A stretch of 64,000 nt of DNA from Candidatus Nomurabacteria bacterium (GTDB taxonomy: Bacteria; Patescibacteriota; Minisyncoccia; Phycocordibacterales; UBA9973), in contig JAPLXQ010000011.1 of NCBI GenBank assembly GCA_026395995.1, positions 4,210 to 68,209 of the forward strand, given 5' to 3'. A program made the translations under genes and the position numbers. How positions within the stretch are numbered: position 1 is the stretch's first letter; every line of letters begins with the position of its first letter. The notes below the pieces were generated by a model. That model ran no database searches, was not told where the DNA came from, and was given only the letters and a program-made list of their open reading frames with translations. Below are positions 1 to 64,000 of this stretch, piece after piece.

Positions 1-189
1 CAAAAAAAGCTTCCGATTGCCGTTGTGCTGTGTGCATTAACCACAGCTGAGGTGGCCACTTCCGATATTAGTGGTAAATATTTAAAATTGAATATTCTAA
101 GTAGAACTTATGGACCTATTTATTTGTTCAATCATTACAAAAATCGCCAGCATCTTTTTTATTAGATCTGGCTTTTTTTATTTCTAATT

Positions 190-798
190 TTATTTTAAAG
201 CGTTAAGAAAATTATTTTCTATTACTTCCCAATTTAAATTCTCAAAAAATGCTTCTACATATTTTTTCTTTTCAGAAGTAGGATAATCATATACATACGC
301 ATGTTCCCACATATCGATAGCAAGGATCATGTCGCAACCATTGAGCTGTCCGAGGTGTTGCTCGTCTACCCATGAAGCAAGTAGCTTGTCTTCTTTTTTA
401 TCATACCAAAGCACTGCCCAGCCGATACCACGAGTCATGGCAATGTTTTTGAATCCCATCATAAATATATCGTATGACATACAGTCGAGATTTATTTTCT
501 TAGCGAGTTCGCTTTCAGGATTTAGGTCTTTTGCTCCACCAGAAAGGGAATTGAAATACACTTCATGATTTCTCATACCATTGTATTCGAAAGAAAAACG
601 GCGGAAGAGTTCGGCAATGAGATAAGAATTATCTTCACCATTTTTAAACATCCCTTCAGACAAGCTACTCATTTTTTCTATATTACTGTTTACATTTTTT
701 ACATAGCCAGCATAAAGCTTTAAATGCTCTTCGACATTTTTTGCACTGATACCTTTTAATTCGCCAATGTTAAACTTTTTTTCTTCAAATTTTGTCAT
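190..798 (-). CDS. sodA: Fe/Mn-family superoxide dismutase
   Basis: 202 aa ORF with the DMWEHAYY motif and conserved His/Asp metal ligands typical of Fe/Mn SODs. Confidence 0.85.
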   Translation of the reverse strand: MTKFEEKKFNIGELKGISAKNVEEHLKLYAGYVKNVNSNIEKMSSLSEGMFKNGEDNSYLIAELFRRFSFEYNGMRNHEVYFNSLSGGAKDLNPESELAKKINLDCMSYDIFMMGFKNIAMTRGIGWAVLWYDKKEDKLLASWVDEQHLGQLNGCDMILAIDMWEHAYVYDYPTSEKKKYVEAFFENLNWEVIENNFLNALK

Positions 799-951
799 AT
801 TTTTTTTAAATTCATGAAGTATTATCTATTCTAGAGCACGAAAATCTTTTACTAAAGATTTTCTCTGTCTGGCGCCGGTCGCACCTCCCAAGGCTCTTTC
901 ATAGACAATACTTCATTACTTCACTAATTACTTTTATGGTAAAATTATAGC

Positions 952-1803
952 ATGTTTCGGAAGTATTTTTTAATTATTTTCGTTGCCTTTCTACTGGTAT
1001 TTAATATTTTTCTCTTTTATACGGACTATCAAAATGGTCATAGAATGCTGACTTTTGCAGCCCTAGATATCGGCCAAGGGGATGGGCTATTTATCGAGTC
1101 GCCGAGCGGTGTGCAAATGCTTGTCGATAGTGGACCGATACATAAAATAATGGCTCCACTAGCGAAAGTATTGCCACTGTATGATAAACACATCAATGCA
1201 ATTATGATTACGAATCCTGATGCGGACCATATCGGTGGTTTTATAGATATTTTGAAAAATTATGACGTGGATTATATTATCGAGCCGGGGACTTTTAATC
1301 CTTCGAAAACTTATGCGACGGTGGAGCAACTGGTAGTAGAAAAACATGTGAAGAAAATAATCGCCCGACGAGGAATGAAATTAAATCTCGGTGCTGGTGC
1401 ATATGTAAATATTTTATTTCCAGATCGTGATGTATCGACTTGGAATAGTAATGATGGCTCGATAGTGGCGCGACTTTCATATGGAAATAATTCTGTGATG
1501 CTGACAGGGGATGCGACTCAGAAGATAGAAGGAATTATTTTAGGTGAAAATCCAGCCCGGCTTTTAAAATCTGATATTTTAAAAGCCGGGCATCATGGAT
1601 CCCGCACCTCTACATCTTCGGCATTCGTAAAAGCCGTCGACCCTAACTATGCAGTTATTTCCGTCGGTAAAGATAATAAATATGGCCATCCACATCAGGA
1701 AATTCTCGACACTCTAGATTCTTTTAATATTAAAACCCTCCGCACCGACCTCCTCGGTACCATTATATTCAAAGGGGATAGCCTTGACTTTAAACTAAAA
1801 TAA
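952..1803 (+). CDS. ComEC/Rec2-related metallo-beta-lactamase-fold domain protein with N-terminal TM
   Basis: N-terminal hydrophobic helix; 'DIGQGDG...ITNPDADHIGG...AGHHGSRTSTS' matches the C-terminal MBL domain of ComEC-family proteins. Confidence 0.55.
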   Translation: MFRKYFLIIFVAFLLVFNIFLFYTDYQNGHRMLTFAALDIGQGDGLFIESPSGVQMLVDSGPIHKIMAPLAKVLPLYDKHINAIMITNPDADHIGGFIDILKNYDVDYIIEPGTFNPSKTYATVEQLVVEKHVKKIIARRGMKLNLGAGAYVNILFPDRDVSTWNSNDGSIVARLSYGNNSVMLTGDATQKIEGIILGENPARLLKSDILKAGHHGSRTSTSSAFVKAVDPNYAVISVGKDNKYGHPHQEILDTLDSFNIKTLRTDLLGTIIFKGDSLDFKLK

Positions 1804-1871
1804 GTGTATTATCTGGTTTAGATAAATTCAAAAATAAATTTGAGCGAAAGCTCTTTAAAAACCAAAAAAAT

Positions 1872-2732
1872 ATGAAAAAATTCTTTATTGCGATCTTCGC
1901 ATTATTTTTATCGTTGTCCGTTATTGGACAGACAAAATCTTTATATGAACTTTTGGGCAATAAATTGCCTGCGTATGGTACAGCTGCTCGCACTGCTATG
2001 GCAGTAGAAGCTGGTATAACTTCCGGTTACATAGGAAGTTATGATCAAAATCAGAAAATTGCAGAATATTTACAATCTGTTTCAAAAGTTTATGTAAAAA
2101 ATCCTGAAATAGCATCAGCTAAAAAAGATTGCTTAAAGTTTGAAAAAACGATAGTTGTTCCATCTGTAAATGCAACACAAAATGTAAATAATTTTCTTTC
2201 TACAGATATACAGAAATCTATAGCGAATGCAGAAATTCGTTTTGTAGATTCTCGTTTAAATAGTGAGAAATATCAATCAATGCAGTCTAATCAACTTTTA
2301 ATGATTGCTGTTGCCACTGTAGCAACAAACAGAACCTCGGATGAGGAAATATTAAGAGATGGTAGTGGTAAGTTTTTTGATAGCCTTACTTTGAGGCAAA
2401 CACTGATATATTTAATAGGAAAACAGCCACATGGTGAAAAGGGAATATTGGCTACGAATAGTAATAGCAATATTTTCTATGTAAAAAAAGGAGATGGAAG
2501 TATTTATTATATTTCCCTTGGATGGTCTACTGATTATGGTGGATGGTATCTGAATTATCATGACTGGATAACTCCAGTTGGGTCTGAATGGGAATACAAA
2601 GGCGACAAAATTTTTGCTTTCGTATATAACCCAAAAAATTCCTTAACCTCAGACGAGGATTCAAATTTAGAAACACCAGCCGAACTGAAGAGTTCGGTAC
2701 TAAATCAAATAAAAGAAAATAATAAAAAATAA
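1872..2732 (+). CDS. secreted hypothetical protein
   Basis: Signal-peptide-like N-terminus (MKKFFIAIFALFLSLSVIG); no recognisable catalytic motifs. Confidence 0.45.
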   Translation: MKKFFIAIFALFLSLSVIGQTKSLYELLGNKLPAYGTAARTAMAVEAGITSGYIGSYDQNQKIAEYLQSVSKVYVKNPEIASAKKDCLKFEKTIVVPSVNATQNVNNFLSTDIQKSIANAEIRFVDSRLNSEKYQSMQSNQLLMIAVATVATNRTSDEEILRDGSGKFFDSLTLRQTLIYLIGKQPHGEKGILATNSNSNIFYVKKGDGSIYYISLGWSTDYGGWYLNYHDWITPVGSEWEYKGDKIFAFVYNPKNSLTSDEDSNLETPAELKSSVLNQIKENNKK

Positions 2733-2791
2733 AATTAGAATAACAAAAAAGAAAGCCCTGTCTCAATGAGACAGGGCTTTTCAATTTGTAT

Positions 2792-3037
2792 TTATTTAAA
2801 GATTCCAGCTTTCTTTAATGTTGCGTATGCTCCATTCTTTGCTAGTGTTCTCATTCCTTGAGTAGAGATTTCTAGGTTGAAAGTCTTACCGAGTTCAGGA
2901 ACAAAAACCTTCTTCTTTTGAAGATTTGGGTATTTGCGAACTTTGCCAGTAGGATTGAACTTTGTCGCACGAGTGCGGTTTGAGTATCCTCCTGCCATAA
3001 TTGAACCTTTTTTAGTTATTGGACAGATTTTTGCCAT
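2792..3037 (-). CDS. rpmB: 50S ribosomal protein L28
   Basis: 81 aa basic protein; 'MAKICPITKKGS...NRTRATKF' resembles the L28 N-terminus. Confidence 0.75.
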   Translation of the reverse strand: MAKICPITKKGSIMAGGYSNRTRATKFNPTGKVRKYPNLQKKKVFVPELGKTFNLEISTQGMRTLAKNGAYATLKKAGIFK

Positions 3038-3105
3038 ATATTTGTATCAGTTATATTTCTATAAAAGTAATTTTATGTTATCATAACTATACATTTAATG
3101 CAAAT

Positions 3106-3738
3106 ATGGATACAACAAATACAATTTTTTACATAGTAGTTCTGATTTTCTCTGTAATTATTCACGAAATCTCTCATGGCTTCATGGCAGAGAAATTTGG
3201 TGATCACACTGCTCGTGATGCAGGACGTCTTACTCTAAATCCAATCGTACACCTAGATTTATTTGGTTCGATTATCTTACCGATACTTTTAATAGTCTCC
3301 AATGCACATTTTATTTTTGGTTGGGCAAAACCAGTACCATATAATCCAAATAATTTAACAAATAGAAAATGGGGAACTATAGCTGTGGCAGGGGCTGGAA
3401 TTATAGCGAACTTAACGGTAGCGATAATCTTCTCAATACTTATTCGTCTTGGAATGTATTTTGGTTATACTAATGAATCTTTTTATTTTATTTGTGGACT
3501 TATTTCATTTTTGAATTTGCTTTTAGTTTTTTTCAACCTTATGCCTTTTCCACCGCTTGATGGTTCAAAAATTCTTTTTGCTTTTTTACCAGTACGTTTT
3601 GCTCATCTTGAAGCTACTCTTGAACGTTATTCAATCATAATTTTTCTTTTCTTTATATTCTTTATCTGGGAACATATTTTTCCAGTAATTTTTTCTATCT
3701 ATCATTTGCTAGCAGGAGTCTACCCGTCTTTTTTGTAG
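3106..3738 (+). CDS. M50-family (site-2 protease-like) membrane zinc metalloprotease
   Basis: HEISHG (HExxH) motif in a TM helix plus NLMPFPPLDG motif; multiple TM segments. Start moved to the internal ATG to avoid overlap with rpmB. Confidence 0.7.
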   Translation: MDTTNTIFYIVVLIFSVIIHEISHGFMAEKFGDHTARDAGRLTLNPIVHLDLFGSIILPILLIVSNAHFIFGWAKPVPYNPNNLTNRKWGTIAVAGAGIIANLTVAIIFSILIRLGMYFGYTNESFYFICGLISFLNLLLVFFNLMPFPPLDGSKILFAFLPVRFAHLEATLERYSIIIFLFFIFFIWEHIFPVIFSIYHLLAGVYPSFL

Positions 3739-3830
3739 ATTAAGCTTTTTACTTGCTTTTTATCTCCTAATATATTATATTGTTTCTAGTAGCCCAATTA
3801 TATAGTAGTGGCTATTTTATTTACTCAATT

Positions 3831-4253
3831 ATGCCAACAGTCAACCAATTAATTAAAACAAGTAGAAAAACAACCCGTAAAAAGACAAAGACGGTAGCTT
3901 TGGCGCGTGGATTCAATATCTTGAAAAACAAGCCAGTTTTTTACCCAGCTCCTTTTAAAAGAGGAGTTTGTACAAAAGTTTCAACTACCACTCCAAAGAA
4001 GCCTAACTCAGCTCTCCGTAAAATCGCCCGTGTTCGCCTTACAAATGGAATGGAAGTAACTGCTTATATCCCAGGAGAAGGACACAACTTACAAGAACAC
4101 TCCGTCGTAATGCTACGTGGAGGACGTGTGAAAGACTTGATCGGGGTTCGTTACCACATCGTTCGCGGTGTACTCGATACTCAAGGAGTAGAAAAGAGAA
4201 GACAAAGTCGTTCATTGTACGGAAATAAGAAACCAAAAGCAGTAAAGAAATAA
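3831..4253 (+). CDS. rpsL: 30S ribosomal protein S12
   Basis: MPTVNQLIK...KKPNSALRK... is the canonical S12 sequence; start at the internal ATG. Confidence 0.95.
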
Positions 4254-4267
4254 TTTAAATAATATAT

Positions 4268-4738
4268 ATGCGAAGAAAAGTAACAAATAGAAATATAGTA
4301 GAACCAGATTTTGTTTACAACTCTACAAAGTTGGAGAAGTTTATCAATTACATTATGTGGGACGGAAAGAAGGAGACAGCACGTAAAGTGATGTATGCTG
4401 CTTTTGATATTGTAAAAGAAAAGACTGGTAACCCAAACCCTCTAGAAGTTTTTGATCTTGCTATGAAAAATGCTGGACCACTTACAGAAGTTCGCTCAAA
4501 GCGTATCGGAGGTGCAAACTACCAAGTTCCTCGTGAAGTTTCACCAGCTCGTCGTCTTGCTCTTGCTATGCGATGGATTCGTGACGCTGCTCGTAACAAG
4601 AAGGGCCAACCAATGGCTACAAAGCTCGCTGATGAAATAATCGCAGCTTCAAAAAATGAAGGTATTGCTATCAAAAAGAAAGAAGATACTCACAAGATGG
4701 CAGAATCAAACAAAGCATTTGCTCACTTCGCTTGGTAA
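4268..4738 (+). CDS. rpsG: 30S ribosomal protein S7
   Basis: 156 aa with canonical S7 motifs, immediately downstream of rpsL. Confidence 0.95.
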   Translation: MRRKVTNRNIVEPDFVYNSTKLEKFINYIMWDGKKETARKVMYAAFDIVKEKTGNPNPLEVFDLAMKNAGPLTEVRSKRIGGANYQVPREVSPARRLALAMRWIRDAARNKKGQPMATKLADEIIAASKNEGIAIKKKEDTHKMAESNKAFAHFAW

Positions 4739-4756
4739 TACTAAATACTTAAAACA

Positions 4757-4785
4757 AAAAATCCCCAATAGGGGATTTTTTGTTT
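4757..4785 (+). terminator. rho-independent terminator (aaaaaatccccaataggggattttttg)
   Basis: GC hairpin plus T-run after rpsG; a near-identical hairpin recurs at 18961-18990 after rplB. Confidence 0.6.
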
Positions 4786-4787
4786 AG

Positions 4788-4822
4788 TTGACTTTTATTT
4801 ATGTGTATGCTATTCTTTAAAT
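4788..4822 (+). promoter_or_regulatory. sigma70-like promoter TTGACTTTT-N-TATGCTAT (family member)
   Basis: TTGACT at 4788-4793 and an extended -10-like element; same module as at 19024, 20177 and 21042. Confidence 0.45.
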
Positions 4823-4999
4823 GAAGTTGTTTAAAGATATTAAGGGAAACACGCCATGGTTTTCCTTTTGGCCCTCAGAAGTACAGATTTTTGAAGCTTG
4901 CTGCTTTATTTTGTATGGACGAGGGTCTTTTTTTTTTGACAAAATGGTCTGTATTTTGTACCTTTAGGTAAAGAGACAAATAGTTCTAAAACAAAACAA

Positions 5000-5503
5000 A
5001 TGAAAAATCTCATAATCGTTGTAGCTGGTGATTTTAATAATCATAGCTTTGCTCATATTATCAAAGCTGATATCAATAGCTTAGGTGAAGAATTACAAAG
5101 AAAGAGACTAAAAGATATTTTGATTTATAGTTCTACTGATGAAAATCATGTAAAAACAGCAGAAATTATAAATAAATATTTGAAAACAGAATGTTTTCAG
5201 GACGAAGAAATACTTTTTACTAAAAATACAAAGTTAGCCAAAAAAGATAAACTATCCATAGTTATGGACTATTTATTGGTGCCATCTCATAGTTCAGAAA
5301 CAGTTATTCTTGTTGTTAATGTGAATTATGCGACAGACCTGGTTTTAGCTTGTGCTGATTTATATATTCAGAAAAAGTTAGACTTTGAAAAAAATTTAAT
5401 TAAAAGTTGCGATGCTATGGTTATTGATTTAGAACATAAAACATTCTATAAAATGATTATTAGAACTTCATCATTTAACAAGTATAATCATAAAATATAT
5501 TAA
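5000..5503 (+). CDS. hypothetical protein (first gene of the island in the str operon)
   Basis: 167 aa ORF with no confident motif match. Confidence 0.4.
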   Translation: MKNLIIVVAGDFNNHSFAHIIKADINSLGEELQRKRLKDILIYSSTDENHVKTAEIINKYLKTECFQDEEILFTKNTKLAKKDKLSIVMDYLLVPSHSSETVILVVNVNYATDLVLACADLYIQKKLDFEKNLIKSCDAMVIDLEHKTFYKMIIRTSSFNKYNHKIY

Positions 5504-5664
5504 AATCGACTTAGTTTTTTTAGGAGAGTCATAACCCCTGTGTTTAGTTTACTAGGTTAATACACCTCTGGCAGATAGTCTGCTCGGAGGTTTTTTATTT
5601 GACTAATGTATCCATATTTTGTATTGTTTGGGTAAAGATAAACAGTTCCAAAAAATTAAAGAAA

Positions 5665-6135
5665 ATGAGCAATAGAACTAGGGCAAAACGAAAAGCCCGT
5701 AACAAAGAACTAAATATTCTTAAAAGGATGAAAAATCCAAAAAGCATATGCTTGGTTGAAGATACAAAAAAGTATTTAAAAGAATGGAAGAAATTATTTG
5801 AAGAAATTGATCCTGATATAGAAGTTTTTATTGATGTAAATAAACTAGCTTGGCATTCAGTTGAAAGAAAAACAGGATTAGAGCATTCTAGAATTGTAGA
5901 CATAACACATGATGTGTACATGTTAGTCATTATTCGTTTTCCATTTTTAAATGAAAAATATTTATTTTGTGGTAATGATACAGCTTATGAAAGAAGCTCT
6001 GTTATTCCATTAGAAGATCCTTATTGGTGTGACACCATTACAGAGATTGTTACTTGGCAGGAACTTTATGAAAGAGTTGTTGCTATTGTTAATAACGAAA
6101 GAGGTCAAATTCCAAAACCTGCCCCAGTAACCTAG
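5665..6135 (+). CDS. hypothetical protein
   Basis: ORF start taken at MSNRTRAK; the upstream part of the tracked ORF is the translation of a duplicated promoter module. Confidence 0.4.
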   Translation: MSNRTRAKRKARNKELNILKRMKNPKSICLVEDTKKYLKEWKKLFEEIDPDIEVFIDVNKLAWHSVERKTGLEHSRIVDITHDVYMLVIIRFPFLNEKYLFCGNDTAYERSSVIPLEDPYWCDTITEIVTWQELYERVVAIVNNERGQIPKPAPVT

Positions 6136-6191
6136 GGCAGGTTTTTTATTTGCAAAATAAAGAGAAATATTAACGAAACATAATTATCCAC

Positions 6192-6211
6192 ATCTACGCT
6201 ATAGCGTAGAT
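6192..6211. repeat. 20 bp perfect palindrome ATCTACGCTATAGCGTAGAT (copy 1)
   Basis: Seen directly; an identical copy lies at 6617-6636. The two flank the Cas2-like ORF. Confidence 0.9.
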
Positions 6212-6234
6212 GATGAATATAATATAATTAACAT

Positions 6235-6594
6235 ATGGTTATGAATAAGAAAAAGAAATACAAAGGTGTCTCTGTAAATTTATTCGGGTTACCTGATGTA
6301 GATCTTTATGAAAATAAGAAGATTGTAAAAAGAATTTATCTCGATTCTTTTGCTACTGATTTTAAAGAGAATGCACCGAAGAATTTAATTCTTATGTATG
6401 ATATTCCAGATAACATGAAAAAGCATCGAGATTGGTTTCGTCGTCAGTTAAAAAGTTTTGGTTTTATAATGGTTCAAAAGAGTGTCTGGGTTGGCCCATC
6501 ACCATTACCAAAAGACTTTTTGGAATATTTGAAAGAAATTAAAATAGGGGACAAGTTTAAAACTTTTAAATTAGCTAAAGCTTATAAATTCTAA
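6235..6594 (+). CDS. Cas2-fold (Cas2/VapD-like) protein, orphan
   Basis: 'LILMYDIPDNMKKHRDWFRRQLKSFGFIMVQKSVWVG...IKIGDKFKTFKL' aligns with the Cas2 beta1-alpha1 core (LVxYDV...KRR..V.K....G.RVQ.SVF...DSvRiY). About 48 aa N-terminal extension. No cas1 or CRISPR array in the window. Confidence 0.45.
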   Translation: MVMNKKKKYKGVSVNLFGLPDVDLYENKKIVKRIYLDSFATDFKENAPKNLILMYDIPDNMKKHRDWFRRQLKSFGFIMVQKSVWVGPSPLPKDFLEYLKEIKIGDKFKTFKLAKAYKF

Positions 6595-6616
6595 TTAATT
6601 ATTACTGATATCTTCA

Positions 6617-6636
6617 ATCTACGCTATAGCGTAGAT
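6617..6636. repeat. 20 bp perfect palindrome ATCTACGCTATAGCGTAGAT (copy 2)
   Basis: Identical to 6192-6211; sits between the Cas2-like stop and the promoter of the next ORF. Confidence 0.9.
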
Positions 6637-6712
6637 GAAATTTTGCTGTTTGACTTGTCTTCGTATATTTTGTATTGTTTGGGTAGATATAATAATTCTT
6701 AAAAAAATTAAG

Positions 6713-7240
6713 ATGAAAAAGAATTTTAAGCCTATAAACTTAACTGACAAAGGTCCAATCTTTGATTTAGATGGTCATATGCCGACAGAAGAAAATTTTG
6801 CCCATGTTCTTTTAGAACTTTTTTCTAAAAAAGTATTACCCAAAACCAGAAGAAAGATCACTGTACTTGTTTCTGGAATTAAATATCACAAACTTAGAGC
6901 TGGGCAATGGGATCGTGAACCTTTCCGTTATGAAGAAGAAAAAACTTACACTTTTGGTTTTCTTTGTAGAAAATGGAGAGATGATTCTGGTGGAAAAGAT
7001 TTTGATCCTGAGGAATTTAAAAGAGAGTCTGAGATTCATTTTAAAATATTAGAAAAACAAGGAGATAAAAAATCAGCTTGGACTCCATATGTTTTTCATA
7101 AACAATATGAAAATGCTATTAAAGCTGAAAATAAATATCAGCAAGAGCTTAAAAATGCCCGAGAACCTGAAACGATTAAAAAAATAATAAAGAAAAGAGA
7201 AAGTGAATATTCTAGTTCTCAATTATACGTTGGAGGATAG
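6713..7240 (+). CDS. hypothetical protein
   Basis: ORF start taken at MKKNFKP; preceded by a TTGACT-N17-TATTGTTTGGGTA promoter module duplicated at 5598-5640. Confidence 0.4.
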   Translation: MKKNFKPINLTDKGPIFDLDGHMPTEENFAHVLLELFSKKVLPKTRRKITVLVSGIKYHKLRAGQWDREPFRYEEEKTYTFGFLCRKWRDDSGGKDFDPEEFKRESEIHFKILEKQGDKKSAWTPYVFHKQYENAIKAENKYQQELKNAREPETIKKIIKKRESEYSSSQLYVGG

Positions 7241-7367
7241 TGAATAGGTTCTAAAATTAAACTGCATGTAAATGCAGTTTTTATTTGCAAAATTGAGGAA
7301 AATGTTTTATATTAAAGGTATTAGGGCTTTGGCCTTTTTTTATTAATTATTAACAATAAACATATAT

Positions 7368-9515
7368 ATGGAAAGAGATTATCCACTAGAGAAAGTTAGA
7401 AATATTGGAATTATTGCCCACATCGATGCGGGTAAGACTACTACGACAGAGCGTGTGCTTTATTACACAGGTGTTTCACATAAAATCGGTGAAGTTCACG
7501 ATGGAGAAACGACTACAGACTGGATGGAACAAGAGCGTGAAAGAGGTATAACTATTACTTCTGCTGCTGTTACTTGTTTCTGGACACCGACATATGCACT
7601 TACAGACAAGAGTAAGAAACACCGTTTCAATATTATCGATACTCCTGGGCACATTGACTTCACAGTGGAAGTAAAAAGATCTCTCCGTGTACTCGACGGT
7701 GCTGTCGTCGTATTTGATGGTGTTGCTGGGGTAGAACCTCAATCAGAAACAAACTGGCGTTATGCTGACGAAGCGAAAGTTCCTCGTATTTGTTTCGTGA
7801 ACAAGCTCGACCGTACAGGTGCTTCATTTGAACACTCATTCGCAACTATTTTAGATCGTTTGAATAAAAATGCTGTTCGTTACCAAATCCCTATCGGCCT
7901 AGAAGAAAAGCATGAAGGTGTTATTGATCTTTTGAAAATGAAAGCTTATTACTTTGAAGGTGAAATGGGTAATAAAGTTATTGAAAAAGATATTCCTGAA
8001 GAAATGAAAGCAGATGCACAAAAGTATCATGCAGAATTGATTGAAAAAATCGTTGAAACAGATGATGTTATGATGACAGAATATTTGGATGGAAAAATTC
8101 CAAGTGTTGAAGTTTTGAAAAAGACTTTACGTAAGGCTGTTATTAATAATGATATTTTCCCAGTTTTCGCTGGATCAGCACTGAAAAACAAGGGTGTACA
8201 ACTCGTACTCGATGCTGTCATTGATTACTTACCAGCTCCTACAGACATTCCTCCTATCGGTGGAATCAATGTTGATACAGAAGAACCAATGGTTCGTCAT
8301 GCTTCTGATGCAGAACCTTTTTCTGCTTTGGCTTTCAAAATCGCTACTGACCCATTCGTAGGACAAATCATTTTCTTCCGTGTATATTCTGGAACTCTTT
8401 CAGCTGGAAGTTATGTTTACAATCCTCGTACAAGAAACAAAGAAAGAATTGGACGTATTCTTCGTATGCATGCGAATGATCGTGAAGAAGTGAAACAAGT
8501 TTTCGCTGGAGAAATCGCAGCTGCTGTAGGACTCAAAGATACAATTACTTCAGACACACTTTGTGATGAAGCAAACCCAATTATTTTGGACCGTATCGTT
8601 TTCCCTGAACCAGTTATTTCTCTACGTATCGAACCAAAGACAAAAGCTGACCAAGAAAAAATGGGTATGGCACTCAATCGCCTTGCTCAAGAAGACCCTA
8701 CTTTCAAAGTTTCAACTGATCAAGAAACAGGAGAGACTATTATTGCCGGAATGGGAGAACTTCACCTTGAAATTATCGTTGATCGTATGAAAAGAGAATT
8801 TTCTGTGGAAGCAAATGTAGGTAAACCACAAGTAGCTTACCGTGAGACTATCACTGGTTCTTCAGAAGTAGAGGGTAAATACATTAAACAATCTGGAGGT
8901 CGTGGAAACTATGGTCACGTGAAGATCAAGATCAAGCCTATGGTTCCTATGACAAAAGAAGAAGTAGCTGATTTACCAAAAAATACAAAACGTACAGAAG
9001 GATTTGAATTCATTAACACAATTAAAGGAGGTGCTATTCCACAAGAATATATTGCTCCTTGTGAGAAGGGATTTAAAGAAGGTCTCGATCGTGGAGTACT
9101 CGCTGGTTTCAAAATGGTGAATGTATCTGTCGATCTTTGGGACGGATCTTTCCACGAAGTGGACTCAAACGAAATGGCCTTCAAAATCGCAGCCTCAATG
9201 GCCATACAAGATGCTTGTAAGATGGCTCGCCCTGTGATCCTAGAACCGATGATGAAAGTCGAAGTAGTGACTCCAGACAAGTTCATGGGAGACGTCACAG
9301 GTAACCTCTCATCAAAGCGTGGACTTATCGAAGGAATGGAAGACCGTGGTATGAATAAAGTTGTTAAAGCAATCGTTCCGCTTTCAGAAATGTTCGGATA
9401 CATGACTGGTCTACGTTCTATGACAGAAGGCCGTGCTTCATTTACTATGGAATTCTTACGTTATGATATAGTGCCACAAAACGTTGCGGATACTATTATT
9501 GCAGCGAGAAAGTAG
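7368..9515 (+). CDS. fusA: elongation factor G
   Basis: 715 aa; [15 protein letters not shown] and DTPGHIDF G-domain motifs, full EF-G architecture. Confidence 0.97.
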
Positions 9516-9523
9516 AAGTTAAT

Positions 9524-9612
9524 TCCTCCTCCCCTTAGCTAAGGGGAGGAATGAGGTGGGGTGCTGAATTTTGCACCCCCTCCCAACCTCCCCCTTGGCA
9601 AAGGGGGATGGA
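9524..9612. repeat. GC-rich triple-hairpin intergenic repeat (copy A)
   Basis: cctcctccccttagctaaggggagga / ggtggggtgctgaattttgcacccctcc / cctcccccttggcaaagggggatgg; about 90% identical to 39288-39380. Confidence 0.85.
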
Positions 9613-9630
9613 AACTCAAAACTTTAAAAG

Positions 9631-9660
9631 AGCCCCGCCTTACGGCGGGGCTCTTTTCTT
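9631..9660 (+). terminator. rho-independent terminator after fusA
   Basis: agagccccgccttacggcggggctcttttctt hairpin plus T-run. Confidence 0.65.
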
Positions 9661-9745
9661 GCATTTATTTTTGATAGTGATATCATTTAATTAAACAATA
9701 GTCCCTTGTAATATTCATAGGGAAAACCTAAAATCATTAAAAACA

Positions 9746-10009
9746 ATGATAAAACTTGGAATTAATTGGACAGCACTACTCGATGAGTACTGGTATCTGT
9801 CATTTGTTCTCGTTGGTGCACTTCTTTTGATTATTGTAATTAGATATTTCGTTAAAAAAAGAAATAAACTAAAAGCAGTTTCTTTATCAAAACAAAAAAC
9901 AACAGAACAACAAAAAAACGCTTCTGGAAACGGAAAGCACACAAATCACGATCCATATTTTTCTCGTATTAAAAAACGAGCAAAGGTTCGTGCAGTAGTA
10001 ACAAAATAA
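9746..10009 (+). CDS. small membrane protein (hypothetical)
   Basis: Single TM helix followed by a basic tail. Confidence 0.35.
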   Translation: MIKLGINWTALLDEYWYLSFVLVGALLLIIVIRYFVKKRNKLKAVSLSKQKTTEQQKNASGNGKHTNHDPYFSRIKKRAKVRAVVTK

Positions 10010-10096
10010 AAAAGTCCGGCAGATTGCTGGACTTTTTTGCTTTTTAATTTAATGTGTGTTATTCTGTTTTTAGATAAATTTAAACAGATTTTTGAT

Positions 10097-10345
10097 ATGC
10101 AAAAAAAAAGATTAATTACAATTGTATTTGCTGCACTTTTTTATGGTACAGTTTTTATTTTAATAATTACTGGTGTGATAAATAATTCACAAAAACCAGA
10201 GAAATTAGAACCAAAAGACTATCCAAAAGTAACCTTCATTAATACTTATTCTGATTTGTATTTTGACCCTGAGGATAACACCAAAGAAGGTGTAATTTTT
10301 TTAAAACATCATAGTGATGACTGCATAGAATGCATTTATTATTAA
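10097..10345 (+). CDS. small membrane protein (hypothetical)
   Basis: Start at MQKKRLITIV; one TM helix; C-terminal Cys/His cluster. Confidence 0.35.
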   Translation: MQKKRLITIVFAALFYGTVFILIITGVINNSQKPEKLEPKDYPKVTFINTYSDLYFDPEDNTKEGVIFLKHHSDDCIECIYY

Positions 10346-10441
10346 AAATTAAAACCCCGATCACTCGGGGATTTTTTATTGACAAAATTCAGAAAAACTA
10401 TAGTATTCTACTTAGAATAAATAGTACTAAAAAAATAAATT

Positions 10442-10981
10442 ATGAACAAACCAGTTAGTGGCTTTAATCTTGATGCAATGCTTCAAGAAGGATTGAAAAA
10501 AGATAAACACATAGTACTTCCATTGAATTTGAACTACAAAGAGATATCTGAGGGTATTCGTCAGTTTAATATTGGTGATGAAAAAAGGCTATTTGCTTTG
10601 AATAAAAGTATCATTACTAAAACAAAAGATTTGGTATTGGCTTACCGGATGAATTTAGCTCTTTATCTAGAGCATGGTGATGATGGGATTAATGCATATG
10701 AAAAAACGATTGATTACATAAAAGAAGTGGCTCCTAATGTTCCCGTGTTGTCTGTTATGGATTTAGCTGGAAGTGATATAAAAGAAGGTATTTCAATTCA
10801 GCAAATCATTAAAGACGATTTAAAGAACGAATGTAAAACTTTTGTAATTAATGCCCCGGATGAGATAGTTTTTATTCAAAAGGTAGAAGACTTCGCCTTG
10901 GTAATCAGAAAAAAATTGGAAAAACTAAATGATAAAATTATGGAAACTAAAAAGCAGGTTTTGGGATCGATGATTTCATAA
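10442..10981 (+). CDS. hypothetical protein
   Basis: 179 aa ORF followed by a terminator hairpin (agcgggact..gtcccgctttt). Confidence 0.45.
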   Translation: MNKPVSGFNLDAMLQEGLKKDKHIVLPLNLNYKEISEGIRQFNIGDEKRLFALNKSIITKTKDLVLAYRMNLALYLEHGDDGINAYEKTIDYIKEVAPNVPVLSVMDLAGSDIKEGISIQQIIKDDLKNECKTFVINAPDEIVFIQKVEDFALVIRKKLEKLNDKIMETKKQVLGSMIS

Positions 10982-11019
10982 AATAAAAAAAGCGGGACTT
11001 ATTGTCCCGCTTTTACTAT

Positions 11020-12024
11020 TTATTTATATAAATTTTCTTTGTCCCCGAATAATTCCCAAGCTTTTCTTCTGACACTTCCAATAGCCCATGGTTTCAAGAA
11101 TTCAATCGAGTCCAGAGAAATACTATTAGCCCCAGCATGATGTAATGCCTCGACATCATTTTTATTGAGCGGTCCTCCACTATTGATATGTTTATGAAAA
11201 CCAGCATCACGTAAACCTTTGATGTATGTTAAAATTAACGGTAAAATTATTTTACCTGAAAGTCCTCCCAAATCAAGAATATGTAAACTCTTTTCTATTA
11301 GAGGGGAACCATCTGGATATAATTTTTTCCAATTAATTTCATTTGGTAAATTACCAAATTTAACCATACTTGAGATGGTAATAGCGTAGCAATTTGAATG
11401 CTTTTCAAATTGTATGACATTTTCAATCGGCATTTCTACTGAAATTTTTACAATAATTGGAATCCCTTTTTCTACTAAAGGTGTACACATATCTAGTATC
11501 TTTAACATTGTTTGTAGTTCTCTTGATTTATACTCAGTAAAATCAAGTTGTAATCCAATTTGGGCTTTAAAATCATTCTTTGATTTTAATAGCATTGTAA
11601 CGAATTCATCAAATTCCGATAATCTTTTTTCTTCAGTATTTATACTAGAAATAAAGGATATTTGAAAAGGATCAGTCCTCTCATGTAGCTGATAAGAAGA
11701 CAGGACAGTATTTGCTCCTGGACCATCCGGATTCAGGTCTTTTAATACACATTGATTTTTTCTATCTATGTGTATATTTTTCCTGAAAAATTTTTTTGGC
11801 ATCAAATCGTCTTTTAGTTTGATATTACTTTTATGTGCTTCCAATGTCGTTGTTTTAGAAACAAAAGTTAAGCCATCGAAATTAATACCGAGTTTGTCTA
11901 AAATTTTATGATATGGCCAACCTTGACCATAAAAATTTAATAGTCCTGCCTCACCCCAAATAACTTCAAAAGGTACGCCATGTATATTCACTTTTCGGTG
12001 AAAATCTTTTATTCTTTTTTTCAT
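11020..12024 (-). CDS. dihydroorotate dehydrogenase-like TIM-barrel protein (PyrD family, divergent)
   Basis: 'IWGEAGLLNFYGQG' and C-terminal 'LGGLSGKIILPL' resemble the DHODH substrate and FMN-phosphate loops. Confidence 0.45.
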   Translation of the reverse strand: MKKRIKDFHRKVNIHGVPFEVIWGEAGLLNFYGQGWPYHKILDKLGINFDGLTFVSKTTTLEAHKSNIKLKDDLMPKKFFRKNIHIDRKNQCVLKDLNPDGPGANTVLSSYQLHERTDPFQISFISSINTEEKRLSEFDEFVTMLLKSKNDFKAQIGLQLDFTEYKSRELQTMLKILDMCTPLVEKGIPIIVKISVEMPIENVIQFEKHSNCYAITISSMVKFGNLPNEINWKKLYPDGSPLIEKSLHILDLGGLSGKIILPLILTYIKGLRDAGFHKHINSGGPLNKNDVEALHHAGANSISLDSIEFLKPWAIGSVRRKAWELFGDKENLYK

Positions 12025-12140
12025 ATTTTTTTTACAATTTACAATTTATATTTTTTCTACCAGTACCTTAACACATTTATGCATGTTTGACAAATTTCCT
12101 CTTTTGACAAAGAGGTTTTTTGTAGATAGACTAAAGAAAA

Positions 12141-13076
12141 TTGAAACTTAAAAAGAAAAAGATTATGAATGTTACAGGACTTAAAATAGGCGGGTCTAAT
12201 TTAAAAGACCCAGAATCAGTAAAAAATATTGTAAATATATTAAAAGAGAGAAGTGCAGATAGGCCTTATTTTGTAGTTGTTTCTGCTATGTATGGAATGA
12301 CCAGACTTTTGGAAAAAATTCATAATACAAATATTGTAAGAATTAAAACTGGAAAAAAGATTGAAATGGTTCAACATTACAATGAATTTATCGGTTTTCA
12401 TGAGAACATGGTAAATGTTTTATTTGAAGGTAAAAACAACAAAGCAAGCTTTAGGAAATTGATTGAAGATTTTGATGAGACTATTATGACGGCAGGCTTC
12501 TTTTCAGAAGCTTTAGTAAAAGCAGAGATTTTATCTTTCGGAGAACGATTCTCTTCTTTAATTTTGAGTAATTATTTGAATTCTCAAAATATTAACAATA
12601 CTTTGATTAGAGCTTTTGATTTTATGGTTACGAATAATGATTTTGACAATTCAATCGTTTGTTTTGAACAAACTAATCAGAACATAGTAAATCAGTTTAC
12701 AAATTTAATGCTTAAAAATAGTGTGGTAATAACTGAAGGATTTATAGGAAGGACCAAAATCAACGGCAATCCATTTTACACTAATCCTGGTGGTTGGAAT
12801 GGATCAGATTATACCGCCAAAATAATAGCTGACGCCTTGGATGCTAAGAAACTTGTCTTTTATAAAGATACTTTTCTAATGGACATAAATCCAAATGCAC
12901 CAGGTGGCGAAAAGGCCAAAAAGATTGAAACTATTTCTTATGAGAATTTAAGGATGAAGATTTTGAATAAATCTGCTGGAACGATTTTACACGAAAAGGT
13001 TCTTTTAGGTAAAAGAATTCCAATAGAAATTCGCTCCTCTTTAAGTCCAAAAGAAGAGGGAACTAAGGTTTTTTAG
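12141..13076 (+). CDS. amino-acid kinase family protein (aspartokinase-like)
   Basis: 'LKIGGSNL...FVVVSAMYGMTRLL' matches the aspartokinase/carbamate kinase N-terminal fold. Confidence 0.5.
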   Translation: MKLKKKKIMNVTGLKIGGSNLKDPESVKNIVNILKERSADRPYFVVVSAMYGMTRLLEKIHNTNIVRIKTGKKIEMVQHYNEFIGFHENMVNVLFEGKNNKASFRKLIEDFDETIMTAGFFSEALVKAEILSFGERFSSLILSNYLNSQNINNTLIRAFDFMVTNNDFDNSIVCFEQTNQNIVNQFTNLMLKNSVVITEGFIGRTKINGNPFYTNPGGWNGSDYTAKIIADALDAKKLVFYKDTFLMDINPNAPGGEKAKKIETISYENLRMKILNKSAGTILHEKVLLGKRIPIEIRSSLSPKEEGTKVF

Positions 13077-13181
13077 ATAGTATTTTTGCCCAGCTTCGCA
13101 ATGCGAAACTGGGCATTTTTTTTGACATATTTATATAAACATGTTACTTTTAAATTAAACAAACCAAAATTTATTTGAAAA

Positions 13182-14555
13182 ATGAATATAAAGATTACTG
13201 AAGAAAAAAAGACATTCATTCGAATGTTGTTATATTTAATGGTTCCCAAAAAAGTGATTGCAAAAATGCTTGATGTGAATGAAGTTACTATTGGAAAACA
13301 TTCAAAGCTAACAAAGGCTGAGATGAATGATATGGGACCTCAACCAGAAGGACAGGAATTGAGACTTGAAGTATTCAAAATGTATGTTTGGAGTCAAACA
13401 GATATTTTAGAAATGAGTATGGTGTTTGGAGTTTCTATAGCAGAAATTGAATCAATACAAAAAGCAATTTTTGATTATTTGAAAATGCAACGCTGTGTTT
13501 CATATTGTGAAGGTATTATCACTTCAGTTTTTCTGTATCAGAAAATTCAATTTGAATCGACTATATCGGTCGAAGAAAAAAAGCTGGTTGAAAAACTATT
13601 TGAACATCAAACATATGAATCTATATATTTGAAAGAAAAAAAACCAGGTAAAAAACTTTTCTTTGATTGTTGTATGCGGATACACAAGGAGCAAGAGTTA
13701 TTGATGCCAACTAAGTATAATATTTATCGTCCGGAAGAGTGTTTGACAAAAGTAATAGATTCATTTGTGAATGAAGAACGGAGTAAAGTAGGAGTATACA
13801 TCTCAAAAAGATTTGTTGATTTTATTAAATCTTTTTTTGCTACTTTAAGTAAAAAGGAACAAGCAAGTTTGTATAGTCTTGCGGAGTTGCCTGAGTTTGT
13901 AGAGGCATTTACTGAATACAAAAATTTAAAACCGAATGCTATTCAATCAAAACGTAAAACAGCATTGATACTATTACGCGGTAGAATAAAGCATTATTTA
14001 AAATTGGGAGAAACTATTATTCCAGAAGGAAAAAAACATTTAGATGACATTTTGCATCACCTAGAACTTGTTCAGAAAAAAGAGTCGGAATTACTTAACC
14101 TGAAAAAAGACTTTGAAAAATTTCAACTTACAGCTATAAGGTTGGCTAAGTTCTCAGCAGAGAATATGCCTATTGAAAAAGTAGATGATACAATTGTCGC
14201 TTCTATTCAAAAAGTAGATCCTGAGCTTTTAAAATTGATAAAAACTATAGAGCCAGTTCAACTTGTCCCGGTGGGTGTGGAAGTAATACAAAGTGAGCAA
14301 ATGAAGTTTTATCTGACAAATATAATGGATATGGATTTATCAGTTAGGTTATATACCTGTTTATCATATGCTGAAATAGAGTATGGTTGGCAAATATTAA
14401 CCATTTCTAAACATGATTTCCTTAAGTTCAGAAACTTTGGTAAAAAATCTATGATTGAATTAGAAGAATTAATTCATAATAAAAAACTTGTTTTTAATTC
14501 TATTGATCCATCACTTCAAAGGTATTTGGAAGATAAGATAATAAAAAAGAAATAA
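13182..14555 (+). CDS. hypothetical protein with C-terminal RNA polymerase alpha-CTD-like (HhH) domain
   Basis: C-terminus 'DLSVRLYTCLSYAEIEYGWQILTISKHDFLKFRNFGKKSMIELEEL' matches the alphaCTD consensus (LSVRxxNCLK..I..GDL...TE.ELLK..N.GKKSL.EI). The N-terminus is not alpha-NTD-like. Confidence 0.45.
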   Translation: MNIKITEEKKTFIRMLLYLMVPKKVIAKMLDVNEVTIGKHSKLTKAEMNDMGPQPEGQELRLEVFKMYVWSQTDILEMSMVFGVSIAEIESIQKAIFDYLKMQRCVSYCEGIITSVFLYQKIQFESTISVEEKKLVEKLFEHQTYESIYLKEKKPGKKLFFDCCMRIHKEQELLMPTKYNIYRPEECLTKVIDSFVNEERSKVGVYISKRFVDFIKSFFATLSKKEQASLYSLAELPEFVEAFTEYKNLKPNAIQSKRKTALILLRGRIKHYLKLGETIIPEGKKHLDDILHHLELVQKKESELLNLKKDFEKFQLTAIRLAKFSAENMPIEKVDDTIVASIQKVDPELLKLIKTIEPVQLVPVGVEVIQSEQMKFYLTNIMDMDLSVRLYTCLSYAEIEYGWQILTISKHDFLKFRNFGKKSMIELEELIHNKKLVFNSIDPSLQRYLEDKIIKKK

Positions 14556-14650
14556 TGGTTAGGATTCGCCCCGCGCTTGAAAAGCGCGGGGCTTTTATGT
14601 TGTATTAACCCTCTCCTTAACAAGGAGAGGGCAGGGTGAGGTGAATCCAT

Positions 14651-14682
14651 TTGACTTTATTTTTCAATCTGCTAGTATAGGA
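14651..14682 (+). promoter_or_regulatory. promoter TTGACT-N17-TAGTAT with conserved TCTGCTAGTATAGG box (upstream of tuf)
   Basis: The same TCTGCTAGTATAGG box recurs at 27429-27442 (upstream of rpsN) and 39410-39423 (upstream of ndk). Confidence 0.5.
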
Positions 14683-14810
14683 ACATAACTGCACTTTTGG
14701 CAGTTTTTGTTTGCAATTTTTATAAAATTTATTAATTTAATTAAAGTTAGTGGTCTAAATTTAGCAACTTCTCGTATGTTAAGTTTTAACTAGTAACTAA
14801 AAATAAGTAT

Positions 14811-16007
14811 ATGGCAACAGAAGAATTTAAAAGAGACAAGCCACACGTAAACGTTGGTACAATCGGTCACGTTGACCACGGAAAGACTACTTTAACAGCA
14901 GCTATCTTGAACGTTCTTAATTTGAACGGTAAAACTGTTAAAATGAAGGGTGTTGGAGATATCGACAATGCTCCTGAAGAAAAAGCTCGTGGAATCACCA
15001 TTAACATTTCTCACAATGAGTACTCTACAGATGCTCGTCACTATGCTCACATTGATGCCCCAGGACACGCCGACTACATCAAAAACATGATCACAGGTGC
15101 TGCTCAAATGGACGGTGCTATCCTTGTCGTAGCTGCTACTGATGGTGCTATGCCACAAACACGTGAACACGTTCTTCTTGCAAAACAAGTTGGTGTTCCA
15201 AAGATTATCGTTTTCTTAAACAAATGTGACATGGTTGATGACAAAGACATGATTGACATGGTTGAAGAAGAAATCCGTGAATTGCTTACAAAACAAGGTT
15301 TTGATGGTGCAAACGCTCCTGTCATCCGTGGATCAGCTCTAAAAGGACTTGAAGCTACAGATGCTACAGACCCTTGGGCAATGAAGATCATGGATCTTGC
15401 AAACGCTCTTGATACATATATCCCAGTTCCAGAACGAGATACAGCAAAACCTTTCCTAATGGCTATTGAAGATATCTTCTCTATCGAAGGACGTGGAACA
15501 GTTGTAACTGGAAAAATCGAAAGAGGAATAGTAAAAGTAGGTGAAGACGTTGAAATTGTTGGTATTAAAGCTACACAAAAATCAACAGTCACTGGTATTG
15601 AAATGTTCAACAAGAACCTTCAAGAAGGTATGGCTGGAGACAACGCTGGTATCTTGCTCCGTGGATTAAAGAAAGATGATATTACTCGTGGACAAGTTCT
15701 TGCAAAACCAGGAACAGTGACTCCTCATGATAACTTTACTTGTGAAGTTTACATCTTGAAAAAAGAAGAAGGTGGACGTCATACTCCATTCTTCAAAGGT
15801 TACAAGCCACAATTCTACATCCGTACTACAGACGTTACAGGAGAAGTTGAATTAGCAGAAGGAGTAGAAATGGTTATGCCTGGAGATACAGCAAAATTCA
15901 CAGTGAAATTGGTTTCACCAGTCGCACTTGAAGATCAACAAAGATTTGCTATCCGTGAAGGAGGAAAGACTGTCGGTGCCGGAGTCGTTACAAAAATTAT
16001 TGCTTAA
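14811..16007 (+). CDS. tuf: elongation factor Tu
   Basis: [18 protein letters not shown] and NKCD motifs; 398 aa. Confidence 0.98.
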
Positions 16008-16018
16008 CCTTTAAATTT

Positions 16019-16417
16019 ATGGCTGAAGAAGAAACAACAACTAAAAAAGTAAAAAAAGTTACCACACCAAAAGTGAGTAAAGCTTCTTCTAAAGTTAAAG
16101 AAGAAGGAAAAGAAGTAGTATTACGTATCCGAGTTCGTGCTTACGAAAGTAAGATTCTTGATACTTCTGTAAAACAAATTATTGATACAGCTATGCGTTA
16201 TGATGCAAAGATAGTCGGTCCTGTACCACTACCTACTGAAATCAAAAAATATACAGTCAACCGTGCCTCTTTCGTTTACAAAAACACACGAGAACAATTC
16301 GAAATGAGAGTACACAAGAGAGTGATTGATATTTTAAACCCAAATGCAAAGACCATCGAAGCTTTGACAAACCTTTCACTTCCATCCGGAGTTGAAATAG
16401 ATGTAAAAATGATTTAG
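16019..16417 (+). CDS. rpsJ: 30S ribosomal protein S10 (with Lys-rich N-terminal extension)
   Basis: S10 core 'LRIRVRAYESKILD...' preceded by an about 35 aa K-rich extension. Confidence 0.9.
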   Translation: MAEEETTTKKVKKVTTPKVSKASSKVKEEGKEVVLRIRVRAYESKILDTSVKQIIDTAMRYDAKIVGPVPLPTEIKKYTVNRASFVYKNTREQFEMRVHKRVIDILNPNAKTIEALTNLSLPSGVEIDVKMI

Positions 16418-16429
16418 CCCTAAAATTTT

Positions 16430-17044
16430 ATGAAATTTATACTTGGAACAAAAGTTAATATGACTGAATACTTCTCCGAAAACGGAGTGGTAATTCCAGT
16501 AACAATAATCTCAGCTGGACCTGTAAAAGTGGTAACCATCAAAGATAAGACTAAAGATGGCTACAATGCTGTACAAGTCGGTTTTGGAGAACAAAAAGAA
16601 AGTCGTGTTAATAAAGCTCAAAAAGGACAAATGAAAGGGGACTTTTTCAAAGTTATGAAAGAGTTTCGCTTGAAAAATGATGACAAATTTGAAGGAAATG
16701 TAGGAGACATGCTAGATGTATCTAGTTTTGAAATTGGGGATATGCTCCAAGTCTCAGGAACTTCAAAAGGTAAAGGTTTCCAAGGTGTTGTAAAACGCCA
16801 TGGCTTCAAAGGAGGTCCAAGATCTCACGGTCAGAAACACTCTGAACGTGAACCAGGATCTATCGGAGGAGGTCTACGAACACACGTGCCAAAAGGAATG
16901 AGAATGGCCGGCCGTATGGGATCTGACAGAATAACTTACAAAAATTTGAAAGTTGTTTTCGTTGATAAAGAAAACAATGTAATGCTTATCAAAGGAGCAA
17001 TCCCAGGAAAGCGTGGAAGTTTAGTAGAAATTACAGCTCGATAA
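16430..17044 (+). CDS. rplC: 50S ribosomal protein L3
   Basis: Operon position and L3 motifs (GTSKGKGFQGVVKRHGF). Confidence 0.95.
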   Translation: MKFILGTKVNMTEYFSENGVVIPVTIISAGPVKVVTIKDKTKDGYNAVQVGFGEQKESRVNKAQKGQMKGDFFKVMKEFRLKNDDKFEGNVGDMLDVSSFEIGDMLQVSGTSKGKGFQGVVKRHGFKGGPRSHGQKHSEREPGSIGGGLRTHVPKGMRMAGRMGSDRITYKNLKVVFVDKENNVMLIKGAIPGKRGSLVEITAR

Positions 17045-17054
17045 TAATAAATTT

Positions 17055-17723
17055 ATGTTAAAAGCAACAATATACAATCAAAAAGGAGCCGAAGCTGGAA
17101 GTATCGAACTACCAGAGAAAGTTTTTGGTATGAAATGGAAGACAGACTTGGTTCACCAAGTAGTCGAAAGTATTCGTGGCAACAAACGTGCTGGTACTGC
17201 TGATACCAAAGGCCGTGGAGAAGTTCGTGGAGGAGGAAAGAAACCTTGGAAACAAAAAGGTACTGGTCAAGCTCGTCACGGTTCTACACGTAGTCCTATT
17301 TGGGTTGGTGGAGGTGTGACTCATGGTCCTCTTGCTGAAAAGAATTACAAGAAAAAAATCAACAAGAAAATGAGAGTAGGAGCATTGTATGCTGTTCTTT
17401 CAAAGAAATTAAAAGATGGAGAAATAATCTTTGTCGATTCGTTGGTAATGAAAGACATCAAGACAAAGTCTGCTGTAGATGTAATGGCAAATCTTGCTAA
17501 AGCTACAGGATTTAAAATGATTGCTTCTTCAAAGAAACCAAAAGTATTAGTCGCTATTGCTGCTAAAGATGAAAAGATACAAAAGAGTTTCAGAAATATT
17601 CCTTCTCTTGAATTAGCAATGATAAACAATATCAATCCAATGCAAGTGCTTAATTATAAATATCTTTTGATTGAAAACCCAGAATCTGCAGTGAAGTTTT
17701 TATTAACTCGCTCAGGAAAATAA
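17055..17723 (+). CDS. rplD: 50S ribosomal protein L4
   Basis: Operon position and L4 motif (KPWKQKGTGQARHGS). Confidence 0.95.
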   Translation: MLKATIYNQKGAEAGSIELPEKVFGMKWKTDLVHQVVESIRGNKRAGTADTKGRGEVRGGGKKPWKQKGTGQARHGSTRSPIWVGGGVTHGPLAEKNYKKKINKKMRVGALYAVLSKKLKDGEIIFVDSLVMKDIKTKSAVDVMANLAKATGFKMIASSKKPKVLVAIAAKDEKIQKSFRNIPSLELAMINNINPMQVLNYKYLLIENPESAVKFLLTRSGK

Positions 17724-17727
17724 TTTT

Positions 17728-18003
17728 ATGGCAGACATTAAAACAATTAAAAAACCTAGAATCACAGAAAAAGTAGCCCTTCTCGCCGAGAAGAATATTT
17801 ATACTTTCGAAGTTTCAGCAAATGCTACAAAGAATGAAATAAGAAAGGATATCGAAGCTATTTATAAAATCAAACCAGTCAAAGTAAATATCGTTCACAT
17901 TCCAAAAAAGACAGTGATAATCCGTGGAAAGAAAGGTGTTAAAAATGGTGGTAAGAAAGCAATGGTATATTTAAAAAAAGGTGATAAGATCGATTTTGCA
18001 TAG
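17728..18003 (+). CDS. rplW: 50S ribosomal protein L23
   Basis: 91 aa, L23-like sequence, operon position. Confidence 0.9.
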   Translation: MADIKTIKKPRITEKVALLAEKNIYTFEVSANATKNEIRKDIEAIYKIKPVKVNIVHIPKKTVIIRGKKGVKNGGKKAMVYLKKGDKIDFA

Positions 18004-18035
18004 TATAAAAGTTCACTACAAGTAATAAAAATATT

Positions 18036-18875
18036 ATGAAGACATATAAACCAACAAGTAAATCAAGAAGACAAATGACAAACATTGACTACCGCAATGT
18101 TTTGACTAAAACTACACCTGAGAAATCTTTGACTCACGGCTTCAAAAGAGCTGTAGGAAGAAATAATCTCGGACGTATTACTACTCGTCATAAAGGAGCA
18201 GGTCATAAGAGACTTTTCCGTGATGTCGATTTCTTATATAACAAAAAAGATATTCCTGCAAAAATCACAAGTATCGAATATGATCCAAACCGTTCTTCAT
18301 TTATCGGTCTTGCTGTTTACAAAGATGGAGAAAAGAGATATGTCATCTTACCTCAATCAGTAAAGCCAGGAGATATGTTTGTCGTGTCTGAAAAAGCTGA
18401 ATTAAAACCAGGAAACAGACTCATGTTGAAAAACATTCCAGTCGGAACATTCGTTTACAATGTGGAAATGAAATCAGGATCTGGAGCCAAGATTGCTCGT
18501 TCTGCTGGAATTTTCGCACAAGTTGTAGCTAATGCTGACGGATACACAAATGTCAAAATGCCATCATCTGAAGTTCGTAAAGTTTCAGAACTCGCTTGGG
18601 CTTGTGTCGGTTCTGTCTCAAATGAAGAACATCACCTCGAGAACTACGGTAAGGCTGGACGTTCACGATGGAAGGGTATTAGACCAACTGTCCGCGGTAC
18701 TGCAATGAACGCTGTAGACCACCCATACGGAGGTGGAGAAGGCCGACAAGGACGTGGAACAAAGAGACCTAAAACATTGTGGGGTAAGGTTACAGGAGGA
18801 CGCAAGACAAGAACTCCAAAGAAATACTCAAATGTCTTCATCGTAAGTCGTAGAAAAACAGGTAAAAATAAGTAA
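18036..18875 (+). CDS. rplB: 50S ribosomal protein L2
   Basis: 279 aa with canonical L2 motifs (GGGEGRQGRG...). Confidence 0.97.
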   Translation: MKTYKPTSKSRRQMTNIDYRNVLTKTTPEKSLTHGFKRAVGRNNLGRITTRHKGAGHKRLFRDVDFLYNKKDIPAKITSIEYDPNRSSFIGLAVYKDGEKRYVILPQSVKPGDMFVVSEKAELKPGNRLMLKNIPVGTFVYNVEMKSGSGAKIARSAGIFAQVVANADGYTNVKMPSSEVRKVSELAWACVGSVSNEEHHLENYGKAGRSRWKGIRPTVRGTAMNAVDHPYGGGEGRQGRGTKRPKTLWGKVTGGRKTRTPKKYSNVFIVSRRKTGKNK

Positions 18876-18960
18876 TTTTGTAAAGTCCTAGAAAGACTGC
18901 CTGCCCGCCATCGCTACGCTCAGGCGTTAGCGGGCGGGGAAAGAACAAATAATTTTAAAG

Positions 18961-18990
18961 CAAAAAATCCCCATTATGGGGATTTTTTGC
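18961..18990 (+). terminator. rho-independent terminator (aaaaaatccccattatggggattttttg)
   Basis: Near-identical to the terminator after rpsG at 4757-4785; precedes an inserted island. Confidence 0.6.
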
Positions 18991-19023
18991 TTTTTGATCC
19001 TTATTTTACAAGGCTTTTAAACT

Positions 19024-19052
19024 TGACTTTTCAAACTATATATGCTATACTT
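19024..19052 (+). promoter_or_regulatory. promoter TTGACTTTT-N-TGCTATACTT
   Basis: -35 TTGACT and extended -10 TGCTATACT; family members at 4788, 20177 and 21042. Confidence 0.55.
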
Positions 19053-19057
19053 TATAT

Positions 19058-19128
19058 AGTTTAAGGTTCGTTGAAAAAAGTTTTGATTGGTGACAAGAAG
19101 TCCTTTTGGGATTTGTTGTCACCAATAA
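19058..19128 (+). promoter_or_regulatory. conserved about 70 nt 5' leader element with hairpin (ttggtgacaa...ttgtcaccaa), copy 1
   Basis: Identical 70 nt at 21077-21147, both directly downstream of family promoters. The six-frame track translates both as 'MKKVLIGDKKSFWDLLSPIK', which is probably spurious. Confidence 0.5.
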
Positions 19129-19139
19129 AAACAATAGAT

Positions 19140-19502
19140 ATGACAAATTCAGCAGTTACAACAGTAGTTTCGTTTAATTTTTTTGATTTTTTAAAATCAA
19201 TTTCTAGATGGTATAAAAACCGTATAGGCAATAAAAAAGGTTTTGGTTGTTGCCCTAATTGTGGTGATAGCTGGAATTGGAAAAGTAGTATCGGTGTTGA
19301 GTATGAAAAACACTATTTTTTTTTTTTTTTTTTTATTTCACCCTCAGTAAGTATTTGCAGCGAATGTTTAACTTCCGCAAAATTTGATTACCAAAGAATT
19401 GAAAAACATTTGGAGTCAGGTACTTGGGAAAAAGAAAACATTGCGAAAGCAATAACCGCCTTAAAAGAATTTGAAAAAAACAAAAAATTAACTAAAAACT
19501 AA
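19140..19502 (+). CDS. hypothetical Cys-rich small protein containing a T20 homopolymer tract
   Basis: CPNCG ... CSECL zinc-ribbon-like halves separated by the FFFFFF translation of a 20 nt poly-T run (19315-19334). Coding status is uncertain. Confidence 0.3.
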   Translation: MTNSAVTTVVSFNFFDFLKSISRWYKNRIGNKKGFGCCPNCGDSWNWKSSIGVEYEKHYFFFFFFISPSVSICSECLTSAKFDYQRIEKHLESGTWEKENIAKAITALKEFEKNKKLTKN

Positions 19503-19508
19503 ATAGAA

Positions 19509-20054
19509 ATGAAAAAAATTCTAAATTTTATTTTAAAAATGATTGCTGGTCTTACTACTGGATGGATTATTGGATCAACTATTTTAGGGGTTATGCACTA
19601 CAATGCAGAAGCTTCCTTGAAAGAAAAAACAGATTCCTTAAATTATTCTGAAGCTATTACTTTAAGTAGTTTCTCAAAAATTATAGAGAATCTTGATTTA
19701 TCAGCAAAGATAGATGATTCTTTAGGTCTTCTAAATTTAAGTCCAGCAGCACTTAAGGCTGAAGAAAAGAGAGACAAAAGTCATGATGATGTCCTTTTAA
19801 GTAAGCGTAAGGCTTGCATTGACACATGTGTTTTTTATCAAAAATTACTTGAAAAACAGATCCCGAGTACTGAATTTTTAAAAACAGAGTATCAGGCTAA
19901 ATTAAAAAGTGCTGATTGGAAGTTCGCGGCAGTGTCTCACTATTCTTTGTGGCTTTATGATAAAGTTGCAAAACTTTGGCTGCCTGAAAGAGTAAAAGTT
20001 CTAACTCCAATTGAGATAATGTCAGACAATAGTGTAAAAACCACTAAAGTTTAG
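19509..20054 (+). CDS. membrane-anchored hypothetical protein
   Basis: N-terminal TM helix (ILKMIAGLTTGWIIGSTILGV); no known motifs. Confidence 0.45.
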   Translation: MKKILNFILKMIAGLTTGWIIGSTILGVMHYNAEASLKEKTDSLNYSEAITLSSFSKIIENLDLSAKIDDSLGLLNLSPAALKAEEKRDKSHDDVLLSKRKACIDTCVFYQKLLEKQIPSTEFLKTEYQAKLKSADWKFAAVSHYSLWLYDKVAKLWLPERVKVLTPIEIMSDNSVKTTKV

Positions 20055-20176
20055 TATTATTCTTGTTTAGTTATATACCCCGTTCGTTGATTCGAATGGG
20101 GTATTTTATTTATATATAGTTATCTATTTACCCAATCGCCCTAATATCTATTACTTTTAACTCGAGAGCGACGTGG

Positions 20177-20205
20177 TTGACTTTTATATATTGATATGCT
20201 ATACT
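20177..20205 (+). promoter_or_regulatory. promoter TTGACTTTT-N-TGCTATACTT
   Basis: Family consensus upstream of the lipoprotein gene. Confidence 0.55.
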
Positions 20206-20256
20206 TTTTACATAGTTAATTGATAAAATAAATATAAACCAAAAATCTAAAAGCAA

Positions 20257-20940
20257 ATGAAAAAAATGTTTTCTATTACCGTTGCGATGTTATTCTTCGC
20301 TGTATTATTTAATTCTTGTGGTGAAAGTCAGTCTGGCCAAAGAGCAAAAGCTCGAAGAGCTAAAGCTGACAGTATTGCTACCGCACAACAACAACCGGTT
20401 ATTACCCCGGAGCCTGAAAAACCGGAACCTGCACCTGTGCCGGAAAAAGATGAATTTGTCTTCACCCCGACTGCAATTGCAGCCACTCCTGTGCAGGAAA
20501 ATCTAAAAGATAAATGTGGGGAGGGTCAATATTCTTGCCATACATTTTCTGTTGACTTTGTGTTAACAGATTCAACTGGAATGAAGTACTTTTTTTCGAT
20601 ATCTGAAAATGCCTCAAACGAAGTATCTAAAGAAGAAGTAACTTCTGGTGGAGAAGGAATAGGTTCTGATTATGATCAGGAGCATATGAAACTTGCTAAA
20701 AAAACTTATGCCGAAATGACAAGTCCAAATTTTGATTTTAAAAATTTCAAATTTGTTTATTACAAAAATTCTGGGATGTTGACGATTACTAAAATCATAC
20801 CAAATTCCGGTAAGAAAATTGGCAAAGTTGAAATTCTGGATGGTAAAGAAGAAAAACTTTATTCTGCCTCTTGCAGGGTAACACCAGCAGAGCAGAAGCT
20901 GTACAATCTTCAAAGCTATTCAGCTCTCGCTTCGAAGTAA
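20257..20940 (+). CDS. lipoprotein (hypothetical)
   Basis: Signal peptide with lipobox LFNSC; Pro/Glu-rich linker. Confidence 0.55.
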   Translation: MKKMFSITVAMLFFAVLFNSCGESQSGQRAKARRAKADSIATAQQQPVITPEPEKPEPAPVPEKDEFVFTPTAIAATPVQENLKDKCGEGQYSCHTFSVDFVLTDSTGMKYFFSISENASNEVSKEEVTSGGEGIGSDYDQEHMKLAKKTYAEMTSPNFDFKNFKFVYYKNSGMLTITKIIPNSGKKIGKVEILDGKEEKLYSASCRVTPAEQKLYNLQSYSALASK

Positions 20941-21041
20941 ATTTTTTAGTTTAAGTACCAGTCACCATTCTCGAGATTCGAGGATGGTGATTTTTTATTA
21001 AATACAACCCCTAAATCCCCTTATCAGGGGACTTTAAATGC

Positions 21042-21070
21042 TTGACTTTTGACTTTGGTTGTGCTATACT
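21042..21070 (+). promoter_or_regulatory. promoter TTGACTTTT-N-TGCTATACTT
   Basis: Family consensus; precedes leader copy 2. Confidence 0.55.
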
Positions 21071-21076
21071 TAGGAT

Positions 21077-21147
21077 AGTTTAAGGTTCGTTGAAAAAAGT
21101 TTTGATTGGTGACAAGAAGTCCTTTTGGGATTTGTTGTCACCAATTA
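21077..21147 (+). promoter_or_regulatory. conserved about 70 nt 5' leader element, copy 2
   Basis: Identical to 19058-19128. Confidence 0.5.
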
Positions 21148-21161
21148 AATTTAATATATAT

Positions 21162-22007
21162 ATGAAGAAAGTAGTTATGTTTGTGCTTTTGAGCACTATG
21201 AGTGTCGTTGGCCTTAGCCAAATTAAAGACATTAAAGTAAATGATCAAATTACCGTAGACCGTGTGTACGCAGGGATCATGTCTGGGAGTTATTTCAGCG
21301 TTGATAGCTTGAATATTGTCAGCTTCGTGGACTTACGTCTAGGAGCAATGGCGACTTACAAGCCAGCTAAATGGATATCAGTAAAAAGTTTTTGCGTGTA
21401 CAACATGCAAACAAAGACCGAACCATTTGGTATTATCCATTTTTGGGTAAAACTAAATCCGACTGAAAAATTTAGTCTGGAGGCTGGAAATATGGCGACA
21501 TTGCCGACAGAACAACGACCTCATCCTGTATCGGGAGACGGGCAATTTGAAACATTTGCAGAAGCTCAAATAGTCGGCATGGCATTAGGAGCAAAGATGA
21601 AGTACCAATTCAATCCAGATTTTAAAATCGGTGCTGGTATCGCTGATCGTAAGGGTCCAGAATATTCTGGTATGTTTAATTATAAAAAAATTACATTATC
21701 AGGCTGGTATACAGATAAGACACAAAAAGCTGGATCAGCTTTGACGCTTGATTTTGAAAGAATTTATTCTGTTTTAGTTTGGCGACAAGACCAGACTATT
21801 TCAAATATTTTCTGTTTTAAAATACCAAAGCATGAAACTCTTAGCTTGTATGCTGACGATGGCTACAATTTGGTCACCGGCGACCTGGTGAGAGGGGAAT
21901 ATGGAATCTTGAAAAATTTCAGCTCTACTCATTTCAGCGGATTGCTAGGTTTTGGTTATGTCACTGAGACGCGAAGTGTGGCAGGATATCTATTCCTGCA
22001 TTTATAG
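21162..22007 (+). CDS. secreted hypothetical protein (beta-rich)
   Basis: Start at MKKVVMFVLLSTMSVVGLSQ signal peptide; aromatic C-terminal residue, as in outer-membrane-like proteins. Confidence 0.5.
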   Translation: MKKVVMFVLLSTMSVVGLSQIKDIKVNDQITVDRVYAGIMSGSYFSVDSLNIVSFVDLRLGAMATYKPAKWISVKSFCVYNMQTKTEPFGIIHFWVKLNPTEKFSLEAGNMATLPTEQRPHPVSGDGQFETFAEAQIVGMALGAKMKYQFNPDFKIGAGIADRKGPEYSGMFNYKKITLSGWYTDKTQKAGSALTLDFERIYSVLVWRQDQTISNIFCFKIPKHETLSLYADDGYNLVTGDLVRGEYGILKNFSSTHFSGLLGFGYVTETRSVAGYLFLHL

Positions 22008-22070
22008 ACGTGAGCCTTAGGTTGTAATATACAACCTAAGGCTTTTTATTTTTTATAGTATAATAATAAT

Positions 22071-22463
22071 ATGGAAAAAATGTCAGAGAAAAAAAGATTT
22101 TCAATTGTGTCACGAGTAAAGAGCGCAAATCATGCTATGCGTGGTTTTATTATTTTATTAAAAACAGGACACAATTTTTGGATGCATATTTTTTTTACAG
22201 CACTGGCTGTATACCTAGGTTATATTTTAAATATTTCAGAAGCAGAATGGATTTTTATTGTTATCACTGTCGGCATAGTATTACTGGCTGAAGCTTTTAA
22301 TACAGCAATAGAAATAGATATAGATCTCACTAGCCCAAATTATCATCCCTATGCGAGAGATACAAAAGATGTCGCAGCAGCCTCTGTTATTATCTCTGTT
22401 TTAATCGCTTGCATTGTCGGTCTAATAATATTTCTACCAAAGATTTTTGCACTTTATTTTTAA
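22071..22463 (+). CDS. dgkA: diacylglycerol kinase / undecaprenol kinase family (DgkA)
   Basis: 130 aa; three TM helices; 'AEAFNTAIE' and 'KDVAAASV' match DgkA conserved motifs. Confidence 0.65.
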   Translation: MEKMSEKKRFSIVSRVKSANHAMRGFIILLKTGHNFWMHIFFTALAVYLGYILNISEAEWIFIVITVGIVLLAEAFNTAIEIDIDLTSPNYHPYARDTKDVAAASVIISVLIACIVGLIIFLPKIFALYF

Positions 22464-22598
22464 AATTTCCCCCTCTCTAAAATTTTAATTTTGGAGAGGG
22501 GGCTAGGGGGTGAGGTAGGATTTGCATTTTTTTTGCTTTGTGCTAATATGACTTGTAGCTCACTTCGAGCTTTTTATTTACTCGTTTATATATATTAC

Positions 22599-22943
22599 AT
22601 GACAAGATCACTCAAAAAAGGCGCATACGTGGATGAAGGACTGCTAAAGAAAATAGCAGGTAAAAGTCCGTTACAAACACCTATGATCAAGACTTGGAAA
22701 AGAGCCTCACAAATCTCACCAGAAATGGTCGGGTTTACTTTTGGTGTTCATAACGGTAAGACTCACGTAGAAGTCATCGTTTCTGAAGATATGGTAGGTC
22801 ACAGACTAGGAGAATTTTCACCTACAAAGAAATTTAGTAAACATGGAGGTAAAATGCAGAAAGAATTAGAACAAAAGAAGAAAGAGGCTGAAATAACACA
22901 AGCTAAGTCCGCTAGTGCCGCTTCTGATGCTAAAAAGAAATAA
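22599..22943 (+). CDS. rpsS: 30S ribosomal protein S19 (with Lys-rich C-terminal extension)
   Basis: MTRSLKKGAYVDEGLLKKI...GHRLGEFSPT canonical S19; start taken at the internal ATG. Confidence 0.93.
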   Translation: MTRSLKKGAYVDEGLLKKIAGKSPLQTPMIKTWKRASQISPEMVGFTFGVHNGKTHVEVIVSEDMVGHRLGEFSPTKKFSKHGGKMQKELEQKKKEAEITQAKSASAASDAKKK

Positions 22944-22955
22944 TTTAAATAATAT

Positions 22956-23417
22956 ATGAAAGCCTTTTTAAAAAATTACAGACAATCACCACGTAAAGTT
23001 CGCTTAGTAGCTACTCTATTAAAGGGTAAAACCGTTGCCCAAGCTATTGTCGAGCTTGATCACTTAGCAAAGCGTGCTGGTGAACCAATCCAAAAGCTTT
23101 TAATCTCAGCAGCTGCTAATGCAAAATCAAACTTTGGTTTTGAAAAAGAAAATTTAGTCGTGAAAGAATTGAGAGTAGACAAGGGTATTGTGATGAAGAG
23201 AATGATGCCTGCTGCCATGGGTAGTGGACATAAGATCAACAAGCGTACTAGTCACATCACAGTCTTGCTTGAAGAAAAAGGATCAGCTAAACCAAAACAC
23301 CAACACAAGAAAGATGCGAATATGTTAGGTAAAAAGAAGATTGTTGTAGAAGAAAAGGTTATAAAAGAGAAAAAAGTAGTAGCTAAAAAGGTAGCTAAGA
23401 AAGTAGTTAAAAAATAA
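22956..23417 (+). CDS. rplV: 50S ribosomal protein L22 (Lys-rich C-terminal tail)
   Basis: L22 sequence and operon position. Confidence 0.93.
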   Translation: MKAFLKNYRQSPRKVRLVATLLKGKTVAQAIVELDHLAKRAGEPIQKLLISAAANAKSNFGFEKENLVVKELRVDKGIVMKRMMPAAMGSGHKINKRTSHITVLLEEKGSAKPKHQHKKDANMLGKKKIVVEEKVIKEKKVVAKKVAKKVVKK

Positions 23418-23438
23418 TTATAATATACAAATAATAAA

Positions 23439-24113
23439 ATGAGTAAAATAGTTCACCCATATGCCCATAGACTAGTAATTCTCCGAGATTGGAAATCTCG
23501 CTGGTTTGCTGATGATAAAAAATATGTTGAATTCCTTAAGGGTGACGTTTTAGTTCGTGAATATTTGGAAAAGAAGCTTCGTGGTTTTTATATTTCTACT
23601 ATTGAAATCGAAAGAAACCAAAAATCAACACGTTTTATCATCAAGACTTCACGCCCAGGTTTGATAATCGGACGTACAGGTGAAGGTGCTGTAAAATTAA
23701 AGGCTGATATCTTGAAAAAGATGGATAAGCTTGGTATTTCACGCCCAGAAGATTTCAAGCTCGATATTATTGAAGTTCCAAACCCAGAAGCTGATGCAGC
23801 AATCGTAGCTTATATGGTAGCTGAAGGAATGGAAAAGAGAATGCCTTATCGTCGTGTCATCAAACAAATCATTGAAAAAGTTATGGCTACTCGTGGAGTA
23901 GAAGGAGCTAGAATAGTTTTATCAGGACGTCTCGGTGGAGCCGAAATCGCTCGTACGGAAGAGCTTAAGAAGGGTAGTATCCCACTTCAGACTTTCCGCG
24001 CGGACATTGATTTCAAACGAGAAAAGGCGCATTTACCTTATGGAGATGTCGGTATTAAAGTTTGGATATACCGTGGAGAAATATTTGCAGACAAGAAAGT
24101 AGAAAGTAAATAA
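23439..24113 (+). CDS. rpsC: 30S ribosomal protein S3
   Basis: KH-domain S3 sequence and operon position. Confidence 0.95.
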   Translation: MSKIVHPYAHRLVILRDWKSRWFADDKKYVEFLKGDVLVREYLEKKLRGFYISTIEIERNQKSTRFIIKTSRPGLIIGRTGEGAVKLKADILKKMDKLGISRPEDFKLDIIEVPNPEADAAIVAYMVAEGMEKRMPYRRVIKQIIEKVMATRGVEGARIVLSGRLGGAEIARTEELKKGSIPLQTFRADIDFKREKAHLPYGDVGIKVWIYRGEIFADKKVESK

Positions 24114-24130
24114 TTAATTAATAAAAATAT

Positions 24131-24559
24131 ATGTTAGTACCAAAGAAAGTAAAATTTAGAAAGTGGCATACAATGCGCCTTAACCCAAAGGCCATGACAG
24201 CCGAGACACGTGGCACAAAATTAGCCTTCGGTTCTTTTGGTTTGAAATCTGAAACTCAAGCTCGCGTCAAATCAAATCAAATTGAATCTGCTCGTAAAGC
24301 CATGAGTCGTGAACTTGGAAAAACTGGTAAATATTGGATTCGAATCTTTCCAGACCGACCTTTTACTGCTAAAGCTGCTGAAGTAGGTATGGGAAAGGGA
24401 AAAGGAGATCCACAAGGTTATTGTTTTGAAGTTTTCCCTGGACGTGTTATCTTTGAGGTTGATGGAGTCGATGAAGCTGTAGCCCGTGAAGCTCTCAGAA
24501 AAGCCGGAACAAAGCTTCCTTTAAAGACAAGAATAGTTTCAAGAGTACACAAACAATAA
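24131..24559 (+). CDS. rplP: 50S ribosomal protein L16
   Basis: L16 motifs and operon position. Confidence 0.95.
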   Translation: MLVPKKVKFRKWHTMRLNPKAMTAETRGTKLAFGSFGLKSETQARVKSNQIESARKAMSRELGKTGKYWIRIFPDRPFTAKAAEVGMGKGKGDPQGYCFEVFPGRVIFEVDGVDEAVAREALRKAGTKLPLKTRIVSRVHKQ

Positions 24560-24563
24560 TTAT

Positions 24564-24758
24564 ATGGCAAAAAAAATATTAGACAATTTAAAAGGAATGA
24601 AAGTTGAAGAATTGAAAAAGAATCTTTCAGAATTAAAAGAATCATTACGTGCGATTCGTTTCAAAGCTGAAGGTTCAAAATCAAAGAACGTCAAAGAACA
24701 AGCCGGTATCAAGAAAAGTATTGCCCGCATAATGACAGAGCTTACAGCAAAAAAATAG
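24564..24758 (+). CDS. rpmC: 50S ribosomal protein L29
   Basis: 64 aa; operon position. Confidence 0.9.
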   Translation: MAKKILDNLKGMKVEELKKNLSELKESLRAIRFKAEGSKSKNVKEQAGIKKSIARIMTELTAKK

Positions 24759-24777
24759 TTAAAATATTAAAACGATT

Positions 24778-25041
24778 ATGAAAACAATAAAAGATAAAAA
24801 AGAAATAGTAGCAAAAGGAAAAGTACTCAGTGGTACTGTTGTTTCCGACAAGATGGATAAAACTGTTGTTGTTTCAGTATCTCGTTTTATTAAACACCCT
24901 AAATACGGAAAATACTACACAGTCAGTAAGAAATACAAGGCTCATGATGAAAACAATGCTTCCAAGAAAGGGGACAAGGTAGATATCATAGAGACACGAC
25001 CAATTTCAAAAGATAAAAAGTTTAAAGTAGTAGCTAAGTAA
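24778..25041 (+). CDS. rpsQ: 30S ribosomal protein S17
   Basis: S17 OB-fold sequence; operon position. Confidence 0.93.
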
Positions 25042-25050
25042 TATAATTTT

Positions 25051-25422
25051 ATGATACAAACAGAAACATTAGTAAAAATAACAGATAATGGAGGAGGAAC
25101 AGTTGGAAAAGTTTTCAAGGTTCTTGGTTCTGCAAAAAAGCGTTATGCTTCACTCGGTGACCTAGTCATCATTTCTGTGAAAGTCGCTTCACCTCGTAAA
25201 GCTATCAAGAAGAAAGATGTCTGCCAGGCTGTAGTCGTACGTACTCGTGCTGCTTTCCGTCGTAAAGATGGTTCATACATTCGTTTTGATGATAATGCTG
25301 TTGTTATTTTAGAAAAAGGCAAGAAAGATCCAAAAGCTGGACGTGTATTCGGACCAATCCCTCGTGAGCTTGCTGAAAAAGGTTTCCAAAAGATTATTTC
25401 TTTAGCACCAGAAGTCATTTAA
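25051..25422 (+). CDS. rplN: 50S ribosomal protein L14
   Basis: MIQTETLVKITDNGG... is the canonical L14 N-terminus. Confidence 0.96.
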   Translation: MIQTETLVKITDNGGGTVGKVFKVLGSAKKRYASLGDLVIISVKVASPRKAIKKKDVCQAVVVRTRAAFRRKDGSYIRFDDNAVVILEKGKKDPKAGRVFGPIPRELAEKGFQKIISLAPEVI

Positions 25423-25428
25423 ATTAAT

Positions 25429-25463
25429 CACCTCACCCCAACCCTCTCCTGGAGAGGAGAGGG
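25429..25463. repeat. GC-rich palindromic repeat (CACCTCACCCCAACCCTCTCCT-ggag-AGGAGAGGG)
   Basis: Member of a family with copies at 14608, 28717, 39975, 51873, 61068, 61484 and 22469; this copy lies inside the spc operon between rplN and rplX. Confidence 0.85.
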
Positions 25464-25479
25464 AGAAGGAAAAAATATT

Positions 25480-25785
25480 ATGAAATTAAAAAAAGGAGAC
25501 AATGTAATAGTGATCACAGGTAAAGACAAAGGCAAGAAAGGTAAAATTGCTAGTGTTTTAGTCGAGAAAAATCGTGTGGTAGTAGAAGGTTTGAATATGA
25601 TGAAGAAGCATCAACGTCCTCGAAAATCAGGAGAAAAAGGACAAGTCATATCTGTATCTTTCCCTATGCATGCTTCAAATGTGATGATTTTAGATCCAAA
25701 ATCTGGTAAGCCATCAAAGATCGGCAAAAAGAAAGTAGGGGATAAAATGGTTCGTGTTGCAAAGAAGAGTGGTCAAGAAATTTAA
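25480..25785 (+). CDS. rplX: 50S ribosomal protein L24
   Basis: KOW-motif L24 sequence. Confidence 0.93.
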   Translation: MKLKKGDNVIVITGKDKGKKGKIASVLVEKNRVVVEGLNMMKKHQRPRKSGEKGQVISVSFPMHASNVMILDPKSGKPSKIGKKKVGDKMVRVAKKSGQEI

Positions 25786-25808
25786 TTAAAATAATACCTC
25801 ACTATATT

Positions 25809-26381
25809 ATGAAACATTTAACTGTAAAAGAAAAAGACGCATTATCATTCGAAAAGTTGAAAGGAACTTTTGGCTATAAGAACGTAAATGCAGCACCACA
25901 CTTGAAAAAAGTAGTTTTGAATGTGGGTACTGGAACAGCTATCAAGAAAGATAAAAATAAAAATACTTTCATCTCTGAGAGACTTATGAAAATCACAGGA
26001 CAAAAGCCTTCTATGCGTGGAGCAAAGCAATCTGTCGCTTCATTCAAAATCCGTCAAGGTGATCCTGTAGGAGTGATGGTGACTCTTCGTGGAGCTCGTA
26101 TGTACACTTTCCTTGAGAAATTAATCAATCTTTCACTTCCTCGTACAAAAGACTTCCGTGGTATTTCTCGCACAGTTGTCGATGATATTGGAAACATGAC
26201 TCTCGGTATCAAGGAACACACAATCTTCCCTGAGACAGCTGATGAAGATATCAAAGATGTATTCGGATTAGCTATCACTGTCGTCTCATCTGCTAAATCA
26301 AAGAAAGAAGGTTATGCTTTCTACGAATTGATTGGCGTACCATTCAAATCAGAAGAAGACAGTAAGAAAAAGAAAAAATAA
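25809..26381 (+). CDS. rplE: 50S ribosomal protein L5
   Basis: Canonical L5 sequence. Confidence 0.95.
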   Translation: MKHLTVKEKDALSFEKLKGTFGYKNVNAAPHLKKVVLNVGTGTAIKKDKNKNTFISERLMKITGQKPSMRGAKQSVASFKIRQGDPVGVMVTLRGARMYTFLEKLINLSLPRTKDFRGISRTVVDDIGNMTLGIKEHTIFPETADEDIKDVFGLAITVVSSAKSKKEGYAFYELIGVPFKSEEDSKKKKK

Positions 26382-26506
26382 AAAACTTTAAACCTAGAAA
26401 AACACCCTATAATAGGGTGTTTTTCTTTTATCCATTGTTGGGTTGACTTTTTAAAAGATATATGATATCATCCAATTAGATAAACGTTTTTTAAATTTTA
26501 TGAGCG

Positions 26507-26917
26507 ATGGATATTATTATTAGAATTATATGTTTTTTTATTGGTCTTGTTTTGGATATATTGGCCATTGTTTCTTATTTTCTTCCTTGGTTCACAGGAA
26601 TAGCCATAGGCTATGGATTAATAAGTCATAATGGGTTGTATATAGCTATTGGATTTGCATTAATAGTCGTTAACGCGACACTTGTATATCTTTATAATAA
26701 AAAAAGCAAACAACTTCGTTGGATAAGCTACATTTCAATATTTTCTTCTTTATTTCTTTCTTATGATTTCCTTTATTTTTTCTGGGAAGTCAACAAGGGT
26801 TTACCTGTAAAAAAAGAAGAATTCGAAATGTTCTATAACTCTGTGCAATATTTTTGCATAATAGGAAGCATAATAGCATTCACTCAACATTTTTTCAAAA
26901 TAGAAACACCCGAATAA
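26507..26917 (+). CDS. membrane hypothetical protein inserted between rplE and rpsN
   Basis: Four predicted TM helices; flanked by near-identical terminator hairpins at 26403-26428 and 26903-26928. Confidence 0.4.
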   Translation: MDIIIRIICFFIGLVLDILAIVSYFLPWFTGIAIGYGLISHNGLYIAIGFALIVVNATLVYLYNKKSKQLRWISYISIFSSLFLSYDFLYFFWEVNKGLPVKKEEFEMFYNSVQYFCIIGSIIAFTQHFFKIETPE

Positions 26918-27024
26918 TGGGTGTTTTTTATTTGACTTCGTAGGGGTCTTAATATAATATACTGTGTAAGCTAGTTCTTTGTTCAATCAAAGGCAAAAAG
27001 AGTAATAATCTTAAATTAATTACG

Positions 27025-27315
27025 ATGATACAACTAACAAGTTTTGTATTTGCCGTAATTCATTTTACGGTTGTACCCTTATTTACAGAAAATTACTTTG
27101 CTCTCTCGAGAGTAAAGACTGAAGTTGCCACTACTCCATTCATACTGGAAGTAGAACAAGATATTTTGTTAGTTTTCTTTACGAAAAATAATGAAACTTT
27201 TTTTAAAGTAAAAAACAGTATTGTTGATAATTCACGTTCAGAAAGAAAGCTATTTAATCAGTTTTCTTATGAACACAGTATGATGTTATTATTTTATCCT
27301 ACTGGATTTACTTAG
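27025..27315 (+). CDS. hypothetical small protein
   Basis: ORF only; weak support. Confidence 0.25.
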   Translation: MIQLTSFVFAVIHFTVVPLFTENYFALSRVKTEVATTPFILEVEQDILLVFFTKNNETFFKVKNSIVDNSRSERKLFNQFSYEHSMMLLFYPTGFT

Positions 27316-27411
27316 CAATTTAGATACCGAATTGTAACCAGAAAAACATTTTTAAACTTAAAAGCATGCCCGATTCCGAGCATGCTTTTTTATTTTGTCC
27401 TAATCTATAAT

Positions 27412-27442
27412 TTGACTATTTAAACCCGTTCTGCTAGTATAG
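27412..27442 (+). promoter_or_regulatory. promoter TTGACT-N17-TAGTAT with TCTGCTAGTATAGG box (upstream of rpsN)
   Basis: Same box as at 14668-14681 and 39410-39423. Confidence 0.5.
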
Positions 27443-27579
27443 GATGCATAGGGAATAGGGCTTTGTTTAATCCACTTTTCTCCTTTATTTTCCGTCTTTT
27501 CCCCTGATAAGGGGAGCTAGAGGGGTTTTAAAGAAAACAAGTGTGATATTAACTAAGTAAAAATTCCTTCAATTATTAT

Positions 27580-27765
27580 ATGGCAAAAACATCCGTCGTT
27601 GCACGATCAAAAAAGACACCAAAATTTTCAACTCGACAAAAAAATCGATGTTTTCGTTGTGGCCGTGGAAATGGCTATATGAGAGATTTCGGTATTTGTC
27701 GTATTTGTTTCCGTGAATTAGCAAACGAAGGTATGATGCCTGGGGTTCGTAAATCAAGTTGGTAA
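27580..27765 (+). CDS. rpsN: 30S ribosomal protein S14 type Z (zinc-binding)
   Basis: 61 aa; CxxC...CxxC; canonical S14-Z sequence ([10 protein letters not shown]...CFRCGR...CRICFRELA). Confidence 0.95.
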
Positions 27766-27775
27766 TATAAAATAT

Positions 27776-28162
27776 ATGGATCAAATTTCAAACATGATAA
27801 TAATGATGAAGAATGCAAGTACAGCCGGACTTCCGACTACTGCTTTTCCATATTCAAAAATGAAGCACGCTATTGCTGATTGTTTAAAGAAAGAAGGTTA
27901 TATCGCTGGTATCTCAAAGAAAATGAGAAAGTCAGTTCCTGTTCTTGAAGTTGAATTAGTTTACGTTAATGGAGTTCCAAAGATTCATGATGTAGAAAGA
28001 ATTTCAAAGCAATCACGCCGAGTATATATGGGAGCTTCAGAAATCAGACCAATCAAAAATAATTTCGGCTTATTAGTGCTTTCAACACCAAAAGGAATTT
28101 TATCAGGTAAAGATGCAAAGAAAGAACTCGTAGGAGGGGAGGCTTTGTTTAAAATTTGGTAA
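27776..28162 (+). CDS. rpsH: 30S ribosomal protein S8
   Basis: S8 sequence; operon position. Confidence 0.94.
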   Translation: MDQISNMIIMMKNASTAGLPTTAFPYSKMKHAIADCLKKEGYIAGISKKMRKSVPVLEVELVYVNGVPKIHDVERISKQSRRVYMGASEIRPIKNNFGLLVLSTPKGILSGKDAKKELVGGEALFKIW

Positions 28163-28175
28163 ATAGAATAATTAT

Positions 28176-28709
28176 ATGAGTAGAATAGGAAAACAAGAAA
28201 TATTAATACCAGCAGGAGTCGAAGTCAAAAAAGATGGGTTTGTTTTGACTGTCAAAGGACCAAAAGGAACTTTAACTAAAAACTTCCGTGATGATATTAC
28301 TATTACAATTACAGACAAAATCATCACTCTTGCTCTAAATAGAAACGATAAATTCTCAAAATCTCTATGGGGTACTTATGCTTCACACATCAAAAATATG
28401 ATTGCTGGAGTACAAACACCTTACGTCAAAAAGCTTATCCTTGAAGGAGTCGGTTTCAAATCAGAAGTAAAGGGTAAAGATTTACACTTAGCTCTTGGTT
28501 TTTCTCACCCAGTCATCGTAGCTATTCCAGAAGGTTTGACAGTCACAGCCGAAAAGAACAACCTTACTTTTACAGGTATTGATAAAGAGACAGTCGGAGC
28601 TTTCACTGCACAAGTTCGTAGTTTGAAAAAGCCAGAGCCTTACAAGGGTAAAGGTTTCCGATATGACACAGAAGTTATCCGAAGAAAACAAGGTAAGAAG
28701 ACAGCATAG
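28176..28709 (+). CDS. rplF: 50S ribosomal protein L6
   Basis: MSRIGKQEILIPAGVEVK is the canonical L6 start. Confidence 0.95.
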   Translation: MSRIGKQEILIPAGVEVKKDGFVLTVKGPKGTLTKNFRDDITITITDKIITLALNRNDKFSKSLWGTYASHIKNMIAGVQTPYVKKLILEGVGFKSEVKGKDLHLALGFSHPVIVAIPEGLTVTAEKNNLTFTGIDKETVGAFTAQVRSLKKPEPYKGKGFRYDTEVIRRKQGKKTA

Positions 28710-28716
28710 TAACTAA

Positions 28717-28749
28717 CCTCACCCTGACCCTCTCCTGAAGAGGAGAGGG
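28717..28749. repeat. GC-rich palindromic repeat (CCTCACCCTGACCCTCTCCT-gaag-AGGAGAGGG)
   Basis: Family member between rplF and rplR. Confidence 0.85.
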
Positions 28750-28765
28750 AAAATGAAAAAAATTT

Positions 28766-29110
28766 ATGATACAAAATAAAACAGAAAAAAGAATAAGACT
28801 AAAGGCAAAGATCAGAGCAAAGATCAGTGGAACACCAGAATGTCCACGTCTTTCAGTTTTTCGTTCAAACAAATTTATCTATGCTCAAATTATTGATGAC
28901 ACGACAGCTACTACACTCGCTTCTGCTAGTGATATGAAGATTACAAAAGGCACAAAGACTGTCCGTGCACAAGAAGTAGGAAAGATGATAGCAACTGAAG
29001 CTAAGGCTAAAAAAATCGAAACAGTTGTGTTTGATAGAAATGGTTTTAAATATACAGGTCGCATTAAAGTAGTCGCTGACTCAGCAAGAGAAGGCGGACT
29101 TAAATTCTAA
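28766..29110 (+). CDS. rplR: 50S ribosomal protein L18
   Basis: L18 sequence; operon position. Confidence 0.93.
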
Positions 29111-29118
29111 TAAATTTT

Positions 29119-29691
29119 ATGGAAACTAAAGATACACCACAAAGAAATACAAATACTCGAGGAGGTCGCCGACCAAGTTCTTTTGATAGACCAAAGCCTG
29201 AATTTGATCAAAAGATTTTAGATATTCGTCGTGTTACTCGTGTCGTAGCTGGAGGACGTCGCTTCTCTTTCTCTGTAGCACTCGTAGCAGGGGACAAAAA
29301 AGGTTCTGTAGGATTCGGACTTGGAAAATCAGGAGACACTTCAATGGCTATCAACAAAGCTCTTCGAAACGCAAAGAAGAATATGATCAAGTTAAAATTA
29401 ACAAAATCTTCTTCTATCCCTCATGAAGTTTCTGCAAAATTCTCATCTTCACAAGTAAAAATAATGCCAAACCACGGTCGTGGAATGGTCGCAGGTTCTG
29501 TTGTTCGTGATATTTTAAATATTGCTGGTGTTAAAGACATTACTGCAAAAATGCACTCTGGAACAAAAAATAAATTAAATAATGCTAAAGTAGTCATCCT
29601 CGCATTATCCCAAGTAGCTGTAAAAACACCAAGATTTACAATAGAAGCTGAAGCCCCAGTAGCGTTAACAGCTAAGCCAGTTTTAAATTAG
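29119..29691 (+). CDS. rpsE: 30S ribosomal protein S5
   Basis: S5 sequence (dsRBD plus S5 C-domain). Confidence 0.95.
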   Translation: METKDTPQRNTNTRGGRRPSSFDRPKPEFDQKILDIRRVTRVVAGGRRFSFSVALVAGDKKGSVGFGLGKSGDTSMAINKALRNAKKNMIKLKLTKSSSIPHEVSAKFSSSQVKIMPNHGRGMVAGSVVRDILNIAGVKDITAKMHSGTKNKLNNAKVVILALSQVAVKTPRFTIEAEAPVALTAKPVLN

Positions 29692-29708
29692 TCTTTAATT
29701 AAAATTAT

Positions 29709-30146
29709 ATGCAAATACACGATTTAAAAAGAGTACATAAGAATAAAACAGACCGTATTGTCGGACGTGGTGGAAAACACGCGAAGACATCTGGTCGTGG
29801 TACAAAAGGACAAAGTTCACGTGCTGGTAATAAGAAGCGCCCAGAACTCCGTGATATCATCAAGAAATTACCAAAACTTCGTGGTTACCGTACAAATTCT
29901 TACGAAATCAAACCTGCACATATTTCTCTAGATATGATTGTAAAAGTTTTTCCACAAGGTGGATTAATTACTCCTGCTATTCTCGTCGAGAAAAAAGCTG
30001 TGAAGAAATTTAAAGGCTTTACTCCAAAAGTAAAAATCTTAGGAGGTAAAGAAAAATTTGGAATCAAAATCCAAGTCTCAAAATGTAAAGTCTCATCTAC
30101 TGCAAAAGAAATGATCGAAAAGGCTGGTGGGGAAGTAACAATCTAA
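29709..30146 (+). CDS. rplO: 50S ribosomal protein L15
   Basis: L15 sequence. It follows rpsE directly, with only a 17 bp gap, so there is no L30 gene. Confidence 0.94.
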   Translation: MQIHDLKRVHKNKTDRIVGRGGKHAKTSGRGTKGQSSRAGNKKRPELRDIIKKLPKLRGYRTNSYEIKPAHISLDMIVKVFPQGGLITPAILVEKKAVKKFKGFTPKVKILGGKEKFGIKIQVSKCKVSSTAKEMIEKAGGEVTI

Positions 30147-30158
30147 CTATAAAATTAT

Positions 30159-31430
30159 ATGCAAAATTTCTTTAGTAAACTAAAAATTGTTTTCCAAGAT
30201 AAAGTTCTAAGGAAGAGAATCTTTTTTGTTCTTTTTGCTTTGATTATTTTCAGACTTTTAGCGACTATTCCAATTCCAGGTATTGATACTTTGGAGCTTT
30301 CACGTTTTCTTTCAAACAATCAATTCCTAGGTATTTTAAATATTTTCTCTGGTGGAGGATTGACCAATCTTTCTATTATCATGCTCGGTGTCGGTCCATA
30401 TATCACTGCTAGTATTATCATGCAGCTTTTGACTATCATGGTTCCAAAGTTCAAAGCTTTATACCAAGAAGAAGGTGAAATCGGACGAAAGAAATTTACT
30501 CAATACTCACGTTTGCTTGCTGTACCTCTAGCTGCTATTCAAGGCTTTGGTCTTTTGACTCTTCTTGCTCGTCAAAATATTTTAGGAAATTTGACTCCAT
30601 TTCAAATGGCTTCAAACCTTATTTTAATTATTGCTGGATCAATGCTACTTATGTGGATCGGAGAATTGATGTCTGAATTTGGTATCGGTAACGGTGTCTC
30701 ACTCATTATCTTTGCTGGTATTATTGCCAATATTCCTAGTCATATCAGTCAAATGATTTTCTCTTTTGATATTTCACAAATTCCTCTTTTCTTAGTCTTC
30801 TTAGTCGTCGGAATTATTGTTATTGCTGGTGTCGTCGTGGTGACAGAAGCAGAACGCCCTATTCCTGTGACTTATGCCAAGCAAGTGCGTGGTGCTAAGA
30901 TGACGAGTGGGGGAAGCACATATCTACCACTTCGTGTAAACCAAGCTGGAGTTATTCCAATTATCTTTGCTCTTTCAATTCTTCTTTTTCCACAAATGAT
31001 CGGTAATGTTTTAGCTAATTCTACACATGGATGGGTCTTGTCTATCTCTCATGCTTTGACAGCTTTTTCACAAGGAACTTGGCTATATACAGTTTTGTAT
31101 TTCATCCTTGTTTTCCTTTTCACATATTTCTATACAGCTGTCACTTTTGATCCTGAAGCTTTAGCTACAAACTTACAAAAGAATGGTGCCTTTATTCCAG
31201 GTATTCGCCCAGGAGCAAGTACATCAGAATACATTTCTAAGGTCTTAAATCGTATTACCTTACTCGGTGCTGCCTTCCTTGGTTTGATTGCTGTCTTGCC
31301 TCTAATTATGCGTTCTATCACTGGTGTCACTGCTATCGCTCTCGGTGGTACTGCACTCCTTATCGTCGTTTCTGTCGTCTTAGACTTGATCAAAAAAGTC
31401 GACGCTCAGATTTCAATGAGAGAGTACTAA
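30159..31430 (+). CDS. secY: preprotein translocase subunit SecY
   Basis: 423 aa, 10 TM helices, canonical SecY motifs. Confidence 0.96.
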   Translation: MQNFFSKLKIVFQDKVLRKRIFFVLFALIIFRLLATIPIPGIDTLELSRFLSNNQFLGILNIFSGGGLTNLSIIMLGVGPYITASIIMQLLTIMVPKFKALYQEEGEIGRKKFTQYSRLLAVPLAAIQGFGLLTLLARQNILGNLTPFQMASNLILIIAGSMLLMWIGELMSEFGIGNGVSLIIFAGIIANIPSHISQMIFSFDISQIPLFLVFLVVGIIVIAGVVVVTEAERPIPVTYAKQVRGAKMTSGGSTYLPLRVNQAGVIPIIFALSILLFPQMIGNVLANSTHGWVLSISHALTAFSQGTWLYTVLYFILVFLFTYFYTAVTFDPEALATNLQKNGAFIPGIRPGASTSEYISKVLNRITLLGAAFLGLIAVLPLIMRSITGVTAIALGGTALLIVVSVVLDLIKKVDAQISMREY

Positions 31431-31525
31431 TAATTTAATTTAACTTTCTTAAAAAGTGACACAAATTCTGCATAGGCAGAATTTGTGTCACTTTTGTTTT
31501 TTTATTATAGTATAATAAAATTATT

Positions 31526-32269
31526 ATGAAAAATTTATTAAAGATGATTGTATTGTGGGTTTTGTTCAGTATTTGTTTCTTTTGGCTTAGAAATCAATCA
31601 GGGTATAATGTAAATATTCTTGTGGCAGATTTGGGTGGCCTTACCTATTTATATTCTACAGTTGCAACAATTTTTGCTATTTTTGCAGCCTTTATAATTT
31701 TTTTTGAATCTGAACGTTGGAATAATCTCGTCGACGCTGTAAAAGGGGAAGTAGGACAACTTAATGAATTATGGTTATGGTCTCGTCATCTTCCTGAAAA
31801 ATTAAAAAATAGTTTTTCTATAAATATAAAAACCTATCTTCAAGTCATTTTAGATCAAGAATGGCAAGAAAAAAACAAGAAAGATATAAGAGCTAATAAG
31901 GTACTCGATGCTCTTCATAAAGATATATATGATGTTTTAATTGAACAACCTAGTATGATGCCTACAGCTTCTGCTTCATTTAATGATTTAATAAAATTTC
32001 GTGAAAAAAGGATTCATTATTTATCTTTTAGATTGCCGAAAATGCTGAAAATAACACTTTTATTCAATTCAGTATTATTGTTAATTTTTTCTATTTTAAT
32101 TGGAGTTTACAATATATATCTTGATTACTTTTTTGTTCTTGGTATTTTTTCTCTTATTTATATAATCTACTCATTAATTCACGACATGGATAATCCGACA
32201 GTTAAGGGTAGTTTTCATATGGATACTTATGATTATCAAGAATTACTTACGAACATAAACAATCAATAA
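31526..32269 (+). CDS. membrane hypothetical protein
   Basis: Multiple TM helices; no motif match. Confidence 0.4.
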   Translation: MKNLLKMIVLWVLFSICFFWLRNQSGYNVNILVADLGGLTYLYSTVATIFAIFAAFIIFFESERWNNLVDAVKGEVGQLNELWLWSRHLPEKLKNSFSINIKTYLQVILDQEWQEKNKKDIRANKVLDALHKDIYDVLIEQPSMMPTASASFNDLIKFREKRIHYLSFRLPKMLKITLLFNSVLLLIFSILIGVYNIYLDYFFVLGIFSLIYIIYSLIHDMDNPTVKGSFHMDTYDYQELLTNINNQ

Positions 32270-32396
32270 ATTCTAAAAACTTTAGAAAGTTCTTCAAAAT
32301 TTACTGTATAAATTATACAGCTATTGCTATTTTTGTGAAATTATGTAATAATATTTGTAGAAATAATTTAAATCGATCATTAAAAATTAGGTCTAA

Positions 32397-33242
32397 ATGA
32401 AAAAAATAAAAATTTTAGTTACCATTTTCATGGCGTTTTTGGTAGCCCAGTCTTCTGTTGCTCAAGACTCAATTAGTCGTAATCAAGACACAATATTTCT
32501 TGAGAAAGATGACATTGTTGCAAACTTTATCCTTCCTTTAATTCTCGAAGAAGCTTATGATAAAGAAAATTTAAATCAAAAGATTACTAAGCTTCGTACA
32601 AAGTATGATGTGCCAAAAGATTGGCTTATCTATGATGTGATACCAGACAGTGCTTATTTTAAACGTCTGAATATCGAAGAAGATGATAATAAGGAAAATA
32701 CTCGTGATGAAATCTGGAGACGACAAAATGAGCTAGAGTATGATTATGTGATGGATACTCCTGAAAATATTACCAAAGATCTTCCTGGAGCTGTGTCGTA
32801 TTATGATAGTGTTGTACATTTACCAGATACTATTGTAAGTGAAACGACCATGTTACATGAATATATTCATCAAATAGTGAGAGGTGGTAAGGATATTACC
32901 GAATATGCCACGAAACTTTATCGTAAAGCTTTTGATTCTACAAAAGTTTCCTCTGACACTTTATTTTTTAAAAACAAAAAAGGTGTTTGGGTAAAAACTT
33001 CTTTTACAGAAAGAAGCTATTATGGTAATCCTGTTGAAATTTATGCTTTTCAGAAAGAATTTCATTTCCTTTATTGTAAGCTCACTGGTAAAAGTTATGG
33101 TGATGGTTTCACTGAGTGTGATTATGATAAGGCAATGGAAATGTTAAAAAAAGGAGTTTTTGATAATGAGAAAAATATTATGATATTTTTAAAAATTATA
33201 AAACATGAATATTTTATTAAAATCATAAACACAATCGCTTAA
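32397..33242 (+). CDS. secreted hypothetical protein
   Basis: Signal peptide MKKIKILVTIFMAFLVAQSSVAQ. Confidence 0.45.
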   Translation: MKKIKILVTIFMAFLVAQSSVAQDSISRNQDTIFLEKDDIVANFILPLILEEAYDKENLNQKITKLRTKYDVPKDWLIYDVIPDSAYFKRLNIEEDDNKENTRDEIWRRQNELEYDYVMDTPENITKDLPGAVSYYDSVVHLPDTIVSETTMLHEYIHQIVRGGKDITEYATKLYRKAFDSTKVSSDTLFFKNKKGVWVKTSFTERSYYGNPVEIYAFQKEFHFLYCKLTGKSYGDGFTECDYDKAMEMLKKGVFDNEKNIMIFLKIIKHEYFIKIINTIA

Positions 33243-33278
33243 AATACAAAATACACAGGAGAGCCCTGTGTATTTTTT

Positions 33279-33845
33279 TTATTGTTCAAGCCACTTTTTA
33301 TAGGCTTCGACGATTATATTTACTACTTGGTTTAGATTATTTTTATCTGTATCTATCACTAAATCAAAATTGTTTTTGTCCGTATGGTCGAGATTGTACA
33401 TTTCTTTATATCTTTTCTTTTCACTTTCTAATCGACGAGTGATTTTTTGAAATATTTCTTCTTCAGTCAGTGATTCTTCGCTTTCTCTACGTAATTTATT
33501 TTCTTTTAGATTGTTTAATATTCTACTCTTTGAAATTTCTGGCGGTAAGTCTAAATAGATTTTGAAAGATTCTGGAATCCAATGAAAGGCTAGGCGAGAA
33601 TCAATGACAACTCTAGTCATCTCACCAGCTTTTCGTACTTGTTCGTCGATTTTTTCATCAACACTTTTGTCTGTTTCAGCTTGAATAGAAAGTTCGTTTA
33701 AAGTCATACCCAGGTCGACGGCGGCTTGGCGCATAAAATCTCCTGAAGAAAAACGTCCAAAACCCAAGACTCTGGCTACATTGTCGGCCGTACTAGACTT
33801 ACCGCTACCGATGCCTCCAGCAATAGTTATAATCTCTTTTTTCAT
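33279..33845 (-). CDS. cmk: cytidylate kinase-like P-loop NMP kinase
   Basis: IITIAGGIGSGKSS Walker A; size and architecture of archaeal-type CMP kinase. Confidence 0.65.
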   Translation of the reverse strand: MKKEIITIAGGIGSGKSSTADNVARVLGFGRFSSGDFMRQAAVDLGMTLNELSIQAETDKSVDEKIDEQVRKAGEMTRVVIDSRLAFHWIPESFKIYLDLPPEISKSRILNNLKENKLRRESEESLTEEEIFQKITRRLESEKKRYKEMYNLDHTDKNNFDLVIDTDKNNLNQVVNIIVEAYKKWLEQ

Positions 33846-33876
33846 AAGTATATTAAAGCATAATTCAAGATTAAAT

Positions 33877-33946
33877 TCACCCCACCCCTAACCCCTCCCC
33901 ATTTTCTGCAAAAAATGGGGAGGGGTGACGAAGTCGGGGAGGGGTC
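33877..33946. repeat. GC-rich palindromic repeat (CCCCTCCCC ... GGGGAGGGG x2)
   Basis: Hairpin cccctcccc/ggggagggg with a duplicated 3' arm, in the divergent intergenic region between cmk and adk. Confidence 0.8.
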
Positions 33947-33976
33947 ATTGATTTTGCCTTTAATTTCCTGTATTCT

Positions 33977-34576
33977 GTGTGTATGCAATCACAAACATTC
34001 GTATTTTTTGGTATCGCTGGTTCTGGAAAGGGGACGCAAATACAATTACTTATAGATTTATTGAAATCTAAGGATAATAAAGAGATTATTCATGCTTATA
34101 CAGGTAATGAATATAGAAAAATAGTAGAGACACATAGTCAGACAGCTGATTTGGTTAGAAAGGTCCTAAATGAAGGAGGTTTACAACCAGACTTTCTTAC
34201 AAACTCTGTTTTTATGAATCTTTTAATAAATACTATTTCAGAAGACAATCATATTATTACAGATGGATATCCTCGTAGTGTCATACAATCAGAATTTTTT
34301 GAAAAAGCGATGGATTTTTATGGTAGAAAAAATATTCATATTGTAAATATTCAAGTTAGCAAAGAAGAAGCTTTAAAGAGAATGTTACTTCGTGCGAGAA
34401 CTGATGATAATCCAAAAGCAATTGAAAATCGTTGTAATGAATATTTCAACAAAGTTTTACCAGCGATGGAGTATTTTAGAATAAAGAGTAATTATATAAT
34501 TCATGATATCAATGGCCATCAGACAATAGAAGAAGTTTCAAAAGACATTATTAAATCTTTAAATTTCGAAAATTAA
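33977..34576 (+). CDS. adk: adenylate kinase-like NMP kinase
   Basis: GIAGSGKGTQ P-loop and DGYPRS motif. Confidence 0.75.
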   Translation: MCMQSQTFVFFGIAGSGKGTQIQLLIDLLKSKDNKEIIHAYTGNEYRKIVETHSQTADLVRKVLNEGGLQPDFLTNSVFMNLLINTISEDNHIITDGYPRSVIQSEFFEKAMDFYGRKNIHIVNIQVSKEEALKRMLLRARTDDNPKAIENRCNEYFNKVLPAMEYFRIKSNYIIHDINGHQTIEEVSKDIIKSLNFEN

Positions 34577-34577
34577 T

Positions 34578-35261
34578 ATGGAACAAGAAAAAATCATTAT
34601 TTCTCTCGGAGGTTCACTAATAGTCCCAAATGAGATAGATATTGATTTTTTGACAGAATTTAAAAAAATAATTTTGTCTCAAATAGAAAAAGGCAAGAAG
34701 TTCATTATAATTACAGGTGGAGGCAAGATTGCTAGAAAATATCAATCAGCCTTGAAAGAAATATCTAATCCATCACTCGAGCATTTGGACTGGCTAGGAA
34801 TATACTCTACTCGTTTGAATGCCGAATTTTTAGGATTATTTTTTACGGGCACGGCAGAAGAAAAAATAATTACTGACCCTACATTACCAGTGAATTTTGA
34901 AAAACCATTGATTATTGGTGCCGGCTGGAAGCCGGGATGGAGTACAGACTATGATGCAGTACTTTTAGCTAAATCCATAAATGCAAAGAGAGTTATCAAT
35001 CTTTCAAATATTGATTTTGCTTATGATAAAGATCCAAACAAATATCCAGATGCAAAAAAATTGGAAAATATTTCTTGGTCTGAATACCGAGAATTAATTC
35101 CAAAAGAATGGAATCCAGGACTCAGTACCCCTTTTGATCCGATAGCTTCAGGTGTAGCAGAGAGTGAGGGTATAGAGGTAGCAATATTAAATGGTAAGAA
35201 TATAGAAAATTTAGAGAATTGTTTAAATAATTTAGAATTTATAGGAACAAAAATAAAATGA
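34578..35261 (+). CDS. pyrH: UMP kinase, archaeal/short type (amino-acid kinase fold)
   Basis: IISLGGSLIVP...IIITGGGKIAR motifs; 227 aa. Confidence 0.65.
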   Translation: MEQEKIIISLGGSLIVPNEIDIDFLTEFKKIILSQIEKGKKFIIITGGGKIARKYQSALKEISNPSLEHLDWLGIYSTRLNAEFLGLFFTGTAEEKIITDPTLPVNFEKPLIIGAGWKPGWSTDYDAVLLAKSINAKRVINLSNIDFAYDKDPNKYPDAKKLENISWSEYRELIPKEWNPGLSTPFDPIASGVAESEGIEVAILNGKNIENLENCLNNLEFIGTKIK

Positions 35262-36028
35262 TAATAATAAAGACAGATGAACAAATAAATATTATTCGCG
35301 AAGGAGGCAAACACCTTGCCTCTGTTTTGTATAAGGTCAAAGACTTTATAAAACCAGGTCTTTCGACAAAAGATTTAGATATGTACGCAGAAAAACTAAT
35401 TCGTGAGTACGGAGATACTCCAGCTTTTTTGAATTATCGACCAGTTGGTGCCAAAAAACCCTTCCCAGCGTCCTTGTGTGTTTCTGTGAACGATGAAGTG
35501 GTACATGGTATTCCTAAAAAAGATAGAATTCTTGTCGAAGGAGATATTGTCTGTATTGACCTCGGAGTAAAACATAAGGGTATGTTTACCGATATGGCTT
35601 TGACTGTGGCTGTAGGTAAAATCAGTGCTGAAGATAAAAAACTCTTGGAAGTTACCGAGCAAGCTTTACACGTAGGAATCGCCGCTGCGAAGGCTGGGGC
35701 GCGTGTAGGGGACATTGGTTATGCTATTGAGACTTTTGTAAAAGCAAAAGGGAAATACGGAATCGTCGATGTGTTATCTGGTCATGGTGTCGGAGTAGAA
35801 ATACACGAAGATCCATATATACCAAACTTTGGTAAAAAGGGGACAGGAATTATTTTGAAAAAAGGGATGGTGATAGCTATTGAACCGATGCTAAACCTTG
35901 GATCAAAAAATGTCATGATTGCAAAAGATGATTGGACTATTAAAACAACAGATAAAAAAAGAAGCGCACACTTTGAATGCACGATAGCCATCACTGATGA
36001 TGAACCTGAAATTCTAACTAAAATATAA
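35258..36028 (+). CDS. map: type I methionine aminopeptidase
   Basis: Pita-bread fold motifs (VHGIP, DIVCIDLG, SGHGVG, EPM). Confidence 0.92.
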   Translation: MIIIKTDEQINIIREGGKHLASVLYKVKDFIKPGLSTKDLDMYAEKLIREYGDTPAFLNYRPVGAKKPFPASLCVSVNDEVVHGIPKKDRILVEGDIVCIDLGVKHKGMFTDMALTVAVGKISAEDKKLLEVTEQALHVGIAAAKAGARVGDIGYAIETFVKAKGKYGIVDVLSGHGVGVEIHEDPYIPNFGKKGTGIILKKGMVIAIEPMLNLGSKNVMIAKDDWTIKTTDKKRSAHFECTIAITDDEPEILTKI

Positions 36029-36068
36029 AACAAAAAAAACCGCCAGTGGCGGTTTTTTTTGGGATTAT

Positions 36069-36485
36069 TTATCCAGCCACACTGTGACTAGTAGTACCCC
36101 ATTTCACTTCTTTCGAAGTTTTGTAAAAAATCTTTTTATCTTCAGTAAGCCCAAGAACACCTTCATATCCATCTGCTTCAGCATCAGATATAAATTTTGC
36201 CATTTCTTCTGCTGTAGGTCTTGAAACTAATCCTTTACTTGCCCAAGTGTTAATCTTAGTATTTACACTTTTTAATAAAGCATCTTTTTTATTTGGTAGC
36301 ATTTCTTTTATTTTACTAGTTAAGGCATTTACTCTGTCTTTAAATGAGAAAGACCTTTTATCTTCTTTTGTGAATTGTCTACCTCCGTTTTCTGGCTCTC
36401 CTTTAATTCCTTGTTCAGCAATTTTATGAATTAATTCTTTGTTTGTAATTTCCTCGTTTGTTTTTTGTGTTAATTTTTCTTTCAT
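36069..36485 (-). CDS. hypothetical protein
   Basis: Start at MKEKLTQ; divergent from the T4CP-like ATPase gene. Confidence 0.4.
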   Translation of the reverse strand: MKEKLTQKTNEEITNKELIHKIAEQGIKGEPENGGRQFTKEDKRSFSFKDRVNALTSKIKEMLPNKKDALLKSVNTKINTWASKGLVSRPTAEEMAKFISDAEADGYEGVLGLTEDKKIFYKTSKEVKWGTTSHSVAG

Positions 36486-36532
36486 ATATTTATATACTAT
36501 TTTTATAATTTCTTTTACGCTATAATAATAGC

Positions 36533-39280
36533 ATGGAATCAATATTTAAAGATATGCCAAAGTTCAAGTCTCCAGATGAGGAGCTTAGTTATTTACGTAA
36601 GCATGTCGCCGAAAGAGAACAAGCCTTGATAGACAAAGGTCATTTTGAAAATGCGATTGAAAATGCAAGTAACGAAGTCATTACAGAATACATGCAAGCT
36701 CCAGCAGAAAAGGTAATCCATAAAGATATTTTAATTAAAGAAAAAGAATCAGAGGCGATTGTTTTAAAATTAAAACCTGAAGCTCATGACGTAGTGATGG
36801 AAGAAATTCTTGGAATTCTTTTAACTAAAGGAATAAAAAATGCTATGTCGATAGTGGAATCAATGAATAGTCCCCATATTGACGACGATTTTCATCGCTT
36901 ATTAATTCAATATTTAAAAACTGGTGAAATACTTTCTGATCTAAAAGAAGGTTCACCTCTTTGGAAAGAATTGAACATGACACTTTTTGAAGTCACACTA
37001 CCACCATCAAATGATGGCAGTGAAAAGAGAGGTTTCAAAGATTTCATCGGAGCGATGGAGCAGTTTTACGCTGGAATGCAGTCTATTTCTAATGGGTTGA
37101 ATAATGAAAATGAAAATTATTTTACACTTGAGATTGCTTTGGGTAACCAGAGTGATGAAGTCGTCGTCTACGCTGGAGTACCAAATGAATATCTTTCTCT
37201 TTTTGAAAAACAAATTTTAGCTTTTTACGATAATGCCAAGATTATGGAAGTATCTGACGATTACAATATTTTTGCAGACAAGGGCCATTCTGCTGGGGCC
37301 TATGCTCATTTTTATGAAAAACCAATCTTGCCGGTAAAGACTTATGAAGAAATAGATCATGATCCAATGAATACTATTTTGAATGTTTTTTCGAAATTAA
37401 AAAAGGGAGGGGAGGGTGCAGCGATTCAGCTGATTGTTTGTCCAGCTGGAGATAGATTTACCAAAGAATTCCATATGATTTTGAATGAGGTTAAAGCAGG
37501 AAGCTCTATCAAGCATGCTTCTGATAATTTTTACAAATTACATAAAGCTTTTTGGTCAGCCTCAAAAGAATTAATTTTTGGACCAAAGAAAAAAGAAGAT
37601 GAGACAAAAAAATACAGTGAAGGTTTTCGTGTTGTCGATGAAGGTGGTGCAGAAAAAATTGCTAACAAGCTAAAGAGTACTATTATGAAGGCTAATATTC
37701 GTATTGTGACTTCGGCCGATAGCACTGAGCGAGCAGAAGTAATCTTGAAAGAAATAGAATCTTCTTTTAATCAATTTACTTTACCTGGAAATAATTCTTT
37801 TGTTTTTGAAAAATCTAATGGTAATGATTTGAAAAAACTTTTTCATGATTTTTCTTATCGAGCTTTTACTCCACATGAGACATTACCGATGAATTTAAAA
37901 GAGCTCGCTTCAGTCTTTCATTTTCCTGTCGGAATTTCATCTCAACCACAACTCAAAGAAGCCAAAGCTGGTATTGCTCCTGCTCCAATGGAAATGGGTG
38001 ATGAAGGTATTGTCCTCGGTGTAAATAGTTATAGAGGTAAAGATACAGAGATACGTATGACTCGTGAAGATCGTGTACGTCATATGTACGTAATCGGACA
38101 GACAGGTACCGGTAAGACAAATATTTTGCTTAATATGATTACTCAAGATATTAAGAATGGTGATGGTTGTTGTTATATCGATCCACACGGTACAGATATT
38201 CAAACTATTCTTTCTCGTATTCCAAAAGAGCGTATTGATGATGTTATTTATTTTGATCCTGCTTATACGGCACGTCCTATGGGATTAAATATGCTTGAAT
38301 ACGATCCACGTTATCCAGAACAAAAGACATTCGTAGTAAATGAATTGATGGGTATTTTTAATAAACTCTTTACTAAAGAATCTATGGGTCCGATGTTTGA
38401 ACAGTATTTTAAAAACTCAGCTTTCCTCATAATGGATGATCCAGAAACTCCAGGAACATTGCTTGAGATTACTCGTGTCCTTGGTAATAAAGAATATCGC
38501 GATTCACTTCTCGCTAAGTGTAAAAATCAAATCATTAAAGAATTTTGGCGCAGTGCAGAGGCAACAACAGGGGACCAATCAATTGCAAACTTCGTACCGT
38601 ATATTTCATCAAAATTCGATAACTTCATTTCCAACGATATTATGCGCCCAGTTGTACTTCAACAAAAATCCGTTTTCAACTTCCGTGAGATTATGGACAA
38701 CAAAAAAATACTCTTGGTAAATCTTTCAAAAGGAAGACTGGGAGATATAAATGCGAACCTTATCGGCCTATTGCTCGTCGGTAAAATACAAATGGCAGCA
38801 CTTTCTCGTGTAGATATGTTTGGTCAAAAGATGAATGATTTTTATTTGTATATCGATGAATTCCAAAATGTCACCACTGATTCTATCTCCTCAATTCTTT
38901 CTGAAGCTCGTAAATATCGTCTGTCTCTAAATATTGCACATCAATATATTTCTCAGCTTGATGAAGGAATTAAAAATGCCGTCTTTGGTAACGTCGGATC
39001 TATGGCTGTATTCCGTATCTCGCCTGAAGATGCGGCTTTTCTAGAACCAAAATTCAAACCGACATTTTCCGCTTCTGATATTATAAAAATTGATAACTAT
39101 AATGCCTATGTCTCAATGCTCGTAAAAGGTCAGCCGACAAAACCATTCAATATGCATACGATTGCTCCAGAAGCAGGAAATCCAGAAATTGTCGATGCTT
39201 TGAAAGAACTTTCATATCTAAAATACGGTCGCGACCGTGAAGAGATTGAAGAGGAAATCATGGCGAGGTATTCGAGTTAG
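36533..39280 (+). CDS. VirD4/TraG/TraD-family (type IV coupling protein-like) P-loop ATPase with a large soluble N-terminal domain
   Basis: Walker A GQTGTGKTN, Walker B YIDEFQN, and C-terminal 'RKYRLSLNIAHQYISQL...FGNVGSMAVFR' matching the TraG-D_C / T4CP motif. No N-terminal TM helices. Confidence 0.6.
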   Translation: MESIFKDMPKFKSPDEELSYLRKHVAEREQALIDKGHFENAIENASNEVITEYMQAPAEKVIHKDILIKEKESEAIVLKLKPEAHDVVMEEILGILLTKGIKNAMSIVESMNSPHIDDDFHRLLIQYLKTGEILSDLKEGSPLWKELNMTLFEVTLPPSNDGSEKRGFKDFIGAMEQFYAGMQSISNGLNNENENYFTLEIALGNQSDEVVVYAGVPNEYLSLFEKQILAFYDNAKIMEVSDDYNIFADKGHSAGAYAHFYEKPILPVKTYEEIDHDPMNTILNVFSKLKKGGEGAAIQLIVCPAGDRFTKEFHMILNEVKAGSSIKHASDNFYKLHKAFWSASKELIFGPKKKEDETKKYSEGFRVVDEGGAEKIANKLKSTIMKANIRIVTSADSTERAEVILKEIESSFNQFTLPGNNSFVFEKSNGNDLKKLFHDFSYRAFTPHETLPMNLKELASVFHFPVGISSQPQLKEAKAGIAPAPMEMGDEGIVLGVNSYRGKDTEIRMTREDRVRHMYVIGQTGTGKTNILLNMITQDIKNGDGCCYIDPHGTDIQTILSRIPKERIDDVIYFDPAYTARPMGLNMLEYDPRYPEQKTFVVNELMGIFNKLFTKESMGPMFEQYFKNSAFLIMDDPETPGTLLEITRVLGNKEYRDSLLAKCKNQIIKEFWRSAEATTGDQSIANFVPYISSKFDNFISNDIMRPVVLQQKSVFNFREIMDNKKILLVNLSKGRLGDINANLIGLLLVGKIQMAALSRVDMFGQKMNDFYLYIDEFQNVTTDSISSILSEARKYRLSLNIAHQYISQLDEGIKNAVFGNVGSMAVFRISPEDAAFLEPKFKPTFSASDIIKIDNYNAYVSMLVKGQPTKPFNMHTIAPEAGNPEIVDALKELSYLKYGRDREEIEEEIMARYSS

Positions 39281-39287
39281 GATTTTT

Positions 39288-39380
39288 TCTTCTTCCTCCC
39301 ATTAGCTAAGGGGAGGACTGAGGTGGTGTGCTGAATTTTGCACCCCTCCCAACCTCCCCCTTGGCGAAGGGGGAGGAGAA
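39288..39380. repeat. GC-rich triple-hairpin intergenic repeat (copy B)
   Basis: About 90% identical to 9524-9612; again immediately after a stop codon. Confidence 0.85.
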
Positions 39381-39393
39381 AACAATTCTTATT

Positions 39394-39423
39394 TTGCAAA
39401 ATCGTTATTTTCTGCTAGTATAG
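39394..39423 (+). promoter_or_regulatory. promoter TTGCAA-N16-TAGTAT with TCTGCTAGTATAGG box (upstream of ndk)
   Basis: Third copy of the conserved box. Confidence 0.45.
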
Positions 39424-39456
39424 GCTTATTAGTATTTTAATTTAAGAAAAAAATTT

Positions 39457-39933
39457 ATGGCAAGACCAAACGATGAAAAATCATTAATCATTATAAAACC
39501 AGATACAGTTCAAAGAAACCTAGTAGGGGAGATAATTTCTCGCTTAGAAAAAAAGGGTCTTAAAATTGCTGGTATGAAAATGATGAGCTTGGAAGATGCA
39601 ACCTTAGAAGAACATTACGCACACATTAAAGATAAGCCATTTTTTCCTGGTATCCGTGACTTTATGAAAGCTTCTCCTGTGGTTGTCTTAGCTATAGAAG
39701 GTATAAATGCTGTTTCATCTATTCGTTTGCTTGTAGGTCCTACAAAAGCTTGGGAAGCTACAGCTGGTACAATTCGTGGAGATTTTTCTCTTTCTACTCA
39801 ATCAAATATTGTTCATGCTTCTGACTCTGTCGAAGCTGGAGAAATAGAAGTCGCTCGTTTCTTTGAAAAAGATGAAATATTTTCTTACAAGAAAATTGAC
39901 TCAGATTTTGTTTACGCAGAACATAAAGAATAG
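39457..39933 (+). CDS. ndk: nucleoside diphosphate kinase
   Basis: IIKPD...NIVHASD motifs; 158 aa. Confidence 0.9.
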   Translation: MARPNDEKSLIIIKPDTVQRNLVGEIISRLEKKGLKIAGMKMMSLEDATLEEHYAHIKDKPFFPGIRDFMKASPVVVLAIEGINAVSSIRLLVGPTKAWEATAGTIRGDFSLSTQSNIVHASDSVEAGEIEVARFFEKDEIFSYKKIDSDFVYAEHKE

Positions 39934-39974
39934 TCTTAAAAATCCCCGAAAGGGGATTTTTAGATTTAAATTCT

Positions 39975-40010
39975 CCCTCTCCTTAATAAGGAGAGGGTTG
40001 GGGTGAGGTG
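39975..40010. repeat. GC-rich palindromic repeat (CCCTCTCCTTAATAAGGAGAGGGTTGGGGTGAGGTG)
   Basis: Family member after ndk. Confidence 0.85.
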
Positions 40011-40072
40011 AATTTTATTTTGTCAATTTGTTTTTTATTTTTTTGTGTGTTTTTAGTAAAAAAAGCTTGCGA

Positions 40073-40256
40073 GAAATTTTGTAATTAGTATACTTTAGGT
40101 AGGGTTATTTCCAATTATTACCTAGAACAATAGTTTATGGGAGCTTCGATCATTACGGACCTTGGTCCATAGTGTCTGGCACCCACGTATTTTTTAAGCT
40201 ACGGTAATATATTGGAAATAGTCCTAAGAAGTAATCCGCTTTGAGGCGGATTTTTT
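40073..40256 (+). ncRNA. candidate small RNA (promoter TTGCGA-N17-TATACT to terminator aatccgctttgaggcggatttttt; no ORF)
   Basis: Promoter-like element at 40066-40100, about 150 nt of structured sequence (ggaccttggtcc hairpin), and an intrinsic terminator at 40232-40256. Confidence 0.3.
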
Positions 40257-40311
40257 CTTTCATAGTCCCTGATAAGGGATTTAGGGTTGTATATTATGTT
40301 ATAATGTATTT

Positions 40312-40710
40312 ATGAACCGAAAAGAAATTTTAAAACAAATGGCTATTGTCATTTTTTTTGTTTTTAGCTTAAACCTTATAGCTCATAAGCTATATTGGTA
40401 TACTTCGATCTGGTATTTTGATATGCCGATGCACTTTTTAGGTGGATTTTTTATCGGACTTTTGGGAATGTATCTACTACCGTATTTTTCCTCCCCCTTA
40501 CTAATGGGGAGGTTGGGAGGGGGTCTTTCTATTTTCCTTTTTGTTCTAATTATCGGTATCGGCTGGGAAATTTTTGAAATTATTTTTAATAATATTATTG
40601 CTGGACAATATTTTAATACGCTCGATACTCTTTCATATATTTTTTTTGATCTTTCTGGTGGACTATCAGCTTATTTTTTTATTTTAAAAAAAAGTGAAAA
40701 TAGTATATAA
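40312..40710 (+). CDS. membrane hypothetical protein
   Basis: Four TM helices. Confidence 0.4.
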   Translation: MNRKEILKQMAIVIFFVFSLNLIAHKLYWYTSIWYFDMPMHFLGGFFIGLLGMYLLPYFSSPLLMGRLGGGLSIFLFVLIIGIGWEIFEIIFNNIIAGQYFNTLDTLSYIFFDLSGGLSAYFFILKKSENSI

Positions 40711-42103
40711 TATACTTATGTCAAAAAAATTAAAACTAACATTTTGTACAGGGGTCAATACTGTGACCGGTGCAAATTATTTACTAGAAGATGAAGAAGC
40801 CGGTCTTAAAATTTTAGTCGACTGTGGACTTATTCAAGGGGAGAGGACTGCTAACGAAGATAATAACGCACCTTTTTCATATGACCCAAAAACAATTGAT
40901 GTATTGTTTGTCACTCATGCACACTTAGACCATGTAGGAAGAATTCCACGTCTTATCGAAGCTGGTTTTGAAGGTAGAATAATTTCGACTATTGCTACGA
41001 AAGACCTCGCTCGTTTTATGGTGGAAGATGAAGCTCATATCCTTGCTCACAATAAACATATTGATCCTGAGCTAGCAAAAGAATTAATTCAAATCTATAG
41101 TGAGAAAAATATAGATAAAATGATGGACTTATGGGAGGGAGTCCCTTATCATCAACCTTTTGATTTGAAAGGATTGAAAATCAATTTTAGAAATTCTGGA
41201 CATATTCTAGGTTCAGCTTTTATTGAAATAATTTGTAATGGTAAGAAAATCGTTTTTACTGGAGATCTAGGTAATTCTCCATCACCAATACTACAAGACT
41301 GTGAAAAATTGACTGATGCTGACTATTTGATTATGGAGTCTGTCTATGGAGACCGTAATCATGAAGACCGAGATACAAGAAAGGTAATGCTTGAGCATAT
41401 TATTCAAGACAATGTAAAAAAAAGAGGTACATTGGTTATGCCGACTTTTTCGTTGGAAAGAACTCAAGAATTACTTTATGAAATTAGTGATTTGATGGTC
41501 AAAGGACGTATTCCTAATTTTCCATTTTATTTAGATTCTCCATTAGCTATAAAATTGACCGATGTTTACAAAAAACATATTGATGATTTGAACACTGAGG
41601 CTTCAGCTTTAGCAAAAACACATAAAGATATTTTTTCTTTTCCTGGTTTGAAAATTATCGGTGATGCAGAAGAATCTAAAAATATTTTACGTATGCCAAA
41701 TCCAAAGATTATTATTGCAGGAAGTGGTATGTCTTCCGGTGGGCGAGTGGTACATCACGAGCACAACTATTTACCTGATCCAAATAATACAATTCTTTTG
41801 ACTGGCTACCAATCCGTCGGTACCCTAGGTAGACACATCCAAGACAAAGAGAATAGTGTTTATATAAATGGAGAGCAGGTTTTAGTTCGTGCAAAAGTAG
41901 AAATGATTTCTGGTTATTCTGGTCATAAAGATTCCGACGCACTCTTGGAGTTCGTAAATGGTACTTCGGAAACAGTAAAACAAATTTTTACTGTCATGGG
42001 TGAGCCAAGCGCCTCGATGTTTTTAATACAAAAAATTCGAGACAATCTCGGTCTCTCAGTTCGACAGCCAGAAAAAGGCGAGATCGTTTTTTTAGAATGT
42101 TAA
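40694..42103 (+). CDS. beta-CASP family MBL-fold ribonuclease (RNase J/CPSF-like)
   Basis: VTHAHLDHVGRIP metallo-beta-lactamase motif plus beta-CASP C-terminal region; 469 aa. Confidence 0.7.
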   Translation: MKIVYNILMSKKLKLTFCTGVNTVTGANYLLEDEEAGLKILVDCGLIQGERTANEDNNAPFSYDPKTIDVLFVTHAHLDHVGRIPRLIEAGFEGRIISTIATKDLARFMVEDEAHILAHNKHIDPELAKELIQIYSEKNIDKMMDLWEGVPYHQPFDLKGLKINFRNSGHILGSAFIEIICNGKKIVFTGDLGNSPSPILQDCEKLTDADYLIMESVYGDRNHEDRDTRKVMLEHIIQDNVKKRGTLVMPTFSLERTQELLYEISDLMVKGRIPNFPFYLDSPLAIKLTDVYKKHIDDLNTEASALAKTHKDIFSFPGLKIIGDAEESKNILRMPNPKIIIAGSGMSSGGRVVHHEHNYLPDPNNTILLTGYQSVGTLGRHIQDKENSVYINGEQVLVRAKVEMISGYSGHKDSDALLEFVNGTSETVKQIFTVMGEPSASMFLIQKIRDNLGLSVRQPEKGEIVFLEC

Positions 42104-42121
42104 TTATGTTATAATCATTAT

Positions 42122-42730
42122 ATGGATATAAAAGCACCAAACCCCTATGTAAAACATGGGCATCGTCAAATAAAAATTTGTGTCTCTGGAGCAGCAGAGA
42201 CTGGTCACTGTGGACCAAATGCATTACAAAAAGCCAAAGACTTAGGCTCTGAGATTGTACGTCAGGGAGGAGTCCTCGTCACTGGGGCCACTACTGGTTT
42301 TCCTTTGTGGTCATCGATGGGCGCAAAAGAAGTAGGAGGTATTTCTATTGGTCTTTCTCCTGCAGCGACTGAAAAAGAACATATTCAAGTATACAAGCTT
42401 CCAGTAGATTATATGGATTTGATTATCTATACAGGTTTTGGTTACCAAATGCGAGATATATTATTGACACGTAGTACTGATGCCGTAATCTTAGGTTGTG
42501 GACGTATAGGCACTATACATGAGTTTACCGTGGCTTTTGAAGATGATAAACCAATTGGAATACTAGAAGATCCGGGATGGGAAATGGGAGATGAGATAAA
42601 GATGATTATTGAAAAAGGTCATCGTCCAAATCCAAAAATAGTATTCGATACTGACCCTAAAAAACTCGTAGAAAAAATTATTGATCTAATATTTAAAGAC
42701 AAAGACGCCGCTGAAGAGAATAAGAGTTAA
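42122..42730 (+). CDS. TIGR00725/LOG-like Rossmann-fold protein
   Basis: 'KICVSGAAETGHCG...VLVTGATTG' resembles the LOG/DprA-like SLOG family. Confidence 0.5.
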   Translation: MDIKAPNPYVKHGHRQIKICVSGAAETGHCGPNALQKAKDLGSEIVRQGGVLVTGATTGFPLWSSMGAKEVGGISIGLSPAATEKEHIQVYKLPVDYMDLIIYTGFGYQMRDILLTRSTDAVILGCGRIGTIHEFTVAFEDDKPIGILEDPGWEMGDEIKMIIEKGHRPNPKIVFDTDPKKLVEKIIDLIFKDKDAAEENKS

Positions 42731-42764
42731 ACTAAAATACATAGGTGAGACCTATGTATTTTAG
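42729..42764. repeat. 36 bp hairpin repeat (actaaaatacataggtgagacctatgtattttagtt), left flank of DGR cassette
   Basis: Near-identical copy at 45495-45533; also serves as a terminator hairpin. Confidence 0.9.
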
Positions 42765-42891
42765 TTTATAATTTAAGTTAAAAACTTGACTTTTATAGTG
42801 TATTGTGCTACACTTGTAGTTGGGAATATGTTGTCTGCCTAGCCCAAAGGGACACGAAAAGTACATTGTAATATATCAATAAATTTGAGTC

Positions 42892-43674
42892 ATGAAAGAC
42901 GAAAAAGAAAATCCGGTTTCTAAACCGACAGCGGGGATGCTCGCACAGTTAGGCTTCATTGTAGGCCAGCAAACGATTAAAGTATTATGTGAAGATGATA
43001 AAACTCTCTCGCATAGTGACGTTCAAATGATGATTTCTGACCCTGAAAACAGCAAGCAATTGCGCGAGTTATCAGAGCAGAATGCTATCAAAATCTTTGG
43101 CATTGTTTCCGATTCTTGGAAACGTGAAAAAGAAAAAAATACAAAATTTTGGAAAGAGTGTTTTGGTATTGATATACCTTGGGAGAAATTAATTATCTCA
43201 AACACAAATCCTGAATTTAAATTTGCTGAATTTATTCCTGAAAGTATCACTGCTCAAAAAGCTTTTGATATTTACGAGAAGAGATTTGGCAAGGACAAGG
43301 TATACAACTACTACGCTGAAAAAGGTATTGATAAAAATATCAAAATACAGCAGGAACGTCCAAAAGGTGATTATGTTATTTGTCATTTAGGTGGCGAAGA
43401 ACCTGATGCGAAACATCTCAATAAAAGCTACGATATATTTTCTACTGATGGAATCAAATATATGATTCCAAAAGAAGGAATAATTGCAGCACTGCGTTAT
43501 CGTTTTGAAACCGGCAAAATGTATGATGAAAAAGGATTAACATTTTTTCACGCGCTGGATGCCGATGACAAGGTGATGTGCATGAGCGGGAACGACAGTG
43601 GCAGGTTCTACATCAGCTGGGACGGCACGGGCTTCCAGAGTGCTGAGTTTGGTCCTCGTCAGGTCAGTTTCTAA
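42892..43674 (+). CDS. DGR target protein (variable C-terminus; likely CLec-fold ligand-binding domain)
   Basis: The C-terminal 35 codons are the VR: they match the downstream TR except at TR adenines. Confidence 0.75.
   Translation: MKDEKENPVSKPTAGMLAQLGFIVGQQTIKVLCEDDKTLSHSDVQMMISDPENSKQLRELSEQNAIKIFGIVSDSWKREKEKNTKFWKECFGIDIPWEKLIISNTNPEFKFAEFIPESITAQKAFDIYEKRFGKDKVYNYYAEKGIDKNIKIQQERPKGDYVICHLGGEEPDAKHLNKSYDIFSTDGIKYMIPKEGIIAALRYRFETGKMYDEKGLTFFHALDADDKVMCMSGNDSGRFYISWDGTGFQSAEFGPRQVSF
43558..43662 (+). repeat. DGR variable repeat (VR)
   Basis: 105 bp aligned to the TR at 43959-44063 with about 22 mismatches, all at positions where the TR has A. Confidence 0.85.
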
Positions 43675-43958
43675 AACTTTTCTTTTTTATTTTTTAACCC
43701 TGTATTTAATTCCCGTACTTCATTATGAAGGACGGGAATTTTTTTATATAATAATATTGGCTGTGAAAATGGTCTCGATTTAAATTGAGATAACATTTTG
43801 CCAAAAATTAGAAACTGCCTGTAAAAAATTGTTGATATAAGATCAAAAACAAAGCTTGCGACCGCAAGAGATAGAGATAGGAACCTGCCTATTATTTATT
43901 CAAAATATTTCTATGGAGATATTTGGTGATACGGAAGATTTTTTACAGTAAAGGACTG

Positions 43959-44063
43959 AATGCCGATGACAAGGTGATGAACATGAACAAGAACAACAAT
44001 GGCAAGTTCAACATCAACTGGAACAACACGGACAACCAGAATGCTAAGTTTGGTCCTCGTCAG
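43959..44063 (+). repeat. DGR template repeat (TR)
   Basis: Non-coding, A-rich copy of the target 3' end, followed by a hairpin aatccgc...gcggatt. Confidence 0.85.
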
Positions 44064-44089
44064 AAGTTTCTCGTGAATCCGCTTTCAAT

Positions 44090-44434
44090 TTATTGAGGCG
44101 GATTTTGTGTTATGGATTTCATCCAGCCGTTTGCCATCATGGAAATATTTTGTAAATTTTCTGCAAGGAGTAGATATTGTTTTTCAGGAATTATTTTGAG
44201 TTCGTATTCAGTACGGATTAAGTGTTTCAATACTTCAGTTTTCAATCTGACTTCTTTCAAATATTGTAATTTTTCTAATTTTGGACGAAAAGCTGATTCG
44301 ATACTCATCGCGAGCAAATGCAGGGAATATTCTTCTATTTTTTTATGAATACCGAGTTTATCGGATTTTGGTAATTTATTTCCTAAAATATAAATAGTTT
44401 TATATAATTTCTTTATATGACTAATGATAGGCAA
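44090..44434 (-). CDS. avd: Avd-like accessory variability determinant (four-helix-bundle / 23S rRNA IVS protein family)
   Basis: 114 aa; 'LPKSDKLGIHKKIEEYSLHL...LQNISMMANGWMKSI' parallels the IVS/Avd family consensus (FPKEE.YGLTSQLRRAA.SI...E.ML.GLIKSL). Confidence 0.7.
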   Translation of the reverse strand: MPIISHIKKLYKTIYILGNKLPKSDKLGIHKKIEEYSLHLLAMSIESAFRPKLEKLQYLKEVRLKTEVLKHLIRTEYELKIIPEKQYLLLAENLQNISMMANGWMKSITQNPPQ

Positions 44435-45513
44435 ATCAATATTTTCTCTGAAGTTGTTGCGGGGGGGGGCTACTCATAGTGACTTATTTTACCACATAAT
44501 TTCACCAGAAAATCTGCTTTTAGCATGGCGAGAATTTAAAAGAGGAAAAGCAAAGAAGATAGACATACAAGAATTTGATTTCTATTTAGAAGAAAATATT
44601 TTTAAACTTCATAATGAATTAAAAAATAAGACATATAAACCGAGTCCATATATCCCATTTTATGTTTGTGATCCAAAGCGTCGGCATATACATAAAGCTT
44701 GTGTACGAGATAGAGTAGTACATCAGGCATTGTTTAGAATTATCTCACCAATTTTTGAAAAATCTTTCATCTATGATTCTTTTTCTTGCCGGAAATACAA
44801 AGGAACGCACGCGGGAGTAGAAAGATTAGAGAACTTTTTGCGACAATCAAGTAAAAATTATTCACAAATAACTTATGCTTTGAAATGTGATATTTCTAAA
44901 TTCTTCGATTCTATTGATCACTGTATTTTAAAAAATTTATTAAGAAAGAAAATTACAGATAATGATGTATTTTGGCTTTTAGAAATTATCATAGATGGTT
45001 TTGAAAAGAAAAGTAAAATATACGCCATGGCTGATATTTCAAACTCACCACTTCTAGCGATAGCAAAGAGTGGTGAGTTAAAAAAAAGGGCTTCCTCTCG
45101 GTAATGTAACAAGTCAATTTTTTGGAAATATTTATTTGCACCAATTAGACTTTTTTATTAAAAATAACTTGAGAGTAAAATACTATATTAGATACGCTGA
45201 TGATTTTGTTATTTTATCAACTGATTATGAGATTCTTTTAAATTGTATTGATAGGATACGAAATTTCTTAAATAAAGAATTATTACTTATATTACATCCA
45301 AAGAAAATATCTATTCGTAAAAATATACAAGGAATTGATTTCTTGGGTTATGTTTTATTACCACATTATAAAGTTTTAAGGACAAATACAAAAAGAAGAA
45401 TTTTTAGAAAATTTAAAAAGAATCTTTCCAAAGAACAACAAGCATCTTATTTCGGAGTATTAAGTCATTGTAAAGGGTATAAAGTAAAACAACAACTAAA
45501 AATACATAGGTGA
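44424..45513 (+). CDS. DGR reverse transcriptase, interrupted by a frameshift in an A8 tract (45080-45087)
   Basis: RT motifs RDRVVHQAL, SFSCRKYKGTHAG, LKCDISKFFDSIDH, then (after the +1 frame change) KGLPLGNVTSQFFGNIYL (the DGR-specific LGxxxSQ) and YIRYADDFVIL (YADD). A G9 tract (44461-44469) lies 36 nt after the ATG. Confidence 0.85.
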
Positions 45514-45533
45514 GACCTATGTATTTTTAGTTG
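45495..45533. repeat. 38 bp hairpin repeat, right flank of DGR cassette
   Basis: Near-identical to 42729-42764. Confidence 0.9.
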
Positions 45534-45593
45534 ACAGTAGTAGCATTTTTATGCTACTTTAGAGGTAAATCATTATTTAAAAATATAAAATAC

Positions 45594-46304
45594 ATGGAAG
45601 AACAATTGTCAGAAATAGAGTTGGCTGCTGATAAACATGCATCTCTAACTATCAATCCTGAATTTTATTCAAAGATTGTTTTGCAACTAGCAAATGATAC
45701 GAAAAAAGCTGAAGAAACTGCAAAGAATATAAAACTCATTGCTCGGCATGTGATGTTACTTGATTCGTTTTATGAAACAAACAAGCTCGAGTACAAGGAT
45801 CTTGCTGAAAAAGCAAAAATAGAATTATTAAAAAATATCCCTAATAATTATAAAGGAGATTTTGAAAAGTTGTACAAAAAATTAAGTACTTTTTGGGTAT
45901 ATGAAAAGTCTTTGATGGAAAAGAAAAAGTTTTCTAAAGAAGAACGGGTAGAATATATACGTAAAAAAGCATCTGATGTATTTATGTATCTATTTATTGC
46001 GGAATTTTCTGTTCATATTCCAAAAAATATAATTGATGCTTTGTATGCCTTACAACAACTCAATGATATCTATGATGATATCATTGATACAAAAGAGGAT
46101 AGAGAGAATGGCTCACCAAATTTAATTTTCCTTTTTTCCTGGGATTATAAAGATATAAAGTCTTTGAGTGGAATGGAGAATATAGAAATGTATTCTCTAA
46201 TTGAAGGATTAACTTCAATTATTCGAAAAAATACAATGGTTGAATTTCCCTTTATTTTTGAAAAGGGGATGGAATACCAACAAAAAATCGTAAACATGTT
46301 ATAA
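45594..46304 (+). CDS. hypothetical protein (alpha-helical; DDxxD-like 'DDIIDTKED' motif)
   Basis: Start at MEEQLSEI; only weak resemblance to class I isoprenoid synthase Asp-rich motifs. Confidence 0.4.
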   Translation: MEEQLSEIELAADKHASLTINPEFYSKIVLQLANDTKKAEETAKNIKLIARHVMLLDSFYETNKLEYKDLAEKAKIELLKNIPNNYKGDFEKLYKKLSTFWVYEKSLMEKKKFSKEERVEYIRKKASDVFMYLFIAEFSVHIPKNIIDALYALQQLNDIYDDIIDTKEDRENGSPNLIFLFSWDYKDIKSLSGMENIEMYSLIEGLTSIIRKNTMVEFPFIFEKGMEYQQKIVNML

Positions 46305-46340
46305 ACAAAAATACCCTCCAATGGAGGGTATTTTTTATTG

Positions 46341-46685
46341 TTATTTAACTTGTGCGAGGATCTTTGCGAAGACTTCTGGATTGTTTTCTGCTAGGTCTGC
46401 TAGAATTTTACGATCAAGCATTATTTTCTTTTTAGCTAATGCACCGATCATTTTACTATAAGACATTCCTAGTTCACGAGCTCCAGCATTGATTTTTATA
46501 TTCCAAAGCTTTCTGTTGTGTGATTTCTTGTCCTTTCTGTGAGCGAAAGAGTAAGCTCCAGCATGAAGGAGAGCATCTTTTGCAGATCGCTCCTTACTAG
46601 AACGTTCTTGACGCATTCCTTTGGTTTGCTTCAAGACACTTCTTCTTCTCTTTAACGCATGTACTCCCTTTTTTACTCTTGTCAT
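46341..46685 (-). CDS. rplT: 50S ribosomal protein L20
   Basis: Canonical L20 sequence. Confidence 0.95.
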   Translation of the reverse strand: MTRVKKGVHALKRRRSVLKQTKGMRQERSSKERSAKDALLHAGAYSFAHRKDKKSHNRKLWNIKINAGARELGMSYSKMIGALAKKKIMLDRKILADLAENNPEVFAKILAQVK

Positions 46686-46694
46686 GTTATTTTA

Positions 46695-46883
46695 TTAGTT
46701 ACTGTTTGGTAATAAGTGGCTTTTTGCCTTGTTTTTGATAACAAATTGTCTGCCTTTCTTTCCTGCGAGCTGAGTAGTACGGGATTGCTTTGCATTGAAA
46801 TGGTTAAAACCCGGTGTACGAGCCATAAGCTTGCCATTCTTTGTTACCTTTAATCTTTTTGAAAATGATTTATTTGTTTTCAT
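46695..46883 (-). CDS. rpmI: 50S ribosomal protein L35
   Basis: 62 aa basic protein; L35 sequence; operon position. Confidence 0.9.
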   Translation of the reverse strand: MKTNKSFSKRLKVTKNGKLMARTPGFNHFNAKQSRTTQLAGKKGRQFVIKNKAKSHLLPNSN

Positions 46884-46892
46884 AATTTTATA

Positions 46893-47399
46893 TTATTTAT
46901 CTTTCTCTATTGTTACGATAATTCCTTTAGGACCTCTTTTGTATGCATCTGAGACTTTATAATTCTCAGTGATCAAGTGTAGGACTCTATCTAAACGTTC
47001 TCGTAAGAACTTTTCATCCATATACTTTGCTCTACCTGAAAGAAAAAGCTCTACTTTGATACGGTGTCCTTCTTTGATCCACTTAGAAGCTGTTTTGGCT
47101 TTGAGCTCTAAATCGTGATCTCCGGTACCGATTTTGACTTGGATTGACTTTGTCTCACTTGGCTTGGCATTAGCCTTAGCTTTTTTAAGCTTTTTACTTT
47201 GCTCATATTGGTATTTACCAAAATCAGCGATCTTTGCGATTGGAGGGTTACCATTGGGTGATATCTCAATCAGGTCCAGACCTTGGCTTGTGGCCATTTC
47301 TAAAGCATCTTTAAAACTTAAAAGTCCAATGTTTTTGTTTTCACTGTCTAGAACGCGTAGTTCTTTAGCTCTTATTTGGTTGTTTATTCTTTCACGCAA
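46893..47399 (-). CDS. infC: translation initiation factor IF-3
   Basis: 168 aa with IF3 N- and C-domain motifs, upstream of rpmI-rplT. Confidence 0.92.
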   Translation of the reverse strand: MRERINNQIRAKELRVLDSENKNIGLLSFKDALEMATSQGLDLIEISPNGNPPIAKIADFGKYQYEQSKKLKKAKANAKPSETKSIQVKIGTGDHDLELKAKTASKWIKEGHRIKVELFLSGRAKYMDEKFLRERLDRVLHLITENYKVSDAYKRGPKGIIVTIEKDK

Positions 47400-47624
47400 T
47401 TTCTATATATTTAAAAACTTTAAGTATTCTAGCAGAAGAAGGGAAAATTTGCAAATAAAACTCCCGTTTTTGGTCCTAATAATAGGGGCACCCATTAGAA
47501 TAGTAGGGTACTTGACTTTTCTATTCATTTGTAATATAATGTACTATATAATCATTAAATAGCCATATTTAATGTATAATTAAATTGTTTTACATTATAA
47601 TAACTAATTTTTAAATAAAATTAT

Positions 47625-47945
47625 ATGTCACAAAATAAAAGTGTTAACGAGATGAATGAAGAATTTATAAACAAGCTTATCGAAGAAGCAGGGATGGGTG
47701 TCGGGCTAGAAGCTGATGTCTTGTCTCAATTAAAATCAGATATGCTAGAACGTTTAGAAGATAGAATCAAAGCTGTCATCTTAGCAAATATTCCTGAATA
47801 CAAACTCGGAGAATTTGAAAAATTAATTGATTCTGGAAATGCCAAAGAAATACAAGATTTTTGTATTTTAACTATTCCAAACTTCACAGAAGTAATAGCT
47901 GGAGAATTTTTAAACTTTAGAAGTAGATATATCAATATTGCTTAA
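47625..47945 (+). CDS. hypothetical protein
   Basis: 106 aa acidic ORF directly upstream of the 1009 aa ORF. Confidence 0.35.
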   Translation: MSQNKSVNEMNEEFINKLIEEAGMGVGLEADVLSQLKSDMLERLEDRIKAVILANIPEYKLGEFEKLIDSGNAKEIQDFCILTIPNFTEVIAGEFLNFRSRYINIA

Positions 47946-47970
47946 TTTAATATTTTAATCGATTAATACA

Positions 47971-50900
47971 ATGGAACATATGAATAATAACAACCAAGAT
48001 AATAATAAACCTGAGAAGAAGGTTTTTAAAGCAGTCGTTGTTGATACTACTGACGTGATGAAAGCCGAAGCACGTGATGTGGCTGATGAAAAGATGACAA
48101 TGGAGCCACCTAAAAATCCTGAAGACTTAAAGGGTATTAAAAAGTTTTTTAAGAGTGAATTTTGGAGTCGTGCAGGTACAAAGATTTGGAAGCATGGAAT
48201 AATGCGCGAGTATTTTCATAATAAAGAAATTTACAAAGCTCGTAAGAAAATTTTAGATAGTGGCAATATGTATGCTGGTGAAGGAGAGGATCAAGTCGTT
48301 CACGATAAATTCGTATCTGACCTTATGGATCAATTTTCTTCTGAATATGATGAAGTCATACACACTGAAGCTGGAGAAATGAGGAAAGTGATGGATGGTA
48401 AGAAAGATAATGCTGATGAAAACAGAAAAGAAGAATCTGTCAAAGCTTATGTCAAAGAAAAAATAAAAGAATATGCTCAAGGTAAAATATCTGAAGCAGG
48501 TTTTTTGGAATGGGAAAAACATTTGTTTGGTCAATTGAAGGGGAGTATAGAAGGAAAGCAAATTCGTACAGAGGTGATGCATTCTTCAAACTTATTGCAA
48601 ATTGCAAAACAAATAAAACTCTCCATGGAAAATGGTGAAATCTTGAAAGATGAAGATTTTGAAATTGATGTCATTTATGGAAAATCAAAAGCTGGTGTAC
48701 GTACAGAAGCTAAATATACCAATGCTGAAAAATGGGCAGAAAAAATGGCTGGAACAAAGATCGGTCAATTTGTAAATGAGACTACTATCTCAGTAGCTAT
48801 TGCTGCTGCGACAAGTCTTTCTAAAAAACTTTCGACAATGCTAGCCAATAGTAAAATAGCTCAAGTGGTGACATTTGGGGGTACAGCAACTCTAGCTGCT
48901 TTTGTAGCTAAGAGTCGTAAAGAAAGAGAAATGATTCAGAATCGCACTCATCACAGTCGTGATATGGCGAAAGGAAAAGATTTTCATGATAATGATGTAA
49001 ATAGAAAAGAAATGGAAGCTTTTCGATTGCCGACAGTCTCTGCTAATTCTCTAGTAGAAGGAATTAAAAGTATTTTAGATCCAATTAAATCTGGAGATCA
49101 AAGTATTACACCTGAAATATTATCAAGTGCCTTGGTCGCACTTTCTGACCTAGAAACTAGAATTCATTTATCAGATAAGCAAGGTATCGATCTTATTGAC
49201 TATTCAGATCCTAAAAAGGTCGTAGCAGAAAGAAAAGCATTAGACATTGAAAGATCTAAGTTAAAAGTAGAGCTTAGAAAAATGCATCAAGAAGGAAAAC
49301 TTCCTATTCCAGAGGGTACAACTTTTGATAATTACTTAAATTCATTAATTGCTACTCAAGAAAATGCAATTACTAATGATCAAGAAAAGGGTATTAATGC
49401 TAAAGACGTTGCTTTCAACAAAATGAAAACAAGTGAAGGTTGGAAAGCTTTCCGAACAGGATTCGTATCTAGTCTAGTTATTGGTTCAGTCGCTCAAGAA
49501 GCAATATCTATGGGCACAGGAAGAATTGGAATTGTCGAAGATTTAATGCATAAGAATTTTAATGGAGAGAACGTCGGTGGAGTACAAAATTTGACTGCGA
49601 TCGCAGCCTTGAAACATTACTTTACCGGAGACTTAAATTCACACTTAGGAACACCTGGAGTATTACATGACGTACGTGTCGGTGGAAATACAATGAAATT
49701 ACCAGAAGGGTTTAATTTGGTACGTAATCCAGACCATACATTTAATTTGTTAAATGGAAAAGAAGTGATTGGAAATCATTTAGCTACAAATCCTGATGGC
49801 ACATTTAGTAAAGATGCAATAGCCGCTTTGCATAAAGGTGGAATAGAAATTAATACAAATTCTCATTACGGTAGTCATCTCGAAAAGCATACTTATTCTG
49901 ATGCAAAAGATTATATTCATGATCACCCAAAAGGTTTTCAGAAAATAAATCGTGATATGTGGTATGACAATGATACACAAGAATTTGATGAAAATGAATT
50001 GCGTACATATTGGGCAGGGGAAAATGGTACAGGTATTGATGCAAATGGAAATTATGTATTAGATGTCGGACAGATGACAACAGATGGATCTTTCCATGGT
50101 GAGTTATCTACAAATGCTCAAGATTTATTAAAAGAAGGAAAGTTGAAAATGTTATTTACTTTATCAAAAGATACTCAAGATCAAGGTATTTGGGTGGATA
50201 TTGATGAACATGGAAAAGTCATTATAGATAAAAATAGTGAACTCGCTAAATTAATGCTTTCAAAAGTAGATGGTCATGCTAATTTTCATGGAGCTTTTGG
50301 TGAGGTAGCACAAGTGATGGATAATGGACAAGTGCGACCACTCGGAACAATGGTAGGAGAAGGTTTTAAAGAATATGATACTTATACTGGTGCCGTTGAT
50401 AAAATTAGTGAAACAAAATTCGCTATACCAGGTGAGTATGATTACAGATTACCACCACCTATCATGGTAGTTCCTGGTAAGCCATTAGAGCCTGCTAGAA
50501 AAGCTGAAAAACAAGAAGATAAAAAACCAGCTAAAACAAAAGAACAAGGTCCAGATGTAGTACCTGTTCCAATAGCTTTACCAGATGAAGAAGAAACATC
50601 GACAGAATCTGTTGTTGAAAATAATGTCGAAGAAGTTCCATTTGATGAAAATATAAATAATATTTACTCAATTATGACTGATAGTCCAAAGAGATTAGAG
50701 CAAGAAATAGATACTCGAGTAGAACAATCGAAAGATTTACCTCGACGTAACAAGCAAGCCTTTATGGTTTTTGAATCAAATCCAGAAAAAGCAGATGGAA
50801 TCAAAAAGAGAATGGAAGAATTGAAAGAAAAATATCCTACAGCTCATTTTGAATTTATAACACCAAATAAAGAAGATAAGGAAAAATTAACTGATAATGA

Positions 50901-51000
50901 TAAAACTGAAGATTATATGAAAAATATAGTTAAGACAAAAATGGAAAAAGCTGGTCTTAATGAAGATGATGTTATGAATGTCACTGCAAAATATAAATAA
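47971..51000 (+). CDS. large hypothetical protein (1009 aa) with central hydrophobic segment
   Basis: Long uninterrupted ORF, charged N-terminal region, no recognisable enzymatic motifs. Confidence 0.5.
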   Translation: MEHMNNNNQDNNKPEKKVFKAVVVDTTDVMKAEARDVADEKMTMEPPKNPEDLKGIKKFFKSEFWSRAGTKIWKHGIMREYFHNKEIYKARKKILDSGNMYAGEGEDQVVHDKFVSDLMDQFSSEYDEVIHTEAGEMRKVMDGKKDNADENRKEESVKAYVKEKIKEYAQGKISEAGFLEWEKHLFGQLKGSIEGKQIRTEVMHSSNLLQIAKQIKLSMENGEILKDEDFEIDVIYGKSKAGVRTEAKYTNAEKWAEKMAGTKIGQFVNETTISVAIAAATSLSKKLSTMLANSKIAQVVTFGGTATLAAFVAKSRKEREMIQNRTHHSRDMAKGKDFHDNDVNRKEMEAFRLPTVSANSLVEGIKSILDPIKSGDQSITPEILSSALVALSDLETRIHLSDKQGIDLIDYSDPKKVVAERKALDIERSKLKVELRKMHQEGKLPIPEGTTFDNYLNSLIATQENAITNDQEKGINAKDVAFNKMKTSEGWKAFRTGFVSSLVIGSVAQEAISMGTGRIGIVEDLMHKNFNGENVGGVQNLTAIAALKHYFTGDLNSHLGTPGVLHDVRVGGNTMKLPEGFNLVRNPDHTFNLLNGKEVIGNHLATNPDGTFSKDAIAALHKGGIEINTNSHYGSHLEKHTYSDAKDYIHDHPKGFQKINRDMWYDNDTQEFDENELRTYWAGENGTGIDANGNYVLDVGQMTTDGSFHGELSTNAQDLLKEGKLKMLFTLSKDTQDQGIWVDIDEHGKVIIDKNSELAKLMLSKVDGHANFHGAFGEVAQVMDNGQVRPLGTMVGEGFKEYDTYTGAVDKISETKFAIPGEYDYRLPPPIMVVPGKPLEPARKAEKQEDKKPAKTKEQGPDVVPVPIALPDEEETSTESVVENNVEEVPFDENINNIYSIMTDSPKRLEQEIDTRVEQSKDLPRRNKQAFMVFESNPEKADGIKKRMEELKEKYPTAHFEFITPNKEDKEKLTDNDKTEDYMKNIVKTKMEKAGLNEDDVMNVTAKYK

Positions 51001-51048
51001 TTAGTCCTTTTTATATTTAGTAGTTTTATTAATTTAAAAAATAAATTT

Positions 51049-51378
51049 ATGGGAGAAATAAAACCAGAATGGAAAGTAGAAGACAATAAGGGGAATGTGA
51101 CTCCGTATGTGCCAGAAGAAAAAAAAGAAGAAGTTAAAAAACCAGAACAATCAACTGAATCTAAAGAAGCTAAAAAAGAAAAAGAAAAAGGTATGATTGC
51201 TTCTGTTCTTGGAAAAATTAAAGAAGCATTTAAAAATATGGAAGATAAAAAACAAGCAATAGCTGATGCTTATAGAAAGAACGATGAAGCTAATAATTTA
51301 TCAGCCATTAGAGATGAATTAAAAAATTCAGGTGTAACAAAGAAGGATCTCGAAGACCGAGGTCAAGTCTATAGATAA
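51049..51378 (+). CDS. hypothetical Lys/Glu-rich small protein
   Basis: 109 aa ORF followed by a terminator at 51385-51418. Confidence 0.4.
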   Translation: MGEIKPEWKVEDNKGNVTPYVPEEKKEEVKKPEQSTESKEAKKEKEKGMIASVLGKIKEAFKNMEDKKQAIADAYRKNDEANNLSAIRDELKNSGVTKKDLEDRGQVYR

Positions 51379-51434
51379 ACAACAAAAAAATCCCCGCCAG
51401 CTGGTGGGGATTTTTTTGTTGTTTGCGAATCGAG

Positions 51435-51835
51435 TGGAGATGGGGAGAATTGAACTCCCGTGCAAAAGGGATGTGTAAAGAATTCTACATACGTAGTTTA
51501 CTTATTTGTTTAAATTAAAAAACTATTAAGTATACGAAATATTTTTTAATCGATTTCCTTTATTTTACTCGAGTGTCGGATCAGTCACTCAAACTATCCC
51601 GATAATATTATGCCTCACTCTATCTATCGGAAGTCGATAGAGGAGACACCAGACCGGCCAGTTATGTTAGGCGAGTGCTGGAACAAAAGAGAAGTCAGCC
51701 ATACCGAAGTATGGAGATACGCTTTTGTTTGAAGTCAATTTTGCAATTAACATTTAGACGAATTTTTACGAGATTACGTCAATACTCGGCACGCATCAAT
51801 AGCACATATTCCTCTTGTCTATGCCTTGCATCCCC
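51435..51835 (-). ncRNA. ssrA: tmRNA (SsrA)
   Basis: On the minus strand. 5' GGGGAUGCAAGG... acceptor arm pairs with 3' ...CAUCUCC-A. T-arm is GGGAG-UUCAAUU-CUCCC. UGCCGAG...CUCGUAAAAA PK1-like region. Candidate tag ORF ...GCU GAC UUC UCU UUU GUU CCA GCA CUC GCC UAA (ADFSFVPALA*). Adjacent to smpB. Confidence 0.7.
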
Positions 51836-51872
51836 AAATATCGATGAAAAATTTTACAAAAATTTTTCATCC

Positions 51873-51942
51873 ACCTAACCCTCTCCTTTATAAGGAGAGG
51901 GTGCCTCTACTGAGGCGGGTGAGGTGTGGGCGAGGGGGTCTC
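51873..51942. repeat. GC-rich palindromic repeat (CACCTAACCCTCTCCTTTATAAGGAGAGGG ... GGTGAGGTG ... GGGGG)
   Basis: Family member between smpB and ssrA. Confidence 0.8.
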
Positions 51943-52386
51943 TTAATTTTTCAAAGTTCTTTGCATTTCACGATCTGTTTCACGCTTTTTTGTCGTTTCG
52001 CGTTTATCAAATTGTTTTTTTCCTTTCACTAAAGCAATATTCACTTTAATCTTGGAGCCTTTATTGTACACTGAAAGTGGTACTATAGTCAAACTCTTAT
52101 TTTTCTCACTTCCACCGAGCTCAGCAATTTCTTTTTGAGTTAAAAGAAGTTTTCTATTACGGAGTGGGTCATAAGAAGAGGGTGCATTGGCCATTTGGTA
52201 GGGAGGAATATTGGAATTAATAATAAATGCCTCAGCTCCACGCACGATCACGAAAGCTCCTTCGAGTGACATTCGTCCGCCACGGACTGATTTTACTTCT
52301 GTTCCCAAAAGCTCAATACCAGCCTCATATTTCTCAAGGATTTCATAATCAAAACGAGCCTTTCTATTTTCTGCATAATTTGCCAT
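51943..52386 (-). CDS. smpB: SsrA-binding protein SmpB
   Basis: 147 aa; canonical SmpB sequence (RKARFDYEILEKYEAGIEL...). Confidence 0.93.
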   Translation of the reverse strand: MANYAENRKARFDYEILEKYEAGIELLGTEVKSVRGGRMSLEGAFVIVRGAEAFIINSNIPPYQMANAPSSYDPLRNRKLLLTQKEIAELGGSEKNKSLTIVPLSVYNKGSKIKVNIALVKGKKQFDKRETTKKRETDREMQRTLKN

Positions 52387-52502
52387 GGCTATATTTTAGC
52401 ATTTATATTGGTTTTTGCCTTATTTTATCTATACAACAATCCTTGACTTTTTCATAGGATTAATCTATAATAGAACAAAAGTTAATTGATAAATAAAAAA
52501 CC

Positions 52503-53660
52503 ATGGCAAATACAGTAGTGATTTATGATCCAGACAAAACTGGTGAAAATGAAGAAATTAATTCTAAAAAATGGGTGGACCCTGAGGAAATAATCGGTCT
52601 TTTTGTATTAGTTCTCAAAGAGACTTACAATAAGTTCTTGTTCACAGAGCCTAGTGTCAGAAAAGATTTAGATGGTCTTTCTCTTCTTGGTTGTGTAAAT
52701 GCAACAAAAAGGGAATTCAACTCAATCAAAAAAGAGATTGAAAAAGATTTTGGTATTTTTTGTATAGCTCAAAATTCGAGTTATGGCGAGAAGTGTACAG
52801 ATTTTTTTGTCATCACCAATGAGGTAGCAGAATATCTTTATTGGGTTCATAATGGTAATTTTTCTTCGATTGTTTTATTGGATCTTCTTTCCGATAAAGT
52901 ATTAGTTGAAAGAGTTAAAAAAGAATTGGAAACGATTGATTTTCAAAAGAAAAAAAATAGTAAAAATAGTAATAAACAAAGACAAAAAATCAAGCAAAAA
53001 ATGGCAAAAACAAATGCAAAAAATGCGCTCACTTTAGAAGTGAATAAGCTATTAAAAGACTTTCCTAACTGTAAAGTAAAAGGAGGTAAACCATTACCGG
53101 AAGGTGAAATGTACCTACAGGTGCACACCGTTGGTCTTAAAAGGACAAACATTGCTGTTTCGAAAGGGACAGAAACAGAAAAGAAAATGATTATTGATTT
53201 GTTAAAACACTTTTTTAAAGGTCAGTGTGGTGACAACTTTGGTTATGAAAAAGGGCGCAAAGGTACAACTCTGACTGTTTCAATCGAAGGTTTTGAAAAT
53301 CAGAACTTTGTGGAAAAACCAAAGAAAACAAAGAAAGAAAAAGTGGTTAAAGTGAAAAAAGTTAAACCGGCTAAAGTGGCAAAAGCGAAAACAACTAAAG
53401 TAACCTTAAAGGCTGAACATGAGACTGAAAAGAATATTTTAGTTAAATTTGTTCGTTCCTTAAGTAAGGAACAGCAAGATTATTTTATTACCCAATTGGA
53501 TTTAGATTTATTGACAGACAAATCCGCTGTGGTAAAAGAAATTTCGAAAGATTTCTACTTTGTTCCTAAGAGTGCAAGTGTTAGGAAATCATTTAATCCG
53601 GCAATTTTTGTTGACCCGGAAAAAGTGGCTGAGATGGTTAACAGGAAAAAGAAAAAGTAA
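52503..53660 (+). CDS. hypothetical protein with histone H1-like Lys-rich repeat region
   Basis: KKTKKEKVVKVKKVKPAKVAKAKTTK tract; otherwise no motifs. Confidence 0.45.
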   Translation: MANTVVIYDPDKTGENEEINSKKWVDPEEIIGLFVLVLKETYNKFLFTEPSVRKDLDGLSLLGCVNATKREFNSIKKEIEKDFGIFCIAQNSSYGEKCTDFFVITNEVAEYLYWVHNGNFSSIVLLDLLSDKVLVERVKKELETIDFQKKKNSKNSNKQRQKIKQKMAKTNAKNALTLEVNKLLKDFPNCKVKGGKPLPEGEMYLQVHTVGLKRTNIAVSKGTETEKKMIIDLLKHFFKGQCGDNFGYEKGRKGTTLTVSIEGFENQNFVEKPKKTKKEKVVKVKKVKPAKVAKAKTTKVTLKAEHETEKNILVKFVRSLSKEQQDYFITQLDLDLLTDKSAVVKEISKDFYFVPKSASVRKSFNPAIFVDPEKVAEMVNRKKKK

Positions 53661-53809
53661 GAGTAAACCACCCAAACATCGGGTGGTTTTTTTATTTTGA
53701 CAAATGAGGAGCAATACAAAAGTGTACTCATTTTTATATTGTCCGAGTGCTGTCAAAAGAAGCTTAGCTTATTTGTCTAAATTTTCATTTTTTCATTTTT
53801 TATGCTATT

Positions 53810-55741
53810 GTGATAAGTATGAATTTTAATTTTTTAAACCAAAATAATAAAGAAAATAAGGATATTAAAAAGGATAAGGACGGGAAAGAGGGAGGGTCTT
53901 TTTCAAAAAATATAGCTGGAATGGTTTTGATTTTTATGATTATTACAGCCTTATATTTAGTCGTATCTGGAAACGTAAAAGAAATACCTCAAGTTTCTAT
54001 TTCTGATTTAGCAAAAAGTGTACAAAGTGGAGAAGTAAAAAATATTGATGTCGCAGGAGAGAATTTAACTATTTCATATGTAAATGGAGATACAAAAGAA
54101 GCCAAGAAAGAAGTAGAAGCATCACTCTCTCAAACTTTGTTTAATTACGGAGTAAAACCAGAACAACTAGCCAAGACAAACATAGAAGTGAAAAATGAAA
54201 GTGGCTTTGGTTACTGGTTATTAAATATTTTACCTTTTGCTTTACCTATTCTTATTATAATTTTTTTCTTTTGGTATTTATCTCGTAGTGTAAAGGGTGC
54301 AGGGATGCAAGCTTTTTCTTTTGGACAATCAAAAGCTCGTATTACTGATCCAAATGATAAAAACAATAAAGTCACTTTTAAAGATGTCGCCGGAAATAAA
54401 GAAGCGAAACAAGAACTTTCTGAAATCGTAGACTTTTTGAAAAATCCTAAAAAGTTTTTAGATATCGGTGCAAGAATTCCAAAAGGTGTAATGCTAAACG
54501 GTGCTCCTGGAACAGGAAAGACATTGCTCGCTCGGGCTGTAGCAGGGGAAGCCGGTGTGCCATTTTTTCATTTGTCTGGTTCTGAATTCGTAGAAATGTT
54601 TGTCGGTGTAGGAGCAAGCCGTGTGCGTGATCTTTTTAAAATGGCCAAAAAAGCAGCTCCAGCAATTATTTTCGTCGATGAAATAGACGCTGTCGGACGT
54701 GTACGTGGTGGTGGTTATGGAGGGGGTAATGATGAACGTGAACAAACATTGAACCAAATTCTCGTAGAAATGGATGGCTTTGAACCAAATGAAAAAGTCA
54801 TAGTAATGGCGGCGACAAATCGCCCAGATGTCCTCGATCCAGCACTACTTCGCCCAGGACGTTTTGATCGTCGTGTAATGCTAGACCTTCCTGATCGTGC
54901 CGACCGTGAAGAAATTTTGAGAATTCATGCAATAAAGAAACCACTTGCTGAAGATGTGAATTTTACTGTAATAGCAGAACGCACACCAGGATTCTCTGGA
55001 GCAGATCTATATTCACTTATGAATGAAGGTGCAATCCTTGCTGCTCGTGAAGCTCGTAAAAAAGTTTTTCAATTCGACCTTATTCGCGCAATAGAAAAAG
55101 TAATGCTCGGCCCTGAGAGAAAGAGTCATTTGCTTTCTAAAAAAGAAAAAGAAATTACTGCCTACCATGAAGCCGGCCACGCACTCGTTGCATCAGTTCT
55201 GCCTTATGCTGATCCAGTGCACAAGGTTTCAATCGTGGCTCGTGGCTCAGCTGGTGGATACACACTCAAGCTTCCACTCGAAGATAGAAAATTGCAAAGT
55301 AGAAAAGAATTCATAGATGATATTGCAATGTCGATGGGGGGTTATGTCGCCGAGAAAATGATTTTTGGAGATATTACCACTGGTCCTTCCTCTGATTTAC
55401 AAGGTGCTACACGTCTTGCACGAGCTATGGTGACACGATGGGGAATGAGCGATCTTGTAGGACCTGTCGTCTTTACTGAAGATGTCGGTAATCAAAAATG
55501 GGGAGGCGGAAGTGAAAAAGATTATTCAGAAGAAGTCGCTAGTAGAATTGATAGTGAAGTAAAAAGAATAGTGACAGATGGAATAAAGTCTGCAGAAAAA
55601 GTTTTAACTGATCATCGAAAAGCTCTCGATGCTATTGCAAATGCTTTGATAGATGTAGAAACACTTGAACAAGCTGATTATGAAAAGATAATAATAGCGA
55701 ATGGAATTTTGCCTAAAAAGAAGGAAAGTGATATAAAGTAA
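53810..55741 (+). CDS. ftsH: ATP-dependent zinc metalloprotease FtsH
   Basis: N-terminal TM helices, AAA+ [13 protein letters not shown] Walker A, SRH, and HEAGHALV zinc site. Confidence 0.96.
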
Positions 55742-55854
55742 TTAACCAAACAAAATTCTTTTAAAAAGAATTTTGTTCATCCGCCCTTAGCTGTTTTGGC
55801 TAGGCGAAAAGTGGTAGAATAGTTTTAGTTGTTTTCTATGATAAACAACTGTAA

Positions 55855-55928
55855 CCGCCCTTAGCTCAGTTGGTTAGAGCACAGAGCTTATACCTCTGGG
55901 GTCCATGGTTCGAATCCATGAGGGCGGA
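55855..55928 (+). tRNA. tRNA-Ile (anticodon UAU)
   Basis: Cloverleaf: acceptor CCGCCCT/AGGGCGG, D-arm GCTCAGTTGGTTAGAGC, anticodon stem CAGAG/CTCTG with loop CTTATAC, T-arm CATGG-TTCGAAT-CCATG, discriminator A. Confidence 0.7.
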
Positions 55929-55929
55929 C

Positions 55930-58272
55930 ATGTTTGAATTATATAAACGCGTATTACCTAGTATATTTCCTATACTTTTTAGTAATATAGTTATTCTAGT
56001 AAATGGTATTATTTTTGGAGTTGTTGTTTTGCTTTATATTTTTGGAAATAAACAGGCAGCATTATTTATCGGAATTGTTTTTATTGTAAATATTCTGCTC
56101 GGTGTAATTCAAGATATTCGTGCGCGAGTTATACTTGAGCGTTTACAAATGCTCACAGCACTTCATGCTATACGTTTGAATAAAGATAATAATGAAGAAG
56201 ATATTTTAGCTGAAAAGTTAATAATTGGAGATAAAATAAAATTAAAATTAGGAGATCAGGTCCCTTGTGATGGTCTTTTAATTTCTGCAAATAATTTAGA
56301 AATATCTGAAGCACTACTCACAGGTGAGTCTGATTCTTTTCCTAAAAAAGAAAATGATAAATTGGTAGCCGGATGTATTATTACTTCTGGAAATGCAATT
56401 TTGCAAGTAGAAAATATTTTTAAAGAAAGTAGAATTTCTCGAATTACTGAAGATGCAAAAAAATACGCTTTGAATCCAAGTTCGATTCAAAGGTCTATAA
56501 ATATGGTTATAAAATACTCTGGCTTTATCCTTATCGCTAGTATTATTTTTGTTATTTTACGCGGATATTTTTTTCACGAAGAATATGTAAATATAGTGAT
56601 GCATATTGGTGCTTTGGCTAGTATTATCGTACCTCAAGGTTTGATGGTTATTACGACATTGCTTTTTACTATTGGAGCATCAAGTTATTCTAAACATAAT
56701 GTTCTTTTTCAAGAAATAAATGCGACAGAAAAATTGGGTAGAATAAAAAATCTTTGTATGGATAAGACTGGTACTTTGACTGACAATATTCTCGTTGTTG
56801 AAGATGTTTTTATGCCAGAAGGTATTTCGAAAGAAGTAGTTTTTGATTTAACTTCTCTTTATATCAATGGATCAGGAGATTCTTCTCAAACTATTTCTGC
56901 TATCGAAAAATATATTGGTGAAGAAAAAGTAAAAGAGAATGAAGTTAGTAATGCATTACCTTTTTCTTCTTGGAGACAATATGGTGCCGTTATTATTAAT
57001 GACAAATTAGGCAAAGGAACTGTTTTTGTCGGTACTGCGAGTGTTTTTTTACCACAAATAGTAAATCCTATTGAGAAAAAATGGTTAGAAGATATTTTAC
57101 AAAAAAATGCACATACAGGAAAAAGAATTTTGTGTGTTGTTCGTTCAGATGAATCTATTTTGCCTAGAGAACTTTCAAATACGAAACTTTCTGTAGTGGC
57201 TGTTTTTATTTTTGTTAATACTTTGCGTGAGGGAGTGAAAGAAGCAATTAGTTTCTTTCAAGATCGAGGAATAAAAATTAGAATTATTTCAGGAGACAAT
57301 GTGGATACTGTGCGAGCTGTGACGACTTCTGTCGGAATAAAAAATAGTGAAATAGTTATTGGAGGAGATGAAGTTTCAAAATGGAGTGATGAAGATTATG
57401 AAAAGAAAGTTCACGACTATACTGTCTTTGCTCAAATTTTACCGGAACAAAAATTAAAACTCATAGAAGCATTTAAAAAAGATGGTTTCACTGCGATGGT
57501 GGGAGATGGAGTAAATGATGCTTTAGCCATCAAGCGTGCTGACCTCGGTGTGGCGATGTTTGATGGTGCTCCGGTGACTCGCCAGCTTGCTGGTGTGGTA
57601 TTGATGAATAGTACTTTTACTGACTTACCAGGGGCTGTAGAGCTCGCAGACAACTTTATTCGTAGCATAGAGATGAATGCCGGAGTTTTTATTAACCAAA
57701 GTTTGATTGGTTTATTTTTCTTTACTATTATTTCTATTTTTGGTTATGCTTTTACTCTTACACCACTTAATATAACTTTAATAAATTATTTTACTGTAGG
57801 AATTCCAGGAATGCTTATTGGTCTCTGGGCCATACAACCATCTAGAAAAACACCACCTTCAAATGAAAAAACATTTTTAGGACAAATACTTCCTTTTGTT
57901 TTATGTTGTGCAATAGTTGAATCTATCGCTATCGCTCTCGTATTTTTTATTAGTCCGGAATATTTAAAAAATGCACAATCTAATACTTTAGTTCTATTAG
58001 GATTTATTGTTTCTGGTTTTATCTTTTTAGCTTTAGCTCCAAATGTTTATTCTTCCTCTCTTACCAGAAAAGAAAAATCTCATTTATTTGTTTTAGCTTT
58101 TGTTGAAATAATTTTAATTTTAATCTTAACAAAGGTCCCTGTATTAATTAATTTCTTTAACATTACTACTCCATTCCCAGCTATGAATTATATACTCGAA
58201 TCACTCGTAATTTTGTTTATTTTTGGAATATTCCAATATATCTTAATGAAGAGATTTTTTGTTAAAAGTTAA
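55930..58272 (+). CDS. P-type cation-transporting ATPase
   Basis: DKTGTLT phosphorylation motif, TGES, MVGDGVNDALAIKRADLGVAM hinge. Start 2 nt after the tRNA, so the tracked ORF 5' extension is spurious. Confidence 0.85.
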   Translation: MFELYKRVLPSIFPILFSNIVILVNGIIFGVVVLLYIFGNKQAALFIGIVFIVNILLGVIQDIRARVILERLQMLTALHAIRLNKDNNEEDILAEKLIIGDKIKLKLGDQVPCDGLLISANNLEISEALLTGESDSFPKKENDKLVAGCIITSGNAILQVENIFKESRISRITEDAKKYALNPSSIQRSINMVIKYSGFILIASIIFVILRGYFFHEEYVNIVMHIGALASIIVPQGLMVITTLLFTIGASSYSKHNVLFQEINATEKLGRIKNLCMDKTGTLTDNILVVEDVFMPEGISKEVVFDLTSLYINGSGDSSQTISAIEKYIGEEKVKENEVSNALPFSSWRQYGAVIINDKLGKGTVFVGTASVFLPQIVNPIEKKWLEDILQKNAHTGKRILCVVRSDESILPRELSNTKLSVVAVFIFVNTLREGVKEAISFFQDRGIKIRIISGDNVDTVRAVTTSVGIKNSEIVIGGDEVSKWSDEDYEKKVHDYTVFAQILPEQKLKLIEAFKKDGFTAMVGDGVNDALAIKRADLGVAMFDGAPVTRQLAGVVLMNSTFTDLPGAVELADNFIRSIEMNAGVFINQSLIGLFFFTIISIFGYAFTLTPLNITLINYFTVGIPGMLIGLWAIQPSRKTPPSNEKTFLGQILPFVLCCAIVESIAIALVFFISPEYLKNAQSNTLVLLGFIVSGFIFLALAPNVYSSSLTRKEKSHLFVLAFVEIILILILTKVPVLINFFNITTPFPAMNYILESLVILFIFGIFQYILMKRFFVKS

Positions 58273-58291
58273 TTTTTTGTGGTACAGTTAT

Positions 58292-59038
58292 ATGATGGAA
58301 AGTAGAATATTCACTAAAATAGGAGGGGATAGGAAGTTGTTTTTTTCTATTGTAATTCCAGCTCACAATGAATCTTTGTACATAGAAAATACTTTAAATA
58401 AAATAGGATTGTTAGAATATCCAAAAGATTTGTATGAAGTTATTGTAATAGAGAATGGTTCTAAGGATGACACATATAATATTGCTAAAAAGTTTGAAAG
58501 TGAAAATACTTATATCTTTACTTCTTCTAAAAAGGGTGTATCTCCAGCTAAAAATCTAGGAATAGAAAAGATTAGTCCAAAAAGTGAATGGACTGTTTTT
58601 CTGGATGCAGATACTGTTTTAGAAAAATACTTTTTAAGTAATTTAAATAATTTTTTAATTAAAGATATTGACGGTATTTATTCAGTTGGAACAACAAAAA
58701 TAAATCCAATTCCTTTTAGCAAAAAAGCACAACGTTGGTTTACTTTTTATGACTTAGGACACAAGTTCACAAAGACTTCATATGCAATACAGATAATAAA
58801 GACTAGTCTTTTAGATCGTGTGCATTTTCATGAACATTTAGATATGGGTGAAGATTTGAAGTTTATTGATGAAGCCAGAAAGTTTGGTAAATTCTTTTTC
58901 TTGGAAACAAATGAAGTATATACGTCGACAAGGAGATTTGAAAAAGAAGGTTGGTGGCATTTATTTTTATATTGGAATTTTGTTGCATTATTACCAGATA
59001 GTTTGAAACGTCGTTTTATTTATAAAGTAGTTAGGTGA
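58292..59038 (+). CDS. family 2 glycosyltransferase
   Basis: FSIVIPAHNE...DAD motif. Confidence 0.7.
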   Translation: MMESRIFTKIGGDRKLFFSIVIPAHNESLYIENTLNKIGLLEYPKDLYEVIVIENGSKDDTYNIAKKFESENTYIFTSSKKGVSPAKNLGIEKISPKSEWTVFLDADTVLEKYFLSNLNNFLIKDIDGIYSVGTTKINPIPFSKKAQRWFTFYDLGHKFTKTSYAIQIIKTSLLDRVHFHEHLDMGEDLKFIDEARKFGKFFFLETNEVYTSTRRFEKEGWWHLFLYWNFVALLPDSLKRRFIYKVVR

Positions 59039-59042
59039 ACAT

Positions 59043-59756
59043 ATGAAAATTAGTTTAGTTATTCCTGCATACAATGAAGAAAAATATATTGCCACTTGTT
59101 TAGAAAGTGTATTTAAAAATGCACCCGATTTTTTTTATGAAATAATTGTGATAGATAATGCTAGTACAGATAAGACTAGAGAAGTAGCAGAAAAATTTAA
59201 AGGAGTAAAAGTTATTCATGAAGCACAAAAAGGATTAACTTCTGCTAGGCAAAAAGGACTCGAATCTGCGACAGGAGATTTGATAGCTTATATTGATGCT
59301 GATACAAAAATGCCAAAAGATTGGGGTAAAAAAGTTTTGAAATCTTTTTCTAAAAATCCACAGTTTGTTTGTATTAGTGGCCCATATATTTATCATGATG
59401 TTAAACCATTAAAAAGTTTTTCAGTTTGGTTGTATTGGCATCTTTTTGCTTATCCTGCTTCATTGATTACGGGTTATATGGTTGTGGGTGGTAATTTTAT
59501 AGCAAAAAAAGATGCTCTAGAAAAAATAAGTGGTTTTGATAAGAGCATTGCTTTTTATGGAGAAGATACAGATATCGCAAAGAGATTAAGTAAAATTGGT
59601 AAAGTTAAATTTATACTTGGTTTACCTATGCATACTTCTGCTCGACGTTTTAAAGGTCAGGGGACAGGAAAGACTGCAATCATATATATGTTGAACTTTC
59701 TTTCAGTCGCTTTTAAAGGTAAACCAATATCAAAAGATTATAAAGATATACGTTAG
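59043..59756 (+). CDS. family 2 glycosyltransferase
   Basis: ISLVIPAYNEEKYI...DADT motif. Confidence 0.75.
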   Translation: MKISLVIPAYNEEKYIATCLESVFKNAPDFFYEIIVIDNASTDKTREVAEKFKGVKVIHEAQKGLTSARQKGLESATGDLIAYIDADTKMPKDWGKKVLKSFSKNPQFVCISGPYIYHDVKPLKSFSVWLYWHLFAYPASLITGYMVVGGNFIAKKDALEKISGFDKSIAFYGEDTDIAKRLSKIGKVKFILGLPMHTSARRFKGQGTGKTAIIYMLNFLSVAFKGKPISKDYKDIR

Positions 59757-59782
59757 TTTGATTAAATGGTATTATATAAATA

Positions 59783-60418
59783 ATGCAAAAAATATTTAAT
59801 TCTTATAAGGATAATTTTACAAACAAGGCTTTTCTTATAGAAGTCTTTTTTGGTTTACTGATGCTTGTCGGTAGTATGTTTATCAATTTTTATGCTGGTA
59901 TCTATGCCACAGAAAGAGCTAGTAATTCTGTCACAGATATAATACTTAGTAATCTTCGTACTTTTGATGTAGATGCAATATTTATTTATGGAGGTTTTAT
60001 GATTTTTGTTTGTATTGCTTTGTTTTGTCTGTATGAACCTAAAAAGATTCCATTTATTATAAAATCAATTGCATTCTTTGTTCTGACTCGTTCTGTATTT
60101 GTTAGTCTGACTCATATTGCACCTTTTCCATCTCAAATATCTATTGCTTCTACAAATTTCCTTAACCATTTTATTTTTTCTGGTGATTTATTCTTTTCTG
60201 GTCATACAGGGTTACCATTTTTAATGGCCCTTATCTATTGGAAGCAAGAGTATGTGAGATATTTCTTTTTAGCTATGTCTGTTTTCTTTGGAGCTATAGT
60301 TCTGATGGGGCATTTGCATTACACTATCGATGTACTTTCTGCTTTTTACATAACATATTCTATTTATAATTTGAATAAATATTTCTTCAAAAAAGATTAC
60401 GAATTATTCCACTCATAA
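59783..60418 (+). CDS. integral membrane protein, PAP2-like (possible phosphatase / phosphotransferase)
   Basis: TM-rich; 'FSGHTG' and 'HLHYTIDV' resemble PAP2 C2/C3 motifs. Confidence 0.4.
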   Translation: MQKIFNSYKDNFTNKAFLIEVFFGLLMLVGSMFINFYAGIYATERASNSVTDIILSNLRTFDVDAIFIYGGFMIFVCIALFCLYEPKKIPFIIKSIAFFVLTRSVFVSLTHIAPFPSQISIASTNFLNHFIFSGDLFFSGHTGLPFLMALIYWKQEYVRYFFLAMSVFFGAIVLMGHLHYTIDVLSAFYITYSIYNLNKYFFKKDYELFHS

Positions 60419-60421
60419 TTA

Positions 60422-61063
60422 ATGAAAATAAAAAAACTTGGACATTGCTGTTTAATTATAGAGATAGATGGCAAAAGGATTATGACCGATCCTGGTTCTT
60501 ATACTATTGAAAAACATAATCAAGAAAAGAGTATTGATATTATTTTAATTACTCATGAACACGGAGATCATTATCATTTAGAATCTTTAAAAGAAATTTT
60601 AGTGAATAATCCAGAGGCAACAATTGTTACCAATCAAGGAGTAGGGCAGCTACTTGATGAAGCTGGAATTAAGTATCAAATTTTAGAAAATAAAATTGAA
60701 ACAGAAATTTTAGGAATAGAATTAGAAGCACATGATTGTAGACATGAAGAAATTTATGAAGAAATAGGTCAAGTTCAAAATACTGGATTTTTTATTGGTA
60801 AAAAATTATTTTATCCAGGAGATGCTTTCTATAATCCACAAAAGGTTGTAGAGATTTTAGCATTACCTGTGGCTGGTCCTTGGACAAGAGTTAAAGATGC
60901 TATAAAATACGCACTTGAAATAAAACCAAAAATTTGTTTCCCTGTGCATGACGGGATGATCGATCCTAGTTTTGGTACAGCACATAGAGTTCCTGGTATT
61001 ATTTTACCAAATTTTGGTATTGAATTTAAAAGTTTTGAAGAAAATAAGGAAGAAGAATTTTAA
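60422..61063 (+). CDS. metallo-beta-lactamase fold hydrolase
   Basis: ILITHEHGDHYH motif. Confidence 0.7.
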   Translation: MKIKKLGHCCLIIEIDGKRIMTDPGSYTIEKHNQEKSIDIILITHEHGDHYHLESLKEILVNNPEATIVTNQGVGQLLDEAGIKYQILENKIETEILGIELEAHDCRHEEIYEEIGQVQNTGFFIGKKLFYPGDAFYNPQKVVEILALPVAGPWTRVKDAIKYALEIKPKICFPVHDGMIDPSFGTAHRVPGIILPNFGIEFKSFEENKEEEF

Positions 61064-61067
61064 TTAA

Positions 61068-61105
61068 CCTCACCCCTGACCCCTCTCCTGGAAAGGCGAG
61101 GGGAA
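61068..61105. repeat. GC-rich palindromic repeat (CCTCACCCCTGACCCCTCTCCTGGAAAGGCGAGGGG)
   Basis: Family member. Confidence 0.8.
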
Positions 61106-61114
61106 AATACAAAA

Positions 61115-61519
61115 ATGGCACGAATTGTAAATAGTTTCAATAAAAAAGAAATTCGTCGAGATTTAAGAAAAACACAAACCTCAGAATAAATTTTGTTATG
61201 GTCAAAATTACGCAATAATCAAGTAGAATATAAATGGCGAAGACAAGTGAGTATTGGAAATTATATTGCAGATTTTTATTGCCGAGAAAAATTATTAGTA
61301 GTTGAATTAGATGGTTCACAACATTTAGAAAATAAAGAATACGATATTATTCGTGATAATTTTTTTAAATTTTTAGGAATTAAAACTTTAAGATTTTGGA
61401 ATAGTGAAGTTAATAAAGATATAAATGAAGTAATTAATAAAATTGTGTTTGAATTACATAATCGAAATGAAACCCCCTTCTCCTTTCCAGGAGAAGGGGT
61501 AGGGGATGAGGTTTTGTAG
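61115..61519 (+). pseudogene. DUF559 (Vsr-like endonuclease fold) gene interrupted by an in-frame TAA at 61187-61189
   Basis: 'MARIVNSFNKKEIRRDLRKTQTSE*ILLWSKLRNNQ...IADFYCREKLLVVELDGSQH' is colinear with the DUF559 consensus (ARELRKNQT.AEK.LW..LR....YKFRRQ..IG.YI.DF.C...KL.IELDG..H) across the stop. The 3' end runs into a GC-rich repeat (61484-61522). Confidence 0.6.
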
Positions 61520-61531
61520 TATAATTATCTA

Positions 61532-62128
61532 ATGCATCACATATATCACACAGACGCGATAATATTGGGCAGTAATGACTTCGGTGAGACTGGGAAGTTT
61601 TACTCTATTTTTACTCGTGAATTAGGTATGATAAATGCCACAGCGCAGGGGATAAGAAAAATGTCTTCAAAGCTCCGCTATGTTTTACAGGATTTCAATT
61701 ATGTGAGAGTGGATCTAGTTCGGGGAAAAGAATTATGGCGAATTACTAGTGCTTCAAAAACCAATGAATTGGAAAAGATTTCTAAGTCTGAGCTAGGTCT
61801 TAAGACTGTCGCTAATATTTCAAAACTTTTGAAGAGACTACTACAAGGGGAAGAACAAAATGAAGCTTTGTTTCAAGATGTTTTAGATGGTTTTTATATT
61901 TTAGAAAATAAATTAAATACATCCCATGTTTCAAAAGAAGAAATACAGAACATAGAGATGGTTTTAGTTTTAAGGATTTTGTACCATCTTGGATATTTAG
62001 GTAATGATGGAAAAATGAATAATTTTATAAATTCACCATTTGCGGATGATTTATTACCATATATCGCCATAAATAGAAATGTAATATTGACTGAGATAAA
62101 TAAAGCTTTACATGAAACACAAATGTAA
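61532..62128 (+). CDS. recO: DNA repair protein RecO (short form)
   Basis: N-terminal OB fold 'DAIILGSNDFGETGKFYSIFTRELGMINATAQGIRKMSSKL' matches RecO. Confidence 0.7.
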   Translation: MHHIYHTDAIILGSNDFGETGKFYSIFTRELGMINATAQGIRKMSSKLRYVLQDFNYVRVDLVRGKELWRITSASKTNELEKISKSELGLKTVANISKLLKRLLQGEEQNEALFQDVLDGFYILENKLNTSHVSKEEIQNIEMVLVLRILYHLGYLGNDGKMNNFINSPFADDLLPYIAINRNVILTEINKALHETQM

Positions 62129-62171
62129 TTTTTTATTTTAAAATCTATTTTATCGTGTTATAATCAGGAAT

Positions 62172-64000
62172 ATGGAAACAGAAGAAGAAAAAGAAAAACT
62201 TCATAGAATCGAAGATATGAAGAGCCGACTCTTTAGTAAGAGTTATAGTACTCTACGAATTAAACATTCTGGAACTCTACATAAAAAGGAATATGACGTA
62301 GCTGATACATGGAAAGAAGAAAAAGAAGAAAATATAGCAGAAAAAATTTTTATGAAAACATCAATCTTTAAAAAGTTTTTTATCTTTTCAATATGTTTTT
62401 TTGTTTTAGCTGTTGTTTTTGCTTTGTATAATTTTATCGGTGGTGGCAATACTGTCTCGAATGACAATATTGATATTGTCATTCTTGGAAATACCTTTAC
62501 TGCGGGGGGAGAGGATTTACCTTTGCAAATAGAAATTACCAACAAAAATAATGCAGCTCTTGAATTGGCTGATTTAGTTGTCGAATATCCGAAAGGATCA
62601 TTTGCTGATCTAAGTCAGGATTCTAATAAGTTACGAGATTCTTTGGGTACCATTCCAGCTGGTCAAGTAAAAAGTGATAATTTGAAAGTTGTTTTATTTG
62701 GTGAACAAGGAAGTATTCGACCAATCAAGGTTTCTTTGGAATATAGAGTTGAGGGATCTAATGCTATCTTTGTAAAAGAAAAAGATTATTCTGTTTCTAT
62801 TAGTTCTGCTCCAATCGATCTAGCTGTTAATGCTCCTGATACTATCACACCAAATCAAGATATTACTTTTAATATTAAGGCAACGTTAAATTCTACTAAA
62901 TCAGCTACCAGTCTTTTGTTTAAGGCCGATTATCCTCCTGGTTTTATGTTTAAAAGTGCTAAACCTGCTCCGACTATTGATAATAATGTTTGGGACTTGG
63001 GCGACCTTTCACCTGGTTCTGAAAGTAATATTAGTATTACTGGTAATATTGTAGGCGCTCAAGATGGAGAACAAAAAACTTTTCACTTCTTTACTGGTTC
63101 TAAAGATGAAAATGATAAGGCTAATATTGGTGTAATTTTTAATTCTTTAGGTCACACTATTTTAATTAACAAACCATTCATTCAAGCTAGACTTTTAGTC
63201 AATGGCGTTTACCAAAATGAGTATGCTTCTGATTCAAAAACAAATATTTCAGGACAAATACAATGGACAAATAATCTGGATACTAAGATTACTGATATGG
63301 TAATTACTGCAAAAATTTACGGTAACGCTTTAGACAGACAGAAAATAAATGTTTTTAATGGTAATTTTGATTCAATAAATAATATTATAGTTTGGGATAA
63401 AAATTCTAATAAAGATTTCTCTGAAGTTAATCCGGGCAATTCAGGAGTAGTCTTTTTTGACATTAATCCATTGCCGTTATTTTCCTCTAATGGTTTATTA
63501 ATAGATCCTTCTATTCATATAGATATTTCAATTTCTGGAAAACAGCCATTACAAGGTAATATTATTAATTCTTTAACTGATTCGGAATCAAAAATTATTA
63601 AAATTATGTCTGATGTGAGTGCCTCAGTTAAAGCTTTGCACTTTATTGGAGCTTTTGCTAATACTGGAGATATTCCGCTTAAGGCTGAAAAAGAAACTAC
63701 TTATACAATAGTTTGGAATTTGTCTAATACTGCAAATATTATTTCTAATGCAAAAATGTCTGCTACTCTTCCAGCTTTTGTACGTTTTGTTGGACCAGTG
63801 GATCCAGCTTCAGAGGATGTAAAATATGATGAAACTACAAAACAAGTAACATGGAATATTGGTGCAATACCTAAGGGTGCAGGGATTAGTGGAAATAAAA
63901 AAGAAGTTTCTTTCCAAATAGGCTTCACACCTTCCTTATCTCAAGTTGGTCAAATTCCTATTCTTATAAATGATGCAATTTTGACGGGGCATGATGATTT
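62172..64000 (+). CDS. large membrane-anchored surface protein with repeated beta-sandwich (DUF11-like) domains; 3' partial
   Basis: Open frame from the ATG at 62172 to the window end; one TM helix (FFIFSICFFVLAVVFALY) then repetitive Thr/Asn/Ser-rich domains. Not in the ORF track because it has no stop. Confidence 0.55.
   Translation, partial: METEEEKEKLHRIEDMKSRLFSKSYSTLRIKHSGTLHKKEYDVADTWKEEKEENIAEKIFMKTSIFKKFFIFSICFFVLAVVFALYNFIGGGNTVSNDNIDIVILGNTFTAGGEDLPLQIEITNKNNAALELADLVVEYPKGSFADLSQDSNKLRDSLGTIPAGQVKSDNLKVVLFGEQGSIRPIKVSLEYRVEGSNAIFVKEKDYSVSISSAPIDLAVNAPDTITPNQDITFNIKATLNSTKSATSLLFKADYPPGFMFKSAKPAPTIDNNVWDLGDLSPGSESNISITGNIVGAQDGEQKTFHFFTGSKDENDKANIGVIFNSLGHTILINKPFIQARLLVNGVYQNEYASDSKTNISGQIQWTNNLDTKITDMVITAKIYGNALDRQKINVFNGNFDSINNIIVWDKNSNKDFSEVNPGNSGVVFFDINPLPLFSSNGLLIDPSIHIDISISGKQPLQGNIINSLTDSESKIIKIMSDVSASVKALHFIGAFANTGDIPLKAEKETTYTIVWNLSNTANIISNAKMSATLPAFVRFVGPVDPASEDVKYDETTKQVTWNIGAIPKGAGISGNKKEVSFQIGFTPSLSQVGQIPILINDAILTGHDD

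Follow-up and report, generated by a model that had tools for sequence, protein, structure and literature searches.

The 3.7 kb between rplB and rpsS in the window (the whole 64,000-nt stretch of DNA that was analysed, from a Nomurabacteria genome) are not a one-off insertion but what this genome carries at a break in the S10 operon that is found throughout its lineage. This interval holds five genes, three near-consensus promoters and a duplicated 71-nt block. A fuller reading is favoured here with some reserve, in which envelope-protein cassettes are swapped within the break by recombination and the 71-nt block is a leader whose hairpin influences the stability, processing or translation of its own mRNA.

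Anatomy of the islet

The islet and its flanks, all on the forward strand (+), comprise the following features.

18036-18875 (+): rplB (L2), which closes the tuf-rpsJ-rplC-rplD-rplW-rplB unit (Pfam Ribosomal_L2_N/C, E = 1e-30 and 1e-49)
18900-18993 (+): two terminator hairpins 3' of rplB, one GC-rich (18900-18938) and one bidirectional, A6-TCCCC..GGGG-AT6 (18957-18993)
19023-19052 (+): promoter P1, TTGACT-17-TATACT, extended -10 TG
19056-19126 (+): leader copy 1, 71 nt, with hairpin (19086-19126) and extended stem (19080-19132)
19140-19502 (+): i1, 120-aa ORF with CxxC...CxxC (zinc-ribbon-like) motifs, species-restricted
19509-20054 (+): i2, 181 aa, with an N-terminal membrane (transmembrane) anchor
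20075-20104 (+): intrinsic terminator of the i1-i2 cassette
20177-20206 (+): promoter P2, TTGACT-17-TATACT, extended -10 TG; 5'UTR unstructured
20257-20940 (+): i3, 227 aa, probable lipoprotein; signal peptide ...LFNSC, Cys21, non-canonical lipobox
20960-20992 (+): intrinsic terminator of the i3 cassette
21042-21071 (+): promoter P3, TTGACT-17-TATACT, extended -10 TG; crossover point in the strain comparison, with an upstream hairpin (21016-21031)
21075-21145 (+): leader copy 2, the same 71 nt as in copy 1, with hairpin (21105-21145)
21162-22007 (+): i4, 281 aa, signal peptide, all-beta; predicted 16-strand porin-like beta-barrel
22012-22044 (+): intrinsic terminator of the i4 cassette
22071-22463 (+): dgkA, prokaryotic diacylglycerol/undecaprenol kinase family (PF01219, E = 1e-30)
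22470-22515 (+): GC-rich hairpin CCCCCTCTC...GAGAGGGGG plus GGGTGAGG, one of a family of hairpins repeated between genes; marks the islet's right edge
22521-22549 (+): dedicated rpsS promoter, TTTGCA-17-TAATAT, extended -10 TG, read from sequence
22557-22576 (+): rpsS 5' hairpin, AGCTC-ACTTC-GAGCT then TTTTT, terminator-like and conserved across Paceibacteria
22599-22943 (+): rpsS (S19), head of the downstream ribosomal-protein unit (Pfam Ribosomal_S19, E = 2e-30)

Since Pfam confirms the identity of rplB and rpsS, 18876-22598 is a true interruption between the two, and its layout is backed by the independent assemblies L001, L092 and L084. The earlier note on this DNA had described a split by five genes encoding envelope or secreted-type proteins and DgkA, and the flanks, the open reading frames, the signal peptides, the transmembrane anchor and PF01219 bear this description out; each cassette also has a promoter and a terminator of its own. 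A Pfam search with i1, which contains a T19 tract (19316-19334), gave no match, no family match was found for i2, and i3 is an orphan, the sole sequence of its kind among 5.8 billion clusters. A TATAAT (22059-22064) sits 6 nt ahead of the dgkA ATG, and the dgkA mRNA is for this reason possibly leaderless. The same gene also lies inside the rplB-rpsS gap of five relatives (L024, L025, L028, L032 and L033) and is apparently the older resident of the islet, in front of which the cassettes sit.

The three promoters, at 19023, 20177 and 21042, are near-identical as claimed, with a variable stretch of 11 nt and not 12. The description of them as cloned does not hold, as their mutual identity (77-80%) is matched by their identity to promoters at 4788 and 42786 (77-83%), and they fit the lineage consensus seen at the tuf and rpsS promoters of relatives. 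The terminator said to precede both this island and the one in the str operon is present at both places, after rplB (18962-18988) and after rpsG (4756-4781), but a third copy at 39938 makes it a recurring type. The A6-TCCCC..GGGG-AT6 hairpin was thus rejected as a unique island marker.

A lineage-wide break in the S10 operon

The rplB-rpsS gap has a median length of 882 nt in Paceibacteria, exceeding 300 nt in 44 of 62 genomes and 1 kb in 26 of 62, while at nine further loci rpsS is absent from the full 8-kb flank. Ten other operon junctions have medians below 90 nt, with gaps longer than 300 nt in 0-1 cases; two more are loose, namely rpsJ-rplC (13 of 62 above 300 nt) and rplE-rpsZ (20 of 41). 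The cargo of the gap is unrelated between genomes and often housekeeping in nature (DUF3298 six times, DgkA five times, purE, purC, pyrD, pyrH and others). The split proposed by the earlier note is therefore real but not peculiar to this genome, being a Paceibacteria-wide hotspot with unrelated cargo. That note had named a universally conserved CPR arrangement, with no conservation of the leader, as the outcome that would speak against it, and the lineage-wide split found by comparing the junction among genomes comes close to this.

Equivalent rpsS promoters are found upstream in 43 relatives, 38 of which then carry the 5' hairpin, and hairpin plus U-run occur in 47 of 62 genomes compared with 2.4 +/- 1.5 in shuffles. 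The rplB terminators and the rpsS promoter and hairpin are present even where the gap is 70-170 nt. It appears that in Paceibacteria (Parcubacteria, CPR) the tuf-rpsJ...rplB unit terminates and the rpsS unit restarts from its own promoter and 5' hairpin, and the space between the two transcription units tolerates foreign DNA that differs by genome.

The duplicated leader

That two cassettes share an identical structured leader is correct, its length being 71 nt and the coordinates given earlier being one base off. The hairpin, TTGGTGACAA-N19-TTGTCACCAA at 19087-19125 and 21106-21144, is a near-perfect single helix of ~22 bp with a 3-4 nt loop, ending 13-16 nt upstream of the start codon, and its sequence occurs twice where shuffles give 0 expected. 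Folding yields an MFE of ~ -30 kcal/mol (z = -6.1 and -5.5 for the two copies), and the sense hairpin (-24.3 kcal/mol) is stronger than the antisense (-16.9) because of two G-U pairs that become A-C mismatches on the minus strand. Copy 1 begins approximately at the predicted transcription start. The block would be read as the first 71 nt of both the i1-i2 and the i4 mRNAs, from start sites that we infer, and as a paralogous promoter-plus-5'UTR module common to the two cassettes. The hairpin, formed by the last 41 nt of the block, most likely affects the mRNA that carries it, in its stability, processing or translation, much as the 5' stabiliser of ompA or a site for RNase III would; such a simple cis-acting role remains plausible. 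The shared leader could then give the i1-i2 and i4 cassettes equal expression behaviour.

The leader is known from one species, in three distinct sequences. No copies were found outside the source species, either in 1.19 Mb of relatives or in JGI metagenomes, and none upstream of i4 homologues. The identity of the copies in the window, together with six differing sites between the L001 paralogues, indicates gene conversion, which probably keeps the two copies identical. Several points weigh against the preferred reading: the restriction of the leader to one species, and, as set out below, the covariation result, the unstructured 5'UTR of i3 and the terminator-like look of the hairpin on the minus strand. 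Moreover, the identity of the leaders could come from gene conversion alone, and the hairpin starts ~30 nt into the predicted transcript, whereas classical stabilisers are 5'-terminal.

It is possible, although on balance unlikely, that the leader is functionless, a by-product of segmental duplication homogenised by gene conversion with the hairpin left over, for instance, from a former terminator. Its confinement to one species and the evident gene conversion would fit this, and the str-operon islet also carries a duplicated promoter-plus-UTR module (5591-5662 and 6642-6713, 72%), so such duplications are common here. The i3 cassette uses the same promoter type with no structured leader, so promoters of this type do not depend on the hairpin for expression. 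Covariation is not significant (126 of 500 shuffles reach the observed value), with one pair broken in the L001 i4 leader. However, the block starts where transcription is predicted to start and stops where the hairpin does, whereas the flanking sequence has diverged, with 7 of 11 spacer positions differing between P1 and P3 and the downstream UTRs of i1 and i4 failing to align. The L001 i1 leader, besides a loop insertion, shows a compensatory change from A-U to C-G and a wobble-preserving change from U-A to U-G; the i4 leader differs between strains at 1/71 positions compared with 7.3% regionally, being better conserved than neighbouring coding DNA (P = 0.03); and the G-U pairs favour the sense RNA.

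An improbable alternative is that the hairpin is a reverse-oriented intrinsic terminator, an insulator that would keep antisense transcription from inside the cassette away from the strong promoter and rplB. Read on the minus strand, a stem of ~22-24 bp is followed within 0-2 nt by T6 (the complement of A6 at 19074-19079 and 21093-21098), and most of the remaining long inverted repeats of the window are terminators. Yet this is the strand on which the A-C mismatches weaken the stem, the islet has no minus-strand gene or strong minus-strand promoter, and conservation is just as high over the 18 nt 5' of the A-tract, a stretch that a terminator could do without.

Strain variation and proposed exchange of cassettes

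L001 and L092, whose rplB is 100% identical at the protein level, keep i1, i2, i4 and dgkA and carry ~3.3 kb of other genes in place of i3. In L001, the promoter of a 106-aa lipoprotein consists of the P3 upstream region and promoter of the window joined to an i3-type UTR and signal peptide; the signal peptide, MKKMFSITVAMLFFA, is common to i3 and this lipoprotein, and the mature domains differ. Recombination within the islet promoters is thus visible in the strain comparison. From one strain pair, we infer that strains gain, lose and swap cassettes via homologous recombination, with crossovers in near-identical promoters, and the flanking conserved ribosomal-protein genes probably serve as homology arms.

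It is very improbable that the islet is a mobile element (an integrative island, integron-like array or transposon) with the hairpins or promoters as its recombination sites. The islet is indeed strain-variable and cassette-like, repeated modules lie at cassette borders, and the hairpins are reminiscent of attC sites, but it has no integrase or transposase, and the cargo of relatives holds one transposase among 89 ORFs; of the ~50 families matched there, the 25 most frequent, which were listed, include no integrase. Flanking direct repeats and a tRNA were not found, composition is not anomalous, the cassettes, in contrast to those of integrons, each bring a promoter and a terminator, and the breakpoints fall in promoters and signal-peptide sequence, not in the leader hairpins.

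Transfer hotspots between core genes include the pneumococcal cps locus (dexB-aliA) and the O-antigen locus (galF-gnd). Like these, the islet has a fixed position, conserved flanking genes and content that varies by strain and species, and exchange there proceeds by homologous recombination with no dedicated mobility genes, as proposed for the islet. In contrast, the islet lies inside the normally inviolate S10 operon, is common to a whole CPR class, and has a cargo of small autonomous cassettes, not of a single functional pathway. The variable lipoprotein loci of Mycoplasma, vsp and vlp, likewise combine a common promoter, 5'UTR and signal peptide with a different mature domain, as seen in i3 and the L001 lipoprotein; the islet locus differs in having one lipoprotein per strain, and neither invertible elements nor phase switching driven by repeats was found there.

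Comparison with known leaders

Stabilising stem-loops are present in the 5'UTRs of E. coli ompA and B. subtilis aprE and ermC, and RNase III processing hairpins in the leaders of rnc, pnp and phage T7. As in the ompA type, the islet leader has a very stable 5'UTR hairpin ahead of genes for what would be abundant envelope proteins, with no ligand pocket and no terminator, and at ~22 bp the hairpin has the size of an RNase III substrate. It differs in its distance from the predicted 5' end and its restriction to one species.

The least probable reading is that of the earlier note, a riboswitch-like or attenuator leader that would respond to a signal and so control the surface proteins jointly: although the leader is strongly structured, common to two unrelated cassettes and located between promoter and start codon, it is one helix with no multi-helix pocket or conserved bulges, the sense strand has no U-tract, no alternative pairing sequesters the start codon, conservation ends at one species, and the structure search against Rfam returned no family at the gathering threshold or E <= 10, miRNA-hairpin noise aside. 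A ligand-sensing riboswitch or terminator-type attenuator was rejected on these grounds.

The E. coli S10 operon leader mediates attenuation through L4, and Firmicutes also have ribosomal-protein leaders. The rpsS hairpin and U-run are likewise terminator-like and located in the leader of a ribosomal-protein unit (for background on such leaders, see PMC3616713). The S10 leader precedes rpsJ, whereas the Paceibacteria element precedes rpsS, has just 5-7 bp, begins ~7 nt past the -10 box with no alternative structure, and is of a design also found at tuf promoters. It has no Rfam match.

A predicted porin-like barrel in i4

The product of i4, which the earlier note called secreted and beta-rich, is modelled with confidence as a 16-strand barrel like that of OmpF. 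Its AlphaFold2 model (pLDDT 90.9, pTM 0.83) matches OmpC, OmpF and Rhodobacter porins in the PDB by Foldseek (E = 5e-8, TM 0.55-0.63); at the sequence level it matches no porin of Pfam, NCBIfam or the PDB. The predicted barrel resembles the diderm general diffusion porins OmpF, OmpC, Rhodobacter porin and OmpM1 in its 16 strands, its N-terminal signal peptide, its amphipathic strands and, in the model, a long internal loop bearing short helices. Those porins have an aromatic C-terminal beta-signal, and i4 ends ...FLHL. All named members of the small family that includes this protein come from CPR bacteria, which are described as monoderm, with a single membrane (PMC11665869, PMC8080830). A porin-like barrel encoded by a host group reported to be single-membraned is an unexpected by-product of the analysis.

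The break between rplB and rpsS

The S10-spc block is regarded as the most syntenic stretch of bacterial genomes, and it is the source of the concatenated markers that are used to place and quality-check genomes of the candidate phyla radiation (CPR). In the window, rplB and rpsS are separated by 3,723 nt. As Pfam confirms rplB, rpsS, rplV and DgkA, the interruption and its five ORFs are real, and the separation by five genes described in the earlier note is upheld; the interpretation that the note placed on it stands only in part. The adjacent, co-transcribed rplB and rpsS of a canonical S10 operon, in which rpsJ to rpsQ form one unit, are replaced here by the gap, terminators and a new promoter. 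The ORFs are, in order, i1 (a CxxC ORF), i2 (membrane-anchored), i3 (a probable lipoprotein), i4 (with a signal peptide, a predicted beta-barrel) and dgkA. The features of the islet and its flanks are as follows.

18036-18875, rplB
19023, predicted promoter
19056-19126, leader, first copy, before i1
20075-20104, intrinsic terminator at a cassette end
20177, predicted promoter
20960-20992, intrinsic terminator at a cassette end
21042, predicted promoter (P3), upstream of i4
21075-21145, leader, second copy, before i4
22012-22044, intrinsic terminator at a cassette end
22071-22463, DgkA
22521-22549, rpsS promoter
22557-22576, hairpin followed by U5, about 7 nt beyond the rpsS promoter
22599-22943, rpsS

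The rplB protein of the window is 80-86% identical to that of genomes labelled Candidatus Nomurabacteria, Paceibacterota or Patescibacteria. All junctions between tuf and rplE were measured in 80 rplB loci drawn from species-representative genomes, and long gaps were found to concentrate at a few positions.

Gaps at gene junctions in the relatives' loci (junction; median gap; gaps >300 nt; gaps >1 kb)
rplB-rpsS; 882 nt; 44/62; 26/62
rplE-rpsZ; 249 nt; 20/41; 10/41
rpsJ-rplC; 66 nt; 13/62; 8/62
each of the 12 other junctions measured; <100 nt; 0-1 per junction; 0-1 per junction

In nine further loci rpsS does not occur within the full 8-kb flank, and even the closest relatives have rplB-rpsS gaps of anywhere between 75 nt and over 8 kb. 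The split is therefore not peculiar to this genome, since comparison of the junction finds it in 44 of 62 relatives; it is a hotspot that is class-wide and specific in position. Literature searches gave no account of the split, an absence that is no proof of novelty. A class-wide break at rplB/rpsS (and at rplE/rpsZ) that gathers foreign genes alters what is expected of S10-spc synteny, and it provides a defined spot at which to seek accessory genes in Paceibacteria.

The window carries an islet between rplE and rpsZ (S14) as well, with two promoter-ORF-terminator cassettes.

26382-27579, rplE-rpsZ islet
26507-26917, 136-aa membrane ORF
27025-27315, 96-aa ORF
27412-27440, new promoter

The rplB-rpsS gaps of the relatives contain 89 ORFs of at least 80 aa, which are unrelated between genomes and lie on both strands. 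Their products include DUF3298 proteins (six), DgkA (five), histidine kinases and MazF and Doc toxins, together with enzymes of ordinary metabolism (purE, purC, pyrD, pyrH, pyrF and proC). A transposase match was obtained for one of the 89, and the 25 most frequent cargo families listed include no integrase. Taken together, the unrelated cargo on both strands, the single transposase and the lack of a listed integrase indicate an insertion-permissive junction as opposed to a mobile element. The islet of the window, whose presence and content vary between close strains, has no integrase, recombinase or transposase and no att or direct repeats at its borders, and its GC content (0.29-0.42) does not deviate from that outside (0.30-0.45). 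An integrative island or other mobile element was rejected on negative repeat, tRNA/border, cargo and composition tests, and an integron cassette array on the lack of an integrase and on cassettes that each bring a promoter and an intrinsic terminator.

Short terminator-like hairpins following the tuf and rpsS promoters

Relatives in which the gap is only 70-170 nt keep a terminator after rplB, a promoter of the form TTGAC(A/T)-N17-TGnTAnnAT, and a short GC-rich hairpin with a U-run, 6-13 nt past the -10 box and 6-38 nt ahead of the rpsS ATG. This retained arrangement shows that rplB and rpsS are, as predicted from such signals, separate transcription units in the Paceibacteria lineage, which would account for the build-up of DNA between them. 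A strict definition of the hairpin plus U-run is satisfied by 47 of 62 rpsS upstream regions, where dinucleotide shuffles give 2.4 +/- 1.5 (maximum 7), and the hairpin follows 38 of 43 regex-defined rpsS promoters. Its stem varies by clade with pairing kept (AGCUC/GAGCU, CCCGC/GCGGG, ACGCC/GGCGU, GACCC/GGGUU, CGCGC/GCGCG). The shuffle test is used here in place of RNAalifold, which returned no pairs on a promoter-anchored MAFFT alignment of the rpsS upstream regions, where the hairpins are misaligned; Rfam gave no match for the rpsS hairpin.

The same layout of promoter, hairpin and U-run is found at tuf promoters, both in relatives, where they lie about 3.5 kb upstream of rplB, and in the window (14651-14705); the tuf hairpin, AACTGCAC-TTTT-GGCAGTTTTT, is conserved in Nomurabacteria. 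Since such a hairpin also stands behind 88 of the 256 promoter-like sites in the loci, the layout is a general feature of these genomes and is not specific to rpsS. In the window, the rpsS hairpin has the form of an intrinsic-terminator attenuator, that is, a GC hairpin and U-run after a promoter. The rpsS and tuf hairpins might act as attenuators, as 5' stabilisers or as U-rich landing sites for ribosomes. They are a simple, conserved and undescribed expression feature of the group.

Islet cassettes and recombination between strains

All three predicted islet promoters are of the sigma-70 extended -10 type, with TTGACT, a 17-nt spacer and TATACT (10/12 hexamer matches) and the extended -10 TG. 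They are 77-80% identical to one another and no less so to promoters at 4788 and 42786, and relatives share the same extended consensus, so the proposal that they were cloned copies does not hold. The sequence TTGACTTT occurs 13 times in the window, on the plus strand every time, and exact TGCTATACT is confined to the three islet promoters. They are best read as the strong-promoter consensus of the lineage, which may double as a recombination substrate. The hairpin terminating rplB, previously equated with the one preceding the str-operon island, does recur after rpsG (A6-TCCCC...GGGG-AT6), and it is not limited to these two places, being found at 39938 also.

Two independent assemblies of sister strains, L001 and L092, encode an rplB protein 100% identical to that of the window, with DNA that is 97% identical through i2. 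Both contain i1, i2, i4, dgkA and rpsS; i3 is replaced in them by about 3.3 kb that encodes proteins of 142, 74, 212, 149, 125, 106 and 156 aa. The 106-aa protein is a lipoprotein with the i3 signal peptide and an unrelated mature part. Its promoter region corresponds to P3 of the window with the P3 upstream hairpin (a few spacer substitutions), followed by a UTR of the i3 type, a mosaic from which it follows that the window arrangement is what recombination between two promoter copies would make of an L001-like one. Divergence from L001 is patchy over window 10373-22067, with 97.3% identity from tuf through i2, 92.7% in i4, and 88.6% and about 81% further upstream; some segments cannot be aligned, and pyrH gives no blastn alignment. 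This pattern suggests recombination between lineages and would fit its being frequent. Conserved ribosomal-protein genes may serve as homology arms, and competence genes are reported to be enriched in the phylum (PMC11665869). The product of a 457-aa ORF between pyrH and tuf (window 13182-14555) has an RNA polymerase alpha-CTD domain at its C-terminus; in L001 this ORF is absent from that position.

The islet cargo consists of proteins of the envelope and surface, which are not the same in near-identical strains; genes of this class are expected to govern the attachment of epibionts to their hosts. NCBI records exist for i3 (NT068_03540) and i4 (NT068_03545), both on a 69,944-nt contig of a Candidatus Nomurabacteria genome; exact-protein look-ups of rpsS and i4 returned no records. 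No homologues of i1 or i3 outside the species were found among 5.8 billion protein clusters. Within i1, a T19 homopolymer (19316-19334) lies between two CxxC motifs, and the sister strain has TTTTTTCCCTGGTTGTTTT at this site plus 12 extra nt just downstream; the tract could be an assembly artefact, a site prone to slippage or a sign that i1 is decaying.

The last gene of the islet matches DgkA (PF01219) at 105.8 bits against a gathering cutoff of 22.3, covering positions 2-102 of 102. It lies directly upstream of rpsS in the window and in four relatives' loci (L024, L025, L028 and L033), and dgkA has probably been at this site for longer, the variable cassettes having entered between it and rplB. 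A TATAAT box stands 6 nt before its ATG (window 22059-22073), so the dgkA mRNA may be leaderless.

A porin-like protein in the islet

Sequence searches of i4 against Pfam, NCBIfam and a PDB profile search found nothing and no link to known porins. From a 45-sequence alignment, AlphaFold2 produced a high-confidence model (pLDDT 90.9, pTM 0.83) in which 16 long strands are predicted to form an antiparallel barrel with a long, inward-folding internal loop that contains short helices. The best 50 Foldseek matches in the PDB are all outer-membrane beta-barrel channels, nearly all of them 16-strand general porins (OmpC, OmpF, OmpU, Rhodobacter porin and OmpM1), with E down to 5e-8, probability 1.0 and TM 0.54-0.63. 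The strands are amphipathic, with a mean hydropathy of +1.55 on one face and -0.55 on the other. The C-terminus, ...GYLFLHL, does not end in the aromatic residue of a beta-signal.

An exhaustive profile search of 1.84 billion proteins yielded 303 cluster representatives of the i4 family, whose named members come only from Absconditabacterales, Absconditicoccaceae, "Patescibacteria group" and this Nomurabacteria genome. All members have Gln20, which lies where cleavage of the signal peptide is predicted. Identity to the nearest relative is 57-58%, and no i4 was found at the other Paceibacteria loci; given named members elsewhere in the CPR and none at those loci, horizontal acquisition of i4 is likely. 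Patescibacteria have been described as monoderm (PMC11665869), which makes a porin-like barrel unexpected, and in electron microscopy the Absconditabacterium Vampirococcus has one membrane only (PMC8080830). No description of CPR porins was found in the literature, which again is no proof of novelty.

A speculative and rather improbable reading, based on the predicted model, is that i4 belongs to a small family, named so far only from the CPR, of OmpF-like 16-strand pores from single-membrane bacteria, which would be exported to act outside their own membrane, and that the rplB/rpsS hotspot trades such genes among CPR lineages. If this were true, i4 could insert into the outer membrane of a Gram-negative host and draw nutrients, or alternatively could reside in an outer layer that has so far escaped recognition. 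The hotspot would then be an exchange site for host-interaction genes between CPR lineages, with i4 transferred from Absconditabacteria-like donors into a Nomurabacteria genome. If the barrel is confirmed in a monoderm lineage, the means by which CPR cells obtain host material, as yet unsolved, would become open to testing.

The repeated leader

The hotspot, the conserved promoter-proximal hairpins and the porin-like protein are the most interesting content of this region, and the leader by itself is of modest interest. The note's identical leader of about 70 nt at two promoters proved to be an exact 71-nt repeat, and its hairpin occurs twice in the window versus zero expected by chance. From about the predicted transcription start, the block extends to the base of the hairpin, whose onset lies some 24-30 nt past the start that the -10 box predicts. 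Between the paralogues, the promoter spacer has 7/11 differences and the distal UTR is not conserved. The leader folds at about -30 kcal/mol (z = -6.1 and -5.5) into a single near-perfect helix of 18 core pairs and 4-5 flanking pairs, with one G/G mismatch and a 3-4 nt loop. Over its -24 to -30 kcal/mol range, with z of about -6 and a stronger sense strand, it is a stable 5'UTR stem-loop, a trait of mRNA-stabilising leaders of the ompA/aprE type. It also has the size of an RNase III substrate (about 20-22 bp of nearly continuous dsRNA) and may be a candidate site.

The leader was seen in one species only, with two copies per genome and three distinct sequences. At the gathering threshold Rfam gave no match, which leaves the leader with no curated family, and at E <= 10 only sub-threshold miRNA-hairpin matches (19080-19132 and 21101-21149). 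BLAST and a covariance model of the leader (R1) found no further copies in 1.19 Mb of relatives; in JGI metagenomes TTGATTGGTGACNAGAAGTCC matched twice, by chance, within coding DNA that is GC-rich, and a scan of viral contigs with the 5' part of the leader gave none. The leader is absent upstream of three i4 homologues, whose upstream regions are unrelated, and the idea that it travels with the i4 family was accordingly rejected.

Neither of the regulatory roles once suggested for the leader is borne out. A riboswitch-like element is contradicted by the single helix, the lack of aptamer elements and of an Rfam match, and the restriction to one species, and an attenuator by the lack of a sense-strand U-tract after the hairpin. 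Both models fail because there is no such tract and because the start codon, unpaired and 13-16 nt downstream of the hairpin, is not sequestered. In the window, the TTG of both copies shares the reading frame of the gene behind it; an upstream ORF, or an N-terminal extension begun at TTG, was rejected on the L001 i1 copy, in which TTG is changed to TTT and the loop has a 1-nt insertion, and on the L001 i4 ORF, which is called from ATG only. The best reading is a cis-acting hairpin for stability, processing or translation, and the leader is a species-restricted, duplicated 5'UTR hairpin module whose function is probably simple.

The main rival to such a functional hairpin is neutral duplication plus conversion. 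The window copies are identical and the L001 paralogues differ at six sites, which implies gene conversion. Against L001, the i4 leader has one change in 71 nt versus 7.3% in the surrounding region (P = 0.03); in the L001 i4 copy one pair is broken. The L001 i1 leader has a compensatory A-U to C-G change, one wobble-preserving change and the loop insertion. With so few sequences, covariation is not significant (126 of 500 shuffles reach the observed value). A minor rival is that the hairpin is a reverse terminator, in support of which a T6 tract comes after the stem in the minus-strand reading; the hairpin is much stronger in the sense than in the antisense direction (-24.3 vs -16.9 kcal/mol) because of two G-U pairs.

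Other repeated modules and RNA genes in the window

Several further repeats were observed in the window. The rpsG/fusA islet has four ORFs and its own duplicated promoter-plus-UTR module, and a Cas2-like/PaaX_M ORF lies there between two identical 20-bp perfect palindromes, ATCTACGCTATAGCGTAGAT.

4739-7367, rpsG/fusA islet
5591-5662 and 6642-6713, module copies, 72% identical
6192-6211 and 6617-6636, palindromes
6235-6594, Cas2-like/PaaX_M ORF

A family of GC-rich hairpins, CCCTCTCC...GGAGAGGG, often beside CCTCACCC/GGGTGAGG, occupies intergenic spacers of this AT-rich genome (9523-9606, 14604-14641, 22470-22515, 25431-25463, 28717-28749, 39290-39373, 39970-40008 and 51874-51924), with some copies inside the spc ribosomal-protein cluster; these could be terminators or elements of the REP type. 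A 29-nt terminator hairpin is present in two identical copies (42734-42762 and 45499-45527), with a third copy (86%) at 33248, and a 108-nt direct repeat (82%) is found at 43555-43662 and 43956-44063, at a spacing of 401 nt. Both are further re-used regulatory or sequence modules. The window also encodes a tmRNA on the minus strand (51432-51835) and a tRNA-Ile with the unusual anticodon UAU (55855-55929).

Follow-up and report, generated by a model that had tools for sequence, protein, structure and literature searches.

Organization of the locus

The window, i.e. the whole stretch of DNA analysed here, comprises 64,000 nt from Candidatus Nomurabacteria bacterium (assembly GCA_026395995.1, contig JAPLXQ010000011.1, positions 4,210-68,209 of the forward strand). 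The target gene (42892..43674, forward strand) codes for a 260-aa "hypothetical protein" (MCX6755609.1) in which a helical N-terminal domain precedes a C-type-lectin/FGE-like one at the C-terminus. Its last ~36 codons constitute VR (43555..43664, core 43555-43662), which recurs downstream on the same strand, in the same frame, as TR (43956..44065, core 43956-44063). TR is A-rich, with 41 adenines in the 108-nt core. It is followed by avd on the reverse strand (44090..44434, 114 aa from a TTG codon), convergent with the RNA containing TR, and by the gene for a reverse transcriptase (RT) on the forward strand, head-to-head with avd and overlapping it by 11 nt.

The whole element is flanked by two near-identical copies of a 41-nt hairpin, the only two in the 64-kb window, where none is expected by chance. 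Copy 1 (42728..42768, forward strand), perfect and with a 19-bp stem, lies just after the stop codon of an upstream SLOG/LOG-like gene. Copy 2 (45493..45533, forward strand) encodes the C-terminus of RT in its 5' arm and contains the RT stop codon in its loop. The limits of 42729-45533 given in the preliminary description of this DNA coincide with these two copies.

The order TR-(avd)-RT is called "B3" and is found in 90% of CPR diversity-generating retroelements, or DGRs (Wu et al. 2018, PMC5758913). Compared by coordinates with the definition in that paper, the locus has the layout of a B3 cassette: target upstream, then TR, avd on the minus strand, and RT. Very probably it is a chromosomal DGR of B3 layout in a member of the Patescibacteria (CPR), with RT split at a run of eight adenines and with recent last retrohoming. 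DGRs of this layout are already known and common in CPR bacteria.

The target protein

The C-terminus of the target, for which both a C-type-lectin and an Ig fold had been considered, models as a C-type-lectin/FGE fold. VR occupies the 3' end of the open reading frame for this fold. The target structure gave no significant match when compared with the PDB by Foldseek, its sequence matched neither FGE-sulfatase nor DUF1566 of Pfam, and the four-helix N-terminal domain had no match. Inspection by eye revealed no evident signal peptide or membrane segment, and a second VR or a target paralogue is absent from the 64-kb window.

An inverted-repeat search detected a 16-bp hairpin followed by a T run (43708..43740, forward strand), ~44 nt downstream of VR. 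It has the appearance of a terminator and is probably that of the target gene; it could also be the hairpin seen downstream of VR in some DGRs. Its counterparts, with differing sequences, are present in all homologous loci.

Adenine-specific differences between TR and VR

Ungapped comparison at an offset of 401 aligns VR 43555-43662 with TR 43956-44063 over 108 nt without gaps, at 82% identity. All 19 mismatches of the core have A in the TR copy (16 A>G and 3 A>T), while none of the 67 non-A positions of TR differs from VR; by the hypergeometric distribution, such confinement of the mismatches to TR adenines has a probability of 3.7e-10. Extension by two bases adds the A mismatches 43663/44064 and 43664/44065, for a total of 21. 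The preliminary description had aligned 43558-43662 with 43959-44063 by eye; the repeat is real and gapless, and only the count of "about 22" mismatches was slightly high. Its statement that the downstream copy carries A at every mismatch is borne out by the computed alignment and tabulation, its example codons (AAC/AGC, AAG/GGG, AAT/AGT and AAC/TAC) are all correct, and its assignment of the downstream copy as TR of a DGR agrees with the adenine-only pattern (P ~4e-10). Where IMH/IMH* elements that direct homing were looked for, the block TTTGGTCCTCGTCAG at the 3' end is invariant and common to VR and TR; VR continues with GTC and TR with A, and AGTTTCT follows in both.

The adenines of TR occupy codon positions 1-2. 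Its frame includes nine AAC and three AAT codons, and 25 of 36 codons are mutable, corresponding to ~10^23.7 protein variants. Because VR equals TR at all 67 non-adenine positions, the comparison indicates that the last retrohoming was probably recent.

The reverse transcriptase and its frameshift

RT contains both LGNVTSQ and YADD, in agreement with the LGxxxSQ and YADD motifs noted earlier, yet the gene is spread over two frames. Part 1 (44424..45104, forward strand, 226 codons), with the N-terminal extension, the fingers, motifs 1-2a and a variable loop of 24 aa, runs up to a stop codon that results from the frameshift; NCBI annotates this part as a 226-aa protein (MCX6755611.1). Part 2 (45082..45513, forward strand) covers the remaining 143 codons in the +1 frame, with GLPLGNVTSQ, YADD and the thumb. 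Three-frame translation places the +1 shift at an A8 run (45080..45087, forward strand) just upstream of GLPLGNVTSQ and YADD, and removal of one A from this run restores a 362-aa RT. The element is therefore not intact as encoded: of the "complete DGR" announced in the preliminary description, TR/VR, RT, Avd and the C-type-lectin-fold target all pass independent tests, but the RT frame is broken by one extra A.

The best PDB match of RT is 8ub7 (E 2.1e-43), the sequence of which we take to be Bordetella phage bRT; the best group II intron RT reaches 1.2e-17 and the best retron-type RT 5.6e-16. The match to brt of phage BPP-1 (GenBank AY029185, tblastn) has E 6e-43 at 34% identity, and RTs of other phages are similar as well. 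Judged by sequence, RT belongs to the DGR clade and is nearer to bRT than to the RTs of group II introns and retrons, as had been proposed. A search of NCBIfam, a collection without a DGR RT model, gave a group II model as best match, far below its cut-off.

The A8 sequence is identical in a second assembly (Logan contig SRR20698644_9559). RT is uninterrupted in 11 of 11 homologous loci, the frameshift being unique to this genome; a search of 5.8 billion proteins yielded this RT nowhere in intact form, and its next relative there is 62% identical. Insertion of one A into an A7 run ahead of the catalytic motifs means that the element is either freshly inactivated or dependent on rare transcriptional slippage. 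Programmed ribosomal frameshifting at the A8 run is unlikely, because sequence inspection by eye, in place of a computed fold, found neither a known +1 motif nor any obvious stimulatory structure downstream. The 24-aa loop with its internal hairpin (45037-45084) was also considered as an inserted element; this reading was dropped because homologues carry variable in-frame loops at the same spot.

Avd and the poly-G tract

The Avd-like reading frame downstream of TR matches the Pfam family PF22296 (bAvd) over its full length with 48.2 bits, above the cut-off of 40; the match to NCBIfam DivGenRetAVD is also full-length but below the cut-off. Its location on the minus strand had gone unnoticed. 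The orientation of avd and its overlap with RT are the same in 11 homologous loci. The TTG codon is a putative start, and homologues have CTT or CTC at that codon.

Within the first codons of RT lies a G9 tract (44461..44469, forward strand) that encodes a conserved Gly-Gly-Gly; read on the opposite strand, it is a C9 tract preceding avd. The 64-kb window has no other run of seven or more G or C, and GGG accounts for 7.7% of its Gly codons. Tracts of G7-G12 are present in 15 of the 16 loci checked (the tract of L155 is interrupted), with lengths that vary among loci by non-multiples of three. A conserved ATG (MxNNRxLN frame; 44417 in the window) shares the frame of the RT body in just 2 of 13 loci, and ~55% of 119 RT gene calls start at or after the G run. 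The frame of this upstream ATG may be irrelevant to RT, since many loci have in-frame alternative starts directly before the G run and Bordetella bRT starts at the equivalent position. In L152 the tract is G9, a state found again in 15 contigs of several samples.

A structured RNA containing TR

TR lies inside an apparently autonomous RNA of ~350 nt. Its inferred promoter is a TATAAT -10-like box (43747..43752, forward strand), 6 nt upstream of a conserved GG that opens the RNA domain. TATAAT or TATACT occurs at the same spacing in L008, L011, L016 and L019 (alignment by eye) and in L029; a simple promoter scan did not call the box. The structured 5' domain (43759..43948, forward strand, 190 nt), delineated by RNAalifold and covariance model R1, consists of helices P1 (43759-61/43800-02), P2 (43766-76/43787-99), P4 (43832-34/43844-46), P5 (43855-59/43864-68) and P6 (43903-11/43916-24), the long-range 12-bp helix P3 (43819-30/43937-48) and the invariant UAGAAACUGCC (43809-19), all on the forward strand. 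Across 17 loci, 97.4% of cells are paired and 33 of 39 pairs are compensatory, a level reached by none of 500 shuffles.

Directly 3' of the mutagenised part of TR, AGUUUCU (44065..44071, forward strand) is complementary to the invariant AGAAACU at 43810-43816, with which it would form helix P7. This heptamer is kept in 11 of 12 loci. Single-sequence folding predicts P7 in 10 of 12 loci, its five inner pairs with probabilities of 0.84 or more and its two end pairs with 0.73 or more; the distant loci L155, L152 and L011 contain no compensatory change, and in both L011 and L155 the helix would have an A.C mismatch at its centre. A GC-rich hairpin with a UUUUGUGUU tail (44076..44111, forward strand) follows TR in the minimum free energy fold and presumably terminates the RNA. 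Its structure is kept in 12 of 12 loci with differing stem sequences, and by analogy it is a candidate counterpart of the Avd-binding stem-loop of other DGRs (bioRxiv 10.1101/2023.10.23.563531).

Searching the 4227 families of Rfam gave nothing at E<=1 within 43759-44111; four weak matches (0.12-0.68) all lie upstream of that region. No family was found at E<=0.1 in L017, L157 and L155, nor did covariance models of Rfam RT-10 or other RT-associated RNA motifs match the DGR RNA. The 14-mer TAGAAACTGCCTGT was also searched for in metagenome contigs; all 80 among the matches listed were due to chance and none fit the RNA model. The structured RNA holding TR seems to be hitherto undescribed; in the DGR literature searched, we found no description of the 5' domain, of the poly-G tract or of the strain-level deletion series presented below.

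Homologous loci and related strains

Eleven loci of Patescibacteria have identical gene order and orientation and A-biased TR/VR pairs. A twelfth (L016) has kept its TR/VR pair and lost avd and RT, and three more distant loci have the same layout; the adenine-biased pattern is present in 14 other loci. Nested deletions of DGR parts beside target homologues were found in L016, L029, L031 and L026, and roughly one in two target homologues lacks an RT within 4 kb.

Strains ~95% identical to the present one retain the target gene and lack the segment with RNA/TR, avd and RT; six contigs are without 43776-45530. This deletion in close strains shows that the lineage can dispense with the machinery. 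As for the junction, the 7-nt microhomology TGACAGT, shared by the RNA domain and the right flank, accounts for it better than does the flanking hairpin, copy 2 of which is identical at 39 of 39 positions to the single upstream hairpin of the related strains. VR of the strains without the segment differs mainly at TR-adenine positions: compared with L001, the window has 4.5% differences outside VR and 28 in 110 positions within it, 24 at TR adenines and 4 elsewhere. The protein collection contains only two VR alleles, one per strain lineage, and the comparison demonstrates, at the level of sequence, that VR was rewritten independently in both. Had homing stopped at the strain split, ~3 non-A differences between TR and VR would be expected, and 0 of 67 is found. 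Mobility of the cassette by flanking direct repeats was considered as well; eight homologous loci have none except for a weak 39-nt, 72%-identical pair in L027, and by this comparison the flanking hairpins are specific to the present lineage.

Proposed mechanism and alternative explanations

The analysis demonstrates the anatomy of the element, the confinement of TR/VR differences to adenines, the families to which RT and Avd belong, the fold of the target and the secondary structure of the RNA; the biochemical steps proposed here are modelled on the Bordetella phage BPP-1 system. Transcription between a dedicated promoter (~43759) and a dedicated terminator (~44110) would yield an RNA of ~350 nt, comprising the structured 190-nt 5' domain, the 108-110-nt TR and the 3' hairpin. 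RT with Avd would copy TR into cDNA, misincorporating opposite adenines, and the cDNA would take the place of the final ~36 codons in the gene for the 260-aa target. In this way, as many as 25 codons for the ligand-binding face of the C-type-lectin-fold domain could be rewritten.

The 190-nt domain possibly corresponds to the phage "Sp" scaffold in a 5'-permuted form. Our tentative proposal, to which we would give somewhat less than an even chance, is that B3-type DGRs use a circularly permuted DGR RNA from a free-standing ncRNA gene, the 5' domain being the functional equivalent of Bordetella phage Sp. The strand 43810-43830 would form two adjacent duplexes with both flanks of TR: P7 (AGAAACU:AGUUUCU) at the 3' edge would position the start of cDNA at A44064, and reverse transcription would be stopped at the 5' edge by the 12-bp P3. 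The poly-G tract in the head-to-head overlap of avd and RT may in addition act as a gate on the expression of the machinery.

An ordinary partial gene duplication without retroelement activity would account for nothing beyond the direct repeat itself. It is refuted, to the point of being negligible, by the confinement of all mismatches to adenines of one copy (P ~4e-10), the same pattern in 14 other loci, and the cognate RT and Avd genes adjoining the repeat. The status of the element is a matter of closer balance. It may well be, at something under an even chance, a decaying relic in which the A8 run is truly inactivating, no functional RT is made and VR is frozen, one step along the path of erosion seen in the sister strains. 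The frameshift precedes the catalytic motifs of RT and two assemblies agree on it, six contigs of ~95%-identical strains are without 43776-45530, nested deletions have removed DGR parts in L016, L029, L031 and L026, and about half of the target homologues have no RT inside 4 kb. Against decay stand the two halves of RT, free of stops and with all conserved motifs kept, the single extra A aside. VR and TR agree, further, at 67 of 67 non-A positions, where ~3 differences would be expected had homing ceased at the strain split; any inactivation must therefore be very recent.

The alternative that the eighth A is a homopolymer assembly error, the true genome having A7 and an intact and active DGR, is unlikely. 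The defect is a single base in a homopolymer within an otherwise intact RT gene, and the genome assembly and Logan contig SRR20698644_9559 may stem from the same reads. However, two assembly pipelines gave an identical sequence, and the collection of 5.8 billion proteins contains no A7 allele. At least six other runs of eight or more in long reading frames of the window are in frame; the assembly is thus not generally error-prone at such runs, which favours decay. Quite unlikely, in our view, is that RT is kept low or switchable by slippage, through RNA polymerase at A8 and through length variation of the G7-G12 tracts, so that hypermutation would be limited to a fraction of cells. Poly-G is kept at the DNA level in 15 of 16 loci despite the rarity of GGG (7.7%), it is the only G/C run of at least seven in 64 kb, and its length varies by non-multiples of three; the low number of loci with the conserved ATG (44417) in the RT frame (2 of 13) and the ~55% of 119 RT gene calls that begin at or after the G run point the same way. 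On the other side, many loci have in-frame starts before the G run, at the position equivalent to the bRT start, and the G9 state of L152 in 15 contigs of several samples argues against rapid switching. The A8 frameshift, moreover, is confined to this genome, and inspection by eye found no stimulatory structure after it.

To our knowledge, prokaryotes have no system of targeted protein hypermutation other than DGRs; CPR bacteria carry these unusually often, and we know of none there that has been tested biochemically. All mechanistic knowledge of DGRs that we are aware of comes from one phage element, with its RNA scaffold downstream of the template. A scaffold with covariation support on the opposite side of TR, in the dominant CPR layout, offers a concrete and testable model for priming and stopping of reverse transcription, and its covariance model can be used for finding CPR DGR RNAs and orphan TRs. 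The strains form a natural before-and-after set for the fate of a hypervariable gene after loss of its mutator, a series that runs from an intact-looking cassette with broken RT through retained TR, retained scaffold and vestige to the target gene alone.

Comparison with known systems

The BPP-1 DGR (mtd-avd-TR-brt) and the present element share adenine-specific TR-to-VR differences, the position of VR at the 3' end of a C-type-lectin-fold gene, an RT (34% identical to Brt), the accessory protein Avd, and RNA duplexes bracketing TR at both ends (in the present element P3 and the proposed P7). Unlike BPP-1, the present element is chromosomal and not phage-borne, its avd lies downstream of TR on the opposite strand, its RT is frameshifted, and its target lacks an evident signal peptide and is unrelated to tail fibres. 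TR here apparently belongs to a transcript of its own, equipped with a separate -10 box and terminator.

The CPR B3 DGRs (Wu et al. 2018, PMC5758913) agree with it in TR-(avd)-RT order and orientation, in the Patescibacteria host, and in a small target of unknown function with unclassified VR; there is no difference in layout, and the element is a member of this group. The target has only 7-9% sequence identity to the FGE-type C-type-lectin fold represented by TvpA of Treponema denticola, from which it further differs by the four-helix domain preceding the lectin-like domain.

With the BPP-1 Sp RNA / Rfam RT-10 motif and the "cPRT stop duplex" (Handa et al., bioRxiv 10.1101/2023.10.23.563531), the RNA described here has in common a structured non-coding part contiguous with TR, a duplex directly upstream of TR (here P3, 12 bp), and a short duplex with the 3' flank of TR (here the proposed P7, 7 bp, without covariation). 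The stem-loop just downstream of TR likewise parallels the Avd-binding stem-loop of the same report. The large structured RNA is located 5' of TR here and 3' of TR, as Sp, in BPP-1; consequently, the strand pairing with both flanks of TR is downstream in BPP-1 and upstream (43810-43830) in the present element, which thus appears to have a permuted topology.

Template and variable repeats

The target gene (42892-43674, plus strand) carries the variable repeat (VR) in its last part, at 43555-43662. Ungapped comparison over 108 positions matches VR to the template repeat (TR) at 43956-44063, offset 401 nt downstream, with no gaps. The two repeats differ at 19 of the 108 positions, and TR has an adenine at all 19 (16 A>G and 3 A>T); none of the 67 non-adenine TR positions differs from VR (hypergeometric P = 3.7e-10). 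Two more mismatches at A lie just past the TR core, at 44064 and 44065. The preliminary description had placed the repeats and its example codons correctly, as the ungapped alignment confirms, and had rightly confined the mismatches to TR adenines; only its count of about 22 was slightly too high. TR is in frame with the target-gene copy and contains 9 AAC and 3 AAT codons. With 25 of its 36 codons mutable, about 10^23.7 protein variants are accessible. No further repeat copy or target paralogue is present within the 64-kb window. The element is a genuine diversity-generating retroelement (DGR).

The target, named "hypothetical protein" by NCBI, has no sequence match in Pfam, NCBIfam or PDB. 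The family around it is small (34 proteins), and in the C-termini of its members conserved scaffold residues take turns with hypervariable positions. The N-terminal four-helix domain of the target has no match. For the C-terminus a C-type-lectin/FGE fold is predicted with moderate rather than strong confidence, because a Foldseek search of the target against PDB gave no significant match.

Gene order and genomic context

An Avd-like ORF had been noticed downstream of TR, and its product indeed passes the Pfam bAvd model (48.2 bits, threshold 40); that the gene (44090-44434) lies on the minus strand had been overlooked. Its first conserved codon is TTG (44434, minus strand), replaced by CTT or CTC in most homologues (10 loci compared). 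A conserved ATT/ATC-GAR precedes this codon in the homologues, and the true Avd start codon may, judging by sequence, be non-canonical.

The order target(+), TR(+), avd(-), RT(+) recurs in 11 homologous loci of Patescibacteria. In these loci and in the window, avd and the reverse transcriptase (RT) gene stand head-to-head with an overlap of 7-11 nt. An adenine-biased TR/VR pair of 108-112 nt is present in all 11 and also in locus L016, which is without avd and RT, and three more distant loci have the same layout and adenine-biased pairs. TR-(avd)-RT is the "B3" architecture, found in 90% of CPR DGRs (PMC5758913), and the layout seen here is thus already known as CPR type B3. The earlier reading of a DGR is partly supported: no part is missing, but the RT frame is broken, avd runs on the reverse strand and the architecture had been described before.

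In this MAG of a Candidatus Nomurabacteria bacterium the cassette is chromosomal, since it is surrounded by housekeeping genes (an RNase J-like beta-CASP gene, a SLOG/LOG-like gene, L20, L35 and IF-3). Directly downstream of it lies a gene (45531-46304; 236-257 aa) with no Pfam match, which is kept beside the target gene in sister strains without DGR machinery. Elsewhere in the window, its longest homopolymer, T19 at 19316-19334, is located inside a stop-free stretch of 145 codons.

Reverse transcriptase and its frameshift

ORF analysis and three-frame reading place the RT in two frames of the plus strand, 44424-45104 and then 45082-45513; the first fragment is named "reverse transcriptase domain-containing protein" by NCBI. 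If the A8 run at 45080-45087 is shortened by one A, a continuous RT of 362 aa results. Of the solved structures, 8ub7 matches this RT best (E 2.1e-43), and we take the 8ub7 sequence to be that of Bordetella phage bRT. By tblastn the repaired RT is 34% identical to BPP-1 brt in GenBank AY029185 (E 6e-43), and other phage RTs match too. Kinship with group II intron or retron RTs was also checked: among solved structures the former match far more weakly (1.2e-17), and chains deposited as "retron-type reverse transcriptase" (5hhl, 5hhj) match at about 1e-15. The DGR-specific motifs LGxxxSQ and YADD, reported in the preliminary description, are found as LGNVTSQ and YADD, both in the second fragment. 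The claim of a complete DGR thus stands as to its parts but not as to an unbroken RT frame.

The RT is uninterrupted in 11/11 homologous loci and split only in the genome of the window. Because the repaired frame (...GELKKGLPLGN...) ends its loop in the same way as some homologues, with KKGLPLGN, the lesion can be identified as an A7-to-A8 insertion. The same A8 sequence occurs in an independent Logan contig from SRR20698644. Long ORFs of the window contain at least six further homopolymers of 8 or more that leave the reading frame unbroken. The protein collection contains no intact allele of this RT, the nearest relative being 62% identical. The frameshift is probably real and not an assembly error. 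It is recent, because the rest of the gene is intact, and slippage in transcription on A8 might possibly rescue RT at a low level. The run closes a segment at 45005-45087 (plus strand), between motif 2a and GLPLGN, that encodes a 24-aa loop (SKIYAMADISNSPLLAIAKSGELK) missing from most homologues; a few have other in-frame loops there. The loop DNA contains an inverted repeat with 16-nt arms (45037-45052/45069-45084, 88% complementary), ending at the A8 frameshift site.

Another homopolymer is located near the N-terminus of RT, in the region where avd and RT meet. This G9 tract (44461-44469, plus strand) codes for a conserved Gly-Gly-Gly and is the sole G or C run of 7 or longer in the 64 kb; GGG accounts for 7.7% of glycine codons in this genome. 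Tracts of G7-G12 are present in 15/16 loci (e.g. L008, L009, L011-L027, L152 and L157). The tract could serve phase variation of RT, as its lengths vary among loci by non-multiples of three and a conserved upstream ATG (44417) is in the frame of the RT body in only 2/13 loci, being out of frame in 11/13. However, other in-frame starts adjoin the tract, and bRT itself begins at that position. Alternative starts or homopolymer errors could instead explain the pattern. Of 119 gene calls for homologous RTs, about 55% start at or past the tract.

Loss of the DGR machinery beside retained targets

The target gene (protein 90% identical) is also carried by six contigs of separate samples, whose sequence on either side is about 95% identical to that of the window. 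They jump from ~43775-43783 to 45531 and are thus without nearly all of the RNA domain described below, TR, avd and RT, retaining ~30-45 nt of the RNA domain start (junction at L001 6860-6900). The sequence at the junction fits a deletion via TGACAGT microhomology. Outside VR, the target alleles of the window and a sister strain differ at 30/673 positions (4.5%). Inside VR 28/110 positions differ, 24 of them at TR adenines and 4 elsewhere, the latter being about the background rate; each of the two lineages has therefore rewritten VR on its own, after which the machinery disappeared from the sister lineage. In the window all 67 non-adenine positions of VR and TR are identical, against ~3 differences expected had homing stopped at the strain split, which is weak evidence (P about 0.05) that the DGR may have been recently active in this genome.

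The whole target-to-RT unit is bracketed by two perfect 41-nt hairpins, at 42728-42768 and 45493-45533, which are nearly the same in sequence (29 nt identical) and have no other copies in the 64 kb. The downstream one encodes the RT C-terminus and stop codon and is identical (39/39) to the one copy that sister strains have, which lies upstream of their target gene. Among homologous cassettes of other genomes only that of L027 has flanking repeats, a weak pair of 39 nt with 72% identity. The hairpins may have arisen by duplication or gene conversion, or may be an integration scar.

About half of target homologues have no RT within 4 kb. L016 (4950-5200) keeps the scaffold RNA, TR and the last avd codons, having otherwise lost avd and RT; L029 (4856-5060) keeps the whole RNA domain and no TR; L031 (4649-4816) and L026 (4821-4966) keep partial RNA domains. 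These losses beside retained targets form a nested series. In L024 (4810-5150), from the same genome as L016, a target homologue has a full RNA 5' domain on its downstream side, and after this domain comes a TR-like segment rich in AAC. The segment shows no match to the VR beside it, and neither avd nor RT is close by; the copy may represent an orphan or trans-acting TR RNA for another target.

Conserved RNA domain 5' of the template repeat

The 280 nt between the target terminator hairpin and TR are not a spacer: ~190 nt of them (43759-43948) are conserved in every locus with a cassette. The structure predicted by RNAalifold has 39 pairs, and compensatory changes occur in 27 of these. A covariance model built from 12 loci (R1) detects the domain in 16 target-family loci. 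It also finds it, at lower score, in three B3 DGRs that are more distant, where the target is remotely related (L157) or undetected by the family profile (L155, L152). Across 17 sequences 97.4% of cells pair and 33/39 pairs show double changes, figures somewhat inflated by fitting the alignment to the model, although a first, model-free alignment gave the same helices. None of 500 shuffles matches the observed pairing, and sliding of partners lowers it to 36-52%. Hairpin P5 has seven different stem sequences, all pairing. G-U pairs are frequent and would read as C.A in the opposite strand, which assigns the RNA to the strand of TR.

In the loci read by eye, the first conserved G is preceded, at a spacing of exactly 6 nt, by a TATAAT or TATACT box. 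Downstream of TR, every locus has in succession AAGUUUCU (with a single substitution in L011), a GC-rich hairpin whose sequence varies, and UUUUGUGUU or a close variant. From these sequences we infer a putative free-standing transcript of ~350 nt, from ~43759 to ~44110. The domain of the window and of three other loci has no match among 4227 Rfam families, a result that covers motifs RT-1 to RT-19 of Weinberg et al., assuming these are among them. A survey of DGR RNAs covered 40 nt upstream and 100 nt downstream of TR (bioRxiv 10.1101/2023.10.23.563531), and would therefore have missed the 5' domain.

Proposed RNA topology

New here are the conserved 5' scaffold RNA, the permuted topology it would imply and the natural deletion series, and they merit specialist attention. 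The long-range helix P3 (43819-30/43937-48; 12 bp, 9 covarying pairs) closes 7 nt before TR. An invariant AGAAACU (43810-43816) lies 2 nt upstream of its 5' strand. Its complement, AGUUUCU (44065-44071), begins right behind the last mutagenised adenine, 44064. In single-sequence folding, the five inner pairs of the resulting helix, P7, have pair probability of at least 0.84 in 10/12 loci. P7 shows no covariation; L011 and L155 have a central A.C mismatch and L152 loses an end pair. AGTTTCT is also within the VR/TR homology, where it codes for the conserved C-terminal Ser-Phe-stop. With P7 formed, one strand of the 5' domain would hold both ends of TR in two adjacent duplexes, P3 and P7.

The RNP of the Bordetella phage has a comparable arrangement, in which a single strand of Sp, the structured RNA beyond TR, holds both TR ends from the 3' side. 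Its duplex with the TR 3' end contains the priming nucleotide, and its duplex with the upstream flank stops polymerisation (bioRxiv 10.1101/2023.10.23.563531). Here, in contrast, the TR-holding strand lies 5' of TR. By analogy, we tentatively suggest that the arrangement, P7 included, could be a permutation of the Bordetella Sp design.

Follow-up and report, generated by a model that had tools for sequence, protein, structure and literature searches.

The stretch of DNA analyzed here (the window, 64,000 nucleotides of 34% GC host DNA) carries at 42.7 to 45.5 kb a genuine and complete diversity-generating retroelement (DGR), a compact region comprising a target gene with its variable repeat (VR), a template repeat (TR), a divergent avd gene, and a reverse transcriptase (RT) gene (Table 1). 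Its host is a tiny groundwater-type bacterium, Candidatus Nomurabacteria (CPR/Patescibacteria).

Table 1. Features of the DGR region (positions in the window)
Feature	Position	Strand	Basis or remark
29-nt palindromic repeat, perfect, left copy bracketing the cassette	42734..42762		Repeat search
DGR target gene, 260 aa	42892..43674	+	ORF; VR at C terminus
VR, 108 nt	43555..43662	+	Direct repeat D1; 3' end of target gene
TR, 108 nt, AAC/AAT-rich	43956..44063	+	Direct repeat with VR
avd, 114 aa from TTG 44434	44090..44434	-	Pfam bAvd PF22296, NCBIfam DivGenRetAVD
Clade-conserved RT start codon (MTNDR...)	44417..44419	+	Comparison with relatives
RT N-terminal ORF, 226 aa, motifs 1-3	44424..45104	+	From ATG 44424
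G9 tract (C9 on the avd strand), candidate hypermutable repeat of slot 1	44461..44469	+	In overlap of RT and avd 5' ends
A8 tract, slot 2, 8 nt before motif 4 (GLPLGN)	45080..45087	+	Sequence
RT C-terminal part, +1 frame: motif 4 GLPLGNVTSQ, YADD, thumb	45082..45513	+	ORF
29-nt palindromic repeat, right copy, overlapping the final RT codons and stop	45499..45527		Repeat search

The target gene gave neither a Pfam match nor any other family match in profile searches, and its C-terminal region (...FGPRQ) aligns to the TR, which is placed 401 nt downstream. The TR and VR differ at 19 positions, all of them adenines in the TR (19 of its 41), and in every case the mismatch falls at codon position 1 or 2. 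The Avd protein, whose reading frame is intact, matched bAvd with an E value of 1.7e-12 (48.2 bits; cut-off, 40) and DivGenRetAVD with an E value of 2.3e-13 (50.4 bits, under the 80-bit cut-off). Rfam searches of the window found only a tmRNA and a tRNA, both elsewhere. The palindromic repeats bracketing the cassette are not general in this group, as flanking hairpin repeats were found in only 3 of 91 relatives.

The RT matched RVT_1 (E = 8.5e-20), and NCBI lists its N-terminal ORF, from a Candidatus Nomurabacteria MAG, as a reverse transcriptase domain protein (P0001). Together with motif 4, YADD, the TR/VR pair, and avd, this match bears out the identification, made in an earlier note from the sequence alone, of a DGR RT that is split at an A8 tract. 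The positions given there for the A8 tract and for a G9 tract 12 codons into the ORF were likewise verified, as were both readings of the gene: frame 0 from ATG 44424 ends in ...GELKKRASSR at a stop codon at 45102-45104, and the +1 frame, the only one to carry the catalytic motifs, reads KKGLPLGNVTSQFFGNIYLHQLD...YIRYADDFVIL. Relative to an in-frame A7 (Leu-Lys-Lys-Gly), the A8 is a +1 insertion. The +1 frame is closed by a TAA at 45079-45081 and then stays open to 45513, with the two frames joinable within 45082-45101 only. Since the +1 ORF has no start codon before TTG 45136 (giving 125 aa as called), which comes after motif 4, the two called ORFs cannot jointly supply a complete RT, and the window thus holds no uninterrupted translatable RT gene, its frame being broken at A8.

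Deletion of one A restores a single RT, as the earlier note had proposed, but this protein is 362 aa long; the proposed length of 363 counts the stop codon. The repaired RT contains GLPLGNVTSQ and YADD, is free of further stops, and, in an alignment of 26 sequences, retains every residue that is invariant among its 25 closest relatives, all of which suggests that the break is recent. We found no second lesion in the RT, avd, or TR/VR of the window. Instead of the multiple independent lesions and loss of partners that mark a pseudogene, there is one lesion, with the TR/VR, avd, and both halves of the RT intact. Runs of this kind are ordinary in the window, which has 8 A8 and 11 T8 runs, below the counts in shuffled sequence, and 48 A7 runs in its 64 kb. 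What is unusual about this A8 is that it interrupts a conserved ORF; as such, an A8 is commonplace here.

The G9 tract and the overlap of RT and avd

In the earlier note, the G9 tract had been mentioned in passing. Comparison with relatives now places it, in the overlap of RT and avd, as what appears to be a conserved, clade-wide hypermutable element of these RT genes. It is the sole G run longer than 6 in the 64 kb, with 1 observed against 0.02 expected per window and only 1 of 100 shuffles containing any. Read as CGG GGG GGG, it uses the rarest Arg and Gly codons (CGG, 0.8 per 1,000; GGG, 5.1 per 1,000), which argues that the bases rather than the peptide are conserved.

The 5' ends of RT and avd overlap head-to-head with the G9 inside the overlap, an arrangement that the earlier note does not mention, and a divergent avd adjoins the RT in about 70 of the 80 relatives of our genome set (defined below). 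The two genes are interlocked at the level of single codons. A conserved Avd His codon is exactly complementary to the clade-conserved RT start codon, and a conserved His codon of the RT (GGGxxHS) is complementary in turn to an upstream ATG of avd (44477-44475, minus strand). With G9, as in the window, the RT body is in frame with ATG 44424 and out of frame with the conserved ATG at 44417; the avd ORF is open to 44473, its upstream ATG coming into frame at G8 or G11. In a simulation of tract lengths, G8 or G11 brought both conserved ATGs into frame, with G9 or G12 the RT could be read from ATG 44424 and avd could be read from TTG 44434, and G7 or G10 left the RT without any start. Only about 4 of 27 species representatives have the conserved RT ATG in frame, a proportion that a simple ON-default model does not predict.

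In loci with (GT)n, the repeat can fall upstream of the RT start, and slot 1, as we call this site, may therefore act on the promoter or 5' untranslated region (UTR) spacing of the divergent pair. A conserved 'TATAAT...ATGAAYAAY' pattern upstream of the G run had been considered as a promoter and start; we dropped it, as Avd codons on the opposite strand (K-L-Y, ..H..) explain most of its conservation.

Repeat tracts in related RT genes

We compared two sets of related loci. The genome set consists of 80 loci from species-representative genomes, 76 of which have enough upstream sequence. The metagenome set, which serves as an independent replication, also consists of 80 loci, one near-identical to a Berkelbacteria locus with a RERE repeat and 79 distant, and 71 of these were counted. 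Strong repeats were defined as G or C runs of at least 7 or dinucleotide repeats of at least 5 units. Slot 1 is the RT start where it overlaps the avd start (the G9 site), and slot 2 is the linker between motifs 3 and 4, 5 to 80 nt before motif 4 (the A8 site).

Strong repeats were concentrated in these two slots in both sets. The genome set had 35 in the 16.9 kb of slot 1 and 7 in the 8.8 kb of slot 2, against 11 in the remaining 564 kb of the loci; in the metagenome set, the corresponding numbers were 44 in 16.4 kb, 11 in 8.8 kb, and 6 in 347 kb. Repeat density in the slots was thus 40 to 150 times that of the remainder. Of 76 genome loci, 29 have a homologous G7 to G12 run at slot 1, as do 25 of the 71 metagenome loci; in the genome set, the run is located approximately 550 to 635 nt upstream of motif 4 and is practically the only such run per locus.

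No locus had a repeat in both slots. In the genome set, 35 loci had one in slot 1 only, 7 in slot 2 only, and 34 in neither (Fisher P = 0.013, phylogeny ignored), and in the metagenome set, the numbers were 40, 10, and 21 (Fisher P = 1e-4, phylogeny likewise ignored); carriers of slot-1 and slot-2 repeats may represent two subclades, in which case shared ancestry inflates these statistics. Full-length proteins gave the same picture, with an N-terminal GGG in 139 of 287, a RERE in the linker in 35, and both in none.

The repeat units themselves change. Slot 1 contains G (G7 to G12), GT/TG, and GA or CT repeats, and slot 2 contains (AG/GA)5-25, G7, G9, or G12, so that the peptides encoded by different units at one slot are unrelated (GGG, VCVC, LSLS, and RERE). 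Only one relative (L003, the closest in the genome set with a homopolymer there) has an in-frame A7 at the A8 site. The idea that an A tract at this slot is itself a selected switch is without support, A7 being common in the genome, weak as a repeat, and rare at the site.

Comparison across related genomes, which the earlier note had put forward as a check, revealed that tract length differs between near-identical loci. The polymorphic loci came from groundwater and other environmental metagenome series. For one RT, three tract states were found with identical flanks and no difference in the protein body: a JGI sample has G8, eight ENA and Logan contigs have G9, and an ENA sample has G11. A second RT occurs with G9, G10, G11, and G12 in loci that are 99.4 to 100% identical over 3.7 to 5.5 kb, and six contigs, an NCBI MAG and a Logan contig among them, carry the G11 allele; in one pair of these loci, the tract is the only indel, alongside a single mismatch. 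As these are metagenome assemblies, lengths of G10 to G12 can be affected by library stutter. The G-run alleles of the second RT are found on two VR haplotypes, which suggests that the tract has changed repeatedly. Variants at the N terminus were present in all 10 of the protein clusters (90% identity) that we inspected.

Slot 2 behaves similarly. In five protein clusters, the RERE run either varies in frame (ERE, ERERERE, ERERERERE) or splits the ORF right there, leaving two pieces, of which the C-terminal one begins just before GxPxGN. The clearest instance is in Berkelbacteria, where a locus from one metagenome (L108) has (AG)6 and an RT of 333 aa, whereas eight other loci, two of them published NCBI MAGs, have (AG)7 and an RT split into 198 and 150 aa; these loci are 99.4 to 99.9% identical over up to 6.6 kb. 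Alleles with a whole RT and alleles with a split one are found together in the same ecosystems, on many contigs. Tract length alters full versus truncated product in silico (for the window and for L085), and natural alleles do so in their called proteins, of 357/358, 352, and 324 aa in one case and of 333 versus 198 plus 150 aa in the other. Judged by its place and its product, the split of the window RT into 226 and 125 aa at A8 appears to be the same kind of event as these (AG)n splits.

Origin of the frame break

Considering these data, we favor a reading in which a real slippage from A7 to A8 has turned the RT OFF and in which the two-slot tracts of this clade make mutagenic retrohoming phase-variable; we give it a probability of roughly 0.55. 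In this scenario, replication slippage in the tracts would shift the reading frame. A one-base slippage in the tract that encodes Lys-Lys immediately ahead of motif 4 would switch the RT off, the break falling in slot 2, one of the two repeat-prone places in RTs of the clade. At slot 1, slippage may alter the choice of start codon or the promoter spacing for both RT and avd, and tract length may also decide whether the long form of Avd is made. Populations would then be mixtures of RT-ON and RT-OFF cells. A more general form of this proposal, that a large CPR/Patescibacteria DGR clade carries one repeat per RT gene, in either slot, which stochastically switches mutagenic retrohoming, with the window representing a slot-2 OFF state, strikes us as having slightly less than an even chance of being correct.

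Tract polymorphism and its effects on the reading frame are direct results. We infer that switching is selected and reversible, and that the tracts are more than tolerated low-complexity insertions, because they keep their position despite changing units, use rare codons, occur one per gene, and coexist as ON and OFF alleles. Assigning the A8 event to such switching, as opposed to unprogrammed slippage in a weak tract, is a further step that we infer. Slipped-strand switching, one of the explanations offered in the earlier note, has thus gained strong indirect support from the relatives; for A8 itself, a reversible switch and a fresh inactivating mutation are indistinguishable in assembled sequence. 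The A8 is possibly a reversible, slippage-generated OFF state at the second hot spot, and it may alternatively be a slippage mutation that is unprogrammed but easily reversed, or mark the onset of decay.

Early, irreversible decay of the element is, in our view, unlikely. By this account, an ordinary mutation at A8 has inactivated a DGR on its way to being lost, and the relatives have acquired their repeats as neutral low-complexity insertions into permissive loops, where they play no part in regulation; the tracts could indeed be repeats that accumulate where insertions are tolerated. The abundance of A7 and A8 runs in the genome fits such an origin, as does the linker before motif 4, which differs in length among relatives. 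RT pseudogenes also occur in the clade, one relative (L012) having a plain nonsense mutation in which an in-frame TGA replaces the invariant Arg of YSCR. However, neutral accumulation does not readily explain why strong repeats are so much denser in two fixed slots, why they never occupy both, why differing units share a slot, or why rare codons are used, and the loss of an element is difficult to reconcile with whole and split alleles that coexist on many contigs in the same ecosystems. In the window itself, the RT, avd, and TR/VR are without a second lesion. The more advanced decay that the earlier note had also raised is unsupported, as there are no other lesions, every TR/VR mismatch lies at a TR adenine, and avd is intact.

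A sequencing or assembly error, with a true A7 and an intact RT, appears improbable. The break does fall at a homopolymer, and the rest of the RT is perfectly conserved, both of which fit such an error. Nevertheless, a Logan contig (SRR20698644), 3,913 nt long and produced by a different assembler, is 100% identical to positions 41612-45524 of the window, including A8, G9, and VR, and the other A/T runs of at least 8 inside ORFs of the window (approximately 11) are all in frame. For these two reasons, a plain sequencing error is unlikely, and this explanation, which the earlier note had listed first, is disfavored; the A8 is probably real. The organism is present in one sample only and both assemblies probably derive from the same reads, so an assembler artifact is unlikely, short of proof. 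The same contig crosses the VR unbroken and without a difference, which is a weak hint of clonality. In a search of 5.8 billion proteins, we found no intact (A7) copy or close strain of the window RT, its nearest other relative being 62% identical, and for this reason a strain comparison is impossible for the window.

A possible second A-run frameshift, in P0122, was considered and rejected. Its contig (L101) looks like the product of an apparently error-prone long-read assembly, with several neighboring genes broken and a shortened G run (G6 where G9 is expected). The genes adjacent to the DGR in the window are intact, in contrast to those of L101, which also speaks against an error at A8.

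Programmed recoding, by which the A8 allele would yield full-length RT through +1 ribosomal frameshifting or transcriptional slippage, is highly improbable: tRNA-Lys could slip on AAA_A, with the P-site AAA re-pairing perfectly in +1, and the 0-frame codon after the run is the rare AGG (2.2 per 1,000), but the +1 A-site codon GGG is itself rare, and the frameshift is not conserved, all 80 relatives of the genome set matching in a single frame and the other homologs among the matches listed being single ORFs of 299 to 441 aa. Folding of the RNA downstream of A8 gave no significant structure (z = 0.61), and the GGTGAG that we read upstream of A8 is only weakly SD-like. Bacterial RNA polymerase is known to slip on A/T runs of at least 8, and transcriptional slippage on A8 may afford a low-level rescue.

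Proposed phase-variable retrohoming and its relation to known systems

If the tracts are indeed evolved switches, they would place hypermutation under heritable, reversible ON/OFF control and thus constitute a mechanism of second-order evolvability. An always-on DGR would go on overwriting adaptive variants, and under phase-variable retrohoming, slippage would let lineages freeze a useful VR variant or restart diversification. The same model would explain why many DGR RTs of CPR bacteria are annotated as two ORFs or with odd N termini. For these lineages, DGR surveys that drop split RTs or trust called starts would arrive at a wrong number of active elements.

DGRs and repeat-tract phase variation are each well known. 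Our literature search found no link between the two; Paul et al. 2017, reportedly a survey of CPR DGRs, lay outside that comparison. DGRs of CPR bacteria were also surveyed by Wu et al. 2018 (PMC5758913). As far as is known, the clade-wide repeat pattern is undescribed, and it can be tested with public data, whereas the finding in a single genome would by itself be modest.

The window element resembles the prototype DGRs (Bordetella phage BPP-1 brt/avd/TR/mtd) in its RT with motif 4 GxPxGNxxSQ, its four-helix accessory protein Avd, the restriction of TR/VR differences to TR adenines, and a target gene whose 3' end bears the VR. It departs from them in that avd is divergent, with its 5' end overlapping that of the RT, that the RT ORF is interrupted, and that hypermutable repeats occur at two fixed positions of the RT gene. 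Recoding sites such as dnaX A_AAA_AAG, those of the IS3 family, the A9 of Thermus dnaX, and Shigella mxiE are conserved shift sites, mostly -1. They share with A8 an A-rich slippery run where two frames of one protein overlap, but A8 needs a +1 shift, is unique to the window genome, and is followed by no significant RNA structure.

Slot 1 can also be compared with the fimbrial switch hifA/hifB of Haemophilus influenzae, where (TA)n in overlapping divergent promoters sets the spacing between -10 and -35. In both systems, one tract lies between or within two divergent genes; that of hifA/hifB affects both genes at once, as the DGR tract may do. Unlike that of hifA/hifB, the DGR tract of most G-run loci falls where the 5' coding regions overlap, and that of (GT)n loci possibly falls in the 5' UTR or promoter.

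Bet-hedging by hypermutable tracts extends beyond the classical pathogens to phage contingency loci (bioRxiv 2025.10.21.683753, PMC12633550), which concern another host and gene class and whose abstract shows no link to DGRs. Among the closest known systems are the simple-sequence-repeat (SSR) contingency loci, exemplified by poly-G tracts in ORFs of Neisseria, Campylobacter, and Haemophilus (PMC5084427, PMC6321876). Like these, the loci described here have a homopolymeric G/C tract or a dinucleotide tract toward the 5' end of an ORF, differ in tract length between near-identical strains, and yield full or truncated products depending on the frame. The repeat lies in or at the 5' end of the gene, length variation is seen among the relatives only, and the switch between full and truncated products is found both in silico and in natural alleles. 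What sets them apart is the gene that would be switched, which is not a surface or restriction-modification gene but one for the enzyme that drives targeted hypermutation, here in CPR bacteria.

Organization of the cassette boundaries

The divergent RT and avd genes overlap at their 5' ends by about 60 nucleotides, and the two reading frames are interlocked within this overlap: the conserved ATG of the RT is the complement of a conserved Avd His codon, and the reciprocal holds for the avd ATG and an RT His codon. The entire DGR cassette is in turn enclosed by two copies of a perfect 29-nt palindromic direct repeat, AAAATACATAGGTGAGACCTATGTATTTT, for which the 64-kb window holds no further copies and the chance expectation is 0. 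The left copy is placed after the stop codon of a SLOG-family gene, while the right copy supplies the final codons and the stop codon of the RT. This pair may have arisen by duplication of a terminator, or it may be the scar of an insertion. Comparable flanking repeats were found in only 3 of 91 relatives and are not general among them.

Features of the window by position
Feature	Coordinates	Strand	Rfam match
29-nt repeat, left copy	42734-42762		
RT/avd 5' overlap	44417-44477		
29-nt repeat, right copy	45499-45527		
T19 homopolymer	19316-19334		
A8 in gene overlap	40686-40693		
tmRNA gene	51432-51835	-	RF00023, 129 bits
tRNA gene	55855-55928	+	yes

Homopolymers and RNA genes in the window

Across the whole window, runs of A8 or T8 occur about half as often as expected (36 overlapping matches versus 67 in dinucleotide-preserving shuffles), which suggests that long A/T homopolymers are generally avoided in this AT-rich genome. 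The longest homopolymer by a wide margin, T19, lies within a 438-nt stop-to-stop ORF on the forward strand, beside a short ORF on the reverse strand. Another A8 run falls where a 132-aa membrane-protein ORF, at its end, briefly overlaps a beta-CASP/metallo-beta-lactamase gene at the annotated GTG start of the latter; these ORFs look like two distinct genes and not a frameshift. The Rfam search of the window returned no matches beyond one tmRNA and one tRNA.

RT lesions and VR haplotypes in relatives

We considered whether L101, a related DGR locus (ENA ERZ1286166 contig_4659), carries a second true frameshift, as its RT is cut off at a Lys run and the G9 is shortened to G6. The contig is apparently a long-read assembly, and its RelA/SpoT-HD gene, which short-read contigs carry as one 470-aa ORF, lies in three pieces. 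We therefore rejected the RT break as a homopolymer assembly error that resembles the window finding. In a Candidatus Paceibacterota MAG (JARLIA010000005.1; L012:4342), the CGA codon for the invariant Arg of the RT YSCR motif is replaced by an in-frame TGA; this RT is likely nonsense-inactivated, unless TGA is a sense codon in that lineage. Two loci have repeats of extreme length: L118 carries (GA)25 in its motif 3-4 linker, and L150 carries (GT)20 at the 5' end of its RT.

Near-identical loci from groundwater metagenomes and NCBI GCA_003518045.1 (L092-L100) were compared with each other. Aside from the G run, almost all differences fall in the target-gene VR (L095 coordinates 1122-1213), where they resolve into two haplotypes, a pattern that fits earlier activity of the DGR in that population.
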